Source: Terriglobales bacterium
GTDB taxonomy: Bacteria; Acidobacteriota; Terriglobia; Terriglobales; Acidobacteriaceae
Assembly (NCBI GenBank): GCA_035526435.1
Contig: DATLCI010000150.1
Span: forward strand, 1 to 48,532
DNA length: 48,532 nt
Direction of reading: 5' to 3'
This document shows, one piece after another, positions 1 to 48,532 of the stretch (position 1 is the first letter of the stretch; each line of letters opens with the position of its first letter). The position numbers were made by a program, and so were the translations under genes. The notes under the pieces were generated by a model. It saw only the letters and a list, made by a program, of their open reading frames with translations, made no database searches and was not told the DNA's origin.

Positions 1-488
1 GAGTTGGCCGTTACCTGGATAACACACCCCTGCTCGGCGAGCTTTAGTGCAAGCTCCGGCTGGCGCTGGATGACGAGGTTGCGTTCAGGATGCGTTATCA
101 CCGGGGTGATACCCATGCTCAGGAAGCGGAGCAGCGCGTCATTTATAGCCGGGCTGATGGCAAAATCGCTGAATTCGACCAACAGGTAATCGCTACCGCT
201 GATGGCAAATTTTTCGGGAGCGCCTAATGCTTCCTGAATATTGTCAAAGGAGAGGTGGAAGTCACATCCCAAGCTGAGCTGGATCTTGCCGCCTACTCGT
301 TCGCGCAATTCCTGCAGCCGTACTTCGTGCTGCGCCCGGTCGTAGACATACTCGTCGTTCGCATGAGGCGTGCAAACGATATGCTGAATCCCATCTTGAG
401 CGGCGATCCCGCACATCTCTTCGGAGATCTCCCAGCTCTTCGCGCCATCGTCGACGCCGGGTAACAGATGACAGTGAATATCAACCAT
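1..488 (-). CDS. Protein-tyrosine phosphatase, PHP/CpsB (YwqE) family; N-terminal 162 aa, C-terminus runs off the window
   Basis: My own translation of the minus strand from ATG at 488-486: MVDIHCHLLPGVDDGAKSWEISEEMCGIAAQDGIQHIVCTPHANDEYVYDR...VITHPERN. The HCHLLPGVDDG and HAN/HPE metal-binding motifs are typical of CpsB-type PHP phosphatases. No in-frame stop down to position 1. Absent from the ORF track because the ORF is open at the edge. Confidence 0.7.
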   Translation of the reverse strand, partial: MVDIHCHLLPGVDDGAKSWEISEEMCGIAAQDGIQHIVCTPHANDEYVYDRAQHEVRLQELRERVGGKIQLSLGCDFHLSFDNIQEALGAPEKFAISGSDYLLVEFSDFAISPAINDALLRFLSMGITPVITHPERNLVIQRQPELALKLAEQGCVIQVTAN

Positions 489-693
489 CGCGGTGGGTTT
501 ATTGTATCGCGGGGTAGCAAGGGTGCCTGAAGCGGGTTTGAGCCGGCAAAACTGCCAAAAAGGGGGCAAAAACCTGATTGCGGCTCAGACAATGGTTGAG
601 TATAGTTCTCCTAAGCCATTCTGAACTGACAGGTTGCGGCGTTCCCTTCGCATCGGTCAGCAGATACTAAAAATTGTATTCGGGAGAACGTTT

Positions 694-1227
694 ATGTGGA
701 AATCCCCTAAGCCGGATGAAAGACCGACAGCCAACACCAGCGTACCTGTGACTAATCCTCCCGAGATCAAAAAGGAGTTTCGCCCCATGGAACCCGTGAA
801 ATCTGCTGACAGCTTCCGCGCCGATGTTGCCCATATTGGGAAGTCCGTATTAGTGAAGGGCGAACTTTCCGGCAGTGAAGACCTCTACCTGGATGGCGAG
901 GTGGAAGGCAGCATCGATCTGCAGGAGCACAACCTCACCATCGGACCCCACGGCCGGGTACGCGCCAACGTGAAGGCGAAGGACGTTATCGTGCACGGAA
1001 AAGTGGATGGCAACATCCAGGGGACCGACCGGGTGGAACTGAAACGCTCCGCAGTCCTGGTGGGCGATATCTCCACGCAGCGGATCGTGATCGAAGACGG
1101 TGCTTTCTTCAAAGGCGCGATCGACATCAAGAAGGAAGCGAAGCCGGCAGTGAAGGCGGAGGCTCCGAAGACATTCGCGGCGGCCGCGTCATTCAACGAT
1201 CAGCCGACCTTCACGCCACAGAGTTAG
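694..1227 (+). CDS. Bactofilin (DUF583/CcmA family) cytoskeletal protein
   Basis: Beta-helical repeat core: VLVKGELSGSEDLYLDGEVEGSIDLQEHNLTIGPHGRVRANVKAKDVIVHGKVDGNIQGTDRVELKRSAVLVGDISTQRIVIEDGAFFKG. The ATG at 694 is preferred over the TTG at 634 given in the track. Confidence 0.8.
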   Translation: MWKSPKPDERPTANTSVPVTNPPEIKKEFRPMEPVKSADSFRADVAHIGKSVLVKGELSGSEDLYLDGEVEGSIDLQEHNLTIGPHGRVRANVKAKDVIVHGKVDGNIQGTDRVELKRSAVLVGDISTQRIVIEDGAFFKGAIDIKKEAKPAVKAEAPKTFAAAASFNDQPTFTPQS

Positions 1228-1296
1228 TCCCTACGCCAATCACCAATCCGGTTCCGGCAGTTGGCCGGCGGAACCAGCCTGCTTACAATAGGAGCA

Positions 1297-1947
1297 ATGG
1301 GTTTCTTCAAGCTGTTCCGCAATGAGGATCGCAGTCCGGAGGGCTCTGCCGTTGGGCAGAGTGGCGACCGGGCTACGCGCCATTCCAGCGGTCTGGGCGA
1401 GCTGACCAAACTTATTTCCGGCAAAGAGTCCCTGACGATCCTGGATCTGGGACCTACCTCCCCGCAGAACATCTCGCTACTCACCGGGCTGGGACATCGC
1501 GTGTACAACGAGGATGTTTTGCTGGCGTCGTTCGATCCCGCTTATACGTCCGCGTCTGAAGATGGGACGAAGCAGATCAAGGTGGCGGAGTTTCTCCGGG
1601 AAAATCTGAGTCATAACGGCCAGAAGTTCGACGTGGTCTTAGGCTGGGACATCCCTGACTATCTGCACGAAGGGCTGGTGAAACCATCCGTAGAACGACT
1701 GGCAGGGATCATGAAGCCCGGCGGAGTATTGCTGGCATTCTTCCATACCAAAGACGCCGGCCCGGATGCGCCCTACTTCCGCTATCACATTGCGGGCAAG
1801 GACTCGCTTAGCCTGCAACGCGGCCCGCAATTCCGCTTGCAGCGCGTGTTCAACAATCGTCACATTGAGAACCTGTTCAAGGATTTTTCCAACATTAAGT
1901 TCTTTCTCGCCCGCGACAACGTTCGCGAAGTTCTGGTCATCCGCTGA
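1297..1947 (+). CDS. Hypothetical protein with class I methyltransferase-like fold and degenerate SAM motif I
   Basis: ILDLGPTSPQN sits in place of the usual GxGxG motif. FDVVLGWDI and MKPGGVLLAF are post-I/II-like strands. ATG at 1297 is preceded by AGGAG at 1290-1294. Confidence 0.4.
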   Translation: MGFFKLFRNEDRSPEGSAVGQSGDRATRHSSGLGELTKLISGKESLTILDLGPTSPQNISLLTGLGHRVYNEDVLLASFDPAYTSASEDGTKQIKVAEFLRENLSHNGQKFDVVLGWDIPDYLHEGLVKPSVERLAGIMKPGGVLLAFFHTKDAGPDAPYFRYHIAGKDSLSLQRGPQFRLQRVFNNRHIENLFKDFSNIKFFLARDNVREVLVIR

Positions 1948-1952
1948 ATGTT

Positions 1953-3047
1953 TCAGTCTGCCGGCGCAACCTTCGGACGGGTCTTTCGCAAAAGCCATTC
2001 CGTGATGTGCGGGACCTTGAGCAGGCCGGTCAGCGCCGCTTGAAAGGGCTGCGAAGAGGAGAGGACCCGGCGCAGCCGGGCTGCGTGCTGGAAGCACGGC
2101 AAAATGTCATGGCGGTAGGCATTGGCATAAATATCCAGCGCTCCAGCTAAAGGAACATCGCGGCTCACGAACGACGCTACCGCCCTGGCCGCAAGAGCCC
2201 CGGTTTGCAGTGCAAGCGAGATCCCATCGCCGAGGAAGGGGTCGATGAAGCCCGCCGCATCGCCCACTAAGAAAACATTGTTTTGCACCGGGAGGGGCGC
2301 CGAGTGGATGAGGGGAGCAGTTGCCACTAGCTCCGTGATGCGGCTCCACCGGAGGCTCCGAACTTGAAGAGCGGGGTGGCATCGGGTGATCTCTTCCAGA
2401 GAGTTGGCAACATCCGAGCGGACCATCGCGCAGACATTGATCACTCCCTCCCGCACGGGCTGCACTCCGCAATAGCCGCCGGGAAAAAAGTAAAGATCGA
2501 CGGTCGCTTGATCAACGCCGGTGGCATAGTGGGCCTTCATGCCGATCCACTTTGGACCAGGTGGCGGCTCAAGCTTGCCCAGAAGCGAAGACCATCTTCC
2601 CGCAGCATGGATCACCGAGCGTGTTTCGTAACTTTTGTCTCGAGTGTGAATGGTAAAAGGCCCGGCACCTTTGACCTGCGTCACCGGTGTGCCCGCGTGC
2701 GTAAAAACACCTGCCGACGAGGCGGCCTGCCACAGCGCATGGTCCAACTCGTAACGCGGGATGCTCCTGCCGGGAGGATCGATGTGGGTATCCGTCACAC
2801 TCTTACCAATGAACAAGCGGCCCTCGGCGATGGGCAAGGTCTGGGTCAACAAGGGGTGAGCGCCGCCGAGGAGATCGCTTAATAGTGCCAGCGATTCCGA
2901 AGATACGAATTCGCCACACACTCTAGGGCGCGGAAATGTGTCGCGATCGACCAGCAGGACGCACATCCCGGCACGCGCGGCAGAAATGGCGGCGCTGGTG
3001 CCCGCAGGTCCACCGCCCATGATCGCGACATCGAATTGCTCGCTCAC
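1953..3047 (-). CDS. FAD-dependent oxidoreductase, geranylgeranyl-reductase-like family
   Basis: N-terminal Rossmann motif DVAIMGGGPAGTSAAISAARAGMCVLLVDR followed by RVCGEF, and a GD motif LVGDAAGFIDPFLGDGI. Its start overlaps the stop of the upstream methyltransferase gene (3044-3047). Confidence 0.75.
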   Translation of the reverse strand: MSEQFDVAIMGGGPAGTSAAISAARAGMCVLLVDRDTFPRPRVCGEFVSSESLALLSDLLGGAHPLLTQTLPIAEGRLFIGKSVTDTHIDPPGRSIPRYELDHALWQAASSAGVFTHAGTPVTQVKGAGPFTIHTRDKSYETRSVIHAAGRWSSLLGKLEPPPGPKWIGMKAHYATGVDQATVDLYFFPGGYCGVQPVREGVINVCAMVRSDVANSLEEITRCHPALQVRSLRWSRITELVATAPLIHSAPLPVQNNVFLVGDAAGFIDPFLGDGISLALQTGALAARAVASFVSRDVPLAGALDIYANAYRHDILPCFQHAARLRRVLSSSQPFQAALTGLLKVPHITEWLLRKTRPKVAPAD

Positions 3048-3721
3048 TCTTCAGCCTTTCGCCAGACAATGAACCCCATACGGTAGAGGAAATGATGGGA
3101 GGATTCGACGGCGGAATAGCCCGCAGCTTGCAAAATATTTTTTACCTCACTTTGCGTGTATGCGCGCCGTACTGAAACAGGCGCATCGTGCCGGGTCACC
3201 GCGCTACGGTAGATAAGCCGGCCGGCGTGCGCCGCCAGCCAATGCCAGGTGGTTCGTTCGAGGTCATTAATAATGACCGCCCGCCGACATACCCGCATGG
3301 CCTCAGCCATAAAAACTTCAAACTCGGCCGGCCCGAGATGATGAACGAACAAGTTACAGCCGACGACATCAAACGACGCATCGGCAAATGGAAGTTGGAA
3401 AGCAGAACCGCAGATGGCGCTCGCTGGAGCCGCGCGCAGGTGACCCGGACTGCGGTCGAGCACGGTTACGGCCAGTGTGATCCCCTCGCTAGCGAGGGCT
3501 TTGCATGCTGCGGCGGCAACATCGCCGCTAGCGCCGGCAACATCCAGCCATGAAACATTTGTCATCCTTAACCGCTCCGCAACTTGTAGCAGCAGGGAGG
3601 TCGTAGTCGTCGTGCCGCCGAAGTAGCGGTTCAACATGCGCAGGTCGGTGAGGGAATCCTGTATCTGCTGCGGCGTTCCACGGTCATCATCGAGCAGCTC
3701 CGGGACGATGACACGCTTCAT
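3044..3721 (-). CDS. Class I SAM-dependent methyltransferase
   Basis: Motif I WLDVAGASGDVA, acidic loop VTVLDRS, FDVVGCNLFVHHL. Only 6 nt downstream of the ABC exporter stop. Confidence 0.75.
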   Translation of the reverse strand: MKRVIVPELLDDDRGTPQQIQDSLTDLRMLNRYFGGTTTTTSLLLQVAERLRMTNVSWLDVAGASGDVAAAACKALASEGITLAVTVLDRSPGHLRAAPASAICGSAFQLPFADASFDVVGCNLFVHHLGPAEFEVFMAEAMRVCRRAVIINDLERTTWHWLAAHAGRLIYRSAVTRHDAPVSVRRAYTQSEVKNILQAAGYSAVESSHHFLYRMGFIVWRKAEE

Positions 3722-3727
3722 CCCGAA

Positions 3728-5515
3728 CTAAACCTGGGCCAGCTCTTCTTCAAGAAGCTGCTTGTTGTAGAGGTCGGTGTAGTAACCCTCCCGTTGGATC
3801 AGCTCGTCATGGGTGCCGTACTCCACGATGCGTCCTTCATGCAGGACCGCGATCTTGTCCGCGCTGCGCACGGTGGAGACGCGATGCGAGATCAGGATGG
3901 TGGTGCGTCCCCGCATCACTTCACGCAGATGATTCAGGATGCGTTCCTCGGTATAGGTATCGACGCTGGATAATGCATCGTCCAAGATCAGGATGCGGGG
4001 ATCACGAATGATGGCGCGCGCAATGGCGGTGCGCTGTTTCTGTCCGCCACTAAGGGTGATGCCTCGCTCTCCAACGACGGTCTTATAGCCTTCGGGGAAG
4101 CCCTCGATATCTGCGGCGATACTGGCGCCGTCGGCGGCCGCGCGGATCTGTCCATCGGTGGCGGAGTCGGTGCCGAAGGCGATGTTCTCCCGAACGGTGT
4201 CACTGAACAGGAAAGTCTCCTGCGGCACGAATCCGATGTTGCGGCGCAAAGTCTGCAAGGGATAGTCGGCGATAGGACGGCCGTCGAGGAATACCATTCC
4301 TTTCTCGGCATCAAGGATGCGGGGAATGAGGTTCACCAATGTCGTTTTGCCACTTCCGGTAGGGCCGACGATTGCGAGACTGGAGCCGGCCGGGATGTGG
4401 AGGTTTATGTCGCGCAAAACCGCCTGGCTTCTGGCCGCATGCCCATCGACGTCGGGCGTCTGCTCCACAAAATGAAAGTTCAGGTGCCGGAATTCGATGT
4501 CGCCCCGTAGCTCGACCATTTTCCCCGCAAGGTCCGGCGCAACGTCCCGGTCAGAGATAGAGGGAGTTTCCGTCAAAATCTCATTGATACGACCCATAGA
4601 GGCGGTGCCGCGCTGATAGATGTTGATGACCCAGCCCAACGCAATGATCGGCCAAGTCAATTGCACCATGTAAGTGTTGAAGGCGACGAATTGTCCCACG
4701 GTCATCCGGCCCGCCAGCACTTCGCGACCGCCCAGCCACAACACCAGCACTACCGCGAACCCCAACAGAGTCTGCAGCGTGGGCCATAGCATGCCCATGA
4801 GCTGTACCAGCTTCAGGCTGCGGGCGATGTATTCACGGTTCGCGGTGGCGAAGTACGCGATCTCAGCTTCCTCCTGCACATAGGCGCGCACCACGCGGGC
4901 CCCGGAGAAGTTCTCCTGGGCGCGCGCCGAGATGTCAGAGAAGGTGGCCTGGATGCGTTCAAACCGTTCATGGATCCGTCTTCCGAAATATTGGATCAGG
5001 ATGCTGACCATGGGCAAAGGCACAAACGCCACCAGCGTCAGCTTGGGACTGATGCCGAACATGAACGCCAGCGCGCCGGCGGTGAAGACCAGGGTGCTGG
5101 CGGAATACATGATCGCCGGCCCCAGCATCTGCCGCACCGCGTTGAGGTCGTTCGTGGTGCGCGCCATGATGTCGCCGGTGCGGGTGCGCTGGTAGTAGTC
5201 GTGGGAAAGTGTTTCCAGGTGGTGGAAGATATCGTTGCGCAGATCGAACTCGATCTCGCGGGAGACTCCGATCACCAGCCAGCGGTACAGATACTGAAAA
5301 ATGCCCTTCACGAATGCGATGGTGAGCAGGGCCGAAGCGTAATAAAGGAGCTGCTCCCGGGTGACAGCCACCTTGAGCCCGTCAATGGCCTCGCCGATCA
5401 CCAGCGGGAATAGGATCCAGATGCCGTTCATGCATAGCATTGACAACATCCCGAACCCGAGGTCCCGGCGGTAGCGCAACAAATACGGAAAGAGGGGGCG
5501 AAGGCGTTCCAGCAT
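3728..5515 (-). CDS. ABC exporter, fused transmembrane and ATPase domains (MsbA/lipid-exporter-like)
   Basis: Six-helix N-terminal half. Walker A GPTGSGKTT, signature LSGGQKQRTAIARA, Walker B ILILDDALS, H-loop ISHR. Confidence 0.85.
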   Translation of the reverse strand: MLERLRPLFPYLLRYRRDLGFGMLSMLCMNGIWILFPLVIGEAIDGLKVAVTREQLLYYASALLTIAFVKGIFQYLYRWLVIGVSREIEFDLRNDIFHHLETLSHDYYQRTRTGDIMARTTNDLNAVRQMLGPAIMYSASTLVFTAGALAFMFGISPKLTLVAFVPLPMVSILIQYFGRRIHERFERIQATFSDISARAQENFSGARVVRAYVQEEAEIAYFATANREYIARSLKLVQLMGMLWPTLQTLLGFAVVLVLWLGGREVLAGRMTVGQFVAFNTYMVQLTWPIIALGWVINIYQRGTASMGRINEILTETPSISDRDVAPDLAGKMVELRGDIEFRHLNFHFVEQTPDVDGHAARSQAVLRDINLHIPAGSSLAIVGPTGSGKTTLVNLIPRILDAEKGMVFLDGRPIADYPLQTLRRNIGFVPQETFLFSDTVRENIAFGTDSATDGQIRAAADGASIAADIEGFPEGYKTVVGERGITLSGGQKQRTAIARAIIRDPRILILDDALSSVDTYTEERILNHLREVMRGRTTILISHRVSTVRSADKIAVLHEGRIVEYGTHDELIQREGYYTDLYNKQLLEEELAQV

Positions 5516-5569
5516 GACGTTCGATTAGTTTAGATGAAAGGCGGCGACAAAGGCTTTCGCGGATGAAAG

Positions 5570-7894
5570 CTAGGTTTGCACGCGGAAGATAAGGTATCCG
5601 CCGGCCAGCCCAAACAACAGGTCAGGGGCCCAGGCGGCGAGCGCCGCAGGCAACTGGTTAACGTTACCCAGAGCTTCAAACAGCCCGGAAGTCATCCAGT
5701 AAGCGACGGCGAGCCCTAAGGCCACGCCCACCCCGGTGAGGGTGCCGCGCCGTCCCGCCGTGAGCGAGAAGGGGATCGCCAGCAGCGCCATGACAAACCC
5801 GATCATGGGGAAGGCAAACTTCTTGTGCAACTGCACTCGCAGGCGCACAACATCAAACCCGCTCTGCTGAAGGTCGTTGATGTAATTCGACAGTTCGCTA
5901 TAGTTCATCTCGGTGGACTGCCGGACTTCCTTCTTGAAATAAACCGGCGCCTCGGTCACCCCGGCGAACGTGGCGACGTCATAGGTCCGATAGTCAAGGA
6001 CGACGTCGCGTTGGATCTCCCGCTGCCAGCCTTTTTCAAAGACCCATTTATTGAGCCCGTCTTCCCAATGGGCGCGCTTGGCATAGGTACGGCCACTGAT
6101 CTGGATGCTCTTGGGTTCAAAGTGGAATGCCGAGAAGCCGGCAAACTCGTTCCGGTCGGGATCAAAGTGCTCGTAATAGTAGATGGAATTCTGCTGGGCG
6201 AAGATCCACTTGCGGTCAGGACGGATAAACGTCTGGGCGGGTTTGCCCTTGATGCCGTTGCGGATGGCCTCTTGGCGGGTGTTCGCCGTAGGAAGGTAAA
6301 ACTGCTCGAAGAAGAAGAGTCCGACCGACACTACTCCTGCCACCACCAGGACGGGAACCACCGCGCGATAGATGCTGACCCCCGTGGCTTTCATGGCGGT
6401 AAGCTCGTTGGTGCGCTGCAATAGTCCGAAGGTCACGAGTACCGCGACCAACACACTCAACGGCGCCATGAGATAAATCATGGAAGGCATCACGTTGAGC
6501 ATGTATTCGCCTACCGTGATCAGCGGGACGCGATTGCGGATGATGTCGCCGAGGAGCTCGAAAAATGTGAAGACCATCATCAGCGTCACGAAGGTGGCCA
6601 GGATCATTCCCAGGTAAGAAATAAAATCGCGCAGGATGTAGGTATCCAGGATCAGCGGAAAACGCATCTGCGAGCTTTCCCGCGACAGCCGCTCCACCGC
6701 ACGGCGCTCCACGGGTTCGGGTTCCAAGGTCCCCGGTATCCTTTGGAAGCGCTCTTTTATGGCCTGCCAGAGGTTTTTGACGGAACCCACCTCCAACGAT
6801 GAACGGTCCACTCGGTACAACAGGACCAGTCCCGCCAAGGCGAATAGCGCATTTGCCATCCACACGCCGGCGGCGGCGGGCATCTTTCCCTGACGGGCCA
6901 TGCCCACACCGGTCAGCGAGATCACGTAGTAAAGGAAGACCAGACCGATGGTGAGTACGAAGCCCGTCGACTTGCCGCCCTTCTTCGACGAGAGTCCCAA
7001 GGGGATACCGATCATTGCCAAAACCAGGCAGGCAGTCGGGAGTGCCAGTCGCCGATGAAACTCGATCAGATACCAGCGTCCGATGGCGGGATCAGGACTC
7101 TCGGCCAGGCGCAACAGTTCGGCAGTGCTTAGCTCCGCAGGCCGAGGATCGCGGGCGGGGCCGCTATCGGTTGAAGGAAGCTGGATGGGGATATCGCTCT
7201 CGGCGAAGGTCGTAACGTTGTACTGGTCCGGCGAATTGGGAGACGTCTCGTGCTGCGCGCCGTTGACCAGGTGCAACCGCAGCTTGTTCTGCTCTTCATT
7301 GATGACGACGGCGCGCTCCGCGACGGTGACCTTGGGCGAAGATGGATTGCGGATGTCAGCCAGGAAAACGTTCTCCCACACCGCCGCACCGCTACCGGCT
7401 TTTACGTCCTGTACGTACAGCACCGTGTCTTTAAAGTTTTCGTAGAAGACGCGGGGCTGGATCGCGAACGATGCCTGCGAGCTCTTCAGGGACTGCTGTA
7501 GCTGGACAAGTTCTGCGGCGGAACGAGGGGCGACCCACACGCTGTTGACCAGCGCCAACATCCACATGGCCACCGCGAAGATAGAGATGATGCCCACAAA
7601 CGTGACGGCGCCCATGCCGCTGGAACGCATCGCGGTGACTTCGCTGTCAGCGGCCAGGCGACTCAGCCCAATGAGGATGCCGACCAACACGCCCATAGGA
7701 ATGGTGATAGTGAAGGCCGTAGGCAGCGTAAGAAAGAAGAGCTCAGCGACGCTGGGCAAGGGAGCGCTGTTGCGGACGATGAGTTCGAGGATGCGTCCCA
7801 CATCCCGCATGAAGATCACGAAGGTGAACAGAGCAGCGCCCAAGGCCGCATGCTGCAGCACTTCTTTCAATACGTAGCGGGTAAGTATGCGCAC
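5570..7894 (-). CDS. Fused LptF-LptG type lipopolysaccharide export permease (two YjgP/YjgQ modules in one polypeptide)
   Basis: The first module starts MRILTRYVLKEV. The second starts around residue 410, PLILDTYILRDFISYLG. Each has the TM-TM-TM / beta-jellyroll / TM-TM-TM layout and the EVTAMRSSG / ELTAMKATG motif. Confidence 0.75.
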   Translation of the reverse strand: MRILTRYVLKEVLQHAALGAALFTFVIFMRDVGRILELIVRNSAPLPSVAELFFLTLPTAFTITIPMGVLVGILIGLSRLAADSEVTAMRSSGMGAVTFVGIISIFAVAMWMLALVNSVWVAPRSAAELVQLQQSLKSSQASFAIQPRVFYENFKDTVLYVQDVKAGSGAAVWENVFLADIRNPSSPKVTVAERAVVINEEQNKLRLHLVNGAQHETSPNSPDQYNVTTFAESDIPIQLPSTDSGPARDPRPAELSTAELLRLAESPDPAIGRWYLIEFHRRLALPTACLVLAMIGIPLGLSSKKGGKSTGFVLTIGLVFLYYVISLTGVGMARQGKMPAAAGVWMANALFALAGLVLLYRVDRSSLEVGSVKNLWQAIKERFQRIPGTLEPEPVERRAVERLSRESSQMRFPLILDTYILRDFISYLGMILATFVTLMMVFTFFELLGDIIRNRVPLITVGEYMLNVMPSMIYLMAPLSVLVAVLVTFGLLQRTNELTAMKATGVSIYRAVVPVLVVAGVVSVGLFFFEQFYLPTANTRQEAIRNGIKGKPAQTFIRPDRKWIFAQQNSIYYYEHFDPDRNEFAGFSAFHFEPKSIQISGRTYAKRAHWEDGLNKWVFEKGWQREIQRDVVLDYRTYDVATFAGVTEAPVYFKKEVRQSTEMNYSELSNYINDLQQSGFDVVRLRVQLHKKFAFPMIGFVMALLAIPFSLTAGRRGTLTGVGVALGLAVAYWMTSGLFEALGNVNQLPAALAAWAPDLLFGLAGGYLIFRVQT

Positions 7895-7943
7895 AGTGGG
7901 GTCGTAGTCCTGATGGTGAAAGAAAGTCTAGCATGCAGGGGGC

Positions 7944-7970
7944 AAGCAAAAGGGCGCCACGAAGGCGCCC
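7944..7970 (-). terminator. Intrinsic terminator after the BON lipoprotein gene
   Basis: Perfect 7-bp GC stem GGGCGCC(7952-58)/GGCGCCC(7964-70) with a 5-nt loop. On the minus strand it is followed by TTTTGCTTG. Confidence 0.7.
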
Positions 7971-7990
7971 GCTTGCAATGCGAAGTGCAG

Positions 7991-8992
7991 TTATTGATTG
8001 TTCGTCATGGGCCGCCGGGTTGATTGGTTCGAAGATGCTGCCACCACGGACAGTGGTGATTCCAAAGTAAAGGTCAGCATGGTCTCCGGACGCAGCACGA
8101 TCTGCTCGCTCTTGGTGATGGCTTGAGCTCCGGTGCCGGCTCCGGCGCCTACGCCAGCTCCGATAGCAGCGCCCTTACCGCCGCCGGCGATCGCGCCAAT
8201 GACTGCGCCGATGGCAGCGCCGCCGCCCACCTTCGCCGCCGTGTTCTTACCGCGCGAGGCGCCATACTTCTGCCACTGATTCGTATTCAGGTTATAACTA
8301 CGGCCGTTGTAGCTCACGTTGGTGAGTTTCAACACCATTTCTGAACGTCCGGCAAACTTGCCAGCGCTCTTTACGTCCACTACCCGGCCTTGCACGTCAG
8401 CGTGCGCGGGAATCGCGATGCTCTCGCCTACGTAAATGGGAGAGTCGAGAGTGCCAGTAAAGCTGTCGCCCACCGAGACTTTCTCCGAGCTGATCTCGTC
8501 ATTCACGCGGACATTGAGTTCCGTACCCGAAGGCACGGTGACCTTGGCCTGCGTGACCGGGGTGGACGCGCCAGCCGGGGCTGGATTGTTCGTGGTGGAA
8601 CTGCTGCGGTTCACCCGCGGAGCGCTGGTCGTCGTCGCTCGCTGCGTGGTCCCCACGTTGGCCGGTGCGGTGTTGGCCGGAGCTGCTGCCGTGGCCCCAG
8701 TGACTTGCAGGTTATTCACGACGGTCTTCACGCCTTCAACTTGCCCGGCGTCGTTGGAGGCCGCCTGACGCTCCATCTCGGAGCCGACCGTACCGCTTAA
8801 GGTCACTGTTCCGCTGGTGGAATTCACGGTGATGGCCTTATTGGCGATGTTGGCATCGCTGTTGAGCTTATTTTGCACGTCGGAAGCGATATCGGAATCA
8901 GATCGCGTGCCGGGGCCTTTGGCGCAGCCCACCACGAGCAGCAGCGATAGCAACGTTACAAAAAACCAGGTATGTACACGTCGTTCAGTCAT
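7991..8992 (-). CDS. BON-domain lipoprotein with low-complexity linker and C-terminal glycine-zipper
   Basis: Lipobox LLLVVGC. BON pattern [13 protein letters not shown]...[35 protein letters not shown]. Gly-zipper [34 protein letters not shown]. Confidence 0.7.
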
Positions 8993-9120
8993 AGAAAATC
9001 CTCTTTTTTGGGGCTTGGGTTCTAGGGCCGGTACTGGCTTAGATGCGGGAGTCGCCCAAGTTGACTGTATGCCTGTCCCCAGGAAGAAAGTGAGCAGAAT
9101 GAGACACTTACAGAATATTT

Positions 9121-10233
9121 CTAAGACTCAGTCACGGTTTGGACGAATTTCTCGCCCGCCGCGTCTGCCCGGGCCCGGCGAATGTCGTTCACATCTCCCA
9201 TCACGATGATCACAATCCCGCCCTTAACCCCAATGCTGTCAGGGGGATTTACCCAGAAGTTTTGATTACCGTCACTGGCATTGCCGGCATTCTTAAGCGC
9301 CATGGGCAGCAGGTTATAAAGGTTGCGTAGGTCGAGCTGGCCGAGCGATCTGCCCGTCCAAGGCGACCCTTCCGGTACCACCAGGTCTTCGATCCGCAAG
9401 GTCCGAGATTGCTCCTTCAGCATCAGGTCGAGAAAGCCGACCACGTGCGGACGCAGGATCTCACTGGCCAGGCGCAGCCCGCCGATGCGATTGGGAGAGA
9501 CCACCGAATCTGCGCCCGCTTTTTGCATCCGCTCAGAAAATTTCAGGTCCGTGCAGCGGGCCACAATACGAATGCTGGGGCTCTTTTGCCGGACCAGCAC
9601 GGTGATCACGAGGTTTTCTTTATCCAGCGCCAGAGTGCTCAGCAAGCCGGCTGCTTGTCCCACTCCGGCCTGCTCCAGCACTTCTTCATCAGTCGCGTCG
9701 CCAATGATGTAGAGCAGATCCTTGTACGTCTCGCCAGAGTGCTCCTGTAAGCGCTTGATGTTCTCATCGTGGTGATCGATGACGACAAACTGCGAGCCGG
9801 TCTTCTGGAGTTCCTCGATGGCGTGCCGGCCGGTGTCGCCCAGACCGCAGACGATGTAATGGTTCTTCAATTGTTGGATCTTCTTTAGCATCTTGCGTCT
9901 CCGGAAGGCGTGAGAGTAATCGCCTTCAACCAGGAATGCGGTCACCGACGAGAAAACATAGGCCGTGATCATCACGCCGAACAGGACTACGAAAATATTG
10001 AACAAGCGGAGGACGGCGTTGTGGCTGGTGTCAACAAATTCCCCATACCCAACGCCTGCCAGGGTGATGACGGCCATGTACAGCGCCTCAAGGAATGTGA
10101 CCTTCGGGCCACCGAGCAGCAGGTAACCGACGACGCTCAGCGCAGTCACCACCACCAGCAACAGCATGGCAAAGATGATCCGCCGGCGAAGTTCCATAAG
10201 GGTCCAGGAGGGGAAGCGGGAAAATCTTATCAC
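9121..10233 (-). CDS. Potassium channel with cytoplasmic RCK (TrkA-N/TrkA-C) domains
   Basis: Pore/selectivity-filter-like TLAGVGYGEF between two TM helices. Rossmann HYIVCGLGDTGRH. C-terminal TrkA-C-like segment. An alternative start MELRRR lies at 10197. Confidence 0.8.
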   Translation of the reverse strand: MIRFSRFPSWTLMELRRRIIFAMLLLVVVTALSVVGYLLLGGPKVTFLEALYMAVITLAGVGYGEFVDTSHNAVLRLFNIFVVLFGVMITAYVFSSVTAFLVEGDYSHAFRRRKMLKKIQQLKNHYIVCGLGDTGRHAIEELQKTGSQFVVIDHHDENIKRLQEHSGETYKDLLYIIGDATDEEVLEQAGVGQAAGLLSTLALDKENLVITVLVRQKSPSIRIVARCTDLKFSERMQKAGADSVVSPNRIGGLRLASEILRPHVVGFLDLMLKEQSRTLRIEDLVVPEGSPWTGRSLGQLDLRNLYNLLPMALKNAGNASDGNQNFWVNPPDSIGVKGGIVIIVMGDVNDIRRARADAAGEKFVQTVTES

Positions 10234-10286
10234 GGAGAAACAAAATTGCTGCGCCGGTGGGCCGCGGGATGTGATAAAAATCGGCC

Positions 10287-10895
10287 GTGGAAGCGATCAC
10301 GGGATTCATTCTGGCCGGGGGGAAGAGTTCCCGCATGGGAACCGAAAAAGCGTTGCTCCCCATTCAGGGCAAGTCATTGATCGACACGGCCATTGCCCAG
10401 GCGCGGACCATCTGCGAAGACATCTTCATCGTCGGCCCAAAGGAGACATTTGCTCCTTATGGCCGCATCGTGAAGGATGTGTATCCGGGTTGCGGGCCGC
10501 TTGGCGGAATCCACGCGGCGCTAGGGCGGAGCCAGACGAAGCTGAACCTCATGATGGCCGTGGATACGCCCCTTGTATCCAGCGAGTTCGTTGCGCACTT
10601 GGCGGAAGTGGCGCGGAGTGCGAATGCGATCGTGACCCTGCCGCGGACGGCGCAAGGATTGCAACCGCTGTGCGCCATCTACCGCACCGATTTTTTGCCC
10701 ATCGCCGAGAAAGCGTTGAAAGAAGGTCGGCTAAAGTTAGACGCGCTCTTCCATCCCGCCACTACCCGGGTGATCGACGTGGAGAATGACGAGATGCGCC
10801 TGCTGGGATTCACGGCGGCGCTGTTTGACAATCTCAACACTCGCGAAGATTATGAACGGGTGATACGCGAGAAGACCCGCCACGCCAATTCATGA
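10287..10895 (+). CDS. mobA: Molybdenum cofactor guanylyltransferase
   Basis: N-terminal ITGFILAGGKSSRMGTEKALL and a DTP-type motif MAVDTPLV. GTG start. Confidence 0.75.
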   Translation: MEAITGFILAGGKSSRMGTEKALLPIQGKSLIDTAIAQARTICEDIFIVGPKETFAPYGRIVKDVYPGCGPLGGIHAALGRSQTKLNLMMAVDTPLVSSEFVAHLAEVARSANAIVTLPRTAQGLQPLCAIYRTDFLPIAEKALKEGRLKLDALFHPATTRVIDVENDEMRLLGFTAALFDNLNTREDYERVIREKTRHANS

Positions 10896-11656
10896 GTGAT
10901 GCCACCGCTCGAGCCTATATAGAGTTCAAGGACGTCTCTAAAGCTTTTGGCTCCAACCACGTGTTGAATCACGTGAGCTTCTTTGTGATGCCGGGAGAAA
11001 CGCTGTGCATCCTGGGCCGCAGCGGCGTGGGCAAATCCGTCTCCCTACACAACATCATGGGGTTCCTGAAGCCGGACAGTGGCCGGATCTTCGTGGCCTA
11101 TGAGGACATCACCGATTACACCGAATTGGAGATGGAGCGCATCCGCAAAAAGGTCACCATGGTCTTTCAGAACGGAGCGCTGTTTGACTCGCTGACGGTG
11201 GGAGAGAACGTAGCCTTTCCGCTGCGCGAGCGCCGCGACCTGGACGAAGCGCAGATCTACCAGGTGGTGAATGGGCTGCTCGACATGGTGGGCGTAAAGG
11301 CAATGCGAGACTTGCTGCCTTCCGACCTCTCCACCGGCATGAAGCGCTCGGTGGCCATTGCGCGGGCATTGGCGGCGCAACCTGAAGCCATCCTTTACGA
11401 CGAGCCTACGACCATGGTGGATCCGCTGATGGCGCAGTTGCTCGGAGACCTGATACAGAAACTGAAGTTCCAGCTTAAGTTGACGAGCATCGTGGTCTCG
11501 CACGACATGCGCTTTGCGCTAAAACTGGCGGACCGGATCGTATTCCTGCACGAGGGGAACGCGGTGTTCTTCGGAACAAAGGAAGAGATGTTGCGCTGCG
11601 AGCATCCGGTGGTGCAGGAATTCCTGGAACTGGATTCGCTGGTAGTCCCTGGTTAA
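10892..11656 (+). CDS. ABC transporter ATP-binding protein, MlaF-like
   Basis: Walker A GRSGVGKS, signature variant LSTGMKRSVAIARAL, Walker B ILYDEPTTMVDP, H-loop VSHD. Its ATG overlaps the mobA stop (ATGA). No permease gene is adjacent. Confidence 0.8.
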   Translation: MSDATARAYIEFKDVSKAFGSNHVLNHVSFFVMPGETLCILGRSGVGKSVSLHNIMGFLKPDSGRIFVAYEDITDYTELEMERIRKKVTMVFQNGALFDSLTVGENVAFPLRERRDLDEAQIYQVVNGLLDMVGVKAMRDLLPSDLSTGMKRSVAIARALAAQPEAILYDEPTTMVDPLMAQLLGDLIQKLKFQLKLTSIVVSHDMRFALKLADRIVFLHEGNAVFFGTKEEMLRCEHPVVQEFLELDSLVVPG

Positions 11657-12297
11657 AAGCCTTCGCTCATAAGGCGGTCCGTGGTGATGCCGCTGGGAGC
11701 GGCTTCGCCCTGGAGCATCTTTTCGGCATACTTGGCGATGACATCAACTTCGATGTTGACAGGGTCGCCTGGCTGTAGGACGTGCAAGTTCGTCGCTTGA
11801 TAGGTGTGCGGGATAATGGCAATACTCACCTCTTGCCCATGGATCTTCGCCACCGTCAGTGAGATCCCCTCAACCGCGATCGATCCTTTGAAGACCACGT
11901 AGCGCTCGAGCCCGCTGGGTAACTCCAAGTTGAGCATCCAATCCCCGGCATGGGGCCGCTGGGTCAGGCTCGAGAGCTTTCCCACTCCGTCTATATGGCC
12001 CTGAACCACATGGCCACCCAACCGGCCGCCGGCTTTGGTGGGTAGTTCGAGATTCACGGGCGCTCCGGTGCCCAAGCGAGTCAGCGAAGTGCGCGCCACC
12101 GTTTCCGCCGCCAGATCTGCAGCGAAGGAATCCTGGGTAAGGTCGAGCGCGGTGAGACAGACTCCATTCACGGCAATGCTGTCTCCCGGCTTGAGCTCTT
12201 TGATCAGTTGCGAAGACCTCACTACGATGCGGCGCGCGCCATCGCTGCCGCCAATCTCGACGAGCTTTCCCACTTCCTCGATCAATCCGGTAAACAT
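11653..12297 (-). CDS. ribE: Riboflavin synthase alpha chain
   Basis: MFTGLIEEVG start and duplicated lumazine-binding repeats (GDSIAVNGVCLT / GSIAVEGISLT). Confidence 0.85.
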   Translation of the reverse strand: MFTGLIEEVGKLVEIGGSDGARRIVVRSSQLIKELKPGDSIAVNGVCLTALDLTQDSFAADLAAETVARTSLTRLGTGAPVNLELPTKAGGRLGGHVVQGHIDGVGKLSSLTQRPHAGDWMLNLELPSGLERYVVFKGSIAVEGISLTVAKIHGQEVSIAIIPHTYQATNLHVLQPGDPVNIEVDVIAKYAEKMLQGEAAPSGITTDRLMSEGF

Positions 12298-13575
12298 TTA
12301 AACGCCCTCGTAAACTACCGCGGGGCCATAAGCCTTGTGCGGTACCGGCTGCGACTGGTAGGGGTCGTGCAAATAACCTTCGACCGCGAAGTCCTCACCG
12401 AAACGATGGAGCTTCAAAGACTTTACCTGGGCCGCGTCCGCCACCTGGCGGAAACCCTCGCCGCTGGCGAAGGGGACAGAGCCGGTACCAGCCAGGATTT
12501 TAGGCGCGTAATAAAGGAAGACCTTGTCGACGATGCCCGCCGCCAAAGCCGCCCAATTGACGAGCGCGCCGCCTTCGAGCAAAAGGCTGGTGATCTCCAA
12601 CTCGCCCAGGCGTTGTATCAGCTTCTTCATGTCCGGGCGACCATCGCTCTTAATAGGATTGCCGCCCACCACGTAACGGTCCGCCACCGGGAAAAGTGGC
12701 AACTGTTCCACCACGATCCCTCGGGATTCCAATTCGCGCTTCCTATTCTCTTCGGCAAACGCGCAGAAGACGATCACGTCCTTGTCCGCCGACTTCACCA
12801 GCCGCGATTCCAGCGGCAGACGCAAGCGAGAATCCAGGATCACGCGCAATAACGGGCGGCGCCGGGGCTTGCCGGTGCGGTCTGTGAGCAGCGGGTCATC
12901 GGCAATGACCGTTCCCACGCCGACCATGATGGCGTCCGAAGCATGGCGGAGCTGCTGTACGTGGGCCCGCGCCTCTTCGCTGGTGATCCAGCCGCCGCTG
13001 GCCGCGCCAGTGCCCAGCGCAGATGGGTTACTCGATTCTCCGGGCGGGGGCGCGATCTTCCCATCCAGCGTCATGCCGGCCTTCAATGTGACCAACGGCG
13101 TGCGTTGCAGAATATATTTTGCAAACGATTCGTTCAGCGAACGGGCGCGTTCGTGCAGGTCCCCCTCTGCAACTTCAACCACGATGCCGGCGCTACGCAT
13201 GCGGTCAAAGCCCCTGCCACTGACTTCCGGATTAGGATCAGCCATGCCGGCCACTACCCGCCGGATGCCGGCAGAGATCACGGCCTCAGTGCAGGGGCCA
13301 GTCCGCCCGGTGTGGCTGCAAGGCTCAAGGTTGATGTACAGAGTCGCGCCTTTGGCCTTTTCACCCGCTTGCTCCATGGCCAGTATTTCCGCGTGCTTCA
13401 TATCTTTGTAGAGGTGGTAGGCCGAGGAGATCTCATCGCCATTGGCATCGGCAAGCACGGCGCCCACGCAAGGATTTGGCGAAGACAGGCCTATGCCTTC
13501 CCGCGCCAGTCCCAATGCGCGGGCTAATAGAGTCTCGTCTTTGGCGTTCAGGGCCATGTCAATCGAAAAGACCAT
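12298..13575 (-). CDS. ribD: Bifunctional riboflavin biosynthesis protein RibD (pyrimidine deaminase / uracil reductase)
   Basis: Deaminase zinc motifs HAEILAM and PCSHTGRTGPC. C-terminal reductase domain (KAGMTLDGKIA, LLLEGG). An alternative start MALNAK lies at 13557, 1 nt after the ftsY stop. Confidence 0.85.
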   Translation of the reverse strand: MVFSIDMALNAKDETLLARALGLAREGIGLSSPNPCVGAVLADANGDEISSAYHLYKDMKHAEILAMEQAGEKAKGATLYINLEPCSHTGRTGPCTEAVISAGIRRVVAGMADPNPEVSGRGFDRMRSAGIVVEVAEGDLHERARSLNESFAKYILQRTPLVTLKAGMTLDGKIAPPPGESSNPSALGTGAASGGWITSEEARAHVQQLRHASDAIMVGVGTVIADDPLLTDRTGKPRRRPLLRVILDSRLRLPLESRLVKSADKDVIVFCAFAEENRKRELESRGIVVEQLPLFPVADRYVVGGNPIKSDGRPDMKKLIQRLGELEITSLLLEGGALVNWAALAAGIVDKVFLYYAPKILAGTGSVPFASGEGFRQVADAAQVKSLKLHRFGEDFAVEGYLHDPYQSQPVPHKAYGPAVVYEGV

Positions 13576-14518
13576 TCACAAACGCTTGCGGATCGAACGG
13601 TAGCAAGTCGCCAATCTTTTCGCCGATTCCCACATAGCGCACCGGGAGGCCGAGCTCGCGGGAAATGGCGACAACCACGCCGCCTTTTGCCGTCCCGTCG
13701 AGCTTGGTCAGCACTATGCCGGTGACGCCCGCTGCTTCGGTAAACAAGCGCGCTTGCTGCAATCCATTTTGGCCAGTGGTGGCATCCATCACGAGCAGGG
13801 TTTCATGAGGAGCGCCGGGAATGATGCGATTGGCCGTGCGCCGCATCTTGTCCAACTCCTGCATGAGATGTGCTTTGTTGTGGAGACGCCCAGCGGTATC
13901 GACAATGAGGAAATCGGTGCCTCGCGCCTTCGCGGCGGACATCGCGTCGAAGAGTACGGCCGAGGGGTCGCCGCCGGCTTTAGTCTTGATGATCTCCACG
14001 CCGGTGCGTTGGCCCCACACTTCAAGTTGTTCGATGGCGGCGGCGCGAAAGGTGTCCGCAGCGGCCATCAATACAGTCTTGCCTTCGGCGCGCAATGCGT
14101 GAGCCAGCTTCCCGATGGTGGTGGTCTTTCCGGTGCCATTGACTCCGACTACCAGGACCACTTCGGGCTCGCCCGGTGCGGCTTTCGCCGACTTTGGCGG
14201 GGTCGCGTTCAAGATGGCGAGCAATTCTTCTTTGAGCAAACGTTTTAGTTCGGCCGCATCGGCGATCTGCTTCCGGTCAGCCTTCTCGCGGAGCTTTTCC
14301 AGCACTTCTTGAGTTGTGGTGGTTCCCAAGTCCGCGCCGATCAGGGTCGCTTCCAGTTCATCGAGAGTGTCGCCATCGATCTCCCTACCAATGGAGACGA
14401 TATCCTCAATGCGTTCGCTTAAACTTTCCCGCGTGCGAGTGACCGCCTCTTTCATCCGGTCGAAGAGGCCGGTCTTCTTCTCCTGCGGTTCTAAACTGCC
14501 GAATAGGGTCTGGATCAT
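13559..14518 (-). CDS. ftsY: Signal recognition particle receptor FtsY
   Basis: NG domain motifs [32 protein letters not shown]. Confidence 0.9.
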
Positions 14519-14572
14519 GATGGATGGCGCCTGCTGGGATTATATCGGTAGGCGCGGGTCGCAGGCCGGGGC

Positions 14573-14602
14573 CAAAATGAAAGGCGCAGCCGAGGCTGCG
14601 CC
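14573..14602 (-). terminator. Intrinsic terminator after the HD-GYP gene
   Basis: GGCGCAGCC(14583-91)/GGCTGCGCC(14594-602) stem. On the minus strand it is followed by TTTCATTTTGG. Confidence 0.65.
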
Positions 14603-14621
14603 CATCAAGACGTGCGGTTGT

Positions 14622-16430
14622 CTATGAACCGGCGGCGGCTTGGCCGCTGGCCTCTGATACGGCCTCAGTAGATGCGAAAACTTGCTCCTCCGTGACCAGT
14701 CCGGCGCGATGCAGCCGCAACTTACCTGTTTCAAAGACCGCAGTCATCGCGGCCACTACCCTGGGGTCGAACTTAGTGTTGACCAATGAATTGATGATCC
14801 GGATCACATACTCGGGATCCATCGCGGCCTGGTAGGGACGGTTCGTGGTCATCGCGTCAAACGTATCGGCCACCATGATGATGCGCGGCATCAGCGGCAA
14901 CTCGTCGCCCTTTAGGCCGTAAGGGTAGCCCCGGCCATCGAGCGATTCGTGGTGCAGTTCGATCCCCGGGATCATCTCTTTCAGCATCTCGACGGGACGA
15001 AGGATCGTTCCACCCTTTACGGTGTGGGTCTTCATGATCTCGAACTCGTCGGGCGTCAAGGCTCCCGGCTTTTTCAGAATGCGATCTTCAATGCCGATCT
15101 TACCCACGTCGTGCAATTGCGCGGAGATGCGGATGCGCTCGATCTCTTCGGTGACGAGCCCCATCTCTTTCGCGATGATGACCGAATAACGGGTCACCCG
15201 GTCGGAGTGACCTTTCGTATATGGATCTTTTTCGTCGACGGCGCCGGCGAGCATCTGAATGGAGCTCAAGAACAGTGCCCGGTTCTCTTCCGCGGCGCGC
15301 TTCAAGTCGAAGACGAAGCGTTCCAAGTCGTCAGACATGGTATTGAACGTCTGTGCCAGCTCGCCGATCTCGGTGCGGCTTTCCAGCTTCACGCGTTGGG
15401 AGAAATCCCCGCGGGCGATGGCGCGGCTGCTCTCGGTCAGTACGTGGAGCGGCTCGGTAATGCGCTTGGCCGCGATGAGCGAGATCAGCAAGCTGACCAG
15501 GATGGCGCCGAGCGCGAGCATGAAGGCCTTGCGCTGCATCTCGTTGATGCTCTGGTAGGCATCTGCCTGCGTTTTCTGGGCGATGACGCCCCACTCCAGC
15601 GCGGGTGCGGGGCTGTAGGTGCCCAGCATCTTCACGGTGGTGTTGTGGTCTTTCAGTTCGAACTCGTTGGTCACCGCCAGTCCGCCGCGCGAACCTTGCT
15701 CTACAAAGTTTTTGACCAGCTCGTTGGAATTCATGTCCATGCCGGTGGCCCACTCTTTTTTGGCAGAGACGACCAGCCGTCCACGGCTGTCGATGACGTA
15801 GGCGTCGAGGCCGCCTTCGCTGTAATCCTCGAGCCGCTCGACGAGATAATCGAGATCGACCACCGTGCCGATCATGCCCAGGAAATTTCCGCTCACCATG
15901 ATCGGCGAAGCTGCCAGGCGGACGGTCTTCGCCTCTTTGCCAACGCCAATGGTCAAGGCCTGTCCGTTGTAGCTGCGACCTTCACGCGCGGCCTGGAAGG
16001 CGTGCTCCAACTCCTTTTGCAGGAATGGGTCGGGAGCGATGCGTCCGGCGGTGATGCCCTTGGCCTCATTGTTCAGCAACGTGGCATAGGCCACTGAGTC
16101 GGAACGGGAGACGAAGCCGTCGAGAAGCGCGCGCAATTCGGGGGCGCCAATGTGGTCGCCACCCAGGTTGGCCCCGCTGGTGACGAGTACGGCAGCGGTA
16201 AAATTCTCGTGCATCCGGCGTAGCGCCAGCTCGCGCTGCGTGATCTCATCGGCCAGGGAGCGGGTGACTGTGTTTTGCAGGAAGCGTTCGTTGGTCTTCA
16301 GGCGTTCGCGATTGATGCCGACCACCTGGGTCCCGTAAAAATACAACGGCACCACCGCCACCAGGATCAGCACACTGAGGATGACGTAAAGGATCTTGAC
16401 GCGATGGGGAAGCAGTTTACCCAGGTTCAT
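14622..16430 (-). CDS. HD-GYP domain c-di-GMP phosphodiesterase with periplasmic Cache-like sensor and HAMP domain
   Basis: Two TM helices flank a sensor region of about 280 aa. HAMP segment PLHVLTESSRAIARGDFSQRV...ELAQTFNTM. HD-GYP motifs HSDRV, QLHDVGKIGI, HHESLDGRGYPYGL. Confidence 0.8.
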   Translation of the reverse strand: MNLGKLLPHRVKILYVILSVLILVAVVPLYFYGTQVVGINRERLKTNERFLQNTVTRSLADEITQRELALRRMHENFTAAVLVTSGANLGGDHIGAPELRALLDGFVSRSDSVAYATLLNNEAKGITAGRIAPDPFLQKELEHAFQAAREGRSYNGQALTIGVGKEAKTVRLAASPIMVSGNFLGMIGTVVDLDYLVERLEDYSEGGLDAYVIDSRGRLVVSAKKEWATGMDMNSNELVKNFVEQGSRGGLAVTNEFELKDHNTTVKMLGTYSPAPALEWGVIAQKTQADAYQSINEMQRKAFMLALGAILVSLLISLIAAKRITEPLHVLTESSRAIARGDFSQRVKLESRTEIGELAQTFNTMSDDLERFVFDLKRAAEENRALFLSSIQMLAGAVDEKDPYTKGHSDRVTRYSVIIAKEMGLVTEEIERIRISAQLHDVGKIGIEDRILKKPGALTPDEFEIMKTHTVKGGTILRPVEMLKEMIPGIELHHESLDGRGYPYGLKGDELPLMPRIIMVADTFDAMTTNRPYQAAMDPEYVIRIINSLVNTKFDPRVVAAMTAVFETGKLRLHRAGLVTEEQVFASTEAVSEASGQAAAGS

Positions 16431-16536
16431 ATGTGTCTTTTACGGGGAAATCCGTTCGAGATTGTACCCCGAATGAGCGGCACTTTGTCCCGGTTATTTC
16501 AGCCCTACAGCACGAAAGTAACCGCTTATAAGGCGT

Positions 16537-17544
16537 TTACTCCACTTTCCCGGGCCGAGTCATCAATTCGCGGATAGCTTCCTGCGCCGGCTTGCCATCG
16601 TGCAGGATGGCATACATCTGGCTGGTGATGGGCATCTCGATGCCTTGGCGCGCGGCGAGTCCGACGGCTGCATTCGTAGTGAGCACCCCCTCGGCGACGG
16701 CGCCATGCATGCCCGCAATGATGTCATCGAGCTTACGCCCCCGGCCGAGTTCGACACCGACGCTGCGGTTGCGTGACAAGCCGCCGGTACAGGTCAGGAC
16801 TAGGTCTCCCATGCCGGCGAGTCCGGCGAGGGTCTCCCGCTTGGCGCCGCAAGAGACTGCCAGCCGCGTGATCTCACTCAGCCCCCGGGTGATAAGCGCC
16901 GCGACCGTGTTGTGACCCAGACCTAGACCGTCACAGACGCCTGCAGCGATGGCGATGACGTTTTTCAGCGCGCCGCCGAGTTCCACGCCGGCTACGTCGT
17001 CATTGGTGTATATGCGGAATGTCGGATCGCTGCATTCACGTTGGATAGTCGCGGCCAGTCCTGAATCGGCGGAAGCGACGGTGATGGCCGTGGGGTCACC
17101 CTTCGCGACTTCTTTCGCGAATGTGGGCCCGCTCAACGCGGCCACGCGCGGAACAAATCCCCGGCTCGTGTGGACTACTTCGTGGACCACTTCGGTCATG
17201 CGCAACAGGGAATCATTCTCAATGCCTTTCGTCGCGCTGACGAACAGCATCTCGGGGCGAAGGTGCGGAGTCATGGTGGTGAAGACGCGGCGGCAATGAT
17301 GCGAGGGCATCACACTGACGACTACTTCGGCCTCCCGCAATGCTTCTCCCAGGTCATTGGTCACCGAGACGGCTGCAGGAATGGTGAAACCATTCAGAAA
17401 CGGTTGGTTGACGCGGTGCGCCTGAATGCTTTCTAAAACCTCCTGCTCAAATGCCCATAGCTTCACTTCGTGCGTACCGCTGCGTCCGAGGACCATGGCA
17501 ATGGCGGTGCCCCAGGCTCCGGCACCGATGACGGCGATCTTCAT
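16537..17544 (-). CDS. gpsA: NAD(P)H-dependent glycerol-3-phosphate dehydrogenase
   Basis: MKIAVIGAGAWGTA, GALKNVIAIAAG, NRSVGVELGRG. Confidence 0.9.
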   Translation of the reverse strand: MKIAVIGAGAWGTAIAMVLGRSGTHEVKLWAFEQEVLESIQAHRVNQPFLNGFTIPAAVSVTNDLGEALREAEVVVSVMPSHHCRRVFTTMTPHLRPEMLFVSATKGIENDSLLRMTEVVHEVVHTSRGFVPRVAALSGPTFAKEVAKGDPTAITVASADSGLAATIQRECSDPTFRIYTNDDVAGVELGGALKNVIAIAAGVCDGLGLGHNTVAALITRGLSEITRLAVSCGAKRETLAGLAGMGDLVLTCTGGLSRNRSVGVELGRGRKLDDIIAGMHGAVAEGVLTTNAAVGLAARQGIEMPITSQMYAILHDGKPAQEAIRELMTRPGKVE

Positions 17545-18266
17545 ATGCTCTTCTCCGTCTGGATAGGGTCAGTGGTACCGATGGGCTTCCTGCCGAACTT
17601 GGGTTCGGTGCCAGCAATGAGGCGGCGGATGTTGGCGTGATGCTTGAGGATGATCAGCACTGACACCGTCGCACAAAATAACAACAATGAGGGCGTCCGG
17701 GAGCGAGGCCCCATCCAGAGAATCAGTGCGGGAAAGGCCAACGCGGAAAGAATCGAAGCCAGGGAAACGTACCTGGTAATCACGAACACCAACCCGAAGC
17801 AAAGCATGGCCGCCAGCGCTGCTTTAGGCGACAAGACCACAAATGCCCCGATGGCCGTGGCCACGCCTTTGCCGCCTTTAAACTTTAGCCAGACGGGAAA
17901 GCAATGCCCAATGACTGCGAATAGGGTGGCAAGTGCGAGAAAGGTCAAATCGGGGAGAGGGCCGCCTTCTAACACGAAGTCGTGGGCGAGAAAACGGCTC
18001 GCGGTTTGAGGGTACCAATTCCCGGCCAAATCAGAGAATCTGTATCCCGCCCATAAAACCGCCAGCGCTCCCTTGCCTGCATCCAGCAACAGGGTCGCAA
18101 TGGCCAAGCCTTTTTTACCGGAGCGCGCCACATTGGTTGCGCCGATATTTCCGCTGCCCGTCTGACGAATGTCTTGATTGAGAAAAAGCTTTACCAGGAT
18201 GTAGCCGAAGGGGATGGAGCCGATCAGGTAAGCAACCACCGCGATGATGATCAGGTTGTTGGGCAT
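17541..18266 (-). CDS. plsY: Glycerol-3-phosphate acyltransferase PlsY
   Basis: GSIPFGYIL and GSGNIGATNV motifs, multi-TM protein. 4-nt overlap with gpsA. Confidence 0.9.
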   Translation of the reverse strand: MPNNLIIIAVVAYLIGSIPFGYILVKLFLNQDIRQTGSGNIGATNVARSGKKGLAIATLLLDAGKGALAVLWAGYRFSDLAGNWYPQTASRFLAHDFVLEGGPLPDLTFLALATLFAVIGHCFPVWLKFKGGKGVATAIGAFVVLSPKAALAAMLCFGLVFVITRYVSLASILSALAFPALILWMGPRSRTPSLLLFCATVSVLIILKHHANIRRLIAGTEPKFGRKPIGTTDPIQTEKSI

Positions 18267-18271
18267 GGGCG

Positions 18272-18865
18272 CTATGCCAAAGCAAACCGCGCCAGCTTGG
18301 TGTATTTGGCACCTTCCGGCTTGGTCTCGCTTTGATAGAGAAAGAATTCCGTGGCCAGCATTGTACCGAAGTCAACTTGCGACCAGGCCGGGTCGGGCTC
18401 CACCTTCGTTTTCAGCGTGTACATCTTCGGCTGGTTGCGGTCAGAGCGGCTACCGGAAGCGCTTCCGGAGCCTTCGCGCGCCAGCGTTAGATGTGGCGAG
18501 TAATCTCTTTCTTCCTTCGCAATGCCCAACGGCACGAGCGCATTTTCAACGCGCTTGGCTAACGCTTGAAGTTCGCTGGGGGCCTGCACTCCTGCCCAGA
18601 AGACTCGCGGGGAACGAGGCGTAAAGAATCCGGTTCCTCGAAAGCTAATGGAAAATTGCTTGGCTGGTACCCCAGCGAGCGCGGCCCTGATCAGTTCTAC
18701 TTGGTCACTGTTGCCAATGAATTTCAGGGTCACATGCAAGGATTCTGGCCGCACCCACTTCGTTCCCGGCGCCAGACGCTCCAGTTTCAGCATGTAGGCA
18801 GCAATGCGCGCGCGAATCTCGTCCGGAATATCGATGCCGACAAATAGCCGCATGGTGGGACTCAC
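18272..18865 (-). CDS. thpR: RNA 2',3'-cyclic phosphodiesterase (2H phosphoesterase, ThpR/LigT family)
   Basis: Two HxT/S motifs, HVTLKF and HLTLAR, at the expected spacing. Confidence 0.75.
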   Translation of the reverse strand: MSPTMRLFVGIDIPDEIRARIAAYMLKLERLAPGTKWVRPESLHVTLKFIGNSDQVELIRAALAGVPAKQFSISFRGTGFFTPRSPRVFWAGVQAPSELQALAKRVENALVPLGIAKEERDYSPHLTLAREGSGSASGSRSDRNQPKMYTLKTKVEPDPAWSQVDFGTMLATEFFLYQSETKPEGAKYTKLARFALA

Positions 18866-20106
18866 GCCAGCATCTTACGGATCATGTCCAAGGCCTGTTG
18901 CGCAGCGAAGTGACGCACGCGATCGCGGTCGCCGGGAAATTTTCGCTCCAGCACTTCGTTCTGTTTGCCATCGGTCACCGCGATGTAAACCAGACCTACG
19001 GGTTTTTCCGGCGTGCCGCCGGTGGGTCCGGCGATGCCGGTGATGCCCACCCCGAGAGTGGCTTTGCAGCGCTTGCGGATGCCGTCGGCCATAGCGACGG
19101 CGACTTCCCGACTCACAGCGCCGTGCTCAGCGATCAACAAGGGGGACACGTCCGCAAAAGAGGTTTTCAGTTCGTTCGAATAGACAACGGCACCGCCCAA
19201 GAAATATCGCGAACTGCCAGGCATCGCGGTGATCCTTTGAGAAAGTAATCCTCCGGTGCAGGATTCCGCCACGGCGAGCGACTGGTCACGCATCTGCAGG
19301 TAGTAGCCCACAATCTGCTCCAATGACTCGCCCTTGGTAGAGAAGAGATGGTCGTCAAGCTCGTCCTCCAGCTCCTCCACCAGATCGTCGATCAGACTTT
19401 GCGCTTCTTCCATCGTCTCGCCGTGGGCCTTCAGATGGATCTGCACCTCGCCGGCGCCGGCCAGGATGGTGGTCTCCACCGCATTGTGCTCCTTATATAT
19501 AGGAGCGATCTGCGAATCGCATTGGGATTCTCCCATCATGGCTACCTTCAGCACGCGGGTGGCGATCACCTGCGGCGGCGCCTTTTCGCGCAACCGGTCA
19601 AAGCATTGCTCCATGAACAGCGCCTTGAGCTCGACCGGCGGCCCCGGCAGCAGCATCACGATCTTCTCTTTGCCCTCATACAAGCCTTCAATCCATTGAC
19701 CGGGGGCGGTGCCGTTCTTGTTCATCAAAGCGGCGGCGCCGGTAAGAACGTCTGCCTGTTTTAGATTTATCTCCGGCATCTTCAGACGACGCGAGGCATA
19801 CCACGCATAAAGCCCGGCGACGATGTCCGGATTTCGCCGCAAGGGCAGGCGCATGGCTTCGGCCACGGCTTCGCGGGTGAGGTCGTCTTCCGTGGGGCCA
19901 AGTCCGCCCATAAAGATCACGACGTCCACCCGGCTGAGCGCGATCCGCGCCGCCGAGACCAGATTGGTCTGGTTGTCGCCAACCACGGTTTTGAAAGCAA
20001 CCTCAATGCCGAGTTGATTCAGCTTTTCCGTGAGAAAAAGGGAATTAGTGTCCTGGCGGAAGGGGGTAAGCAGCTCGGAGCCAATGGCGATGATTTCCGC
20101 GTTCAT
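18862..20106 (-). CDS. cinA: CinA family protein (MoCF-binding domain plus NMN deamidase PncC domain)
   Basis: MNAEIIAIGSELL start, GGLGPTEDD, C-terminal ESCTGG motif. The ATG at 20106 is preferred over 20148 because it removes the overlap with the upstream gene. Confidence 0.85.
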   Translation of the reverse strand: MNAEIIAIGSELLTPFRQDTNSLFLTEKLNQLGIEVAFKTVVGDNQTNLVSAARIALSRVDVVIFMGGLGPTEDDLTREAVAEAMRLPLRRNPDIVAGLYAWYASRRLKMPEINLKQADVLTGAAALMNKNGTAPGQWIEGLYEGKEKIVMLLPGPPVELKALFMEQCFDRLREKAPPQVIATRVLKVAMMGESQCDSQIAPIYKEHNAVETTILAGAGEVQIHLKAHGETMEEAQSLIDDLVEELEDELDDHLFSTKGESLEQIVGYYLQMRDQSLAVAESCTGGLLSQRITAMPGSSRYFLGGAVVYSNELKTSFADVSPLLIAEHGAVSREVAVAMADGIRKRCKATLGVGITGIAGPTGGTPEKPVGLVYIAVTDGKQNEVLERKFPGDRDRVRHFAAQQALDMIRKMLA

Positions 20107-20122
20107 GAGGGCAGTCTTGAAA

Positions 20123-21178
20123 CTACCCGAACAGCGGCTTTCCTTCAATGCCCCAGGCCAGATAGTGGACGGCGGTGTTGGTAGCGATGATGGCGGCGCG
20201 GCCCGGCGCGAAACATAATCCCACGATGCCGTGTCCGGAAACGGACAACGCCGCTTGCCCGTCAGGGGAGATTTTCACGATGCCCCTGCGCCCTTTGAAG
20301 GAGGCGGCGACGTAAAGATTTCCCGCGTGATCGAAGGCCATGCCTTGCGGGCGCCCTAATCCGCGATAAAACTCGCTCACCACACCATGCGGATCGATGC
20401 GGTAAACCGCGTCGTAGCTCGAGGTGGTGGGGCCGGTGACGTAGAGGTCGCCGTTGGCCGCGAAGGCCAGATGGTACGCGCTCACGCTGGGCTCGAGCGT
20501 GGCAAAGACAAAGGTCTCGCGATTGCGATCGATCTTAAAGATGGTCCCACTGCGGTCGCCGACATAGAGATTTCCGTGGGGGTCGAAGGCGATCCCGGTC
20601 GCAATGCCCATGCCCTCGGCGTAGGAGGCCATGGTGCCATTGGCGGCGACGCGGTATACCGTGCCGTCATAACGGGAGCTCACGAACATGTTTCCATCAT
20701 GATCGAAGGCAATGCTGGTGGCATTCGTCATGTCACTCAGGCAGGGCTTTACGTTGTAGTCGGTATCAACCTTGAAAATGGAGACGGGAGCCTTCTGGCC
20801 GCGAGCCCCGGAAAAAGTGGCAAAGATATTGCCACCGGCATCGAGGGCCGGATTAGCCACATTGTGCAGGCCATCAGCGACCGGCACTCCGATGCGAACC
20901 TCGTGCTCATTGCTGGAAGAGCCATTGGTATGGATGACTACGGGGCCGGAGGTGGCTTCGTCCGGGACCCGGGCGATGATGAATCCGTCCGAGCTGATCA
21001 CGACCGCGCCGGGCGTCTCTCCGAACCTCACTTCCGGCAGGACGGGCTTATGCGGAGCCAACGACGATCCGATGATCCTTATTTCGCCGCCGTGCAAGGC
21101 GGCGGCCGGTTCTACCGCGTCAATATGCGGTTTTCCGTTCACGTTCTTCTTCCCGAGGATGCGGTCAGAAAGACTCAT
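20123..21178 (-). CDS. IPT/TIG domain plus six-bladed NHL-repeat beta-propeller protein
   Basis: N-terminal Ig-like segment (IDAVEPAAALHGGEIRIIGSSL...ARVPDEATSGPVVIHT). Repeated NHL-like blades follow: ALDAGGNIFATF, IAFDHDGNMFVSS, GIAFDPHGNLYVGD, LAFAANGDLYVTG, GMAFDHAGNLYVA. No signal peptide is evident. Confidence 0.65.
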   Translation of the reverse strand: MSLSDRILGKKNVNGKPHIDAVEPAAALHGGEIRIIGSSLAPHKPVLPEVRFGETPGAVVISSDGFIIARVPDEATSGPVVIHTNGSSSNEHEVRIGVPVADGLHNVANPALDAGGNIFATFSGARGQKAPVSIFKVDTDYNVKPCLSDMTNATSIAFDHDGNMFVSSRYDGTVYRVAANGTMASYAEGMGIATGIAFDPHGNLYVGDRSGTIFKIDRNRETFVFATLEPSVSAYHLAFAANGDLYVTGPTTSSYDAVYRIDPHGVVSEFYRGLGRPQGMAFDHAGNLYVAASFKGRRGIVKISPDGQAALSVSGHGIVGLCFAPGRAAIIATNTAVHYLAWGIEGKPLFG

Positions 21179-21184
21179 GGGGTC

Positions 21185-21682
21185 CTAGAACAGCTTCAAC
21201 CATAACAGCAGGTGAACGATGGCCAATGCGTAAAAACCGGCGGCGACGTCGTCCATCATGATGCCAAATCCGCCGGACAAAGCTTCCAGGTTGCGCACCG
21301 GCGGCGGCTTCAAGATGTCGAAAGCTCTAAAAAGTATAAGACTCGCTAGAGCATATTTCCAATTGAGCGGGACTGCGACCAGCGCGATAAGTTGTCCGGC
21401 GACTTCATCGATGACAACTTCGGACGGGTCCTTCTTGCCGAGCTCCCGTGCCATGACGTCAGCGGCGTAGATGCCGAGGAGTGTCGCGAGGAGTGCTGCG
21501 AGAATCGTGCCATACACGAGAGACGATGAGGTGGTTGCGCTACCCGCAAGCCACCAGAAAGCTAAAGTGGCGACGGAGGCGACGGTGCCGCCGCCCTTGC
21601 CGATCAGCCCTATGCCCATGAACGAAGCGGTAGCCCACGCCCACGGGGTTCGCTTCGCTGGTTGCGTGGACGGAGCGTGCAT
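21185..21682 (-). CDS. pgpA: Phosphatidylglycerophosphatase A
   Basis: VIDEVAGQ motif and ILKPPP region, small multi-TM protein. Confidence 0.8.
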   Translation of the reverse strand: MHAPSTQPAKRTPWAWATASFMGIGLIGKGGGTVASVATLAFWWLAGSATTSSSLVYGTILAALLATLLGIYAADVMARELGKKDPSEVVIDEVAGQLIALVAVPLNWKYALASLILFRAFDILKPPPVRNLEALSGGFGIMMDDVAAGFYALAIVHLLLWLKLF

Positions 21683-21897
21683 CAGTTGGGCTTGCGCTCA
21701 GGGTCCTCAACCTCGGCGATGCGCTCCAGCACATCGGGGTCGAGGATCGGCGATGAGATGCGATAGGCGCCACTCGCCCATTTGCCCAGATCGATCGTCC
21801 GGCAACGCTCCGAGCAAAAAGGGAAGTCAGGGTCTTTCGCTAAAACCACCGTCTTACAGGTGGGGCAGCGCAGTGATTTGATCTTCTTCTTCGCCAT
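21682..21897 (-). CDS. yacG: DNA gyrase inhibitor YacG (zinc-finger protein)
   Basis: CPTC-x13-FCSERCRTIDLGKW zinc ribbon. Its stop shares 1 nt with the pgpA start. Confidence 0.8.
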   Translation of the reverse strand: MAKKKIKSLRCPTCKTVVLAKDPDFPFCSERCRTIDLGKWASGAYRISSPILDPDVLERIAEVEDPERKPN

Positions 21898-21900
21898 GTT

Positions 21901-23481
21901 CTAAACCAGGCGCGCCACCAAGTCGTGGTCGTGCGCCTCCGTGATCTCGCACCGGACCAACTGGCCGGGTTCAAGCTTTTCATGCGGTCCAAAATCGTTG
22001 ATGTATACCTTGCCATCGATCTCAGGTGCATGCATCTCGGTGCGGCCCTCCCAGAGCAAATCCGTCTCGTCGGAAGCGCCGGTCACCAGCAGGTCGAACT
22101 CGCGTCCGACGAATGCCGACTTCTTCTGCTTGCTGATGCGCTGCTGGATCTGCATGAGCTTCTTGCGCCGGCGCTCGATCTCGCGGGGTGACACTTTCTC
22201 ATCCAGATGGTGGGCCTTGGAACCATCTTCATCGGAATAGCTGAATACCCCCAGCCAATCAAACTTGGCTTGACGGACGAACTGACAGAGGGCTTCGAAG
22301 TCTTCCGCCGTCTCGCCGGGGAATCCCACGATGAACGAGGTACGCAGCGTCAGGTTCGGGATGGTCGCACGCATCGTGGCGATCGACTTCAGAAAGATGT
22401 CTCCGCTGGCGCCGCGCTTCATGCGCTTCAGTACGTCAGGCGCCGCGTGCTGCAGCGGGACGTCAATGTAAGAGCAGACCTTCGGATTCGCAGCGATGGT
22501 CTCCAGCAGCTTGCCCGTGATCTTGTTCGGATAAGCGTAGAGGAACCGCACCCACTGTACTTCGGGGATCTGCGCAAGGCGTTCCAGCAGCAGCGCCAGG
22601 CCGTCTTTCAGGCCAAGATCTTCCCCGTAGCAGGTGGTGTCCTGACCGATGAGCACCAGTTCGCGTACTCCCGCGGCAACTAGTTTTTCTGCCTCCGCCA
22701 CTACTGACTCGAATCTGCGTGAACGGAACTTTCCGCGCAACTGCGGAATGATACAAAAGCTGCAAGGATGGTCGCAGCCTTCGGCGATCTTTAGGTAAGC
22801 TGAGTATTTTCCCGTCGCCAGTACGCGCGGGGTGTGCTCACTCATCAAGTAGTTGGGCAGGTCGGCGATGGCGCCGTCCCATTCCTGCCGGGAGAATCGG
22901 CCGGCTGACTCGCGCGCATCGCCTTCAGAGCGCGAAGTCATCACCGGCAAAGTTCCCGACGTAGCTTTATTCAGCGCCGAGGATCCCAGGATCACAAAGG
23001 GTGAATCGGCGGCTTGCTCCATCCGTGGCCGAGGAGTGATTCCGCTCGCCGTCAGGATGGCTTCGAGTTCGCCGGTCCCGACCACCGCATCCACTTCAGG
23101 GATATTGATCTGGATCTCATTGCGGTAACGCTCCACCAGACATCCGGCCACTACCAGCCGCTTTGCCTTGCCGCTGACCTTGTGCTGCGCCATCTCCAGG
23201 ATGGTGTTCACCGATTCCTGCTTGGCGCTGTCAATGAAGGAGCAAGTGTTGACCACGATGACGTCAGCATCTTCGGCAGATTGGGTCAGTTCTACGCCGG
23301 AATCCGCCAATAGGCCCATCATGACCTCGCTGTCCACCAGGTTCTTGGGGCAGCCAAGGCTGACAAAGCCTACCTTGGTCCGGGCAGAGGGCTGCGCCCC
23401 GGGGAGAGATGCCGCCGGTTGGGCTGCAGATAATGCAGAAGCCGCTGCTGGAGCGGCCTCGAGTGTATTCTGAACCGTCAT
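21901..23481 (-). CDS. rimO: Ribosomal protein S12 methylthiotransferase RimO (radical SAM, MTTase plus TRAM domains)
   Basis: FVSLGCPKN, VVNTCSF, radical-SAM cluster motif CDHPCSFC, C-terminal TRAM segment. N-terminal Ala-rich extension of about 35 aa. Confidence 0.85.
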   Translation of the reverse strand: MTVQNTLEAAPAAASALSAAQPAASLPGAQPSARTKVGFVSLGCPKNLVDSEVMMGLLADSGVELTQSAEDADVIVVNTCSFIDSAKQESVNTILEMAQHKVSGKAKRLVVAGCLVERYRNEIQINIPEVDAVVGTGELEAILTASGITPRPRMEQAADSPFVILGSSALNKATSGTLPVMTSRSEGDARESAGRFSRQEWDGAIADLPNYLMSEHTPRVLATGKYSAYLKIAEGCDHPCSFCIIPQLRGKFRSRRFESVVAEAEKLVAAGVRELVLIGQDTTCYGEDLGLKDGLALLLERLAQIPEVQWVRFLYAYPNKITGKLLETIAANPKVCSYIDVPLQHAAPDVLKRMKRGASGDIFLKSIATMRATIPNLTLRTSFIVGFPGETAEDFEALCQFVRQAKFDWLGVFSYSDEDGSKAHHLDEKVSPREIERRRKKLMQIQQRISKQKKSAFVGREFDLLVTGASDETDLLWEGRTEMHAPEIDGKVYINDFGPHEKLEPGQLVRCEITEAHDHDLVARLV

Positions 23482-23564
23482 CGGAAACCCTATTTTATCA
23501 TCCCCAGCGTAGGCTGATTAAGCCGCGCTGAATGCCAGGAAAGGCGCCATTTCGCCATTTCGCT

Positions 23565-23894
23565 ATGAAAACCATCCTGCTGCTCACCTGCTCGAACATC
23601 TTCATGACTTTCGCCTGGTACGGACACCTCCGCTTCCGAGAGGTCCCGCTGTCTACTGCCATCCTCGTCAGTTGGGGGATAGCCTTTTTTGAGTATTGCC
23701 TGATGGTGCCGGCGAACCGTTACGGGTACGGGGAGTTTTCAGCCGTCCAGCTAAAGACCATTCAAGAAGTGATCACCCTCGTGGTCTTTATTGCGTTTTC
23801 TGCGCTTTACTTGAAAGAGACGGTCCGTTGGAACCATCTATTGGGCTTTGCCTTAATCGCGGCGGCGGTGTGGGTGATCTTCAAAAAGTGGTAA
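23565..23894 (+). CDS. Small DMT-superfamily membrane protein (DUF486-like)
   Basis: MKTILLLTCSNIFMTFAWYGHLRF followed by four predicted TM helices. ATG at 23565 is preferred over 23532. Confidence 0.65.
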   Translation: MKTILLLTCSNIFMTFAWYGHLRFREVPLSTAILVSWGIAFFEYCLMVPANRYGYGEFSAVQLKTIQEVITLVVFIAFSALYLKETVRWNHLLGFALIAAAVWVIFKKW

Positions 23895-23897
23895 GTC

Positions 23898-26138
23898 TTA
23901 TTTGCTTAAAAGCTCTTCTACCTCGTCATACAAGACCGGGAGCTTCGCCGCATCGGCGGCAGAACCGCCGAAGCGGGCGCTCTCATAATGCCCGGTGAAA
24001 TCGGCAACTCTAAGTTGTATCTCGGGGTTACTGATAGTCGCGACAAATTCTGCTGGCGTTTGCGAGGGCGCCTTGGCCATCCCTTTTTTGCCCAGCAATC
24101 GAATGACACGTTGGTACCAGATGCTGGCGGCCATGCGCGGAGCGTTTTCAGGTTTAGCAGCTAATCGTCGCTCGCGCCAGATGCGGATGAAGCGGCGCAG
24201 ATTCAACAGCAGCAGCATTCCCAGCAACATGGCAACTATTCTTATCCCGAGTTGTCTCGGCTGTGCTGTCGCGGAGATCTCCGTGCGTTTCAAGCGCTTC
24301 AGTAATTCCTCGTACCGCTCGCGCAGGTAGATGCGAGAGCTGTCGAACAATTGCCGGGCTGAACTTATGGTCGAAGTGCTGAGCGTGTTCTGGTGGGAGA
24401 AGTCGTAGTTGATCACCCACTCGCTCCAGAACTCCCGCATCGCGTCCACGTAAAGCAGCATGCGTGAGTAAACCGTCGCTCCCGGCTCCGGGCCGGCGGC
24501 GGGCGTGGGATCGAATGTGGCCCAGCCGAAGCCGGGAATATACGCCTCCACCCAGGAATGGGCATTGCGGGCGCGCACCACGTAGCTGCCCGTGATGTCG
24601 TTCAACTCCCCATTGCGGAAGCCATTCACGATGCGCGATGGTATGCCAAGCGTCCGCAGCATCACCGCCATCGATGACGCGAAGTATTCGCAGTGTCCCT
24701 GTTTGCGGGTGAAGAGGAAATAAGCCAAAGGGTCTGAGCCTTCAGCCGTGTACATCTGCAAGCTGTATTGAAAAGTATTTTGCAGAAACGATTCCAATGC
24801 TGCAGCTTTCGCCAGCGGAGAGGTTTGATTACGGGTGACCTCTTCGGCCAGCTTCGCGATGCGGCCATCCATGGGCGGCAAAGCCAGGTATTGCGCGAAG
24901 CCGTCAGGCATTTTCTCCGGCAAAGGCTCGACTAGGGACGGATCGGGGGTGCGCAGCTCAGACCGTCCGGCATAGATGCGGATCTGACGTGAGGGGTCCT
25001 GCGAGACGATGCCGCCATTCCGCTCCACACCGTACAGCCGAATGTCCGACGACAAATGCACCGGGGTCTGGATCAGGAAGAAGTAGCTGGTGCCCAGAGG
25101 CTGCAGCATCACGCGATAGTCGATCGAGCGCGCATTGGCATCGCGCGGCCATTTTTCGAGGCCAGTCAGATAAGTATGCAGTCCGGTGAATTGGAAATTG
25201 ATGCTGGAGGTGCGTACGGGCAGGGTCCAAACCGAATTCATCCAACGTTTGCCGTCAAAATGATCGAGGGCGACGCCGCGAAATTTCAAATCCGCCGGGA
25301 CCACGGTCCGGGGCGGGAATTGCACATGCATCACTACGTCGTCCGATTGCTGGATCCGGCCGATCTCGCCGAGTTGAACGCTGTCGCCGAAACCTGAGGT
25401 GTAGGCGTTCCCGCTGGCAAAACGGCTGAGGTAGCCGCTGGAGACTCTCGGCAAAACGAAGAAGACCGCCACCGCCCCCAGCACGATGGTGATCACCAGG
25501 ATTACAGCAGACCCCGACAAGGAGCGCGCTAATCGCTGGGTCGGCGTGAGGCCGGTGGTGGCCATATGAGTGCCGAGCGCTCGAGTCATCGTTGCCTGGT
25601 CCGCCCCGGCGGGTTTTTCCATCTCACGATAAGACCGCCGCATTTCCATGGTGACGAATGTGGTGACGGTAAGCAGCAAGAACAAACTGAAGGCGACGAA
25701 GAAAAAACTATCCACCGTCAGTACGGCTGACGCCAGGATCATGAGGAAGGCGATCACCGCGAGATAGACATCGTCGCGCTGGCGCTCCATGGAGAACATC
25801 TTGACCACCATGATGAAGAGGACCAGATGGACGGTGGCCGAGATGAAATTCCCGGAGAGCAGCAGAAGGTCGGCGACGTAAAAAAACACGTACGCAATCG
25901 TCAGACGGGTGGTGGTTTTCACCGAGAGGGTGAGTTTCCGGCCTGTAGCCAGGTGATAGGCGCGGAGTCCGAGAGCGGCAAAGACGCCGATCATGGCGAC
26001 GGGATCCAGCTTGCCCGTGCCGGCAAGGGTCACAAATCCGGTGACCAGCATGGCGAACAGCGAGTAATCGTAGTAGCGCTCGACTCCCGCGCGGAGTGCA
26101 TCCGGATGGTTGTGGCGGATTGGCGTGGCGCTGCCCAT
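23898..26138 (-). CDS. Transglutaminase-like membrane protein (TgpA-like: DUF3488 N-terminal TM region plus transglutaminase core)
   Basis: Multi-TM N-terminus. Transglutaminase Cys motif QGHCEYFASSMAVMLRTLGIPSRIVNGF with downstream HSWVE and D residues. ATG at 26138 is preferred over 26231. Confidence 0.8.
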   Translation of the reverse strand: MGSATPIRHNHPDALRAGVERYYDYSLFAMLVTGFVTLAGTGKLDPVAMIGVFAALGLRAYHLATGRKLTLSVKTTTRLTIAYVFFYVADLLLLSGNFISATVHLVLFIMVVKMFSMERQRDDVYLAVIAFLMILASAVLTVDSFFFVAFSLFLLLTVTTFVTMEMRRSYREMEKPAGADQATMTRALGTHMATTGLTPTQRLARSLSGSAVILVITIVLGAVAVFFVLPRVSSGYLSRFASGNAYTSGFGDSVQLGEIGRIQQSDDVVMHVQFPPRTVVPADLKFRGVALDHFDGKRWMNSVWTLPVRTSSINFQFTGLHTYLTGLEKWPRDANARSIDYRVMLQPLGTSYFFLIQTPVHLSSDIRLYGVERNGGIVSQDPSRQIRIYAGRSELRTPDPSLVEPLPEKMPDGFAQYLALPPMDGRIAKLAEEVTRNQTSPLAKAAALESFLQNTFQYSLQMYTAEGSDPLAYFLFTRKQGHCEYFASSMAVMLRTLGIPSRIVNGFRNGELNDITGSYVVRARNAHSWVEAYIPGFGWATFDPTPAAGPEPGATVYSRMLLYVDAMREFWSEWVINYDFSHQNTLSTSTISSARQLFDSSRIYLRERYEELLKRLKRTEISATAQPRQLGIRIVAMLLGMLLLLNLRRFIRIWRERRLAAKPENAPRMAASIWYQRVIRLLGKKGMAKAPSQTPAEFVATISNPEIQLRVADFTGHYESARFGGSAADAAKLPVLYDEVEELLSK

Positions 26139-26198
26139 GCTTTCCCCACATTGTAGCCGCAGCTTTGCCCGGCCTGTCTGCTGCGATGTTATTATCAA

Positions 26199-26297
26199 AG
26201 TGCCGGGTCCCACGCGACGCAATCCCGCCAATCCCGCCAGGTCCGGAAGGAAGCAACGGTAACGGGCCAGTGCGTGCGCAGTGGGCTCCCCGGTACT
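26199..26297 (+). ncRNA. ffs: Signal recognition particle RNA (small bacterial 4.5S type)
   Basis: CAGGTCCGGAAGGAAGCA at 26238-26255 is identical over 18 nt to the domain IV GGAA-tetraloop region of E. coli 4.5S RNA as I recall it. The flanks form a long imperfect hairpin: GUGCCGGG(26200-07) pairs with CCCGGUAC(26289-96), CCCAC with GUGGG, CCCG with CGGG. A TATTAT -10-like hexamer lies at 26190-95. The ends are approximate. Confidence 0.8.
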
Positions 26298-26351
26298 AAC
26301 CGCTCACGTCGCAATGTTTACCTTTCACCCCAAAAATACGGAGACACTGCG

Positions 26352-27356
26352 TTGAAATCGCTGACCGCGGCTAAAGTCACCGCGCTTGGGACCTATGTGC
26401 CCCCCCGCCTGCTTACCAATGAAGCCCTGGAAAAAATGGTGGACACCACCAGTACCTGGATCATGGAACGGACCGGGATCAAGCAGCGTCACTTGGCCGA
26501 CGACGGAGTCGCGACCTCCGACCTGGCGGTAGAAGCGGTACGCCCCATCCTGGAGAAACGCGGGCTCGTACCTAGCGATATTGACGCCATCATTCTCGGC
26601 ACCGTCACGCCGGACATGCTCTTTCCTTCCACTGCCTGCCTGGTGCAGGACAAACTCGGATGTAAAGGTGCGTGGGGGTTTGACGTTTCGGCCGCGTGCT
26701 CAGGTTTTCTTTACGCGCTGCAGACCGGCGTCCAATTCGTGCAGACCGGAGCCCATAAGAAGGTGCTGGTCATCGGCGCGGACAAGATGTCGTCCATCAT
26801 TAATTACGAGGACCGCGCCACCTGCGTGATCTTCGGCGACGGCGCGGGTGCTGTCCTGATCGAACCCGCGGCGGAGGGTGACAGCAACGTCTTCATCGAC
26901 TTTCTCCATGAGATCGACGGCTCCGGCGCGTGCTCGCTTTACATGCCGGCGGGAGGCAGCAAGATGCCGCCTTCGCATGAGACGGTGGACAAGAAACTTC
27001 ATTATGTCCATCAGGATGGACAGGCCGTATTTAAATACGCCGTGCGCAAGATGGCAGACGTAGCGGAGAAACTTCTCCAACGCAACGGCCTCACGGGTAA
27101 GGATGTCGATGTCTTCATCCCTCATCAGGCCAACCGCCGCATCATCATTTCCGCCGCCGAACGCTTGGGTATGCCCGAAGAAAAAGTAGTCATCAATATC
27201 GGTGACTTTGGCAACACCACCGCCGGGACCATTCCTCTAGCCATGCAGACCGGGATTGAGCAAGGCAAGTTGAAAAAGGGAAGCCTGGTGCTGCTGGCTT
27301 CAGTGGGCGCGGGCTTCACCGTGGGCGCAACCCTATTGCGCTGGGGCGCGGACTAG
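26352..27356 (+). CDS. fabH: Beta-ketoacyl-ACP synthase III
   Basis: Catalytic triad context AACSGF (Cys), IPHQAN (His), GNTTAGTIP (Asn). TTG start at 26352 with GGAGA 7 nt upstream. The track start at 26274 would run through the SRP RNA gene. Confidence 0.85.
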   Translation: MKSLTAAKVTALGTYVPPRLLTNEALEKMVDTTSTWIMERTGIKQRHLADDGVATSDLAVEAVRPILEKRGLVPSDIDAIILGTVTPDMLFPSTACLVQDKLGCKGAWGFDVSAACSGFLYALQTGVQFVQTGAHKKVLVIGADKMSSIINYEDRATCVIFGDGAGAVLIEPAAEGDSNVFIDFLHEIDGSGACSLYMPAGGSKMPPSHETVDKKLHYVHQDGQAVFKYAVRKMADVAEKLLQRNGLTGKDVDVFIPHQANRRIIISAAERLGMPEEKVVINIGDFGNTTAGTIPLAMQTGIEQGKLKKGSLVLLASVGAGFTVGATLLRWGAD

Positions 27357-28138
27357 ATCAGCCGGTACAAATTATAAGCAAGGGCCGCGCTGCTGGCCGT
27401 CCCTAGAAGGTTGACCGCTTCATTGTTCAAGTAGCCACGGTGCTCGAATGTTGCGCCGAGCACGCTATCCATCAGCATCCCCAAGGCGCCCGCCGCGGCG
27501 ACCATCACAGCCGATCGGAAATCAGTGAGGAGTAATCCCGCTGCCGCCACGCTCATAGCGGCGGCTATACCTGCCGCAGTTCCCAAGAGACTGATCCCGC
27601 CGTCCGTGCCCGGGTTGGTGGGGCGCATCGTCGTCACCAGGTAGGTTTGCTTTCCAAACGCTTCCCCGATCTCGCTCGAGACGGTGTCGGCTGCCGCTTC
27701 CGCTAAGGCGGCGATGCATAAGAAAATCCCTAAGGCCGGCGGGAGCACTACGATCGCCGCGGAAGCGATGAAAAGATTTGCCGCCACCTGGGCTGCGGAC
27801 CTTCCAACTCGTGGCTCGGCAACTCCCAGCCACTGCTTCCGACCTCGCCCGGCTTGCGTCGTCAACAGCGTCAGAACGAAGACGGTGAAGAGTACGGCGA
27901 ACATCCGCCGCCCGCCTCCGGCGTAAAGGATGAACGCGGCCATCCATCCAGTCATCGCTCCGCTGGTGCTCACCCCGCGCAGCAACCAGCCACAGATTGC
28001 GAAGATGAATGTCACTATGAGCGCCTCTGCCCAGCTTCCAGCAGCGCTTCGCCAAGCGAACAATGCCAGCAGGGTGAGCATCGCGGCAAGCGCGACCCAC
28101 TCCGTCGATTTGAGCCGGAAACTACGGTCTGAAGGCAT
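27353..28138 (-). CDS. DUF92/TMEM19-family integral membrane protein
   Basis: Polytopic membrane protein with a GTDGGISLLGT motif typical of DUF92, as I recall it. Confidence 0.55.
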   Translation of the reverse strand: MPSDRSFRLKSTEWVALAAMLTLLALFAWRSAAGSWAEALIVTFIFAICGWLLRGVSTSGAMTGWMAAFILYAGGGRRMFAVLFTVFVLTLLTTQAGRGRKQWLGVAEPRVGRSAAQVAANLFIASAAIVVLPPALGIFLCIAALAEAAADTVSSEIGEAFGKQTYLVTTMRPTNPGTDGGISLLGTAAGIAAAMSVAAAGLLLTDFRSAVMVAAAGALGMLMDSVLGATFEHRGYLNNEAVNLLGTASSAALAYNLYRLI

Positions 28139-28212
28139 GAATTTGAGTCAAGTCAACATTGCTTATGGCGCCTCGCATCCTACCAGACTGCCTTCACTTG
28201 CTTGGAGCGACT

Positions 28213-29052
28213 ATGGCCTCATTGTGGACCGGATACCTTACCTTTGGACTTATCTCTATGCCGGTGCGCTTGTTTTCCGGCGCGCGAAGCGAGCACGTCT
28301 CCTTTCACATGCTCCACCGCGACGACAACGTCCGGGTAAAACAGCAGTTGGTCTGTCCCGCCGAGAACAAGGTCATTGAACGCAGCGAGACCGTCAAAGG
28401 CTACGAGTATTCGAAAGGAGAATATGTCATCGTCGAGCCGGCGGAGATCAAGAAGATCGAGCCGAAGACGGCCAAAGCGATGGAGATCCTCGAATTCGTA
28501 AAAGCAGACGACGTGGACCCCATTTATTTTGAGTCGTCGTATTACCTGGTTCCGGAAGAAGGCGGACGCAAGCCGTATGCGCTTCTGCAAAAGGCGTTGG
28601 CCGACAGCGCTTATGTGGGCGTAGCGAAACTCACGATGCATAACCGCGAGTACACGGTCCTATTGCGGCCCTATGAAGGTGGCCTGATGCTCCACACCAT
28701 CTACTACAAGAATGAGATTCGCGAGGTGGAGGGCTTCGGCGAGATCGACGTGGAGATCAAACCGGCGGAGATCAAAGTTGCGAACCAATTGATCGAAGCG
28801 CTGGCCGCCGAATGGGAGCCGGAAAAGTACGCGGACACTTTTCAAGAAAACGTAAAGAAACTCATCCAGGCCCGGCTTGACGGCAAGGAAGTGGTTGCGG
28901 TGGATAAGCCCAGGAAGATGGCCCCCGTGGTGGATCTGATGGAAGCCCTGAAGGCCAGCTTGGCGCAAAAAGAGGGGAAGGCCGCGCCCAAGACCGGCCA
29001 GAAGAAGGCTCCCCAGCGGGCCACGGCAAAGCGGCGCAAGCCTGCTGCTTAA
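28213..29052 (+). CDS. ku: Non-homologous end-joining protein Ku
   Basis: MASLWTGYLTFGLISMPVRLFSGARSEHVSFHMLH is a characteristic bacterial Ku N-terminus. Lys/Arg-rich C-terminal tail. ATG at 28213 with GGAG upstream. Confidence 0.85.
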   Translation: MASLWTGYLTFGLISMPVRLFSGARSEHVSFHMLHRDDNVRVKQQLVCPAENKVIERSETVKGYEYSKGEYVIVEPAEIKKIEPKTAKAMEILEFVKADDVDPIYFESSYYLVPEEGGRKPYALLQKALADSAYVGVAKLTMHNREYTVLLRPYEGGLMLHTIYYKNEIREVEGFGEIDVEIKPAEIKVANQLIEALAAEWEPEKYADTFQENVKKLIQARLDGKEVVAVDKPRKMAPVVDLMEALKASLAQKEGKAAPKTGQKKAPQRATAKRRKPAA

Positions 29053-29150
29053 GGGCTGCCAACGCCCCGCCCCGCCCGGATGCATGGTTTACAATCAATG
29101 ATTAACGTTTCATAAGCCATCATGCTGGCTCTGGTCCAGCGGGAGCAGGA

Positions 29151-30416
29151 ATGACATTGCGTTTCCGGGCCTTTTTCCTGGCCATAGCCTCGGTCCTTTA
29201 TCTCAGCGCTTGCGGAGAGACCTTCCGCCCCATCGCTACGCCGGTCACCACTGGTGGCGGCGATCCCCAGGCGCGACGCCATGCCGTCGTCGTCTCCAAC
29301 AATGGTCCCACCGCCGACGGCGCGAACACGCATGTAAACATTTCCGGCGACACGAACGCGGGGCAGGTCCCCCTTGGACAAGACCCCGTGCATGCCGGCA
29401 TGAACCCCTCGGGTACCATAACCGTCGTGGTGAACCGGGCCTCCGGATCGGGCAAGGCGAGTGTTACTGGGTATTCGACGTTTGATCAACCCACATCGCC
29501 GAACTTGCCATTGGTGTCCACGCTTCCTGATAACTCAGCCCCGTCGTATGCGCTAGTAACGAACACAACAATTTACGTCGCGATGTCGGGCATTAACGCG
29601 GTCGGCATTTTGCTCCCGGGAGCTGCGGGCCTACAGGCGCAGGTTCCGGTCGGAACTACGCCGGTTGCCATTGCCAGCCTGCCCAATGCGTCGAAGATCT
29701 ACGTGGTCAATCAAGGTTCGAGCGATGTGAGCGTGATCCGGACGTCCGACAACAGCGTTACCACCACGGTGGGCGTGGGTGCGTCACCGGCATGGGCGGT
29801 GGCCAGTGCGGACAGCAAATTTGTTTACGTGGTGAACAAGGGCGCCGGGAATGTGACGGTCATCAATGCCGACACGGATGCGGTAGTCAATACCATCGCC
29901 GTGGGGGCCGCGCCGAACTTCGCTGCTTTCGATGCCAAGAACCTGCGCGTCTATGTGACGAATTCCGGCGCGAACACCGTGACGTCTATCAATGCCGATG
30001 CGAACAGCCCCGCGTTCCTTACAACCACAACGATAACCGTTGGCAGCAATCCGGTATCCCTGACTCCCTTGGCTGACGGCAGCCGCGTCTACGTAGCGAA
30101 TTCAGGTTCGAATTCCGTCAGCGTCGTCAGTAGCCTGTCCCTGGCAGTGCAATCGACGATCACCGTCCCGGCCACGACCGGAATGCTGAAGCCGGTTTGG
30201 ATAGATTCGTCGCGCGATAGCTCCAAAGTAGTAGTGGCATTTCAAGATGCGAATCCTGTGACTACTAGCGATCCCGACGAAAGCGCGATCGTGACCATTC
30301 GCGCCTCGGATAGCGTGTTGACTACTATCGCCGCTCCCACCTCACCCTTGCCGTGCGTCAGCGCAACTGCGGGTTGGTGCAGGATGAAGCCGGTCTTCGT
30401 CACCATCACGCCGTAA
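29151..30416 (+). CDS. YVTN-family beta-propeller repeat lipoprotein
   Basis: Lipobox LYLSAC. Repeats YVVNQGSSDVSVI, YVVNKGAGNVTVI, YVTNSGANTVTSI, YVANSGSNSVSVV. Confidence 0.7.
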   Translation: MTLRFRAFFLAIASVLYLSACGETFRPIATPVTTGGGDPQARRHAVVVSNNGPTADGANTHVNISGDTNAGQVPLGQDPVHAGMNPSGTITVVVNRASGSGKASVTGYSTFDQPTSPNLPLVSTLPDNSAPSYALVTNTTIYVAMSGINAVGILLPGAAGLQAQVPVGTTPVAIASLPNASKIYVVNQGSSDVSVIRTSDNSVTTTVGVGASPAWAVASADSKFVYVVNKGAGNVTVINADTDAVVNTIAVGAAPNFAAFDAKNLRVYVTNSGANTVTSINADANSPAFLTTTTITVGSNPVSLTPLADGSRVYVANSGSNSVSVVSSLSLAVQSTITVPATTGMLKPVWIDSSRDSSKVVVAFQDANPVTTSDPDESAIVTIRASDSVLTTIAAPTSPLPCVSATAGWCRMKPVFVTITP

Positions 30417-30428
30417 CCGATTCGTCAC

Positions 30429-30461
30429 AAAAAAGAAGCGGAGCCAATGGCTCCGCTTTTT
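30429..30461. terminator. Bidirectional intrinsic terminator between the convergent YVTN and cheX genes
   Basis: AAAAAAG-AAGCGGAGCC-AAT-GGCTCCGCTT-TTT. A 10-bp stem flanked by an A-run on one side and a T-run on the other. Confidence 0.8.
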
Positions 30462-30476
30462 GATTGCTAAAAATGT

Positions 30477-30977
30477 TTACCCGCCAACCACCGCTTCACG
30501 CTCCGCTTTGCGACGGCGGTTGTAGCGCATGGCAATATTCATATAAACGGTCCCGTTCGGGACGTCGAACGCCATGACCAGCGCTTCGGTGTCCTCACTG
30601 CCCGTCATCCCGACGTCAGAGGTATGGGGTTGGGGCGGCGCGATCTTAAAGCGAAAGCCTTCGTCGTTCAGCGTCGTGACTGCATTCCCAATGACCAGGT
30701 TCGCCAGCTCGAAGATGGTCTCTCCGACCGCGGGATCGTCTTCGGATACTTCTGAACCCACGAGGGCAGTGGCAATGGCAGTCGCTGTCTTGCGGTCAAT
30801 GTCGAGGATGACGCGTCCTTCGATGTCACCGTGAATATTTATAAGGGTGGCCATACCTTTGCGGCGGTAGACCTCCTCGTCCATATTCACGTCGCCGATG
30901 CGGGTATTGCACTTTAGCGTTTCCGATAATACGGCGTCCGCCGCATTGATGAACGGCTGGATCAGCTCCATTTTCAT
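30477..30977 (-). CDS. cheX: CheX-like CheY-P phosphatase (CheC/CheX/FliY family)
   Basis: A single CheC-type motif ExxN-x(about 22)-P is present (ELANLVIGNAVTTLNDEGFRFKIAPP). Last gene of the che operon, 4-nt overlap with cheY. Confidence 0.65.
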   Translation of the reverse strand: MKMELIQPFINAADAVLSETLKCNTRIGDVNMDEEVYRRKGMATLINIHGDIEGRVILDIDRKTATAIATALVGSEVSEDDPAVGETIFELANLVIGNAVTTLNDEGFRFKIAPPQPHTSDVGMTGSEDTEALVMAFDVPNGTVYMNIAMRYNRRRKAEREAVVGG

Positions 30978-31423
30978 TTTGATTCTCCAGCGGCGGTGGC
31001 ACTCGCGGCGGCCACGGCATCTTCTCCCATCACATATTTGATGACTTCGTACAGTACCTCAGGCTTTACCGGCTTCTGCACAAAATGCTTCGCGCCTTTC
31101 TGTAATGCCGAAACGATGTTCTCCTGATAACCGACCGAAGAGACCATGATCACCCGCGCATCCGGATGGTTGCGAATGATGCGCTCGGCCGCCTCAATGC
31201 CTTCCATCTGCGGCATGGTGATGTCCATCAGCACAATATCGGGAAGGGCACGGTCATACTCGGTGATCGCGGTCATGCCGTCGCCGGCCTCACCGGCCAC
31301 TGCGCCGCCAAAGGATTCGACCATCTTGGTCACGTTCTTACGCGCGAAGACCGAGTCGTCCACTACCAGGTAACGGACCGGTTGCCGGTCTTGAGTGCGA
31401 AGCAGAGCCGCAAATTGCTCCAT
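30974..31423 (-). CDS. cheY: Chemotaxis response regulator CheY
   Basis: Single receiver domain: LVVDDS, VLMDITMP, VSS, KP. Confidence 0.85.
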   Translation of the reverse strand: MEQFAALLRTQDRQPVRYLVVDDSVFARKNVTKMVESFGGAVAGEAGDGMTAITEYDRALPDIVLMDITMPQMEGIEAAERIIRNHPDARVIMVSSVGYQENIVSALQKGAKHFVQKPVKPEVLYEVIKYVMGEDAVAAASATAAGESK

Positions 31424-31458
31424 ATGATTCTCCTAACTACGGTGTTTCTAAATAACCC

Positions 31459-32526
31459 TTAAACCATTGCCTTTTGTCGCCGTATGCACTGCGCCACGAT
31501 GGTCGTCGCCATCAGCTCCAGCGACACCACCCGTTGCGCATATCCTCGTTCGATCGCGGCCTTCGGCATTCCGTAGACCACGCATGACGCCTCGTCCTGC
31601 GCGATGGTCAGGCCGCCCTGACCCTTGATCGCGCCAATCCCATCGGCGCCGTCTTCACCCATCCCCGTCATGATGATGCCCACGGCTTTGTCGCCGAATT
31701 CCATCGCCGCTGACTTGAAGAGCACATCGGCAGATGGACGATGCCCGTTCACCCGGTCGTCATCGGCCAATACCACTACGTCTCCCATGGACATTCTTCT
31801 GACGCGGATGTGGCGATCGCCGGGACAGATCAATGCTCGTCCCGCCAGCAATAGGTCGCCTGACTTCGCTTCTTTCACGTCGATCGCACAACATTCGTTG
31901 AGGCGGCGCGCAAACATCTCGGTAAAGCCTTCCGGCATGTGCTGCACGACCACAATAGTCCCCGGAAAATCGCCCGGGATCTGCGATAACACATACTGGA
32001 GCGCGTTCGGCCCGCCCGTGGAGATGCCGATCGCGATCAACTTGGTGGGCGGCACTTTCGGACGGTTTGCCGGCTTTTGTACTTTACTGGGCTCGGAAGG
32101 AATCACCGCTTTGACCCGGGGCTCGGCTTTGGCCGCAGCCTTGATCTTCGCAATCAGTTCGTTCCCGATCTCATCCATCTTCGCGGCTGCCGCATCCCGC
32201 GGTTTCGAGACGAAGTCGAAGGCGCCGAGCGCCAAGGCTTTAAATGTGGATGACGCGCCTTCGGTCGTCTGGGCGCTCACCATGATCACTGGCAGCTTGT
32301 GCTTGCGCATGATGTGGCGCAAAGTTTCCATGCCGTCCATGCGCGGCATTTCCAGGTCCAGGGTGATCACATGAGGATGAAGTTCATCGATCTTCCGCAG
32401 ACCGAACTCACCGTCCATCGCGGTGCCCACTACCTGAATGCCCGGGTCTTTCTCAATGATCTGCGGGATCAGCTTCCGCATAAGCGCGGAATCGTCGATG
32501 ACGAGAACGCGTACGGGTTCGCTCAT
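31459..32526 (-). CDS. cheB: Protein-glutamate methylesterase/glutaminase CheB
   Basis: N-terminal receiver (VLVIDDSALMR, ITLDLEMP) plus methylesterase domain (IGISTGGP, VVQHMP, GMGEDGA). Confidence 0.9.
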   Translation of the reverse strand: MSEPVRVLVIDDSALMRKLIPQIIEKDPGIQVVGTAMDGEFGLRKIDELHPHVITLDLEMPRMDGMETLRHIMRKHKLPVIMVSAQTTEGASSTFKALALGAFDFVSKPRDAAAAKMDEIGNELIAKIKAAAKAEPRVKAVIPSEPSKVQKPANRPKVPPTKLIAIGISTGGPNALQYVLSQIPGDFPGTIVVVQHMPEGFTEMFARRLNECCAIDVKEAKSGDLLLAGRALICPGDRHIRVRRMSMGDVVVLADDDRVNGHRPSADVLFKSAAMEFGDKAVGIIMTGMGEDGADGIGAIKGQGGLTIAQDEASCVVYGMPKAAIERGYAQRVVSLELMATTIVAQCIRRQKAMV

Positions 32527-34637
32527 GCTGAGGCTCCTGTCGCGCGGTCACTGCGTCCGTCATTGCGTCCCAATTTCGCCACCACCGCATTGATATTCAG
32601 GATCAGCACGACCGTTCCATCGCCCAGGATCGACGCGCCGCTTACGTAATCCGTTGCCACCAGATGGTCGTCGAGCGCCTTGATCACCAGCTCTTCTTCA
32701 CCGATCAGCTTGTCCACGACTAATCCAAACTTACGGTCGCCGATAGCGATCACGACCACGAATATCTTTTTGCCCGAGGTACCGGCTTCGCGATTCAGCT
32801 TATTGAGACGCACCAACGTCAGCACCTCATCGCGCAGGCGCAACACTTCGTGCTGGTCTACCCGGTGGATCTCCGTCTGCTGGGCCCGCGTTATTTCGAC
32901 AACCGATCCCAAGGGGACTGCGTAAAGCCGCTGCTGCACACGGAAAAGCAACGCCTTGATGATGGCCAGCGTCAGCGGTACCTTCACGAAGAACCGCGTT
33001 CCTTCTCCCACCTTGGTCTCGATGGAGACCGAACCTTTCAAACGCTCAACCACGCTCTTGACCACGTCCATGCCAACGCCGCGGCCGGAAACCGCCGTCA
33101 CTTCCTCGGCTGTGCTTAATCCCGGATGGAAGATCAGGTTTAGGGCTTCGCCGTCCGTGAGGCGGTTCGCATCGTCAGCCGTGATCACATTCGTTTCGAT
33201 AGCTTTGGCTACGACCTTTAGCCGGTCGATACCGCGGCCATCGTCGCGCACCTCAATGACGATGTGGTTGCCCTGGTGATAGGCATCCAGCTCCACCGTA
33301 CCTTGCGCCGGCTTGCCGATCGCCGCCCGCTCTGCAGGTGACTCAATACCGTGGCTGATGGCATTTCGCACCAGGTGCGCCAGCGGCTCCGCCAAGACGT
33401 CGAGAATGCTCTTATCAAGGTCAGTATTCTGTCCGCTGATCTCCAGGCCTACCTCTTTACCGCAGGATTTCGATACATCGCGGACGATCCGCGGGAACCT
33501 CCGGAAGAGTTGTTCCACCGGGACCATGCGGACTTTCATGACCGATTTCTGCAGGTCATTCAACACGCGCGCCTGAAATGCGAGCGCGTCCGCAAACTTT
33601 GCCCGAAGCGGGTCTTTCGTGAAGCGCTTATCGAATTCGCTGATGGTCTGCGTGAGCATTGACTTGCCAATGATCAGCTCTCCCACCAGGTTCAACACGG
33701 CGTCGATCTTTTCCGCATCCACACGCAGCTTCGCTGCTTCTGGGGCGCTAGAACCGATGCTATCTGCCGGATCCAAGGGCTCCGCCGCCATTCGCTGGAC
33801 CGCAGTTACTTCCGCGGTAGGCTGGCCAAGCGCTTCAGCGGCAGGCTCTGCGACTGGACTCTGCGGCGCTTCGCATACGGCTTCGTGGGCAGCAATCTCG
33901 GCATAAGGCTCAACCAGCACGTCGGACACTACCGCGGGGATGTGACACTTCTTAGCGATGTACTCTTTATCAAAACTGCTGGCCAGGCCTGCCTGGATCA
34001 CGTCGAAATCCTGCATGCCCATGTTTTCGTCAGGCACGATCACCAACAGATTGCCCAAGTCCTGCAACGCCATCTTGGCCATTTGCAGGGCCGCGGCCCG
34101 GACCATGCAATTTGCGTCCAACGTGAGCGAGACTTGTAAGACTTTGAGTCCCCGGCGCGTAGCATCCGCCATGACCATCTGCTCGTATTCAGACCACTGG
34201 AAGCCGGTTGCGCGCTCCACCACCTTCGGAATGGAGGAGCCATTGGTTGGAGCTTTGAGCAACTCATGGATGCTTCTGCGTACGGATTCGCCACTCGGAG
34301 GCGTAGTGTTGCCGCGATACGCGTTCAGCATCATCTGGAAAGCGTCGGCGGCGCTCAGCACCACTTCCGCGATGCGGGTATTACGGCGCTCCGCCAGCTC
34401 CGGCGTCAAGGCGTCTTCAAGCTCATGGGCCAGCGAACTCAACTCCTGATATCCGCAAGCGGCTGAATCGCCCTTGAGCGTGTGGACGGTGCGGCGCACT
34501 TCGCGCACTACCTCCGCATCGCCGGGGCGTTGTTCCAGTAGCAGACCTTCCTCATTGAGCGTCTGCAACAATTCAGCAGCGCTTTCAAAGAAAAGGTCAC
34601 GCAACTCGGAAGACCGCTCTTCGGAGAAGAAGCTCAC
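32523..34637 (-). CDS. cheA: Chemotaxis histidine kinase CheA
   Basis: Hpt box HTLKGDSAACG, dimerisation and HATPase domains (HLVRNAISHGIE, DDGRGID, GRGVGMD), C-terminal CheW-like domain. Confidence 0.9.
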   Translation of the reverse strand: MSFFSEERSSELRDLFFESAAELLQTLNEEGLLLEQRPGDAEVVREVRRTVHTLKGDSAACGYQELSSLAHELEDALTPELAERRNTRIAEVVLSAADAFQMMLNAYRGNTTPPSGESVRRSIHELLKAPTNGSSIPKVVERATGFQWSEYEQMVMADATRRGLKVLQVSLTLDANCMVRAAALQMAKMALQDLGNLLVIVPDENMGMQDFDVIQAGLASSFDKEYIAKKCHIPAVVSDVLVEPYAEIAAHEAVCEAPQSPVAEPAAEALGQPTAEVTAVQRMAAEPLDPADSIGSSAPEAAKLRVDAEKIDAVLNLVGELIIGKSMLTQTISEFDKRFTKDPLRAKFADALAFQARVLNDLQKSVMKVRMVPVEQLFRRFPRIVRDVSKSCGKEVGLEISGQNTDLDKSILDVLAEPLAHLVRNAISHGIESPAERAAIGKPAQGTVELDAYHQGNHIVIEVRDDGRGIDRLKVVAKAIETNVITADDANRLTDGEALNLIFHPGLSTAEEVTAVSGRGVGMDVVKSVVERLKGSVSIETKVGEGTRFFVKVPLTLAIIKALLFRVQQRLYAVPLGSVVEITRAQQTEIHRVDQHEVLRLRDEVLTLVRLNKLNREAGTSGKKIFVVVIAIGDRKFGLVVDKLIGEEELVIKALDDHLVATDYVSGASILGDGTVVLILNINAVVAKLGRNDGRSDRATGASA

Positions 34638-35539
34638 CCGTGCACCTCAAGCCTCTGGTAGGCGGTGCCGTTGTTCTGGTGGATCATCTTGAACTTGTCG
34701 CTCAGTCCGAAGAGGCTTTCGGCATGGCCGATGAACAGGTAGCCTTCCGGATTCAAGCAGCGATAGAACTTCTCGATGAGGCGTTTTTGTTCCGCCTCGT
34801 CGAAATAGATCATCACGTTGCGGCAGAAGATCACATCGTTGCGCTGGGGCAGGAACTCGGTCTTCAGATTATGGAAGTCGAAATGGACCAGGTCTTTGAC
34901 CTGCTTCTTGATGGCGTAACGATCGCCGACTTTGTCGAAATAGCGCAGCCGATAGGCGTAGTCCACCGCTTCCATGTGATTGTCTGAGTACATGCCTTCC
35001 TGCGCGGCGCGCAAGACGGAATAATTAATGTCAGAGGCCAGGATCTCCACCTTCCACGGTGGCGGGATCATCGGCTTGGGCGAGGGCATCTCAAAGGGAA
35101 GCGGATTCCGCAGATAGTAATAAGCCAGGGCGTCACACACGATCATGGCCAGCGTGTACGGCTCTTGCCCGGTGGAGCAGCCCGCGCTCCATATCCGCAG
35201 GCTGAAATCCCGTCGCGACTGCTTGCGATGCAGGATCTCTTCCAGCGTATTTTTATGGAATAGCTCGATCTGCGGCTTGTTGCGGAAGAAGCTGGTTTCG
35301 TTGACCGTCAGGTTCTCTACCAGAGCCGCCAGTTCGGGCTTGCCCTCGCGGCTGGTGAGCAAGCGGTAGTAGCTGTAGAAGGAATCGATGCCGGTCGTCT
35401 TCAGGCGGCGATGCAGCCGGTCGGTGAGGAAATGCACGCGGCGTTCATCAAAGAACATCCCGCATTCCTGGTAGACGAGCGTCTGCAGCAATTTCAATTC
35501 GGGTTCGGTGATCTGAAGGTTCAAGCCAGGTGTGGCCAT
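34634..35539 (-). CDS. cheR: Chemotaxis protein methyltransferase CheR
   Basis: TSFFR motif (ETSFFRN), SAM site IWSAGCSTGQEPY, CRNVMIYFD. Confidence 0.9.
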   Translation of the reverse strand: MATPGLNLQITEPELKLLQTLVYQECGMFFDERRVHFLTDRLHRRLKTTGIDSFYSYYRLLTSREGKPELAALVENLTVNETSFFRNKPQIELFHKNTLEEILHRKQSRRDFSLRIWSAGCSTGQEPYTLAMIVCDALAYYYLRNPLPFEMPSPKPMIPPPWKVEILASDINYSVLRAAQEGMYSDNHMEAVDYAYRLRYFDKVGDRYAIKKQVKDLVHFDFHNLKTEFLPQRNDVIFCRNVMIYFDEAEQKRLIEKFYRCLNPEGYLFIGHAESLFGLSDKFKMIHQNNGTAYQRLEVHG

Positions 35540-35630
35540 TTTTTCCCCGGCGCGCCACCCCTACCACAGGGACTTGCGCGCGAATCTTCGCTTTCTAACA
35601 GGCGCAAGCGCCCAGGTAGTACAAGTTTTC

Positions 35631-36113
35631 TTAAACTGCCGCGCCCAGGGCCTGCCCGGCCGCCAGCTCGCCTAAGCGTCGCAGCTCGCCCTTTTGCAGG
35701 ATCTTATTCAGGTCGATCAGGATGATGAGCCGGTCATTCAGCTTACCCACGCCGGTCACATAGTTCAGCTCGCCCTCTTCGAAAACATTGGGGGGGGCTT
35801 CGACATGCGTGTGCGACATCTTCAGCACCTCAGAAGCGGCGTCTACGATCAGTCCCACCATCTTGGACTCAACCTCCACTACCAGGATGCGGTTCTTCTT
35901 GGTGCGCGTGATCTGCTTTTCTCCGAAACGCTTGCGCAAGTCCACGATGGACACGATCTTGCCGCGCAGGTTGATGACTCCCTCGATGTATTCCGGGGAG
36001 TCCGGGACCGCGGTGATGTCCGGCACGCGGACGATCTCGTGCACCATGTCAATGGGCACTCCGAATGTCTCCCGCCCGATGCGGAAACCTACGAGATGTA
36101 GATCTTTAGCCAT
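35631..36113 (-). CDS. cheW: Chemotaxis coupling protein CheW
   Basis: FRIGRETFGVPIDMVHEIV...VINLRGKIVSIVDLR. Confidence 0.9.
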   Translation of the reverse strand: MAKDLHLVGFRIGRETFGVPIDMVHEIVRVPDITAVPDSPEYIEGVINLRGKIVSIVDLRKRFGEKQITRTKKNRILVVEVESKMVGLIVDAASEVLKMSHTHVEAPPNVFEEGELNYVTGVGKLNDRLIILIDLNKILQKGELRRLGELAAGQALGAAV

Positions 36114-36130
36114 GAATCTCTCCGCCAGGA

Positions 36131-38128
36131 CTAGTTATTGGTAGTGGCATAACGGGCCAGGCTGCGCCCGTCGGTCTGCTTCGGACCATGTCCATTCAAG
36201 CTTGCTTCCAGGATGAACCGGTCCATGGAATCCAGCAGGGTACGCGCCATCTTTGACATTTGGTCCGATGACGCCGCCAACTGCGTTGATCCCGAGGTTG
36301 AACGCTGCGTCAGTTCGCGCATCTTCTCCATCGCGCGGACCACGGCTTGCGCCCCGGAGGCCTGCTCTTCTACCGCCGAGTTGATCTCGTGCGTGATCTC
36401 ATTCAAACGCCCGGTGGCCTTGGCGATCTGCGTGGAGCCATGCGACTGCTCATTCGTGGCCGCCCCGATCTCCTGCGCGAACTTGTAAACCTCAGTCACA
36501 ACGTTGGAGATCTTCTTCAGAGCGGTACCCAGGTCGCTGCCGAGGGTAAGGCCCTCATCCACGATCACCGTGCTCTTATCCATGTTCTCGACCGCTTTAC
36601 GGGCTTCCTTTTGAATGCTGCCGATAAGCTCGGAGATCTCGCGCGTAGATTGCGCCGATTTCTCCGCCAGTTTGCGGACTTCGTCTGCAACCACGGCAAA
36701 GCCCAGACCGTGTTCGCCGGCCCGCGCCGCTTCAATCGCGGCGTTTAACGCCAGCAGATTGGTCTGTTCCGCCAGGTCGTCGATCACTTCTACGATCTTG
36801 CCGATATCATCCGTTTTCGCCCCCAGATCGCTGATGATCTTGGCGGACGATTCGATCGCCGAGTTGATGCGATTGAGTCCGTCGGTCGCCTTCTCCATGG
36901 TCGTGATGCCGCTGCCCACTTCTTCACGCGAGCGTTGCGAGATGTCGAGCAGCACTTTGGCGGTATCGGCCACGCGTTGGATCGAAGCCACCATCTCATC
37001 GATCGAAGCGGAGGTCTCGCTTACGCTGGATGCCTGCGTTTGCGTGTTTTTTACCATGTTCTGCACGTTGATACTCATCTCGTGCATGGTGCTGGTGACT
37101 TCGTCGATCGCGGAAGCCGCTTGCACGTTGATACGCGCGGACTCCTCTGAAGCTGACGCTACCTCATTCGAGCCGCTGGCTACCTGCGACGCGCCGTCGC
37201 GGACGCTCTTTACCATGGCGCGCAAGCCCTGGGTCATGTCAGTGAAGGCGATGGCTAAGGTGTCGCGCTTGGAGCGGGCTTGTACGTCGACGGTGAGGTC
37301 GCCGCCTGCAATCGCTTCGGAGACAGCCGCCATTTCCTTCAAGTAGCTGACCATGTTGTTGAACGTCTGGGCGAGTTCGCCGATCTCATCGGAGCCGCTG
37401 ACATCGACTTTCTGGTCCAGGTCGCCGGAGTTGCCGATCTCGCGGGCAACGGTAATAAGGTGCCCGAGAGGCTGAGTGATCGATTGCGAGATCTTATAGG
37501 CCACGACGGCGCCGATACCCAACGCCAACAACGTGCCGATGGTCACAAACCAGAATGCGAGCGAACTCGCGCTGTCACTGGCCTTTTGCTGCGCCGCCAG
37601 CACCGTGCTGATGCTGTCCTGCGCTTCCTTCAAGGGGTCGGCAGATTTCTTTAGCCAGCTCCCGGGGTCCTTTTCCAGATAAAAGATCTGGAGTTCGGCA
37701 ACAGTGGCGTTGCCAGAATCAACCTGTTTACGTTTTTCGATCAGCGGTTCGGCAAATCCTGTTACCCAGGCTGCTTCCACATCCTTTAAGCGGGAGACCG
37801 CGCTCTTGAACTGGTCATTCATGCCGGCACTATTGACGATGGCACTGTCGATCGACTTCTGCAGCGTCTGCACGCCGGCCTTCATCTGGTCGGCTTCGCG
37901 GCCGTCGCCGCTAAGCAGGTAATTGCCCAGCGACTGCCGGTTCTGCATCATCTGAAAGCCAATGTCGGCCGATAGGCGCTGCTGTTCGAACAGCCGTGCG
38001 GTCTTCTCCTGGGCACCGCGCGCATTATTCATAGCGACAAAACTGATTGCTGCCAACACGATGAGTAGCGCCAGCACCGCGCCAAAGCCTACATAAAGTT
38101 TTTTGCCGATCGTCATTCCGTCCTCCAC
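36131..38128 (-). CDS. Methyl-accepting chemotaxis protein with periplasmic helical-bundle sensor, HAMP and signalling domain
   Basis: TM1, a helical periplasmic region of about 170 aa, TM2, then HAMP (DEIGELAQTFNNM). Conserved hairpin tip [36 protein letters not shown]. The probable start MTIGKK is at 38116. Confidence 0.9.
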   Translation of the reverse strand: MEDGMTIGKKLYVGFGAVLALLIVLAAISFVAMNNARGAQEKTARLFEQQRLSADIGFQMMQNRQSLGNYLLSGDGREADQMKAGVQTLQKSIDSAIVNSAGMNDQFKSAVSRLKDVEAAWVTGFAEPLIEKRKQVDSGNATVAELQIFYLEKDPGSWLKKSADPLKEAQDSISTVLAAQQKASDSASSLAFWFVTIGTLLALGIGAVVAYKISQSITQPLGHLITVAREIGNSGDLDQKVDVSGSDEIGELAQTFNNMVSYLKEMAAVSEAIAGGDLTVDVQARSKRDTLAIAFTDMTQGLRAMVKSVRDGASQVASGSNEVASASEESARINVQAASAIDEVTSTMHEMSINVQNMVKNTQTQASSVSETSASIDEMVASIQRVADTAKVLLDISQRSREEVGSGITTMEKATDGLNRINSAIESSAKIISDLGAKTDDIGKIVEVIDDLAEQTNLLALNAAIEAARAGEHGLGFAVVADEVRKLAEKSAQSTREISELIGSIQKEARKAVENMDKSTVIVDEGLTLGSDLGTALKKISNVVTEVYKFAQEIGAATNEQSHGSTQIAKATGRLNEITHEINSAVEEQASGAQAVVRAMEKMRELTQRSTSGSTQLAASSDQMSKMARTLLDSMDRFILEASLNGHGPKQTDGRSLARYATTNN

Positions 38129-38169
38129 ATCTGACTGCCCGGTCGTTCGCCAGGCTACTGCCCGGTACG

Positions 38170-38514
38170 CTAGTTGTTGCCGTTTCCGTTGAATTTGAAC
38201 TCGACAACCTCTTTGGTCTCTTCGCCGGGTTCATATTTGAACTGTTTGGCCGCATTTACCGCCGCGTCAATCAGCAGAGGGTGGCCGCCCAGCGCCTTGG
38301 CGGTCTTTACCGAACCATTGGCCGCGACGGTCAGCTCCACTTTTACCGCGCCGATCACGTTCATTCGCTTGGCCAGTTCGGGATATGCCGGGGTGACCTT
38401 GCTCTTGACGCTACGGTTGTTCTGGCCGAAAGCGCCGGTCGAGAGCACCACTAACATCGACGTGAGCACCATCAAGCGCGTCAACTTTCTGGTCGAAAGA
38501 TTGAATCTGGACAC
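38170..38514 (-). CDS. Secreted TonB C-terminal-domain-only protein
   Basis: PAYPELAKRMNVIGAVKVELTVAANGSVKTAKALGGHPLLIDAAVNAAKQFKYEP matches the TonB_C pattern. Preceded only by a signal-peptide-like helix. GTG at 38514 with GAGGAGG 4 nt upstream is preferred over the track start at 38661. Confidence 0.65.
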   Translation of the reverse strand: MSRFNLSTRKLTRLMVLTSMLVVLSTGAFGQNNRSVKSKVTPAYPELAKRMNVIGAVKVELTVAANGSVKTAKALGGHPLLIDAAVNAAKQFKYEPGEETKEVVEFKFNGNGNN

Positions 38515-38553
38515 ATTGCCTCCTCGGGACAGGGAATGTCCCGCTGTTACATA

Positions 38554-38569
38554 AGCAATGGGGCTGCCA
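38554..38569 (-). promoter_or_regulatory. Sigma-54 (-24/-12) promoter facing the TonB_C-MCP-che operon
   Basis: The minus strand reads TGGCAGCCCCATTGCT against consensus TGGCACG-N4-TTGCW, with exact GG-to-GC spacing. It lies about 40 nt upstream of the GTG at 38514. Confidence 0.6.
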
Positions 38570-38670
38570 GTCGGCCGCCGGTATCTAACAGGTTTACAAA
38601 TAAGCGATAAGTCAAAGAAAATAATGGCTTTATTTGGCTTATTCTTGGAGTGACTGTCCATTAACTGCCA

Positions 38671-38726
38671 GTCTCACCACTCCATGTTTGTCTCAGCATG
38701 AGACGGTTCAGGTCCATCCGTCTCAT
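38671..38726. promoter_or_regulatory. Cluster of four TGAGAC/GTCTCA hexamers including a 9-bp inverted repeat (candidate enhancer/UAS)
   Basis: GTCTCA at 38671, 38690 and 38720; TGAGAC at 38699. ATGAGACGG(38698-706)-N11-CCGTCTCAT(38718-726) is a perfect inverted repeat. The cluster lies 108-157 bp upstream of the minus-strand -24 element. Confidence 0.5.
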
Positions 38727-38756
38727 TAACAATCGAGATTCAGCCTCGTTAATTAC

Positions 38757-38786
38757 TTGACTCAAAATGAGATTGCACAGTATTTT
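38757..38786 (+). promoter_or_regulatory. Possible sigma-70-type promoter for the kinase operon
   Basis: TTGACT(38757-62)-N18-TATTTT(38781-86), about 40 nt upstream of the kinase start. By-eye match only. Confidence 0.3.
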
Positions 38787-38823
38787 ATGACGCCCCCCGA
38801 AAAGCCGTTCCCAAGGAATTCTT

Positions 38824-41679
38824 TTGAAGCCAATGCAAGCACCTCAGAAGATAGAGCCCAGCTCTGTCTCTGGTTCGGGGTTGGGGGAAGCCGATTACCT
38901 GGCTCTGGCCCGGCTGTGCGCTGATCTGGGCGCGGCGCCGGACTTCAATCATTTCCTGGAACAATTTTGCGAACGCGGAGCGGCCTTCTGTGGTTTTAAC
39001 CGTTCATTCGTTGCGTTAGTGGATGAAACCGGTTGCGAGATCCATTGCGGTTTTGACAACCATACCCCTCGGCAGATGCGGATGCGGCTGGATACTGCCT
39101 TCACGCGGCAGGTCATCGCCACGCAAAAGGCGTTTTACACCGAGAATGCGGCCGGGGAACATCAATCGGATCATGACGCAGTGCGCATGTTCAGCGTCGA
39201 GCAGTATCTAAGCGTGCCGCTGGTCCACCGGGGGAAGGTGGTGGCCGTCCTCGGGTTGCTGGACCGCAAAGATGACGGTCTGCTTACTGCCGACGTGATC
39301 GCTCGGGCCGAGGTTTTAGCTTCGCAGGTGGCCGTCATCCTCGAATCGGTTCGTAATCTTCATCAGTCCGAACTGAATCGCAAGCGGTCTGAGATATTGG
39401 TAGCGATGGCCTTGGAACTAGGTTCTTCGCTGGGCCTTCCTGACCTGGTGCATAGTTTTACCGTGCGCGCGGCCAGCTTGTTGGGCGCTCGCGGCGCGGC
39501 CCTCAGCCTGACACATGGTTCTGTCCAGGAATGTGTGGTGCTGGAAGACAGCCGCGTGGAAACCACGCGGGAGACGATGCGGGACCTGGCCCTGTTTTTC
39601 ACCGCTGCTGCCCATGAGTCTTACGAGACCGTCCAGGCCATCCCCGCGTCAGCGTTGGGCGACGTGCAAAAGAAGTTGCACTGGAACGAGTTGACCCTGG
39701 CGCGCCTGGTGGGTGGAAGCGGGGAACTGCTCGGCATCCTTTGTCTGGTTGATTGCGACCGCGGGCTCACCCGTGACGATGAACAGATGATCCTGGCGCT
39801 TACCGGGCACGCGTCGGTCGCGCTGGAAAATTCGCGACTCTTCTCCAAGATCGCCCAGTCGAATAAGCAATGGTCGGAGATATTCGACGCGCTCTCTGAC
39901 TACATCGTGGTGCATGACGATAATCATCGCGTAATGCGGGTGAACCAGCCGCTGGCGGAATTCATTGGCGCCCGGCCGGCAGAGATGATCGGCATCCACA
40001 TGCGGGACCTGCTTTCCGGCAACGAGAGTCCGGGCCTTCAACCTTGTCCGTTCTGCCTTCCCGACGCGCGCGATGAACTGTCCATGCCGGTGCTCGACCG
40101 CACCTTCCTGGTCTCCACCTCGCGTATCCACGGGGCGCTCCATGAAGGGCTCCAGACGATCCACGTGTTGCGCGACGTGACGGACCGCCGTGCCGCCGAG
40201 CGCCGTTACCGCGAGCTCTTCAACAATGTGCAGGAAGGCGTCTTTTTCTGTGACGCGCAAGGCACCTTCGTCGATGTGAATGATGCGCTCGTGCGCATGT
40301 TGGGTTATAGCAACCGTGACGAGCTGCTTGCGCTCGACGTGCCCACGCTGTTCTATGCATCGCGCGAGCAGTATCTCAGCGCCCGCAAAGCCGCCGAATC
40401 CGAGACTAAAACCACCCGCGAAGTGACCTTACGCCGCAAAAATGGAGCGCTGCTGAATGCGCTGGAAAGCTCGATGGCAGTGCGCGATGCCCGCGGCGAG
40501 ATCATCCAATATCGCGGTCTCCTGCTGGACATCACGGACGCGAAACTCTTCCAGTCGCAGTTACAGCGGGAAAAGGACTTCAACAACCAGATCCTCAACA
40601 ACACGCAGAGCATGATCATGGTGGCGGATACCGCCGGCCTCATCAGCTACGCTAATCGACGCTGCTATGAGGCAGGACAGTTCGATGAAGGCTCATTGGT
40701 GGGCCATCGCATGGCTGAATTCATCGCCGAACGTGACCGCGCGGAATGGGAAGCCAGCTTCGATGCCGTCCTTCTGGGCGAGCCGGTGAACAACCTGGAA
40801 ATGCATATGCTGCGCGGCGACGGATCCAAGGGTAAATTCTCCGCCAATATCAGCCCTATGCAAGACCAGCAGGGCAGCGTGAACAGCATCGTGGTGGTGA
40901 TGACGGATATTACGGATGTCGCCGTGATTCGCGCCAAGCTGATGCATACGGAAAAACTTGCCGCGGTGGGGCAGCTCGTCTCCGGGGTGGCCCATGAAGT
41001 CAACAATCCGCTGACGGCCATCATGGGCTTCGCGGACCTGATGCTGGAAAATCCGAGGCTGCCGAAGGCGGTCCATCAGGACTTGCGCGTCATCATGCAG
41101 GAGGCGCAGCGCACCAAGGAGATCGTGCAGAACCTGTTGAGTTTTGCCCGCCAAACGCCGCCCCATCGCAAGCTGGTGGATGTGAATGCGGTGGTGAAAC
41201 GGACCATCGCATTGCGTTCCTATGACTTCGCCAGCCATGGCGTGAAGGTGGTGGAACGCCTCGACGAAAATGTTCCGGAGATCGTGGGCGATGCTCACCA
41301 GCTTCAGCAGGTATTCCTGAACATCCTGAACAATGCCTACGACGCGATCCAGGAAGTGGATCACCGCGGACGCATCGAGATCGAGACGGAGAATGTGGGT
41401 GACGGATATATCCGCATCACCTTCCGTGACAACGGCCCGGGGGTGGAGAACCCGGAGCGCATCTTCGAACCCTTCTTTACCACCAAGGACGTAGGCAAGG
41501 GTACCGGGCTCGGCCTCAGTATTTGCTACGGCATTGTCCGCGAGCATGGCGGCGAGATCATGTGCCGTCCGCAGCGTCCGGAATTGCAAGGCGCAACTTT
41601 CTGCGTGCGCCTGCCCACCGTGCCCACCCAGATCGCTACCGCCATGGAAGGCCAGGAACAAGGGGAGGTGGCCGAATGA
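38824..41679 (+). CDS. Cytoplasmic sensor histidine kinase with tandem GAF and multiple PAS domains
   Basis: No TM segment. GAF-like N-terminal two domains and three PAS-like segments. H-box VAHEVNNPLTAIMGFADLML; N, G1 and G2 boxes (LNILNNAYDA, DNGPGV, GKGTGLGLS). The start is TTG 38824 or ATG 38833. Confidence 0.9.
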   Translation: MKPMQAPQKIEPSSVSGSGLGEADYLALARLCADLGAAPDFNHFLEQFCERGAAFCGFNRSFVALVDETGCEIHCGFDNHTPRQMRMRLDTAFTRQVIATQKAFYTENAAGEHQSDHDAVRMFSVEQYLSVPLVHRGKVVAVLGLLDRKDDGLLTADVIARAEVLASQVAVILESVRNLHQSELNRKRSEILVAMALELGSSLGLPDLVHSFTVRAASLLGARGAALSLTHGSVQECVVLEDSRVETTRETMRDLALFFTAAAHESYETVQAIPASALGDVQKKLHWNELTLARLVGGSGELLGILCLVDCDRGLTRDDEQMILALTGHASVALENSRLFSKIAQSNKQWSEIFDALSDYIVVHDDNHRVMRVNQPLAEFIGARPAEMIGIHMRDLLSGNESPGLQPCPFCLPDARDELSMPVLDRTFLVSTSRIHGALHEGLQTIHVLRDVTDRRAAERRYRELFNNVQEGVFFCDAQGTFVDVNDALVRMLGYSNRDELLALDVPTLFYASREQYLSARKAAESETKTTREVTLRRKNGALLNALESSMAVRDARGEIIQYRGLLLDITDAKLFQSQLQREKDFNNQILNNTQSMIMVADTAGLISYANRRCYEAGQFDEGSLVGHRMAEFIAERDRAEWEASFDAVLLGEPVNNLEMHMLRGDGSKGKFSANISPMQDQQGSVNSIVVVMTDITDVAVIRAKLMHTEKLAAVGQLVSGVAHEVNNPLTAIMGFADLMLENPRLPKAVHQDLRVIMQEAQRTKEIVQNLLSFARQTPPHRKLVDVNAVVKRTIALRSYDFASHGVKVVERLDENVPEIVGDAHQLQQVFLNILNNAYDAIQEVDHRGRIEIETENVGDGYIRITFRDNGPGVENPERIFEPFFTTKDVGKGTGLGLSICYGIVREHGGEIMCRPQRPELQGATFCVRLPTVPTQIATAMEGQEQGEVAE

Positions 41680-42056
41680 CGGTCTCCGAACTCCCTTTGC
41701 TGGTGATCGAGGATGAACCCTCAGTACAAGTCTTCTTGCGCACCGCGCTCGAACGCGATGGCTTCGATATCGTGCTGGCTTCCTCCGGCGTGGAAGGGTT
41801 GCGGCTGTTGCAGCAACGGGACTTTCGCGCCGTGATCTCCGATATGCGCACTCCCGGAGGCGTGAATGGCGGCGATGTCCATAGTTGGCTTTCTGCGAAC
41901 CGCCCCGAGCTGGTCGCCAAGATGCTTTTCATCACCGGCGACATTGTGAACGACGAGACGACTGAGATCTTGCAACGCACCGGGGTGCGCTGTATCGAAA
42001 AACCATTCCGCGTGCAGGAGCTGCTGGCCGCGGTCAAACAAGTGATAGGGACTTAG
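41676..42056 (+). CDS. Single-domain response regulator (receiver only)
   Basis: LLVIEDEP, phospho-acceptor context VISDMRTPG, FITG, EKPF. Its ATG overlaps the kinase stop (ATGA at 41676-79). The track ORF start at 41523 is rejected. Confidence 0.85.
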   Translation: MTVSELPLLVIEDEPSVQVFLRTALERDGFDIVLASSGVEGLRLLQQRDFRAVISDMRTPGGVNGGDVHSWLSANRPELVAKMLFITGDIVNDETTEILQRTGVRCIEKPFRVQELLAAVKQVIGT

Positions 42057-42057
42057 T

Positions 42058-43458
42058 ATGCAGGACTTGAAGATCCGATTTCTGATCGTGGATGACGACA
42101 AGAACATCCGTCGCCTATGCACCACCATTGGCACGTCTCTGGGCTTTGAATGTTCAGAAGCCGATAGCGGTCAGGCCGCGCTTAACATCATCGACACGGC
42201 TTCGCCGGACATGATCCTCGCGGACTTGATGATGCCCAATATGTCCGGCCTGGAGTTCCTCGATGAAGTAAAGAAGCTCTCGCCGCGCACCGAAGTGGCC
42301 ATCATGACGGGCCATGGGAGTATTGAAGCGGCCGTTCGGGCCATGCGCATGGGCGCCTATGATTTCATCACCAAACCCTTCCGCATCGAAGAATTGAAGT
42401 TGTTGCTGCAGCGGATGGAAGAAAAGATCCAGCTGGTGGCGGAGAACCAGTTCCTGCGCGAGCGCGTGAGCGCGGACTCCGACCTGAATGGCATCATCGG
42501 CTCCTCCGCCAAGATCCAGGACGTGCTTCGCATGGTCGCGCGGTTGAAGGACACGCGCACTCCCGTGCTTATCACGGGCGAGAGCGGCACGGGTAAAGAA
42601 CTAGTGGCCCGAGCCATCCACTACCGCGGTATCCTCGCGAAGAAGCCTTTCATCGCGGTGGATTGCGGCTCCCTGGTCCCGACTTTGATCGAGAGTGAAT
42701 TGTTCGGCTACGAAAAAGGCGCGTTCACCGGCGCCAACCGGTCCAAGGAAGGACTCTTTCAGGCGGCCAATGCCGGCACCATCTTTCTCGACGAGATCGG
42801 TGAACTTCCGCTCGAGATGCAGGCCAAGTTACTTCGGGTATTGCAGGAGAAAGAGGTGCGGCCCGTCGGACGCAATGACAATGTCCGCGTCGACGTTCGC
42901 GTGATCGCCGCCACCAATCGTGACCTGGAAGCTTCCTATCGCAATGGCTCCTTCCGCAAGGACCTGTTCTTCCGCCTGAATGTGGTCACGATCCATCTCC
43001 CGTCACTCCGCGAACGCCGGACGGACATTCCCACCCTGGTGAACTGGTTCCTGGACAAATATGCGCAGGGAAAGGTGCTCCATGTTTCGGACGCGGCGAT
43101 GAATTGTATGTTGGAGTATGAATGGCCGGGCAATGTTCGCGAGCTGGAGAACTGTATTGAACGCGCGGTGGCCTTGGGTAGCGACAGTGTGCTCAACGTC
43201 CACGATCTGCCGCCTGCTCTCCGGGCTCATGCGCCCGGAGCCCGCACGCTGCCGCCCAAGATTGAGACCGGCAACAGTGCAACCGCCACCGACCTGGAAG
43301 AACTCGAAAAAGAGACCATTCAACGCGTCTTCGCCCAAGTGCATGGCGACAAGGCCCTCGCGCTGAAAATGCTGGGCATCAGCCGGGCCACCTTATATAG
43401 GAAGCTAAAGCGCTATAACATCTCACCTGAAAAAGGAATTTCTGCGGCAGCTTCCTGA
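42058..43458 (+). CDS. Sigma-54-dependent transcriptional activator, NtrC-type response regulator (REC-AAA+-Fis HTH)
   Basis: Receiver ([19 protein letters not shown]). AAA+ Walker A GESGTGKE and an exact GAFTGA sigma-54 contact loop ([15 protein letters not shown]). C-terminal [19 protein letters not shown]. Confidence 0.9.
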
Positions 43459-43488
43459 TTTCGGTCTGTGGAAATCTTCCCTTGACCG

Positions 43489-43513
43489 TGAGACTCTGTA
43501 TCAACCTGAGACT
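43489..43513 (+). promoter_or_regulatory. Direct repeat of TGAGACT (candidate enhancer/UAS)
   Basis: TGAGACT at 43489-95 and 43507-13, 18-bp period, 96 and 78 bp upstream of the -24 GG. Same core hexamer and same orientation relative to the promoter as three of the four copies in the 38.7 kb cluster. Confidence 0.45.
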
Positions 43514-43556
43514 TTCGCTGCTTGGAATCCTTGTCTTGCCTTAGCCTTCCTTTATT

Positions 43557-43569
43557 AATCAATAGCTTA
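43557..43569. promoter_or_regulatory. IHF-consensus site between the candidate UAS and the sigma-54 promoter
   Basis: AATCAATAGCTTA matches WATCAANNNNTTR at every specified position, within an AT-rich stretch. Confidence 0.4.
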
Positions 43570-43583
43570 CGAAGTCTCCTTTT

Positions 43584-43599
43584 TGGCCGTCCTCTTGCT
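43584..43599 (+). promoter_or_regulatory. Sigma-54 (-24/-12) promoter facing the three uncharacterised genes
   Basis: TGGCCGTCCTCTTGCT against TGGCACG-N4-TTGCW, with exact GG-to-GC spacing. It lies 126 nt downstream of the activator gene stop and about 50-60 nt upstream of the next start codons. Confidence 0.65.
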
Positions 43600-43656
43600 T
43601 ATAAGGACTTGGGGCTTCCTCCGTCGAATCTTGGAGGATAGCCAAATGAGGATTCC

Positions 43657-44013
43657 GTGGCGAAAACCGACCGAACTACGAATGAAGATACTGCGGTGAA
43701 CCGTCTGGCCGAATTCTTTCCCACGGCGGTGCGCATACGCATCCCGGTCTCCGTCACGGCCAGCCGTAAGACCGGAAGCGTTGGGAAGTCAGCCTCGTGT
43801 GAGGAAACCACGATCGAGTTCGGAACGGCGAAAGAAGTTTTATTCACCTCAGCCCTGCCGCTCGAGTTCAACGACACTGTTCGCTTGAAGAATCCGGACG
43901 GCTCTTTTGAGGCACAAGGTTCCGTGGTCGCGGTGCAACTGGGTTCACCCCGCACCGCGGTCGCGGTTCGATTCAATGAAAAGGTCCAAAACTGGATCAT
44001 CCAGTCGGCCTAG
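43657..44013 (+). CDS. Small beta-rich protein, PilZ-like but with degenerate c-di-GMP motifs (hypothetical)
   Basis: Pattern AVRIRIPVSV...EETTIEFGTAKEVLFTS...TVRLKNPDG...GSVVAVQ...AVAVRF resembles the PilZ barrel. Canonical RxxxR and D/NxSxxG motifs are not intact. The start is uncertain (GTG 43657 or GTG 43696). Confidence 0.4.
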   Translation: MAKTDRTTNEDTAVNRLAEFFPTAVRIRIPVSVTASRKTGSVGKSASCEETTIEFGTAKEVLFTSALPLEFNDTVRLKNPDGSFEAQGSVVAVQLGSPRTAVAVRFNEKVQNWIIQSA

Positions 44014-44045
44014 TCGCAAAAAGTAAGCTGAGAAAGTTACCCGAT

Positions 44046-45446
44046 ATGTCTACAGCCATCGCAGCAATCGATCTGAATGTTCTAGCGGGACAATGGCGCG
44101 CCGCGCGCCGCATTTACCCGATCTATTCAGCCGTGCTTCGGCAATTCAACTTGGGAGTGGAGCCTTGCCGGGAGCTAGAAAGCCCCATCAACCGCTCGGA
44201 GCCGCAATTGATGCGCAGCATCGAGGAATGGTTCGAGCGGGCCGATGCCAAGATTGAAGCTTTCCAGATCCGCCAGATATTGCAGATTACGGAGCTCGGC
44301 ACGGAAGAAAGCCTTCGTGCCTTGATCGCTCGCCAGCTCGCTTATCCGCAAAAAACCAAGTCCGTCCGCGACAAGGTGGATTTCCTTATCGTCCAGTATT
44401 ACGCGCAGTTCTCTCCGCACGGCCCGCAGGAAGATCTTAGCTTCGATCATTTTTCTGATGTGCTGGAGCCGTTGGTGGGAGAAGTCTCGCCGCTATTGCC
44501 GCCCTTCTGCGCTGAACTCGATGCTCTGCTGCCGCGGATCGACGCTTGTAACAGCCTCGGGGAATTGCTAAACGGACAAGTCATCGACCGCGCTCGCCAG
44601 ATCAAAGACCAGGCCGAGGAGCGCTATTTCTCGCCGTCAGTACTGGTGGCCGTAGCCCGCTTCAATTATCTGCTGCGACTCGCGTTCTTCCGCCTGATGC
44701 ACGCCGACTTACACGCCATCCGCTTCGCTTTACACGGCATGGAAGCCCGGGGTCAGCACGTCTGCGATTGTTCGGCGGCGGGATTGCAGAAACAAGAACC
44801 GCTGATCTCTGTCCGGCAGATCTGCCACGATTGGAAGAAGCCTTTCCGCGCGGCTTATTCCGCCGGCAGCAACTTCAAGCAATTGATCGCGATTCGTTCG
44901 GCGGTTGAAAAAGCCCTAGCCGCCCCACTGCCGGTGGAAAAGGACATCGCCGTCGCTGCCGCAGCCAACAGCCTGATGGAAGCCACCGCTAAGGTCGTGA
45001 CCCATGTGAAATCCGAGCCAGCGCCGCCTGCGCGGGTCCCAGCCACCCTGGATCTTGACGGTTGTTTGGAGCAGATCGCAGTTCAGTTGATCAACACCAC
45101 ACCTAAAGGTGTCCCCGTGACCAATGTGACTATCGCGGGCACCAAGCTCTTGCTTGCATCCTGGGAAGTTGCGGCATTCGTTCGGGGCGGCAATGAGACT
45201 TCTGACGCGCTCCAGCGGGCGGTCGCAGCGCGGGCCGTGCTCGCCGTTCTGCTCAATGACGCCAAGTCCGGTGAGGCGCTAAGTTTGACAGATGCCGTTC
45301 AGGCGGCCCATACCGAAGCTGCACAACTGCAGGAACTGATAGCCAAAGCCAAAGATGCCAAGAATATTGACGCGGCCGTGAATCTTGCGGCCTCCACCAA
45401 ACGCCTGCTCGCGGCCATTGATGAAGCCGAGAAGCTGCGCGTTTAG
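44046..45446 (+). CDS. Hypothetical 466-aa protein, predicted helical and cytoplasmic, no recognisable domain
   Basis: Long uninterrupted ORF with protein-like composition and no competing long ORF on either strand. No signal peptide or TM segment, and no motif I can assign. Confidence 0.6.
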   Translation: MSTAIAAIDLNVLAGQWRAARRIYPIYSAVLRQFNLGVEPCRELESPINRSEPQLMRSIEEWFERADAKIEAFQIRQILQITELGTEESLRALIARQLAYPQKTKSVRDKVDFLIVQYYAQFSPHGPQEDLSFDHFSDVLEPLVGEVSPLLPPFCAELDALLPRIDACNSLGELLNGQVIDRARQIKDQAEERYFSPSVLVAVARFNYLLRLAFFRLMHADLHAIRFALHGMEARGQHVCDCSAAGLQKQEPLISVRQICHDWKKPFRAAYSAGSNFKQLIAIRSAVEKALAAPLPVEKDIAVAAAANSLMEATAKVVTHVKSEPAPPARVPATLDLDGCLEQIAVQLINTTPKGVPVTNVTIAGTKLLLASWEVAAFVRGGNETSDALQRAVAARAVLAVLLNDAKSGEALSLTDAVQAAHTEAAQLQELIAKAKDAKNIDAAVNLAASTKRLLAAIDEAEKLRV

Positions 45447-45469
45447 ACAATTCCCCCAGGGAGAATAAA

Positions 45470-46153
45470 GTGAATCATCCGACCATTGTCATCATTGCCG
45501 ATCAGAACGACCAGGCCCGCGATATCGTTGCCCGCTGGCAGATGGAACGCACGGTACCCGGCTTCACTTTGTTGAACAGTGAATTGTGGGATCCGGCGCT
45601 GGTGGCGGCTTGCGATCTGGCCATCGTCTTCGACGTGAAGGAAGAGCGGGCTACGCCCATCCTGGCGGCCTTTGACGGAAAAAATATTCCTTGCATCTAT
45701 GTTGCGGAGAAGCTGGCTGCCTTTCAGCACTTTCGCTCCGCTTTCCCGCGCGTGCTGGTCATCCAGCAGCACGACGCCTGGCTCGAATCATTGGTGGTGC
45801 TGGCGAGCGAAGTCCTGCGGCGGGTAGAGGCCACGGTTCGGGCGCGCAAAGCCGAAGCCAACGCACAACAGATGAACCGGCAAGCGGCGCTGGGGAAATA
45901 CATGTTGGAGACGCGTCACAGCTTCAATAACGCCCTGACGTCCGTTTTAGGCAATGCCGAGCTCATGTTGCTGGAGCCGGCCGCGCTTCCTCACCACGTG
46001 CGCGAGCAGGTGGACACCATCCACAGCATGGCGTTACGGCTGCACGAGATGATGCAGCGTTTTTCGTCACTGGAGACGGAGATGCACTTCGCGGACCGCG
46101 AGTCTCAAATTGACACCCGGAGGAGAAGTCAGGCTTACATTCCAGGTTCCTAA
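45470..46153 (+). CDS. Pseudo-receiver plus HisKA (DHp) domain protein lacking an ATPase domain
   Basis: The N-terminal 120 aa or so have a receiver-like beta-alpha pattern (TIVIIADQ, DLAIVFDV, PCIYVAE, VLVIQQH) but are missing several conserved residues. A coiled coil and H-box RHSFNNALTSVLGNAELML follow. The protein ends about 60 aa later, with no N/G boxes. GTG start with AGGGAG upstream. Confidence 0.6.
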   Translation: MNHPTIVIIADQNDQARDIVARWQMERTVPGFTLLNSELWDPALVAACDLAIVFDVKEERATPILAAFDGKNIPCIYVAEKLAAFQHFRSAFPRVLVIQQHDAWLESLVVLASEVLRRVEATVRARKAEANAQQMNRQAALGKYMLETRHSFNNALTSVLGNAELMLLEPAALPHHVREQVDTIHSMALRLHEMMQRFSSLETEMHFADRESQIDTRRRSQAYIPGS

Positions 46154-46276
46154 GAGGTTTATCTACCTCGATTAAGGTCAATGAAATGTTAAGCTTTACC
46201 CACTCTAGGCCCGGTGAGACGACCGTTTTGCAAAGTTTAGTCAACTTGTTGAAAACCTTGATTTTCAGGGATATGA

Positions 46277-46636
46277 ATGAAAAAGATCCTGGTCTGTGAT
46301 GATTCGTTGGCCGAGATGAAACTGATCCAGTCCGTGCTGCAACAGGCCGGTTACTGGTCGGTCCCGGTCAGCGACTCCCGGCAGATTGAAAAGACGATCG
46401 AAGTGGAGCGGCCCCACCTGATCCTGCTGGACGTAGTCATGCCTGACCGGAACGGATATCAGGTTTGCCGGGATTTAAAGGGCAATGCCGAATTCAGCCG
46501 CATCCCGGTGATCATCGTGAGTTCCAAGTCGCTGGAGAGTGACAAGTTTTGGGCCAAGCAGCAGGGCGCCGATGGATATGTGATCAAGCCCTTTACCGCC
46601 GTCCAGTTACTGGATGCGGTCAAGAGATTCGTTTAG
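46277..46636 (+). CDS. Single-domain response regulator, PilG/PilH (CheY-like) type
   Basis: ILVCDDS, ILLDVVMP, IIVSSK, IKPF. First gene of an RR-CheW-MCP cluster. Confidence 0.85.
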   Translation: MKKILVCDDSLAEMKLIQSVLQQAGYWSVPVSDSRQIEKTIEVERPHLILLDVVMPDRNGYQVCRDLKGNAEFSRIPVIIVSSKSLESDKFWAKQQGADGYVIKPFTAVQLLDAVKRFV

Positions 46637-46639
46637 ACC

Positions 46640-47164
46640 ATGGAAGAAACGCCACAACTCGAGCCTGTCTCCGCTGAATTTGCGGCAGCGGCGCAGGAAC
46701 AGTCGCAAACCAGCGGCGAACGCTTGCCGGAGACGCAGTACTGCATCTTCCGCGCCGGGCGGGAACGCTTTTGTTTACAGGTGCTCGACGTAGAAGAAGT
46801 GGTCGAGTGGCCGACCGTGACCAAGGTGCCGCTGTCGCCCAGCTTCTTGATGGGAGTATTCAATCTCCGGGGCGCGATCGTCCCGGTCATCGATATTGCT
46901 TTTACCGAAGGGCGTCGCGCGGACTTGCCGCCAAAGCATTGCGTGGTGGCAGCCATGAAGGGAACCGACCCCACGGAGATATTGCGGTTGGGCATCGCGG
47001 CGGATGAAGTCATCGGCACTTACACCACCGCCGAACCGCTGTTGATCGATGCCGCACCCCGGGATGTTCCGCACTGCTGCGGGATGCTGCGGCACGAAGA
47101 CCGCTTGGCGTTGGCCTTGAGCCTGCGCCGCCTCACCGAGACGTTTCCGGTGCCGGTGATCTGA
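46640..47164 (+). CDS. CheW-like coupling protein (PilI-like position)
   Basis: YCIFRAGRERFCLQVLDVEEVVEW...GVFNLRGAIVPVIDI. Confidence 0.85.
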   Translation: MEETPQLEPVSAEFAAAAQEQSQTSGERLPETQYCIFRAGRERFCLQVLDVEEVVEWPTVTKVPLSPSFLMGVFNLRGAIVPVIDIAFTEGRRADLPPKHCVVAAMKGTDPTEILRLGIAADEVIGTYTTAEPLLIDAAPRDVPHCCGMLRHEDRLALALSLRRLTETFPVPVI

Positions 47165-47240
47165 GTTTTGTACTGAGAACGGCCGCAGCTTCGGCAGCGG
47201 AGAGTCACATAAGTTTTTTCTGGGGTAGTGGAGGCTGTAT

Positions 47241-48532
47241 ATGAAAGGTCGGTTAGGTTCGACCATCTGGTTGCTCGCCATCATCAACGCAGTGGCGTTG
47301 TTCGGCGTGCTTATTCTCGCGTACACCGCGGGCGCGAATTCAGGGCCGCAGGGCTTGCCCATCGCCAGCGCTTTCTCGGCGGCTGGAAACACGCCGTTGC
47401 TCCTGTTGATCGGCATCATGGTGGCGCTGACTATGAGCGTGGTGCTGGTCATCTTGCTGGGGAATAAGATCCTCAAGCCCGTAAAGGAACTTGCGGATTT
47501 TTCCGAGCGCCTGGCCAGCGGTGATTACAAGACCAAAGCCAACATCGATTCGAATGATGATTTCGGCTATGTGGCGGACAATTTCAACCGCAGCGGCGAC
47601 AAGATCGCCCGCGCGGTGACCCAGCAAGAAGCCCAGGAGTCCTTGCAGAAGAGCGTCACTGACTTTCTCACCATTGTCAGCCAGATCGCGCGGGGCGACC
47701 TCACGCTGCGCGGCAATGTCACCAACGACGCGCTCGGCAACGTGGTTGACTCCGTCAATTACATGCTCGACAACTTCACCCGGGTGCTGGAGCGGGTCCG
47801 CAAGAGCGCCATCGATGTGGCCAGTAACGCCAATGAGATCTTGCTTTCCTCGGAAGACATGTCCGCCGGCGCCACGCAGCAGGACCAGGAGATCACCAAC
47901 ACCTCTTCCGCGGTGGAAGAGTTGACGGTCTCCATGAAGCAGGTGTCCAACAACGCCGAAGCCAGCGCCGAGGCAGCGCGCCGCGCTCTCGACGCCGCCG
48001 AGCAGGGCAACCGCGCGGTGCGCGACACGCTTGAAGGCATGCAGCGCATCCGCGCTTCCGTGCAAGCGACCGCGAAGAAGATCAAGTCGCTGGGCGACCG
48101 GTCACTGGAGATCTCCGAGATCATCAACGTCATCAATGACATCACCGAACAGACCAACTTGCTCGCGCTTAACGCCGCCATTGAAGCGGCGCGCGCGGGT
48201 GAAGCGGGCCGCGGATTTGCCGTAGTTGCGGACGAAGTCCGCAAGCTCGCCGAACACTCGCGTACCGCGACCAAGGACATTGCCGCGCTGATCAAAGCCA
48301 TTCAAGCGGAGACCAATGAAGCGGTCGTCGTCATGGAGGAGGGCACCAAGGAAGTGGAAGTCGGCGCCAAGCTGGCCGACCAAGCCGGTAAAGCTCTGGA
48401 AGCTATTTCCAGCGTCGTTCGTCAATCCGCCGAGTTGGTGCAGGAGATCTCGCTCGCTTCCAAGCAACAGGTGCGCGGGACGGAAGGTGTCGCCAACGCG
48501 ATGCAGATCATCTCCAACATCACCCGGCAGAC
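47241..48532 (+). CDS. Methyl-accepting chemotaxis protein with minimal periplasmic loop (PilJ-like position), 3' end outside the window
   Basis: My own translation from ATG 47241 (GGAGG at 47230-34): [30 protein letters not shown]...(loop of about 20 aa)...[28 protein letters not shown] then follows, then [36 protein letters not shown]. No stop through 48532. Absent from the ORF track because it is open-ended. Confidence 0.85.

What the first reader, a model, noticed from the sequence alone, without database searches (positions are those of the whole stretch)
38554..43599. One NtrC-type activator flanked on both sides by sigma-54 promoters carrying the same TGAGAC upstream repeats
The kinase / response regulator / GAFTGA-activator operon (38824-43458) is bracketed by two 16-nt elements with exact -24 GG / -12 GC spacing. 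TGGCAGCCCCATTGCT lies on the minus strand at 38569-38554 and faces the TonB_C-MCP-che operon. TGGCCGTCCTCTTGCT lies on the plus strand at 43584-43599 and faces the unknown cassette. Both are preceded at enhancer-like distances by clustered copies of one hexamer, TGAGAC. Five of the six copies share the same orientation relative to transcription. Spacing is 78-96 bp upstream in one case and 108-157 bp in the other, with similar pair spacing of 18 and 19 bp. This implies a single regulon in which a cytoplasmic GAF/PAS kinase switches on a complete chemotaxis pathway and the unknown cassette together.
Basis: partly seen in the sequence, partly recalled or inferred. Interest (0 to 1): 0.75.

Follow-up and report, generated by a model that had tools for sequence, protein, structure and literature searches.

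The report
Sigma-54 activator hub between chemosensory operons
A two-component sigma-54 activator in a soil acidobacterium sits between two chemotaxis-like gene clusters whose promoters carry the same conserved binding sites, an ordinary kind of switch with a newly defined site and target set.

Summary
They are the only exact TGGC-N7-TTGCW matches in the window, and no shuffle reproduced the hexamer clustering.

Comparative evidence supports the interpretation. In 80 related Terriglobia (Acidobacteriota) loci, the gene order che1 | kinase-REC-activator | p118-p466-p227-che2 is conserved. Nearly every locus keeps a sigma-54 motif at both positions. TGAGAC copies sit at fixed distances: about -155/-125 at che1 and about -97/-78 at the cassette. 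The surrounding DNA is not conserved.

Four refinements:
- The site is a 15-bp dyad, GTHTCA-N3-TGAGAC, plus extra half-sites.
- An exact IHF consensus lies between enhancer and promoter at the cassette.
- The "unknown cassette" leads a second complete chemosensory cluster.
- Most relatives have a third enhancer/sigma-54 module in front of that cluster. It has decayed in the window.

This is a canonical NtrC-type, enhancer-dependent regulon with a previously undescribed site and target set, so a new member of a known kind. Binding, rpoN dependence and the kinase's role are inferred, not shown.

The parts
30477..38517 (-). che1 operon, eight tightly packed genes: secreted TonB_C-domain protein (38517-38170, probable GTG start at 38515), MCP (38128-36131), CheW (36113-35631), CheR (35539-34634), CheA (34637-32523), CheB (32526-31459), CheY-like (31423-30974), CheX (30977-30477)
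   Evidence: Pfam hits. Gaps between genes are at most 92 nt or the genes overlap. Synteny is conserved in relatives.
38554..38569 (-). Sigma-54 promoter P_A, TGGCAGCCCCATTGCT (-24 GG, -12 GC), facing che1. It lies about 40 nt upstream of the TonB_C start.
   Evidence: An equivalent motif is present on this strand in 52 of 53 evaluable related loci. Family consensus is TGGCa.tg.CctTGCa.
38671..38725 (-). Enhancer (UAS-A). TGAGAC half-sites at 38671-76(-), 38690-95(-), 38699-704(+), 38720-25(-). Includes the perfect dyad GTCTCAGCATGAGAC at 38690-38704.
   Evidence: In relatives TGAGAC sits at about -155 and -125 from the promoter, 30-33 bp apart. At least one hexamer is present in 52/52 loci and at least two in 45/52.
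38757..38786 (+). Candidate sigma-70-type promoter of the kinase operon (TTGACT-18-TATTTT). It overlaps a degenerate copy of the dyad, GACTCAAAATGAGAT, at 38759-38773. Possible autoregulatory operator.
   Evidence: This is speculative: no consistent equivalent was found in relatives, and no conserved sigma-54 motif faces the kinase.
38824..41679 (+). Cytoplasmic sensor histidine kinase with GAF, three PAS, HisKA and HATPase_c domains
   Evidence: Pfam. No hydrophobic segment above threshold. The N-terminal GAF region is absent in many orthologues.
41676..42056 (+). Stand-alone receiver (REC) protein
   Evidence: Pfam. Conserved between kinase and activator in most loci.
42058..43458 (+). NtrC-type enhancer-binding protein: REC (D56), AAA+ domain (Walker A at 174, GAFTGA at 221, Walker B at 244), and HTH_8
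   Evidence: GAFTGA is present in 65 of 66 orthologues and the HTH sequence [16 protein letters not shown] is conserved. The protein scores below every NCBIfam equivalog cut-off.
43489..43512 (+). Enhancer (UAS-B): TGAGAC (43489-94), 3 nt, GTATCA (43498-503), 3 nt, TGAGAC (43507-12). That is an imperfect dyad plus an extra half-site.
   Evidence: Family consensus is TGAGAC-N4-GTTTCA-N3-TGAGAC at about -97/-78. At least two hexamers occur in 64/72 loci and the dyad in 55/72.
43557..43569 (+). IHF-consensus element AATCAATAGCTTA (WATCAANNNNTTR), between UAS-B and the -24 element
   Evidence: An exact WATCARNNNNTTR match occurs 26-29 nt before the TGG (41 loci; one more at -17) among 73 related loci. 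Background is 0.11 per kb.
43584..43599 (+). Sigma-54 promoter P_B, TGGCCGTCCTCTTGCT, facing p118
   Evidence: A motif is present in 75 of 80 related loci within 350 nt of p118/p466. It stays with the target operon when that operon is detached from the activator gene (L016, L018, L023, L071).
43657..44013 (+). p118, a small PilZ-fold beta-barrel protein. The c-di-GMP-binding motifs are not conserved.
   Evidence: No Pfam or NCBIfam hit. AlphaFold pLDDT 80.5. Foldseek top hits are PilZ domains: BcsA, MotI, YcgR, VCA0042. Alignment.
44046..45446 (+). p466, a conserved all-alpha protein of unknown function, specific to Terriglobia
   Evidence: More than 300 homologues, all unnamed. pLDDT 82.6. 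No PDB fold match, best E = 0.5.
45470..46153 (+). p227, a protein with a HisKA (DHp) domain only and no ATPase domain
   Evidence: Pfam HisKA, weak. A large family of about 227-aa HisKA-only proteins.
46102..46232 (+). Vestige of a third module: GTCTCAAATTGACAC (46102-46116) and AGACGACCGTTTTGCA (46217-46232), where the -24 GG has been lost
   Evidence: In 58 of 73 relatives an intact TGGCTGCGCAATTGCA-type motif lies within 130 nt (typically about 55 nt) upstream of the CheY gene, with the dyad about 125 nt upstream of it.
46277..48532 (+). Start of che2: CheY-like REC (46277-46636), CheW (46640-47164), MCP (from 47241, cut by the window end)
   Evidence: In relatives the cluster continues with CheR, a hybrid CheA (two Hpt domains plus REC), CheB and CheW. 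No terminator lies between p227 and the CheY gene.

Best explanation
The kinase/REC/activator operon encodes a dedicated NtrC-type enhancer-binding protein. This protein activates two sigma-54 promoters flanking its own operon; ancestrally there were three.

**Proposed mechanism (inferred).**
1. A cytoplasmic signal sensed by the GAF/PAS kinase leads to phosphorylation of the activator's receiver domain at D56. The small stand-alone REC protein is probably a competing acceptor or phosphate sink.
2. The activated protein assembles on dyad sites, GTHTCA-N3-TGAGAC plus extra TGAGAC half-sites. These sites are spaced about 2 or 3 helical turns apart and lie 80-160 bp upstream of each promoter.
3. 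DNA bending brings the activator to the closed sigma-54 holoenzyme complex at the -24/-12 element. At the cassette promoter the bend is probably made by IHF at a consensus site.
4. ATP hydrolysis opens the promoter.

**Targets.** One is the eight-gene che1 operon. The other is the p118-p466-p227 cassette. In this lineage, where the third promoter has decayed, transcription from the cassette promoter probably reads through into the che2 cluster.

**Shown versus inferred.** Shown by sequence and comparison: the motifs, their positions, their conservation, and their exclusivity to this gene cluster. Inferred: which protein binds, sigma-54 dependence, the direction of regulation (activation), and the signal.
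For: - The motifs are exact and unique in the window, and the hexamer clustering is non-random.
- The activator has every sequence hallmark needed to act on sigma-54.
- Across 80 Terriglobia loci, with proteins only 35-80% identical, gene order is conserved.
- Sigma-54 motifs persist at both positions.
- Hexamers persist at fixed offsets while flanking bases carry almost no information.
- All composite hits in 1.39 Mb (a sigma-54 motif with at least 2 hexamers 50-200 nt upstream) map to the three modules. The exception is about 13 hits on one conserved coding-sequence motif beside module B, which simply pick up its hexamers.
- An IHF consensus sits at a fixed position in 42 of 73 loci.
- The activator's HTH is as conserved as the hexamer.
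- Natural controls agree. p466 paralogues outside the cluster lack both elements. che2 clusters detached from the activator gene keep them.
- No Rfam RNA family matches in these intergenic regions.
Against: - There are no experimental data: no transcription start sites, binding assays or mutants.
- rpoN could not be checked in this genome and is absent from the sequence in hand.
- Only one half-site per dyad is strongly conserved at some positions, so the stoichiometry of binding is unclear.
- The HTH motif LGISRxTLYRKLK is common among NtrC-family proteins, so its conservation does not prove specificity (my own knowledge).
- In several clades the kinase is absent, truncated or replaced. The signal input may therefore not be this kinase everywhere.
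- Any regulon members beyond 10 kb either side could not be examined.
Confidence: 0.8

Rival explanations
1. The TGAGAC dyads are bound by a different transcription factor encoded elsewhere. The neighbouring activator acts through other sites, or from solution. The shared hexamers would then reflect co-regulation by a third party.
For: Binding was not tested. Module B persists in loci where the activator gene is not within 10 kb (L018, L023).
Against: The sites sit at classical enhancer distances upstream of sigma-54 promoters. They have dyad symmetry suited to a dimeric Fis-type HTH. In the roughly 66 loci that retain the full-length activator gene they lie in the two intergenic regions immediately flanking its operon, and nowhere else in 1.39 Mb of neighbourhood. 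Sigma-54 promoters need an enhancer-binding protein, and this is the one encoded there.
Confidence: 0.08
2. The wiring runs the other way as well, or mainly, as in Myxococcus xanthus Che3/CrdS/CrdA. There the chemosensory CheA tunes the phosphorylation state of the NtrC-like regulator. Here one or both CheA proteins, or the DHp-only p227, would play that role. The GAF/PAS kinase would then be only one of several inputs, and the arrays would feed back on their own synthesis.
For: The layout is similar: kinase plus NtrC-like regulator, divergent from a che operon that begins with an envelope-domain protein. In M. xanthus, CheA3 acts as a phosphatase on CrdA~P (PMC3147164). This locus also carries an extra stand-alone REC, a HisKA-only protein and a hybrid CheA with two Hpt domains. 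The kinase is dispensable in some clades.
Against: Unlike Che3, che1 has its own CheY and CheX, and che2 has a CheY-like REC. No sequence evidence pairs CheA or p227 with the activator's REC. This rival adds to the main explanation rather than replacing it.
Confidence: 0.15
3. The motifs are chance or compositional matches, or remnants of a repeat element, and the operons use ordinary sigma-70 promoters.
For: Two TGGC-N7-TTGCW matches in 48.5 kb are not in themselves more than chance would give. A hexamer pair alone is weak evidence.
Against: GG-N10-GC is conserved with exact spacing, and the hexamers sit at fixed offsets, in dozens of diverged genomes whose flanking sequence is not conserved. 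A four-hexamer cluster occurred in 0 of 2000 shuffles. No repeat family beyond the sites themselves was found.
Confidence: 0.02

Closest known systems
NtrB/NtrC with glnAp2 and glnHp2 (enteric bacteria)
   Same: A two-component kinase phosphorylates a REC-AAA+-HTH activator. The activator binds dyad enhancer sites 100-150 bp upstream of a -24/-12 promoter. IHF assists looping at some promoters. NtrC sites overlapping sigma-70 promoters give autoregulation, which may be paralleled here at 38759-38773. These NtrC properties are from my own knowledge of the system.
   Different: The protein scores below the NtrC equivalog cut-off: 429 bits against 559. The site is GTCTCA-N3-TGAGAC (6-N3-6), not TGCACC-N5-GGTGCA. 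The kinase is a GAF/PAS protein rather than a PII-controlled NtrB. The targets are chemosensory operons, not nitrogen assimilation genes.
Myxococcus xanthus CrdS/CrdA with the Che3 cluster (PMC3147164)
   Same: An NtrC-like regulator and its kinase are encoded next to, and divergently from, a che operon. That operon's first gene encodes an envelope-domain protein: CrdB with an OmpA domain there, a TonB_C protein here.
   Different: In Che3 the che system regulates the activator, and CrdA's targets were unknown in that paper. Che3 lacks CheY. Here che1 has CheY and CheX, and the promoters of the che operons carry the enhancer sites. Orthology to CrdA was not tested.
PilS/PilR and FleS/FleR (FlrB/FlrC, FlgS/FlgR) motility regulons
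   Same: Two-component NtrC-type activators drive sigma-54 promoters of motility-related surface apparatus genes. In some species these include chemotaxis genes (my own knowledge).
   Different: No pilin or flagellar gene is a target in the sequence available. The kinase is soluble, unlike PilS. NCBIfam FlgR and FlbD scores are far below their cut-offs.
AtoS/AtoC (best-scoring NCBIfam models)
   Same: The highest scores for both proteins are to these models: activator to AtoC 474 bits, kinase to AtoS 288 bits. Domain order is the same.
   Different: Both scores are well below the equivalog cut-offs of 714 and 646. The genomic context is unrelated to acetoacetate metabolism.

Membership tests
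Sigma-54 (-24/-12) promoter | GG and GC doublets exactly 10 nt apart within a TGGCAC-N5-TTGCW-like element | tested here: met
   Both sites match TGGC-N7-TTGCW exactly.
Sigma-54 (-24/-12) promoter | Correct orientation and short distance to the first gene of an operon | tested here: met
   P_A lies about 40 nt before the TonB_C GTG. P_B lies about 58 nt before the p118 GTG.
Sigma-54 (-24/-12) promoter | Conservation at orthologous positions | tested here: met
   Present in 52 of 53 loci (module A) and 75 of 80 loci (module B).
Sigma-54 (-24/-12) promoter | Transcription start about 12 nt downstream of the GC, and dependence on rpoN | not testable with these tools
   No expression data are available. 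rpoN is not in the window or in the fetched loci.
Group I (NtrC-type) bacterial enhancer-binding protein | REC domain with acceptor Asp, AAA+ domain with Walker A/B and GAFTGA loop, C-terminal Fis-type HTH | tested here: met
   Pfam REC, Sigma54_activat, AAA_lid_14 and HTH_8. D56, GESGTGKE at 174, GAFTGA at 221, LDEIGE at 244. Best PDB sequence matches are NtrC-family regulators.
Group I (NtrC-type) bacterial enhancer-binding protein | Phosphorylation-dependent oligomerisation and ATPase activity | not testable with these tools
   Requires biochemistry.
Enhancer (UAS) of a sigma-54 promoter | Multiple activator sites 70-200 bp upstream, with dyad symmetry and helical phasing | tested here: met
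   Dyad GTHTCA-N3-TGAGAC plus half-sites. Spacing between direct copies is 18-21 bp (module B) or 30-33 bp (module A). Positions run from -78 to -165.
Enhancer (UAS) of a sigma-54 promoter | Bound by the cognate activator | not testable with these tools
   Inferred only, from adjacency, exclusivity and co-conservation with the HTH.
IHF-assisted sigma-54 promoter | IHF consensus WATCAANNNNTTR between enhancer and promoter | tested here: met
   Exact match at 43557-43569. Present 26-29 nt before the TGG (41 loci; one more at -17) among 73 loci. Module A has only a 1-mismatch site in the window and weaker conservation in relatives.
IHF-assisted sigma-54 promoter | The organism encodes IHF | not tested
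   No IHF gene was looked for. The genome is not available.
Named orthologous groups (AtoC, NtrC, NtrX, ZraR, GlrR, LuxO, FlgR, FlbD) | Score at or above the NCBIfam equivalog cut-off | tested here: not met
   The best is AtoC at 474 bits against a cut-off of 714. All other models are also below cut-off.
Che3/CrdSA-type system (che system whose output is an NtrC-like regulator) | The che cluster lacks CheY and signals to the adjacent activator | tested here: not met
   che1 encodes CheY and CheX, and che2 a CheY-like REC. Phosphotransfer could not be tested.
PilZ domain (p118) | PilZ beta-barrel fold | tested here: met
   Foldseek top hits are PilZ domains, with probability 1.0, TM-score 0.46-0.56 and E about 3e-3.
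PilZ domain (p118) | RxxxR and (D/N)xSxxG c-di-GMP-binding motifs | tested here: not met
   Only one Arg is invariant, in FFPxAxRxRIPV, and there is no DxSxxG. No Pfam PilZ hit.

The most novel reading that the evidence does not exclude
The activator could be a master switch across the class Terriglobia that co-ordinates synthesis of two chemosensory arrays together with a trio of undescribed accessory proteins: a PilZ-fold protein, a novel all-alpha protein and a DHp-only protein. The arrays could in turn feed back on the activator's phosphorylation. The routes would be CheA, the DHp-only protein or the stand-alone REC, as CheA3 does on CrdA. If so, chemosensory arrays would control their own expression.
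Probability: 0.15. Interest if true: 0.7.

Novelty: new member of a known kind. Interest (0 to 1): 0.45.

Why it matters
Acidobacteria of the class Terriglobia are abundant in soil but almost unstudied genetically. This locus gives a precise, testable cis-regulatory code: the dyad GTCTCA-N3-TGAGAC, an IHF site and a -24/-12 promoter. It also points to a specific regulator-target pairing conserved across the class.

The locus predicts that whole chemosensory pathways are switched on transcriptionally by a dedicated cytoplasmic sensor. It also ties three conserved proteins of unknown function (p118, p466, p227) to chemosensory signalling. The loss of the third promoter in the window's lineage is a small, clean example of regulon rewiring.

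The mechanism itself is textbook sigma-54 biology.

Tried and rejected
- **Autoregulation by sigma-54.** No conserved -24/-12 motif faces the kinase operon. A degenerate dyad overlaps a sigma-70-like -35 box in the window, but it has no consistent counterpart in relatives. It is kept only as a side note.
- **Third promoter in the window.** I looked for it because relatives have one. The -24 GG is mutated, so it is scored as vestigial.
- **Function of p466.** No Pfam or NCBIfam hit. The AlphaFold model is confident, but there is no PDB fold match.
- **p118 as a c-di-GMP receptor.** The PilZ fold is present but the binding motifs are absent.
- **Structured RNA in the intergenic regions.** No Rfam match there.
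- **Literature.** I found no paper on TGAGAC enhancer sites or on sigma-54 control of chemosensory clusters in Acidobacteria.
- **rpoN.** No RpoN-box ORF occurs in the window or in 1.34 Mb of related loci. This says nothing about the genome as a whole.
- **Genome-wide regulon scan.** A metagenome pattern scan would have been swamped by chance hits, by my estimate hundreds to tens of thousands for patterns of 15-19 specified bases. It was not run.

Full report

Yes. The + strand reads agcaatggggctgcca at 38554-38569, which is TGGCAGCCCCATTGCT on the minus strand. It reads TGGCCGTCCTCTTGCT at 43584-43599.

A search for TGGC-N7-TTGCW finds exactly these two sites in the 48.5-kb window. Two matches are not more than chance as a count: 1.0 is expected, and 28 of 100 shuffles gave at least 2. 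What is unusual is where they lie. Both fall in the two intergenic regions bracketing the only enhancer-binding-protein operon. Each is on the strand facing the downstream gene, a few tens of nucleotides before a start codon.

TGAGAC is under-represented in the window overall, with 14 copies against 20.6 expected. Six copies nevertheless sit in two patches: 38671(-), 38690(-), 38699(+), 38720(-) and 43489(+), 43507(+). No four-hexamer cluster appeared in 2000 shuffles.

**2. The genes**

- 38824-41679: a kinase with GAF, three PAS, HisKA and HATPase domains and no hydrophobic segment, so it is cytoplasmic.
- 41676-42056: a stand-alone receiver (REC) protein.
- 42058-43458: an activator with REC, Sigma54_activat, AAA-lid and HTH_8 domains. 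It has D56, a Walker A motif, GAFTGA at residue 221 and a Walker B motif.
- Minus strand, 38517-30477: a packed eight-gene operon encoding a secreted TonB_C-domain protein, MCP, CheW, CheR, CheA, CheB, CheY and CheX.

The "unknown cassette" consists of three genes.

- p118 (43657-44013) has no family hit. Its model is a PilZ-fold barrel that lacks the c-di-GMP-binding motifs.
- p466 (44046-45446) is a confidently modelled all-alpha protein with no PDB fold match.
- p227 (45470-46153) carries a HisKA (DHp) domain only.

A CheY-like REC, CheW and an MCP follow immediately, and the MCP runs off the window end. In relatives this cluster continues with CheR, a 1067-aa hybrid CheA (two Hpt domains and a C-terminal REC), CheB and a second CheW. 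The cassette is therefore the head of a second complete chemosensory cluster, che2.

The first 30 kb of the window are housekeeping genes, with no rpoN.

**3. Comparative test**

Homologues of p466 are unnamed proteins of Terriglobales/Terriglobia. A profile of 16 of them retrieved 80 loci from Terriglobia metagenome-assembled genomes, each with 10-kb flanks.

tblastn mapping shows one gene order in nearly all of them: che1(-), TonB_C(-) | kinase, REC, activator, p118, p466, p227, CheY, CheW, MCP, CheR, CheA-REC, CheB. Protein identities to the window range from about 35% to 90%.

*Promoters.*
- In the activator-to-p118 region, every one of 69 evaluable loci has a GG-N10-GC element within 3 mismatches of TGGCAC-N5-TTGCW on the + strand. 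With a tighter window, the figure is 75 of 80 loci.
- In the divergent region, 52 of 53 loci have such an element on the minus strand facing che1, many with 0-1 mismatches.
- Nothing comparable is conserved facing the kinase.

*Hexamers.*
- At che1, TGAGAC occurs at about -155 and -125 from the motif, 30-33 bp apart. At least one copy is present in 52/52 loci and at least two in 45/52.
- At the cassette, it occurs at about -97/-78 or -109/-88, 18-21 bp apart. At least one copy is present in 68/72 loci and at least two in 64/72.
- Logos anchored on the hexamer show almost no information in flanking positions, with two exceptions. A second, inverted half-site gives GTCTCA-N3-TGAGAC at che1 and TGAGAC-N4-GTTTCA-N3-TGAGAC at the cassette. 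There is also a block matching the IHF consensus.
- The window fits this pattern. It has a perfect dyad, GTCTCAGCATGAGAC, at 38690-38704 and an imperfect one, GTATCAACCTGAGAC, at 43498-43512.

*IHF.* WATCARNNNNTTR occurs 26-29 nt upstream of the TGG at the cassette promoter in 41 loci (one more at -17) of 73, against a background of 0.11 per kb. The window has the exact consensus, AATCAATAGCTTA, at 43557-43569. At che1 the signal is weaker: 7 forward and 9 reverse matches at fixed positions, and only a 1-mismatch site in the window.

*Specificity.* There are 785 sigma-54-like motifs on both strands of the 80 loci plus the window (1.39 Mb). Of these, 178 have at least two hexamers 50-200 nt upstream. 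All 178 map to this gene cluster. About 13 of them are not promoters: they hit one conserved coding motif, TGGCnCGGCTGATGCC (the antisense of the HTH-coding region), which lies next to the cassette enhancer and so picks up its hexamers.

*Natural controls*.
- Two p466 paralogues outside the cluster (L049, L063) have neither element.
- che2 clusters separated from the activator gene (L018, L023) keep both. So do loci with 2-kb insertions after the activator gene (L016, L071).
- The module therefore belongs to the target promoter, not to the 3' end of the activator gene.

*Activator.* GAFTGA is present in 65 of 66 full-length orthologues, and the HTH sequence [16 protein letters not shown] is conserved, in parallel with the hexamer.

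**4. A third module**

The cluster survey also revealed hexamer groups at the 3' end of p227. In 58 of 73 relatives, a sigma-54 motif lies within 130 nt (typically about 55 nt) upstream of the che2 CheY gene, most often TGGCTGCGCAATTGCA. The motif GTCTCA-GGA-TGAGAC sits about 125 nt upstream of it.

In the window and its closest relatives this module has decayed. GTCTCAAATTGACAC remains at 46102-46116. At the expected promoter position the sequence is AGACGACCGTTTTGCA, with the -24 GG lost. No terminator-like hairpin lies between p227 and the CheY gene. In this lineage che2 is therefore plausibly read from the cassette promoter. That last step is inference.

**5. Mechanism**

The anatomy is that of a classical enhancer-dependent promoter: dyad sites on one face of the helix, a bend site, and a -24/-12 element.

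The best-supported model has the GAF/PAS kinase phosphorylating the activator. The activator then oligomerises on the dyads and remodels the sigma-54 holoenzyme at both promoters. This co-induces che1 and the cassette, and probably che2 with it.

The sequence elements and their conservation are shown. Binding by this protein, sigma-54 dependence, the sign of regulation and the identity of the signal are inferred.

The kinase is the weakest link. Its N-terminal GAF region is missing in many orthologues, and the whole gene is absent or replaced in several clades.

**6. Comparison with known systems**

The activator is a generic NtrC-family member. It scores below all NCBIfam equivalog cut-offs, the best being AtoC at 474 bits against 714, so it is not an orthologue of any named regulator.

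It works like NtrB/NtrC at glnAp2 and glnHp2. The site geometry differs (6-N3-6), and so do the sensor and the targets.

The closest genomic analogue I found is M. xanthus CrdS/CrdA next to che3. There the che system modulates the NtrC-like regulator, and the regulator's targets were unknown (PMC3147164). Here che1 has its own CheY and CheX, and the che promoters carry the enhancer. The arrow activator-to-che is therefore what the sequence supports. A CrdA-like feedback is possible but untested.

Literature searches found nothing on this site, or on sigma-54 control of chemosensory clusters in Acidobacteria.

**7. Verdict**

It is a new member of a known kind of system, with:
- a newly defined binding site;
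- a target set conserved across the class Terriglobia, comprising two chemosensory clusters and three uncharacterised proteins;
- a documented promoter loss in the window's lineage.

It is useful and directly testable, but not mechanistically surprising. Interest 0.45.

Noticed in passing
window 46102-46232; L013-L080 upstream of the che2 CheY gene: A third enhancer plus sigma-54 module (GTCTCA-GGA-TGAGAC about 125 nt upstream of TGGCTGCGCAATTGCA) precedes the che2 CheY gene in 58 of 73 relatives. In the window and its nearest relatives it is degenerate, with the -24 GG lost.
   Followed up: yes
window 38757-38786: A degenerate copy of the dyad, GACTCAAAATGAGAT (38759-38773), overlaps the -35 box of a sigma-70-like promoter (TTGACT-18-TATTTT) in front of the kinase operon. 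It may be an autoregulatory operator. No consistent counterpart was found in relatives.
   Followed up: partly
window 44046-45446: p466 belongs to a family of more than 300 unnamed Terriglobia proteins. The AlphaFold model is a confident all-alpha structure (pLDDT 82.6) with no PDB fold match (best E = 0.5). It is always encoded between a PilZ-fold protein and a HisKA-only protein at the head of che2.
   Followed up: partly
window 43657-44013: p118 has a PilZ-like beta-barrel fold but lacks the RxxxR and DxSxxG c-di-GMP-binding motifs. An upstream 17-codon ORF (ATG at 43646) with a strong GGAGGA ribosome-binding site overlaps its GTG start.
   Followed up: partly
window 45470-46153: p227 has a HisKA/DHp domain but no ATPase domain. 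It belongs to a very large family (more than 3500 hits) of about 227-aa proteins. It may act as a phosphotransfer or phosphatase module in che2.
   Followed up: no
window 26201-26298 (+): Bacterial small SRP RNA (RF00169, 68 bits). It overlaps the annotated starts of the flanking ORFs 23898-26231(-) and 26274-27356(+).
   Followed up: no
L032, L035, L038, L039, L041, L052, L058 (about 280 nt beyond P_A, about 465 nt before the kinase start): In the Angelobacter-like clade a tandem TGAGAC-N3/4-TGAGAC pair lies in the roughly 750-bp gap between the che1 promoter and the kinase gene. Its purpose is unknown. There may be an unrecognised small gene or an extra operator there.
   Followed up: no
L059, L061, L070, L078 (and L075, L079, L080): In these Acidiferrales-type loci the GAF/PAS kinase and stand-alone REC are missing or replaced by about 2.3 kb of unrelated sequence. 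The activator, both promoters and the hexamers are retained. The sensory input appears to be exchangeable.
   Followed up: partly
window 14622-16430 (-): A dCache-HAMP-HD-GYP-type (HD_5) protein, possibly a c-di-GMP phosphodiesterase, lies among housekeeping genes about 15 kb from the che clusters.
   Followed up: no

Follow-up and report, generated by a model that had tools for sequence, protein, structure and literature searches.

The genes g1, g2 and g3 of the window analysed here (48,532 nt from a Terriglobales bacterium) are best explained as a class-wide Terriglobia operon for three soluble accessory signalling proteins. The cassette is real, conserved and undescribed, literature searches having returned no description of a G1-G2-G3-like cassette, and it is found in at least 75 species of soil acidobacteria; its function we infer. 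The reading that we prefer, with a probability of about 0.45, is that its products form an activator-induced cytoplasmic adaptor complex, in which G3, a kinase-dead DHp protein, acts on a phosphorylated receiver of the neighbouring pathways by binding it or by removing its phosphate. Few soil bacteria are as abundant as the Terriglobia, yet to our knowledge hardly any work has addressed how they move and signal; as a fixed class-wide part of their largest chemosensory and sigma-54 locus, the cassette offers a handle on how this locus is wired.

As the original prediction had it, the cassette consists of three ORFs on the same (+) strand, coding for 118, 466 and 227 aa and separated by gaps of 32 and 23 nt, with a sigma-54 two-component system on the 5' side and an RR-CheW-MCP cluster on the 3' side, both recognised by Pfam (Table 1). 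For g1 an alternative GTG at 43696 would give a product of 105 aa, and the sequence GGGAGA lies 7 nt 5' of the g3 start. The NtrC/AtoC-type activator that precedes g1 is presumed to be the regulator of the cassette. In the spacer that follows g3 in this window, neither terminator-like nor sigma-54 promoter-like sites were found. The window stops inside the MCP gene, and the rest of the second chemosensory cluster was taken from the related syntenic loci L001, L003 and L005, where precomputed Pfam annotation gives the full order REC, CheW, MCP, CheR, CheA-REC hybrid, CheB, CheW, CheW and PatA_N response regulator. With CheA-REC, CheY-like and PatA_N-type regulators together with CheW, MCP, CheR and CheB, the downstream cluster belongs to the pilus-type (Tfp) class of chemosensory systems. 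No CheZ-, CheC- or CheX-type phosphatase is encoded at the locus.

Table 1. Features of the cassette and its surroundings, in window coordinates.
Feature	Position	Strand	Remarks
Second sigma-54 promoter	38554-38569	-	heads divergent TonB_C-MCP-CheW-CheR-CheA-CheB operon
Four clustered GTCTCA/TGAGAC half-sites	38671-38725		ahead of divergent TonB_C-MCP-CheW-CheR-CheA-CheB operon
GAF/PAS histidine kinase	38824-41679	+	Pfam/NCBIfam scans
Single-domain receiver (REC)	41673-42056	+	Pfam/NCBIfam scans
NtrC/AtoC-type sigma-54 activator, REC-AAA+-HTH_8	42058-43458	+	Pfam Sigma54_activat 2e-70
Putative activator binding site (UAS), TGAGAC-N3-GTATCA-N3-TGAGAC	43489-43512	+	~75-95 bp 5' of promoter
Sigma-54 (-24/-12) promoter, TGGCCGTCCTCTTGC	43584-43598	+	GG-N10-GC spacing; precedes g1
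g1	43657-44013	+	GTG start, 118 aa
g2	44046-45446	+	466 aa
g3	45470-46153	+	GTG start, 227 aa
Spacer, g3 to next gene	46154-46276	+	123 nt
Second chemosensory cluster, start	46277-48532	+	REC 46277-46636, CheW 46640-47164, MCP from 47241

Homologs of each of the three genes were found down to about 35-50% identity and the trio G1-G2-G3 is kept in order in 75 of 80 species-level Terriglobia genome loci, which shows that they are real genes and not chance ORFs. The gene-neighbourhood check that had been proposed places the trio, syntenic in these 75 genomes, between an NtrC-type activator and a REC-CheW-MCP-CheA cluster. The activator stands immediately 5' of the trio in 75/80 genome loci and the order G3-REC-CheW is found in 74/80, the exceptions among the 80 being mostly truncated contigs; the order HK-REC-EBP is seen in 60/80. 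The kinase is missing from four loci, and there too the trio adjoins the activator, its tightest linkage. Gene order is the same in all six metagenome loci. Across 83 loci the spacing between g1 and g2 ranges from -26 to 60 nt; between g2 and g3 most loci fall within -4 to 68 nt, and five have 102-169 nt. The two outcomes that would have spoken against the original prediction, namely that all three proteins belong to well-characterised families or that synteny is not conserved, did not arise.

The near-consensus sigma-54 promoter predicted ahead of the trio is borne out by several comparisons. It is one of just two exact matches to the sigma-54 pattern in the window, its TTTGGCyG-N7-TGC core is unchanged in an alignment of four divergent loci, and TGGY-N8-TGC occurs 5' of g1 in 76/82 loci, the background frequency being 0.32 per kb per strand. 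The putative upstream site is likewise kept in these four aligned loci, and at least two TGAGAC/GTCTCA half-sites lie 5' of g1 in 77 of the 82 loci; these hexamers number 14 in the whole 48.5-kb window, grouped at the upstream site and at the half-sites of the divergent operon. The upstream regions of the TonB_C genes carry the sigma-54 motif in 61/61 loci and half-sites in 60/61. The predicted promoter and the TGAGAC-type site are shown by these motif counts to be an element pair common to the cassette and the divergent TonB_C-che operon. With a correctly spaced -24/-12 promoter and an upstream site, both conserved, the cassette qualifies as a putative member of the sigma-54 regulon, dependence on RpoN and on the activator being predicted. 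The spacer between g3 and the che genes has its own sigma-54 motif in 58 of 77 other loci, which indicates that the cassette is more than just the leading segment of the che2 operon; read-through from the cassette into the che genes is plausible in this window and is not a general rule. That the cassette gives input to the second chemosensory pathway or reports its output, as originally proposed, is what we infer from this context.

G3 consists of an N-terminal (beta-alpha)5-like domain (residues 1 to ~120) running into a HisKA-type DHp hairpin (~135-205). The HisKA profile (PF00512) gives the window protein 24.2 bits, under the gathering cut-off of 26.9, and the family consensus 33.8 bits, and most homologs have a precomputed PF00512 match. 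In hhalign the DHp matches that of the neighbouring kinase with a probability of 95%, the two sharing the NN-x-LT HisKA subtype with 29% identity (E 1e-7). No HATPase_c match was found in G3, which stops about 75 residues past the His. The DHp domain lacking an ATPase domain, as described in the original prediction, therefore stands; its conserved His does not, since the residue (His150 in the window) is His in 59/86 loci and Pro in 27/86. The replacement is confined to one clade, in which the rest of the DHp is nearly invariant. At H+1 all 86 loci have S, G or N and none an acidic residue, Asn154 (H+4) is present in 86/86 and Asn153 in 85/86. It has been reported that the acid at H+1 is required for kinase activity only and the Thr/Asn at H+4 for phosphatase activity only (PMC3510030), and that the His is not essential to HisKA phosphatase activity while phosphotransfer cannot bypass it (PMC12632262). 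G3 carries the Asn at H+4 that characterises HisKA-type phosphatases (E/DxxT/N motif, PMC3510030), and is on this basis a candidate phosphatase. A conventional kinase was rejected for want of an ATPase domain and an H+1 acid, and the frequent Pro together with the constant loss of the H+1 acid means that G3 is not a conventional phospho-relay element. In the Pro clade the substitution might distort the helix, so that there even phosphatase activity is uncertain. The receivers of the locus are canonical in both His and Pro clades, with no loss of catalytic residues.

The N-terminal domain of G3 had been taken for a pseudo-receiver, an assignment that is weakly supported by sequence comparison. 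Neither the protein nor the family consensus has a Pfam or NCBIfam match in this region; hhalign against 14 receivers gave E 1e-3 and a probability of 21%, in register over beta1-beta4, and 10% in another run, and the best PDB sequence match is a de novo designed protein (6xeh, E 4.8e-5). The one residue retained in the hhalign alignment is D11 (D13 of CheY); where CheY has D57 the window protein has Phe and the family consensus Gly, and the receiver set of phospho-acceptor Asp, Thr/Ser and Lys was not found.

These features of G3 also bear on a rather unlikely reading, in which the cassette is the activator's output acting back on the two-component system and its link to chemotaxis is co-regulation only. 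G3 would then act as a phosphatase on the activator or on the single-domain receiver, or pair with the kinase in a DHp heterodimer in the style of RetS-GacS, with G1 and G2 as modulators. Adjacency to the activator, the most conserved feature of the locus, fits this scheme, as do the HisKA subtype that G3 shares with the kinase, a weak match of the G3 profile to the RetS DHp in the PDB (E 0.3) and the separate sigma-54 promoter that usually precedes the che2 genes. However, at H+8/H+12, which we take to be the receiver-specificity positions of the DHp, the G3 consensus has S/N where the kinase has A/F, and G3 does not covary with the kinase within genomes (0.303 within vs 0.304 across, p = 0.82), a result that gives no partner clue. 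The persistence of the trio in kinase-less loci counts against the heterodimer version, not against the activator-phosphatase version.

The second protein, G2, is a new helical two-domain family. Its AlphaFold2 model (pLDDT 89.4, pTM 0.79) is almost all-helical, with domains at about 1-320 and 337-466 joined by a variable Pro/Ala-rich linker; no transmembrane segment was found in it and the protein is soluble. Neither the protein nor its profile or consensus matches Pfam, NCBIfam or PDB sequences, the Pfam and NCBIfam scans of the aligned family members were likewise empty, and Foldseek with the model gave no match in the PDB (best E 0.33) or in BFVD (best E 0.14), with TM <0.2, in line with the original view of an all-helical protein outside characterised families. 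With 813 clusters at 50% identity, G2 adds a large family, confidently modelled and without structural relatives. Invariant Arg and Lys residues are numerous in it. When G1 and G2 were compared by hhalign with the kinase, activator, CheA, CheB, CheW, TonB_C and both MCP families of the locus, no match was obtained, which rules out G2 as a diverged Hpt, CheA or MCP fragment. In one variant, the N-domain of G2 is fused to a transmembrane segment and TonB_C, and the next gene encodes a canonical double-PilZ protein carrying the RxxxR and NxSxxG motifs; this fusion links G2 to PilZ proteins and to a TonB_C partner. A metagenome scan found no relatives of the fusion. Distant G2 paralogs sit in unrelated neighbourhoods, outside any chemosensory context, and these are uninformative on their role.

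For G1, the AlphaFold2 model (pLDDT 77.8) comprises a conserved N-terminal helix, RLAEFFP, and a six-stranded barrel, whose top Foldseek matches in the PDB are nearly all PilZ domains (BcsA, Alg44, VCA0042, MotI, YcgR, PA0012; E 9e-4 to 1e-2, TM ~0.5, probability 1.00); a complex of the chemotaxis regulator MapZ with CheR1 (5y4r) is among them. A match to 8h2i 'P22' (E 1.7e-8) was dismissed as compositional, with no passing stretch. The Pfam PilZ profile (PF07238) matches neither the window protein nor any of 26 homologs at E<=1, nor the family consensus at E<=10; the NCBIfam scan was empty, and neither sequence nor profile searches of the PDB brought up a meaningful match. Where RxxxR is expected the window protein reads R28-I-P-V-S32, and T-T-I-E-F-G-T stands where D/NxSxxG is expected. 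Across the family R28 is the sole invariant Arg, [T]x-I-E-[FY]-G-T replaces D/NxSxxG throughout, and about half of the homologs have R-I-P-V-R, a possible RxxxR motif. The predicted structure and the motif survey together show G1 to be a PilZ barrel without the canonical c-di-GMP motifs, as had been suspected. G1 is truly missing from three loci and is thus not essential to a G2-G3 core.

A PilZ fold naturally raises the prospect of a second-messenger receptor, with non-canonical binding of c-di-GMP or a related nucleotide by G1, or with G2 as the ligand-binding partner; the nucleotide level would be passed to the chemosensory or pilus machinery as in MapZ-CheR1 or FimX-PilZ-PilB. The R-I-P-V-R form of many homologs, the canonical double-PilZ protein at the G2-variant locus and the wealth of invariant Arg and Lys in G2 agree with such a role, yet it is made distinctly improbable by the family-wide replacement of D/NxSxxG, by the broken RxxxR of the window protein, by the failure of the PilZ profile to match any G1 member and by the dispensability of G1 in three lineages.

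Spo0B and ChpT have a DHp-type architecture without a working ATPase, and G3 resembles them as a helical-hairpin protein, predicted to be dimeric, that is related to a kinase DHp, lacks kinase activity and is encoded among several receivers. On this model His150 would shuttle phosphate from receiver to receiver and so connect a downstream regulator with either the two-component system or CheA. The His of the window and of most loci is compatible with a shuttle of this kind, but Spo0B and ChpT require it, and G3 in addition has no CA-like domain. With Pro in its place in 27/86 loci, in a DHp otherwise nearly invariant, relay through this His is not a family-wide function, given that phosphotransfer needs the His (PMC12632262); an obligate relay was rejected on this ground and, the acidic H+1 being absent throughout, we regard the relay as very improbable. 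Least probable of all is that the trio are lineage-specific, non-signalling passengers, for instance structural or polar-landmark proteins merely fixed in position, for although G2 has no recognisable signalling domain and has distant paralogs in unrelated neighbourhoods, position, promoter and upstream site are retained across orders of Terriglobia, and the folds of G1 (PilZ) and G3 (DHp) are of a signalling type.

In the adaptor-complex reading that we prefer, the neighbouring activator, once phosphorylated, would turn on the cassette and the first chemosensory cluster, and probably the second. G1, G2 and G3, whose genes are tightly spaced or overlapping, would form a cytoplasmic complex in which G3, a dimer held together by its DHp, docks a phosphorylated receiver, the candidates being the adjacent CheY-like protein, the PatA-type regulator and the activator's own receiver; G3 would act as a kinase-dead phosphatase or phospho-receiver sensor, with no part in kinase or His-relay chemistry. 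G1 would serve as a protein-protein adaptor, like the non-binding PilZ proteins of pilus systems, and G2 as a scaffold tying the other two to their target. Gene order is what suggests both the putative complex and its candidate target receivers. If the model is true, it would represent a new way to end or to read receiver phosphorylation in pilus-type chemosensory systems. A bolder and doubtful extension would make G1-G2-G3 a hitherto unrecognised kind of signalling hub, in which G2, as a scaffold of new fold, and a PilZ adaptor blind to ligand hold a DHp 'reader' of phospho-receivers that has no catalytic domain. In Terriglobia the hub would physically couple both chemosensory arrays and the sigma-54 two-component system to the type IV pilus or envelope (TonB_C) machinery, the G2 N-domain being a new PilZ- and TonB_C-interacting family.

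Several known systems share parts of this arrangement. PilZ (PA2960) of P. aeruginosa and the PilZ of the Xanthomonas FimX-PilZ-PilB system are adaptors of type IV pilus systems that do not bind c-di-GMP; G1 is similarly a small, single-domain PilZ barrel without canonical binding motifs, beside a pilus-type chemosensory cluster, but it lies outside PF07238 by profile and has the helix RLAEFFP in place of the RxxxR loop. The DHp of G3 can be compared with that of Caulobacter DivL, where Tyr replaces the His, the His of G3 being likewise dispensable in evolution. As in DivL, in RetS of P. aeruginosa and in proteins of the CrdS E372A type, the G3 DHp is predicted to be unable to autophosphorylate, and it retains the H+4 Asn needed for phosphatase activity, as do phosphatase-biased HisKA mutants of the latter type (PMC3510030). 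Unlike DivL and RetS, which keep CA and sensor domains, G3 has just 227 aa with a receiver-like N-domain, and its gene has a fixed place in one operon with those of the PilZ-fold G1 and the new helical G2. It constitutes a natural HisKA DHp without kinase functions, whose His was lost in one clade, and bears on the role of pseudo-histidine kinases.

FrzS, a pseudo-receiver with a helical dimerisation region, is also encoded beside a pilus-motility chemosensory system, but the helical part of G3 is a DHp and not a long coiled coil. The Myxococcus Che3-CrdS/CrdA system likewise places a chemosensory cluster beside a HisKA kinase and an NtrC-type sigma-54 activator (PMC3510030). No homology of G1 or G2 to Che3 or Frz components was detected in the Pfam scan or by hhalign within the locus. 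The make-up of the downstream cluster, including the CheA-REC hybrid and the PatA_N regulator, recalls the cyanobacterial Tax/Pix and the Pil-Chp systems with their PATAN regulators, from which, as these are described in the literature searches, the Terriglobia locus differs by its sigma-54 two-component control and its G1-G2-G3 cassette. In Synechocystis, according to the title of a bioRxiv preprint (10.1101/2021.06.11.447907), regulators with PATAN domains make contact with the pilus motor. One region labelled as a PatA receiver is without the acceptor Asp and may be a PATAN domain or a truncated ORF.

The three genes of the cassette, g1, g2 and g3, encoding the proteins G1, G2 and G3, are found on the same strand where the original prediction had placed them, with gaps of 32 nt (g1-g2) and 23 nt (g2-g3) and a 123-nt spacer between g3 and the next gene. 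They are preceded by genes for a GAF/PAS histidine kinase, a single-domain receiver and an NtrC/AtoC-type sigma-54 activator, and followed by those for a CheY-like receiver, CheW and an MCP, the last starting at 47241 and leaving the window. No hydrophobic segment of sufficient length to span the membrane was found in G1, G2 or G3, and literature searches found no description of the cassette. The best-supported reading is that its three cytoplasmic proteins, induced by the activator, form an accessory module of a combined two-component and chemosensory locus; it is akin to known adaptors or pseudo-enzymes that serve as accessories in bacterial signalling.

Coordinates of the cassette genes and of the promoter elements on both sides of the locus
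Feature	Position	Strand	Remarks
Second sigma-54 promoter, TGGCAGCCCCATTGC	38554-38569	minus	ahead of the TonB_C-MCP-CheW-CheR-CheA-CheB operon
Four GTCTCA/TGAGAC half-sites	38671-38725		ahead of the divergent TonB_C-che operon
Putative upstream element, GTGAGAC...GTnTCA...TGAGAC	43489-43512		~75-95 bp 5' of the g1 promoter; conserved in four divergent loci
Sigma-54-type promoter, TGGCCGTCCTCTTGC	43584-43598		5' of g1; GG-N10-GC spacing
g1	43657-44013	+	GTG start, 118 aa
g2	44046-45446	+	ATG start, 466 aa
g3	45470-46153	+	GTG start, 227 aa

The GTG codon of g1 lies 17 nt from a strong GGAGGA ribosome-binding site (43634-43639). An out-of-frame ATG at 43647, 7 nt past this site, opens a 17-codon ORF (MRIPWRKPTELRMKILR, 43647-43700) that overlaps the g1 start and may encode a leader peptide, reflect translational coupling or be fortuitous.

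Homolog searches have recovered 309 relatives of g2, 3536 of g3 and 23 of g1; all named ones belong to Terriglobales or other Acidobacteriota, and they are annotated as "hypothetical" or "signal transduction histidine kinase". An exhaustive profile search extended the G2 relatives to 813 clusters at 50% identity (308 with E<=1e-30), and a scan in which each species was represented by a single genome located them in at least 574 genomes, the best 80 of which are almost all labelled Acidobacteriota MAGs. Gene order was compared in the loci of these 80 genomes, six metagenome loci and the window, annotated with profiles built here, and is essentially invariant: CheW, MCP and TonB_C genes point leftwards, and the kinase (HK), receiver (REC), sigma-54 activator, G1, G2 and G3 genes point rightwards, followed in the same direction by a second chemosensory cluster (che2) of REC, CheW, MCP, CheR, CheA-REC, CheB, CheW, CheW and a PatA_N regulator. 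Among the 80 genome loci, G2 and G3 are adjacent in 78, the complete G1-G2-G3 series and an activator directly 5' of the cassette are each found in 75, and G3-REC-CheW in 74; the activator is preceded by HK-REC in 60 and by HK in seven, while four have no kinase. Most exceptions are truncated contigs, but g1 is genuinely missing in three related MAGs (L010, L012 and L013), in which g2 follows the activator stop codon by ~30-180 nt, and G2-G3 can thus be regarded as the core pair. Spacings over 83 loci, -26 to 60 nt for g1-g2 and mostly -4 to 68 nt for g2-g3 (five loci at 102-169 nt), fit a single operon with frequent translational coupling.

The histidine kinase and single-domain receiver are both absent from four loci (L027, L030, L036 and L057); in these the TonB_C gene is followed directly by the activator, whose own receiver remains canonical, and the cassette is still present. 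By analogy with Myxococcus Che3-CrdA, CheA is a possible phosphoryl source for the activator in such loci. At the other end of the locus, the PatA_N regulator that closes che2 (e.g. L001 21028-21413) carries Ala or Ser in place of the acceptor Asp, and Arg in place of the Lys; these residues were read in the region matching the receiver profile built here, in ORFs cut by the locus end, and this region may be a PATAN domain and not a true receiver.

In an alignment of four divergent loci, TTTGGCyG-N7-TGC is invariant 5' of g1. When counted as TGGY-N8-TGC, for which the background is 0.32 per kb per strand, the sigma-54 motif is present 5' of g1 in 76 of 82 loci, and at least two TGAGAC/GTCTCA half-sites per region in 77 of 82; ahead of the divergent TonB_C-che operon (chemosensory cluster 1) the corresponding figures are 61/61 and 60/61. 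The retention of promoter and half-sites ahead of this operon, as well as ahead of g1, suggests one activator regulon on both sides of the locus, and we infer that the cassette and chemosensory cluster 1 are driven by the neighbouring activator. The g3-REC spacer carries the sigma-54 motif in 58 of 77 loci and at least two half-sites in three of 77. Neither a sigma-54 motif nor a terminator-like site was found in this spacer in the window or in the loci closest to it, and read-through from the cassette into che2 may occur in this lineage. Single GTCTCA and TGAGAC half-sites lie at 46102 and 46215 of the window, around the g3 end and this spacer, and the corresponding site in L003 and L005 reads TGGCyGCGCAATTGC. 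The main rival reading, in which the cassette acts back on the activator or the kinase and not on the chemosensory pathway, draws on the very tight linkage between activator and cassette and on the fact that che2 usually has a promoter of its own.

The C-terminal half of G3 is a HisKA dimerisation domain (DHp). The window protein scores 24.2 bits, slightly short of the cut-off, and the family consensus 33.8 bits; the domain matches the DHp of the neighbouring kinase (hhalign probability 95%; BLASTP 29% identity, E 1e-7), and G3 has no ATPase domain, as had been anticipated. The accompanying claim that its His is conserved did not hold. Across 86 loci the H-box reads [RK]-[H/P]-[SGN]-x-N-N-A-L-T-S-x-L-G-N-A, the His being replaced by Pro in 27 (L027, L030, L034, L036-L038 and L040 among them), which form one clade, labelled Acidiferrales where its members are named, while the adjoining NNALTSxLGNA is invariant in these loci. 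The residue after the His is acidic in none of the 86 loci; Asn occupies H+3 in 85 and H+4 in all 86. In HisKA proteins, kinase activity depends on the H+1 acid and phosphatase activity does not, whereas the H+4 Thr/Asn is needed for the phosphatase reaction alone (PMC3510030); HisKA phosphatases can also do without the His, which only 0.9% of HisKA domains lack (PMC12632262). Taken together, the H-box survey and the published biochemistry argue that G3 is a kinase-dead DHp retaining the phosphatase determinant. A His relay is a less likely role and, judging from the 27 Pro-bearing sequences, cannot be the function common to the family.

The N-terminal half of G3 has a (beta-alpha)5-like pattern. 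Its profile matched in the PDB only the de novo designed protein 6xeh (E 4.8e-5), and its in-register alignment with receivers is of low confidence (E 1e-3, probability 21%), with Phe in the window and Gly in the family consensus where the acceptor Asp would be; pseudo-receiver is a plausible, tentative label for this half. Covariation with the adjacent kinase was negative and no clade-specific changes were seen in the receivers of the locus, so that neither pointed to a partner. G3 is, like G1, a highly diverged, function-shifted version of a known signalling fold.

In the case of G1, the predicted PilZ-like barrel with broken motifs was borne out at the level of fold; the protein fails the sequence criteria of the PilZ family. 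No Pfam or NCBIfam match was obtained with the protein, 26 homologs or the family consensus; the AF2 model (pLDDT 77.8) comprises an N-terminal helix and six strands, and its Foldseek matches in the PDB are nearly all PilZ domains (probability 1.00, TM ~0.5), including BcsA, Alg44, VCA0042, MotI, YcgR, PA0012, MrkH and the MapZ-CheR1 complex. Neither c-di-GMP motif is retained, which makes a nucleotide receptor a less likely function for the cassette: R28 alone is invariant (R-I-P-V-R in roughly half of the family, R-I-P-V-S in the window), and D/NxSxxG has become T-x-I-E-F-G-T across the whole family.

G2 is a new family without a structural relative, left unplaced by every sequence and profile method tried. 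Its confident AF2 model (pLDDT 89.4, pTM 0.79) consists of a helical N-domain (~1-320), a disordered Pro/Ala-rich linker of highly variable length and a C-domain (337-466) made up of a beta-hairpin and four helices; with this model Foldseek returned no PDB match (best E 0.33, TM <0.2) and no BFVD match. The motifs RDKxDxLxVQY, FFRLxxxDLxxxR, SWEVxAF and AKDxxNIDAAVNLAA are strongly conserved, as are three Cys residues (C168, C242 and C260). In a divergent relative, P0393, the G2 N-domain continues into a transmembrane segment and then a TonB_C domain, and the next protein (224 aa; the two together at L087 1153-3630) has two canonical PilZ domains with RxxxR and NxSxxG; this single "Rosetta-stone" case ties G2 to PilZ-type proteins and to the TonB_C protein heading the divergent operon. 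More distant G2 paralogs occur in unrelated contexts.

According to the accessory-module reading, the cassette would be switched on by the activator, G3 dimers would dock a phosphorylated receiver and serve as a phosphatase or a phospho-receiver sensor, G1 would be a ligand-blind PilZ-type adaptor, and G2 a scaffold. A passenger role for the three genes is unlikely, since their position and promoter elements are conserved throughout the class. The unrelated neighbours at 23898-29052 encode a TgpA-type transglutaminase (23898-26231), a FabH-like KAS III (26274-27356), a DUF92 membrane protein (27353-28138) and a Ku protein (28159-29052).
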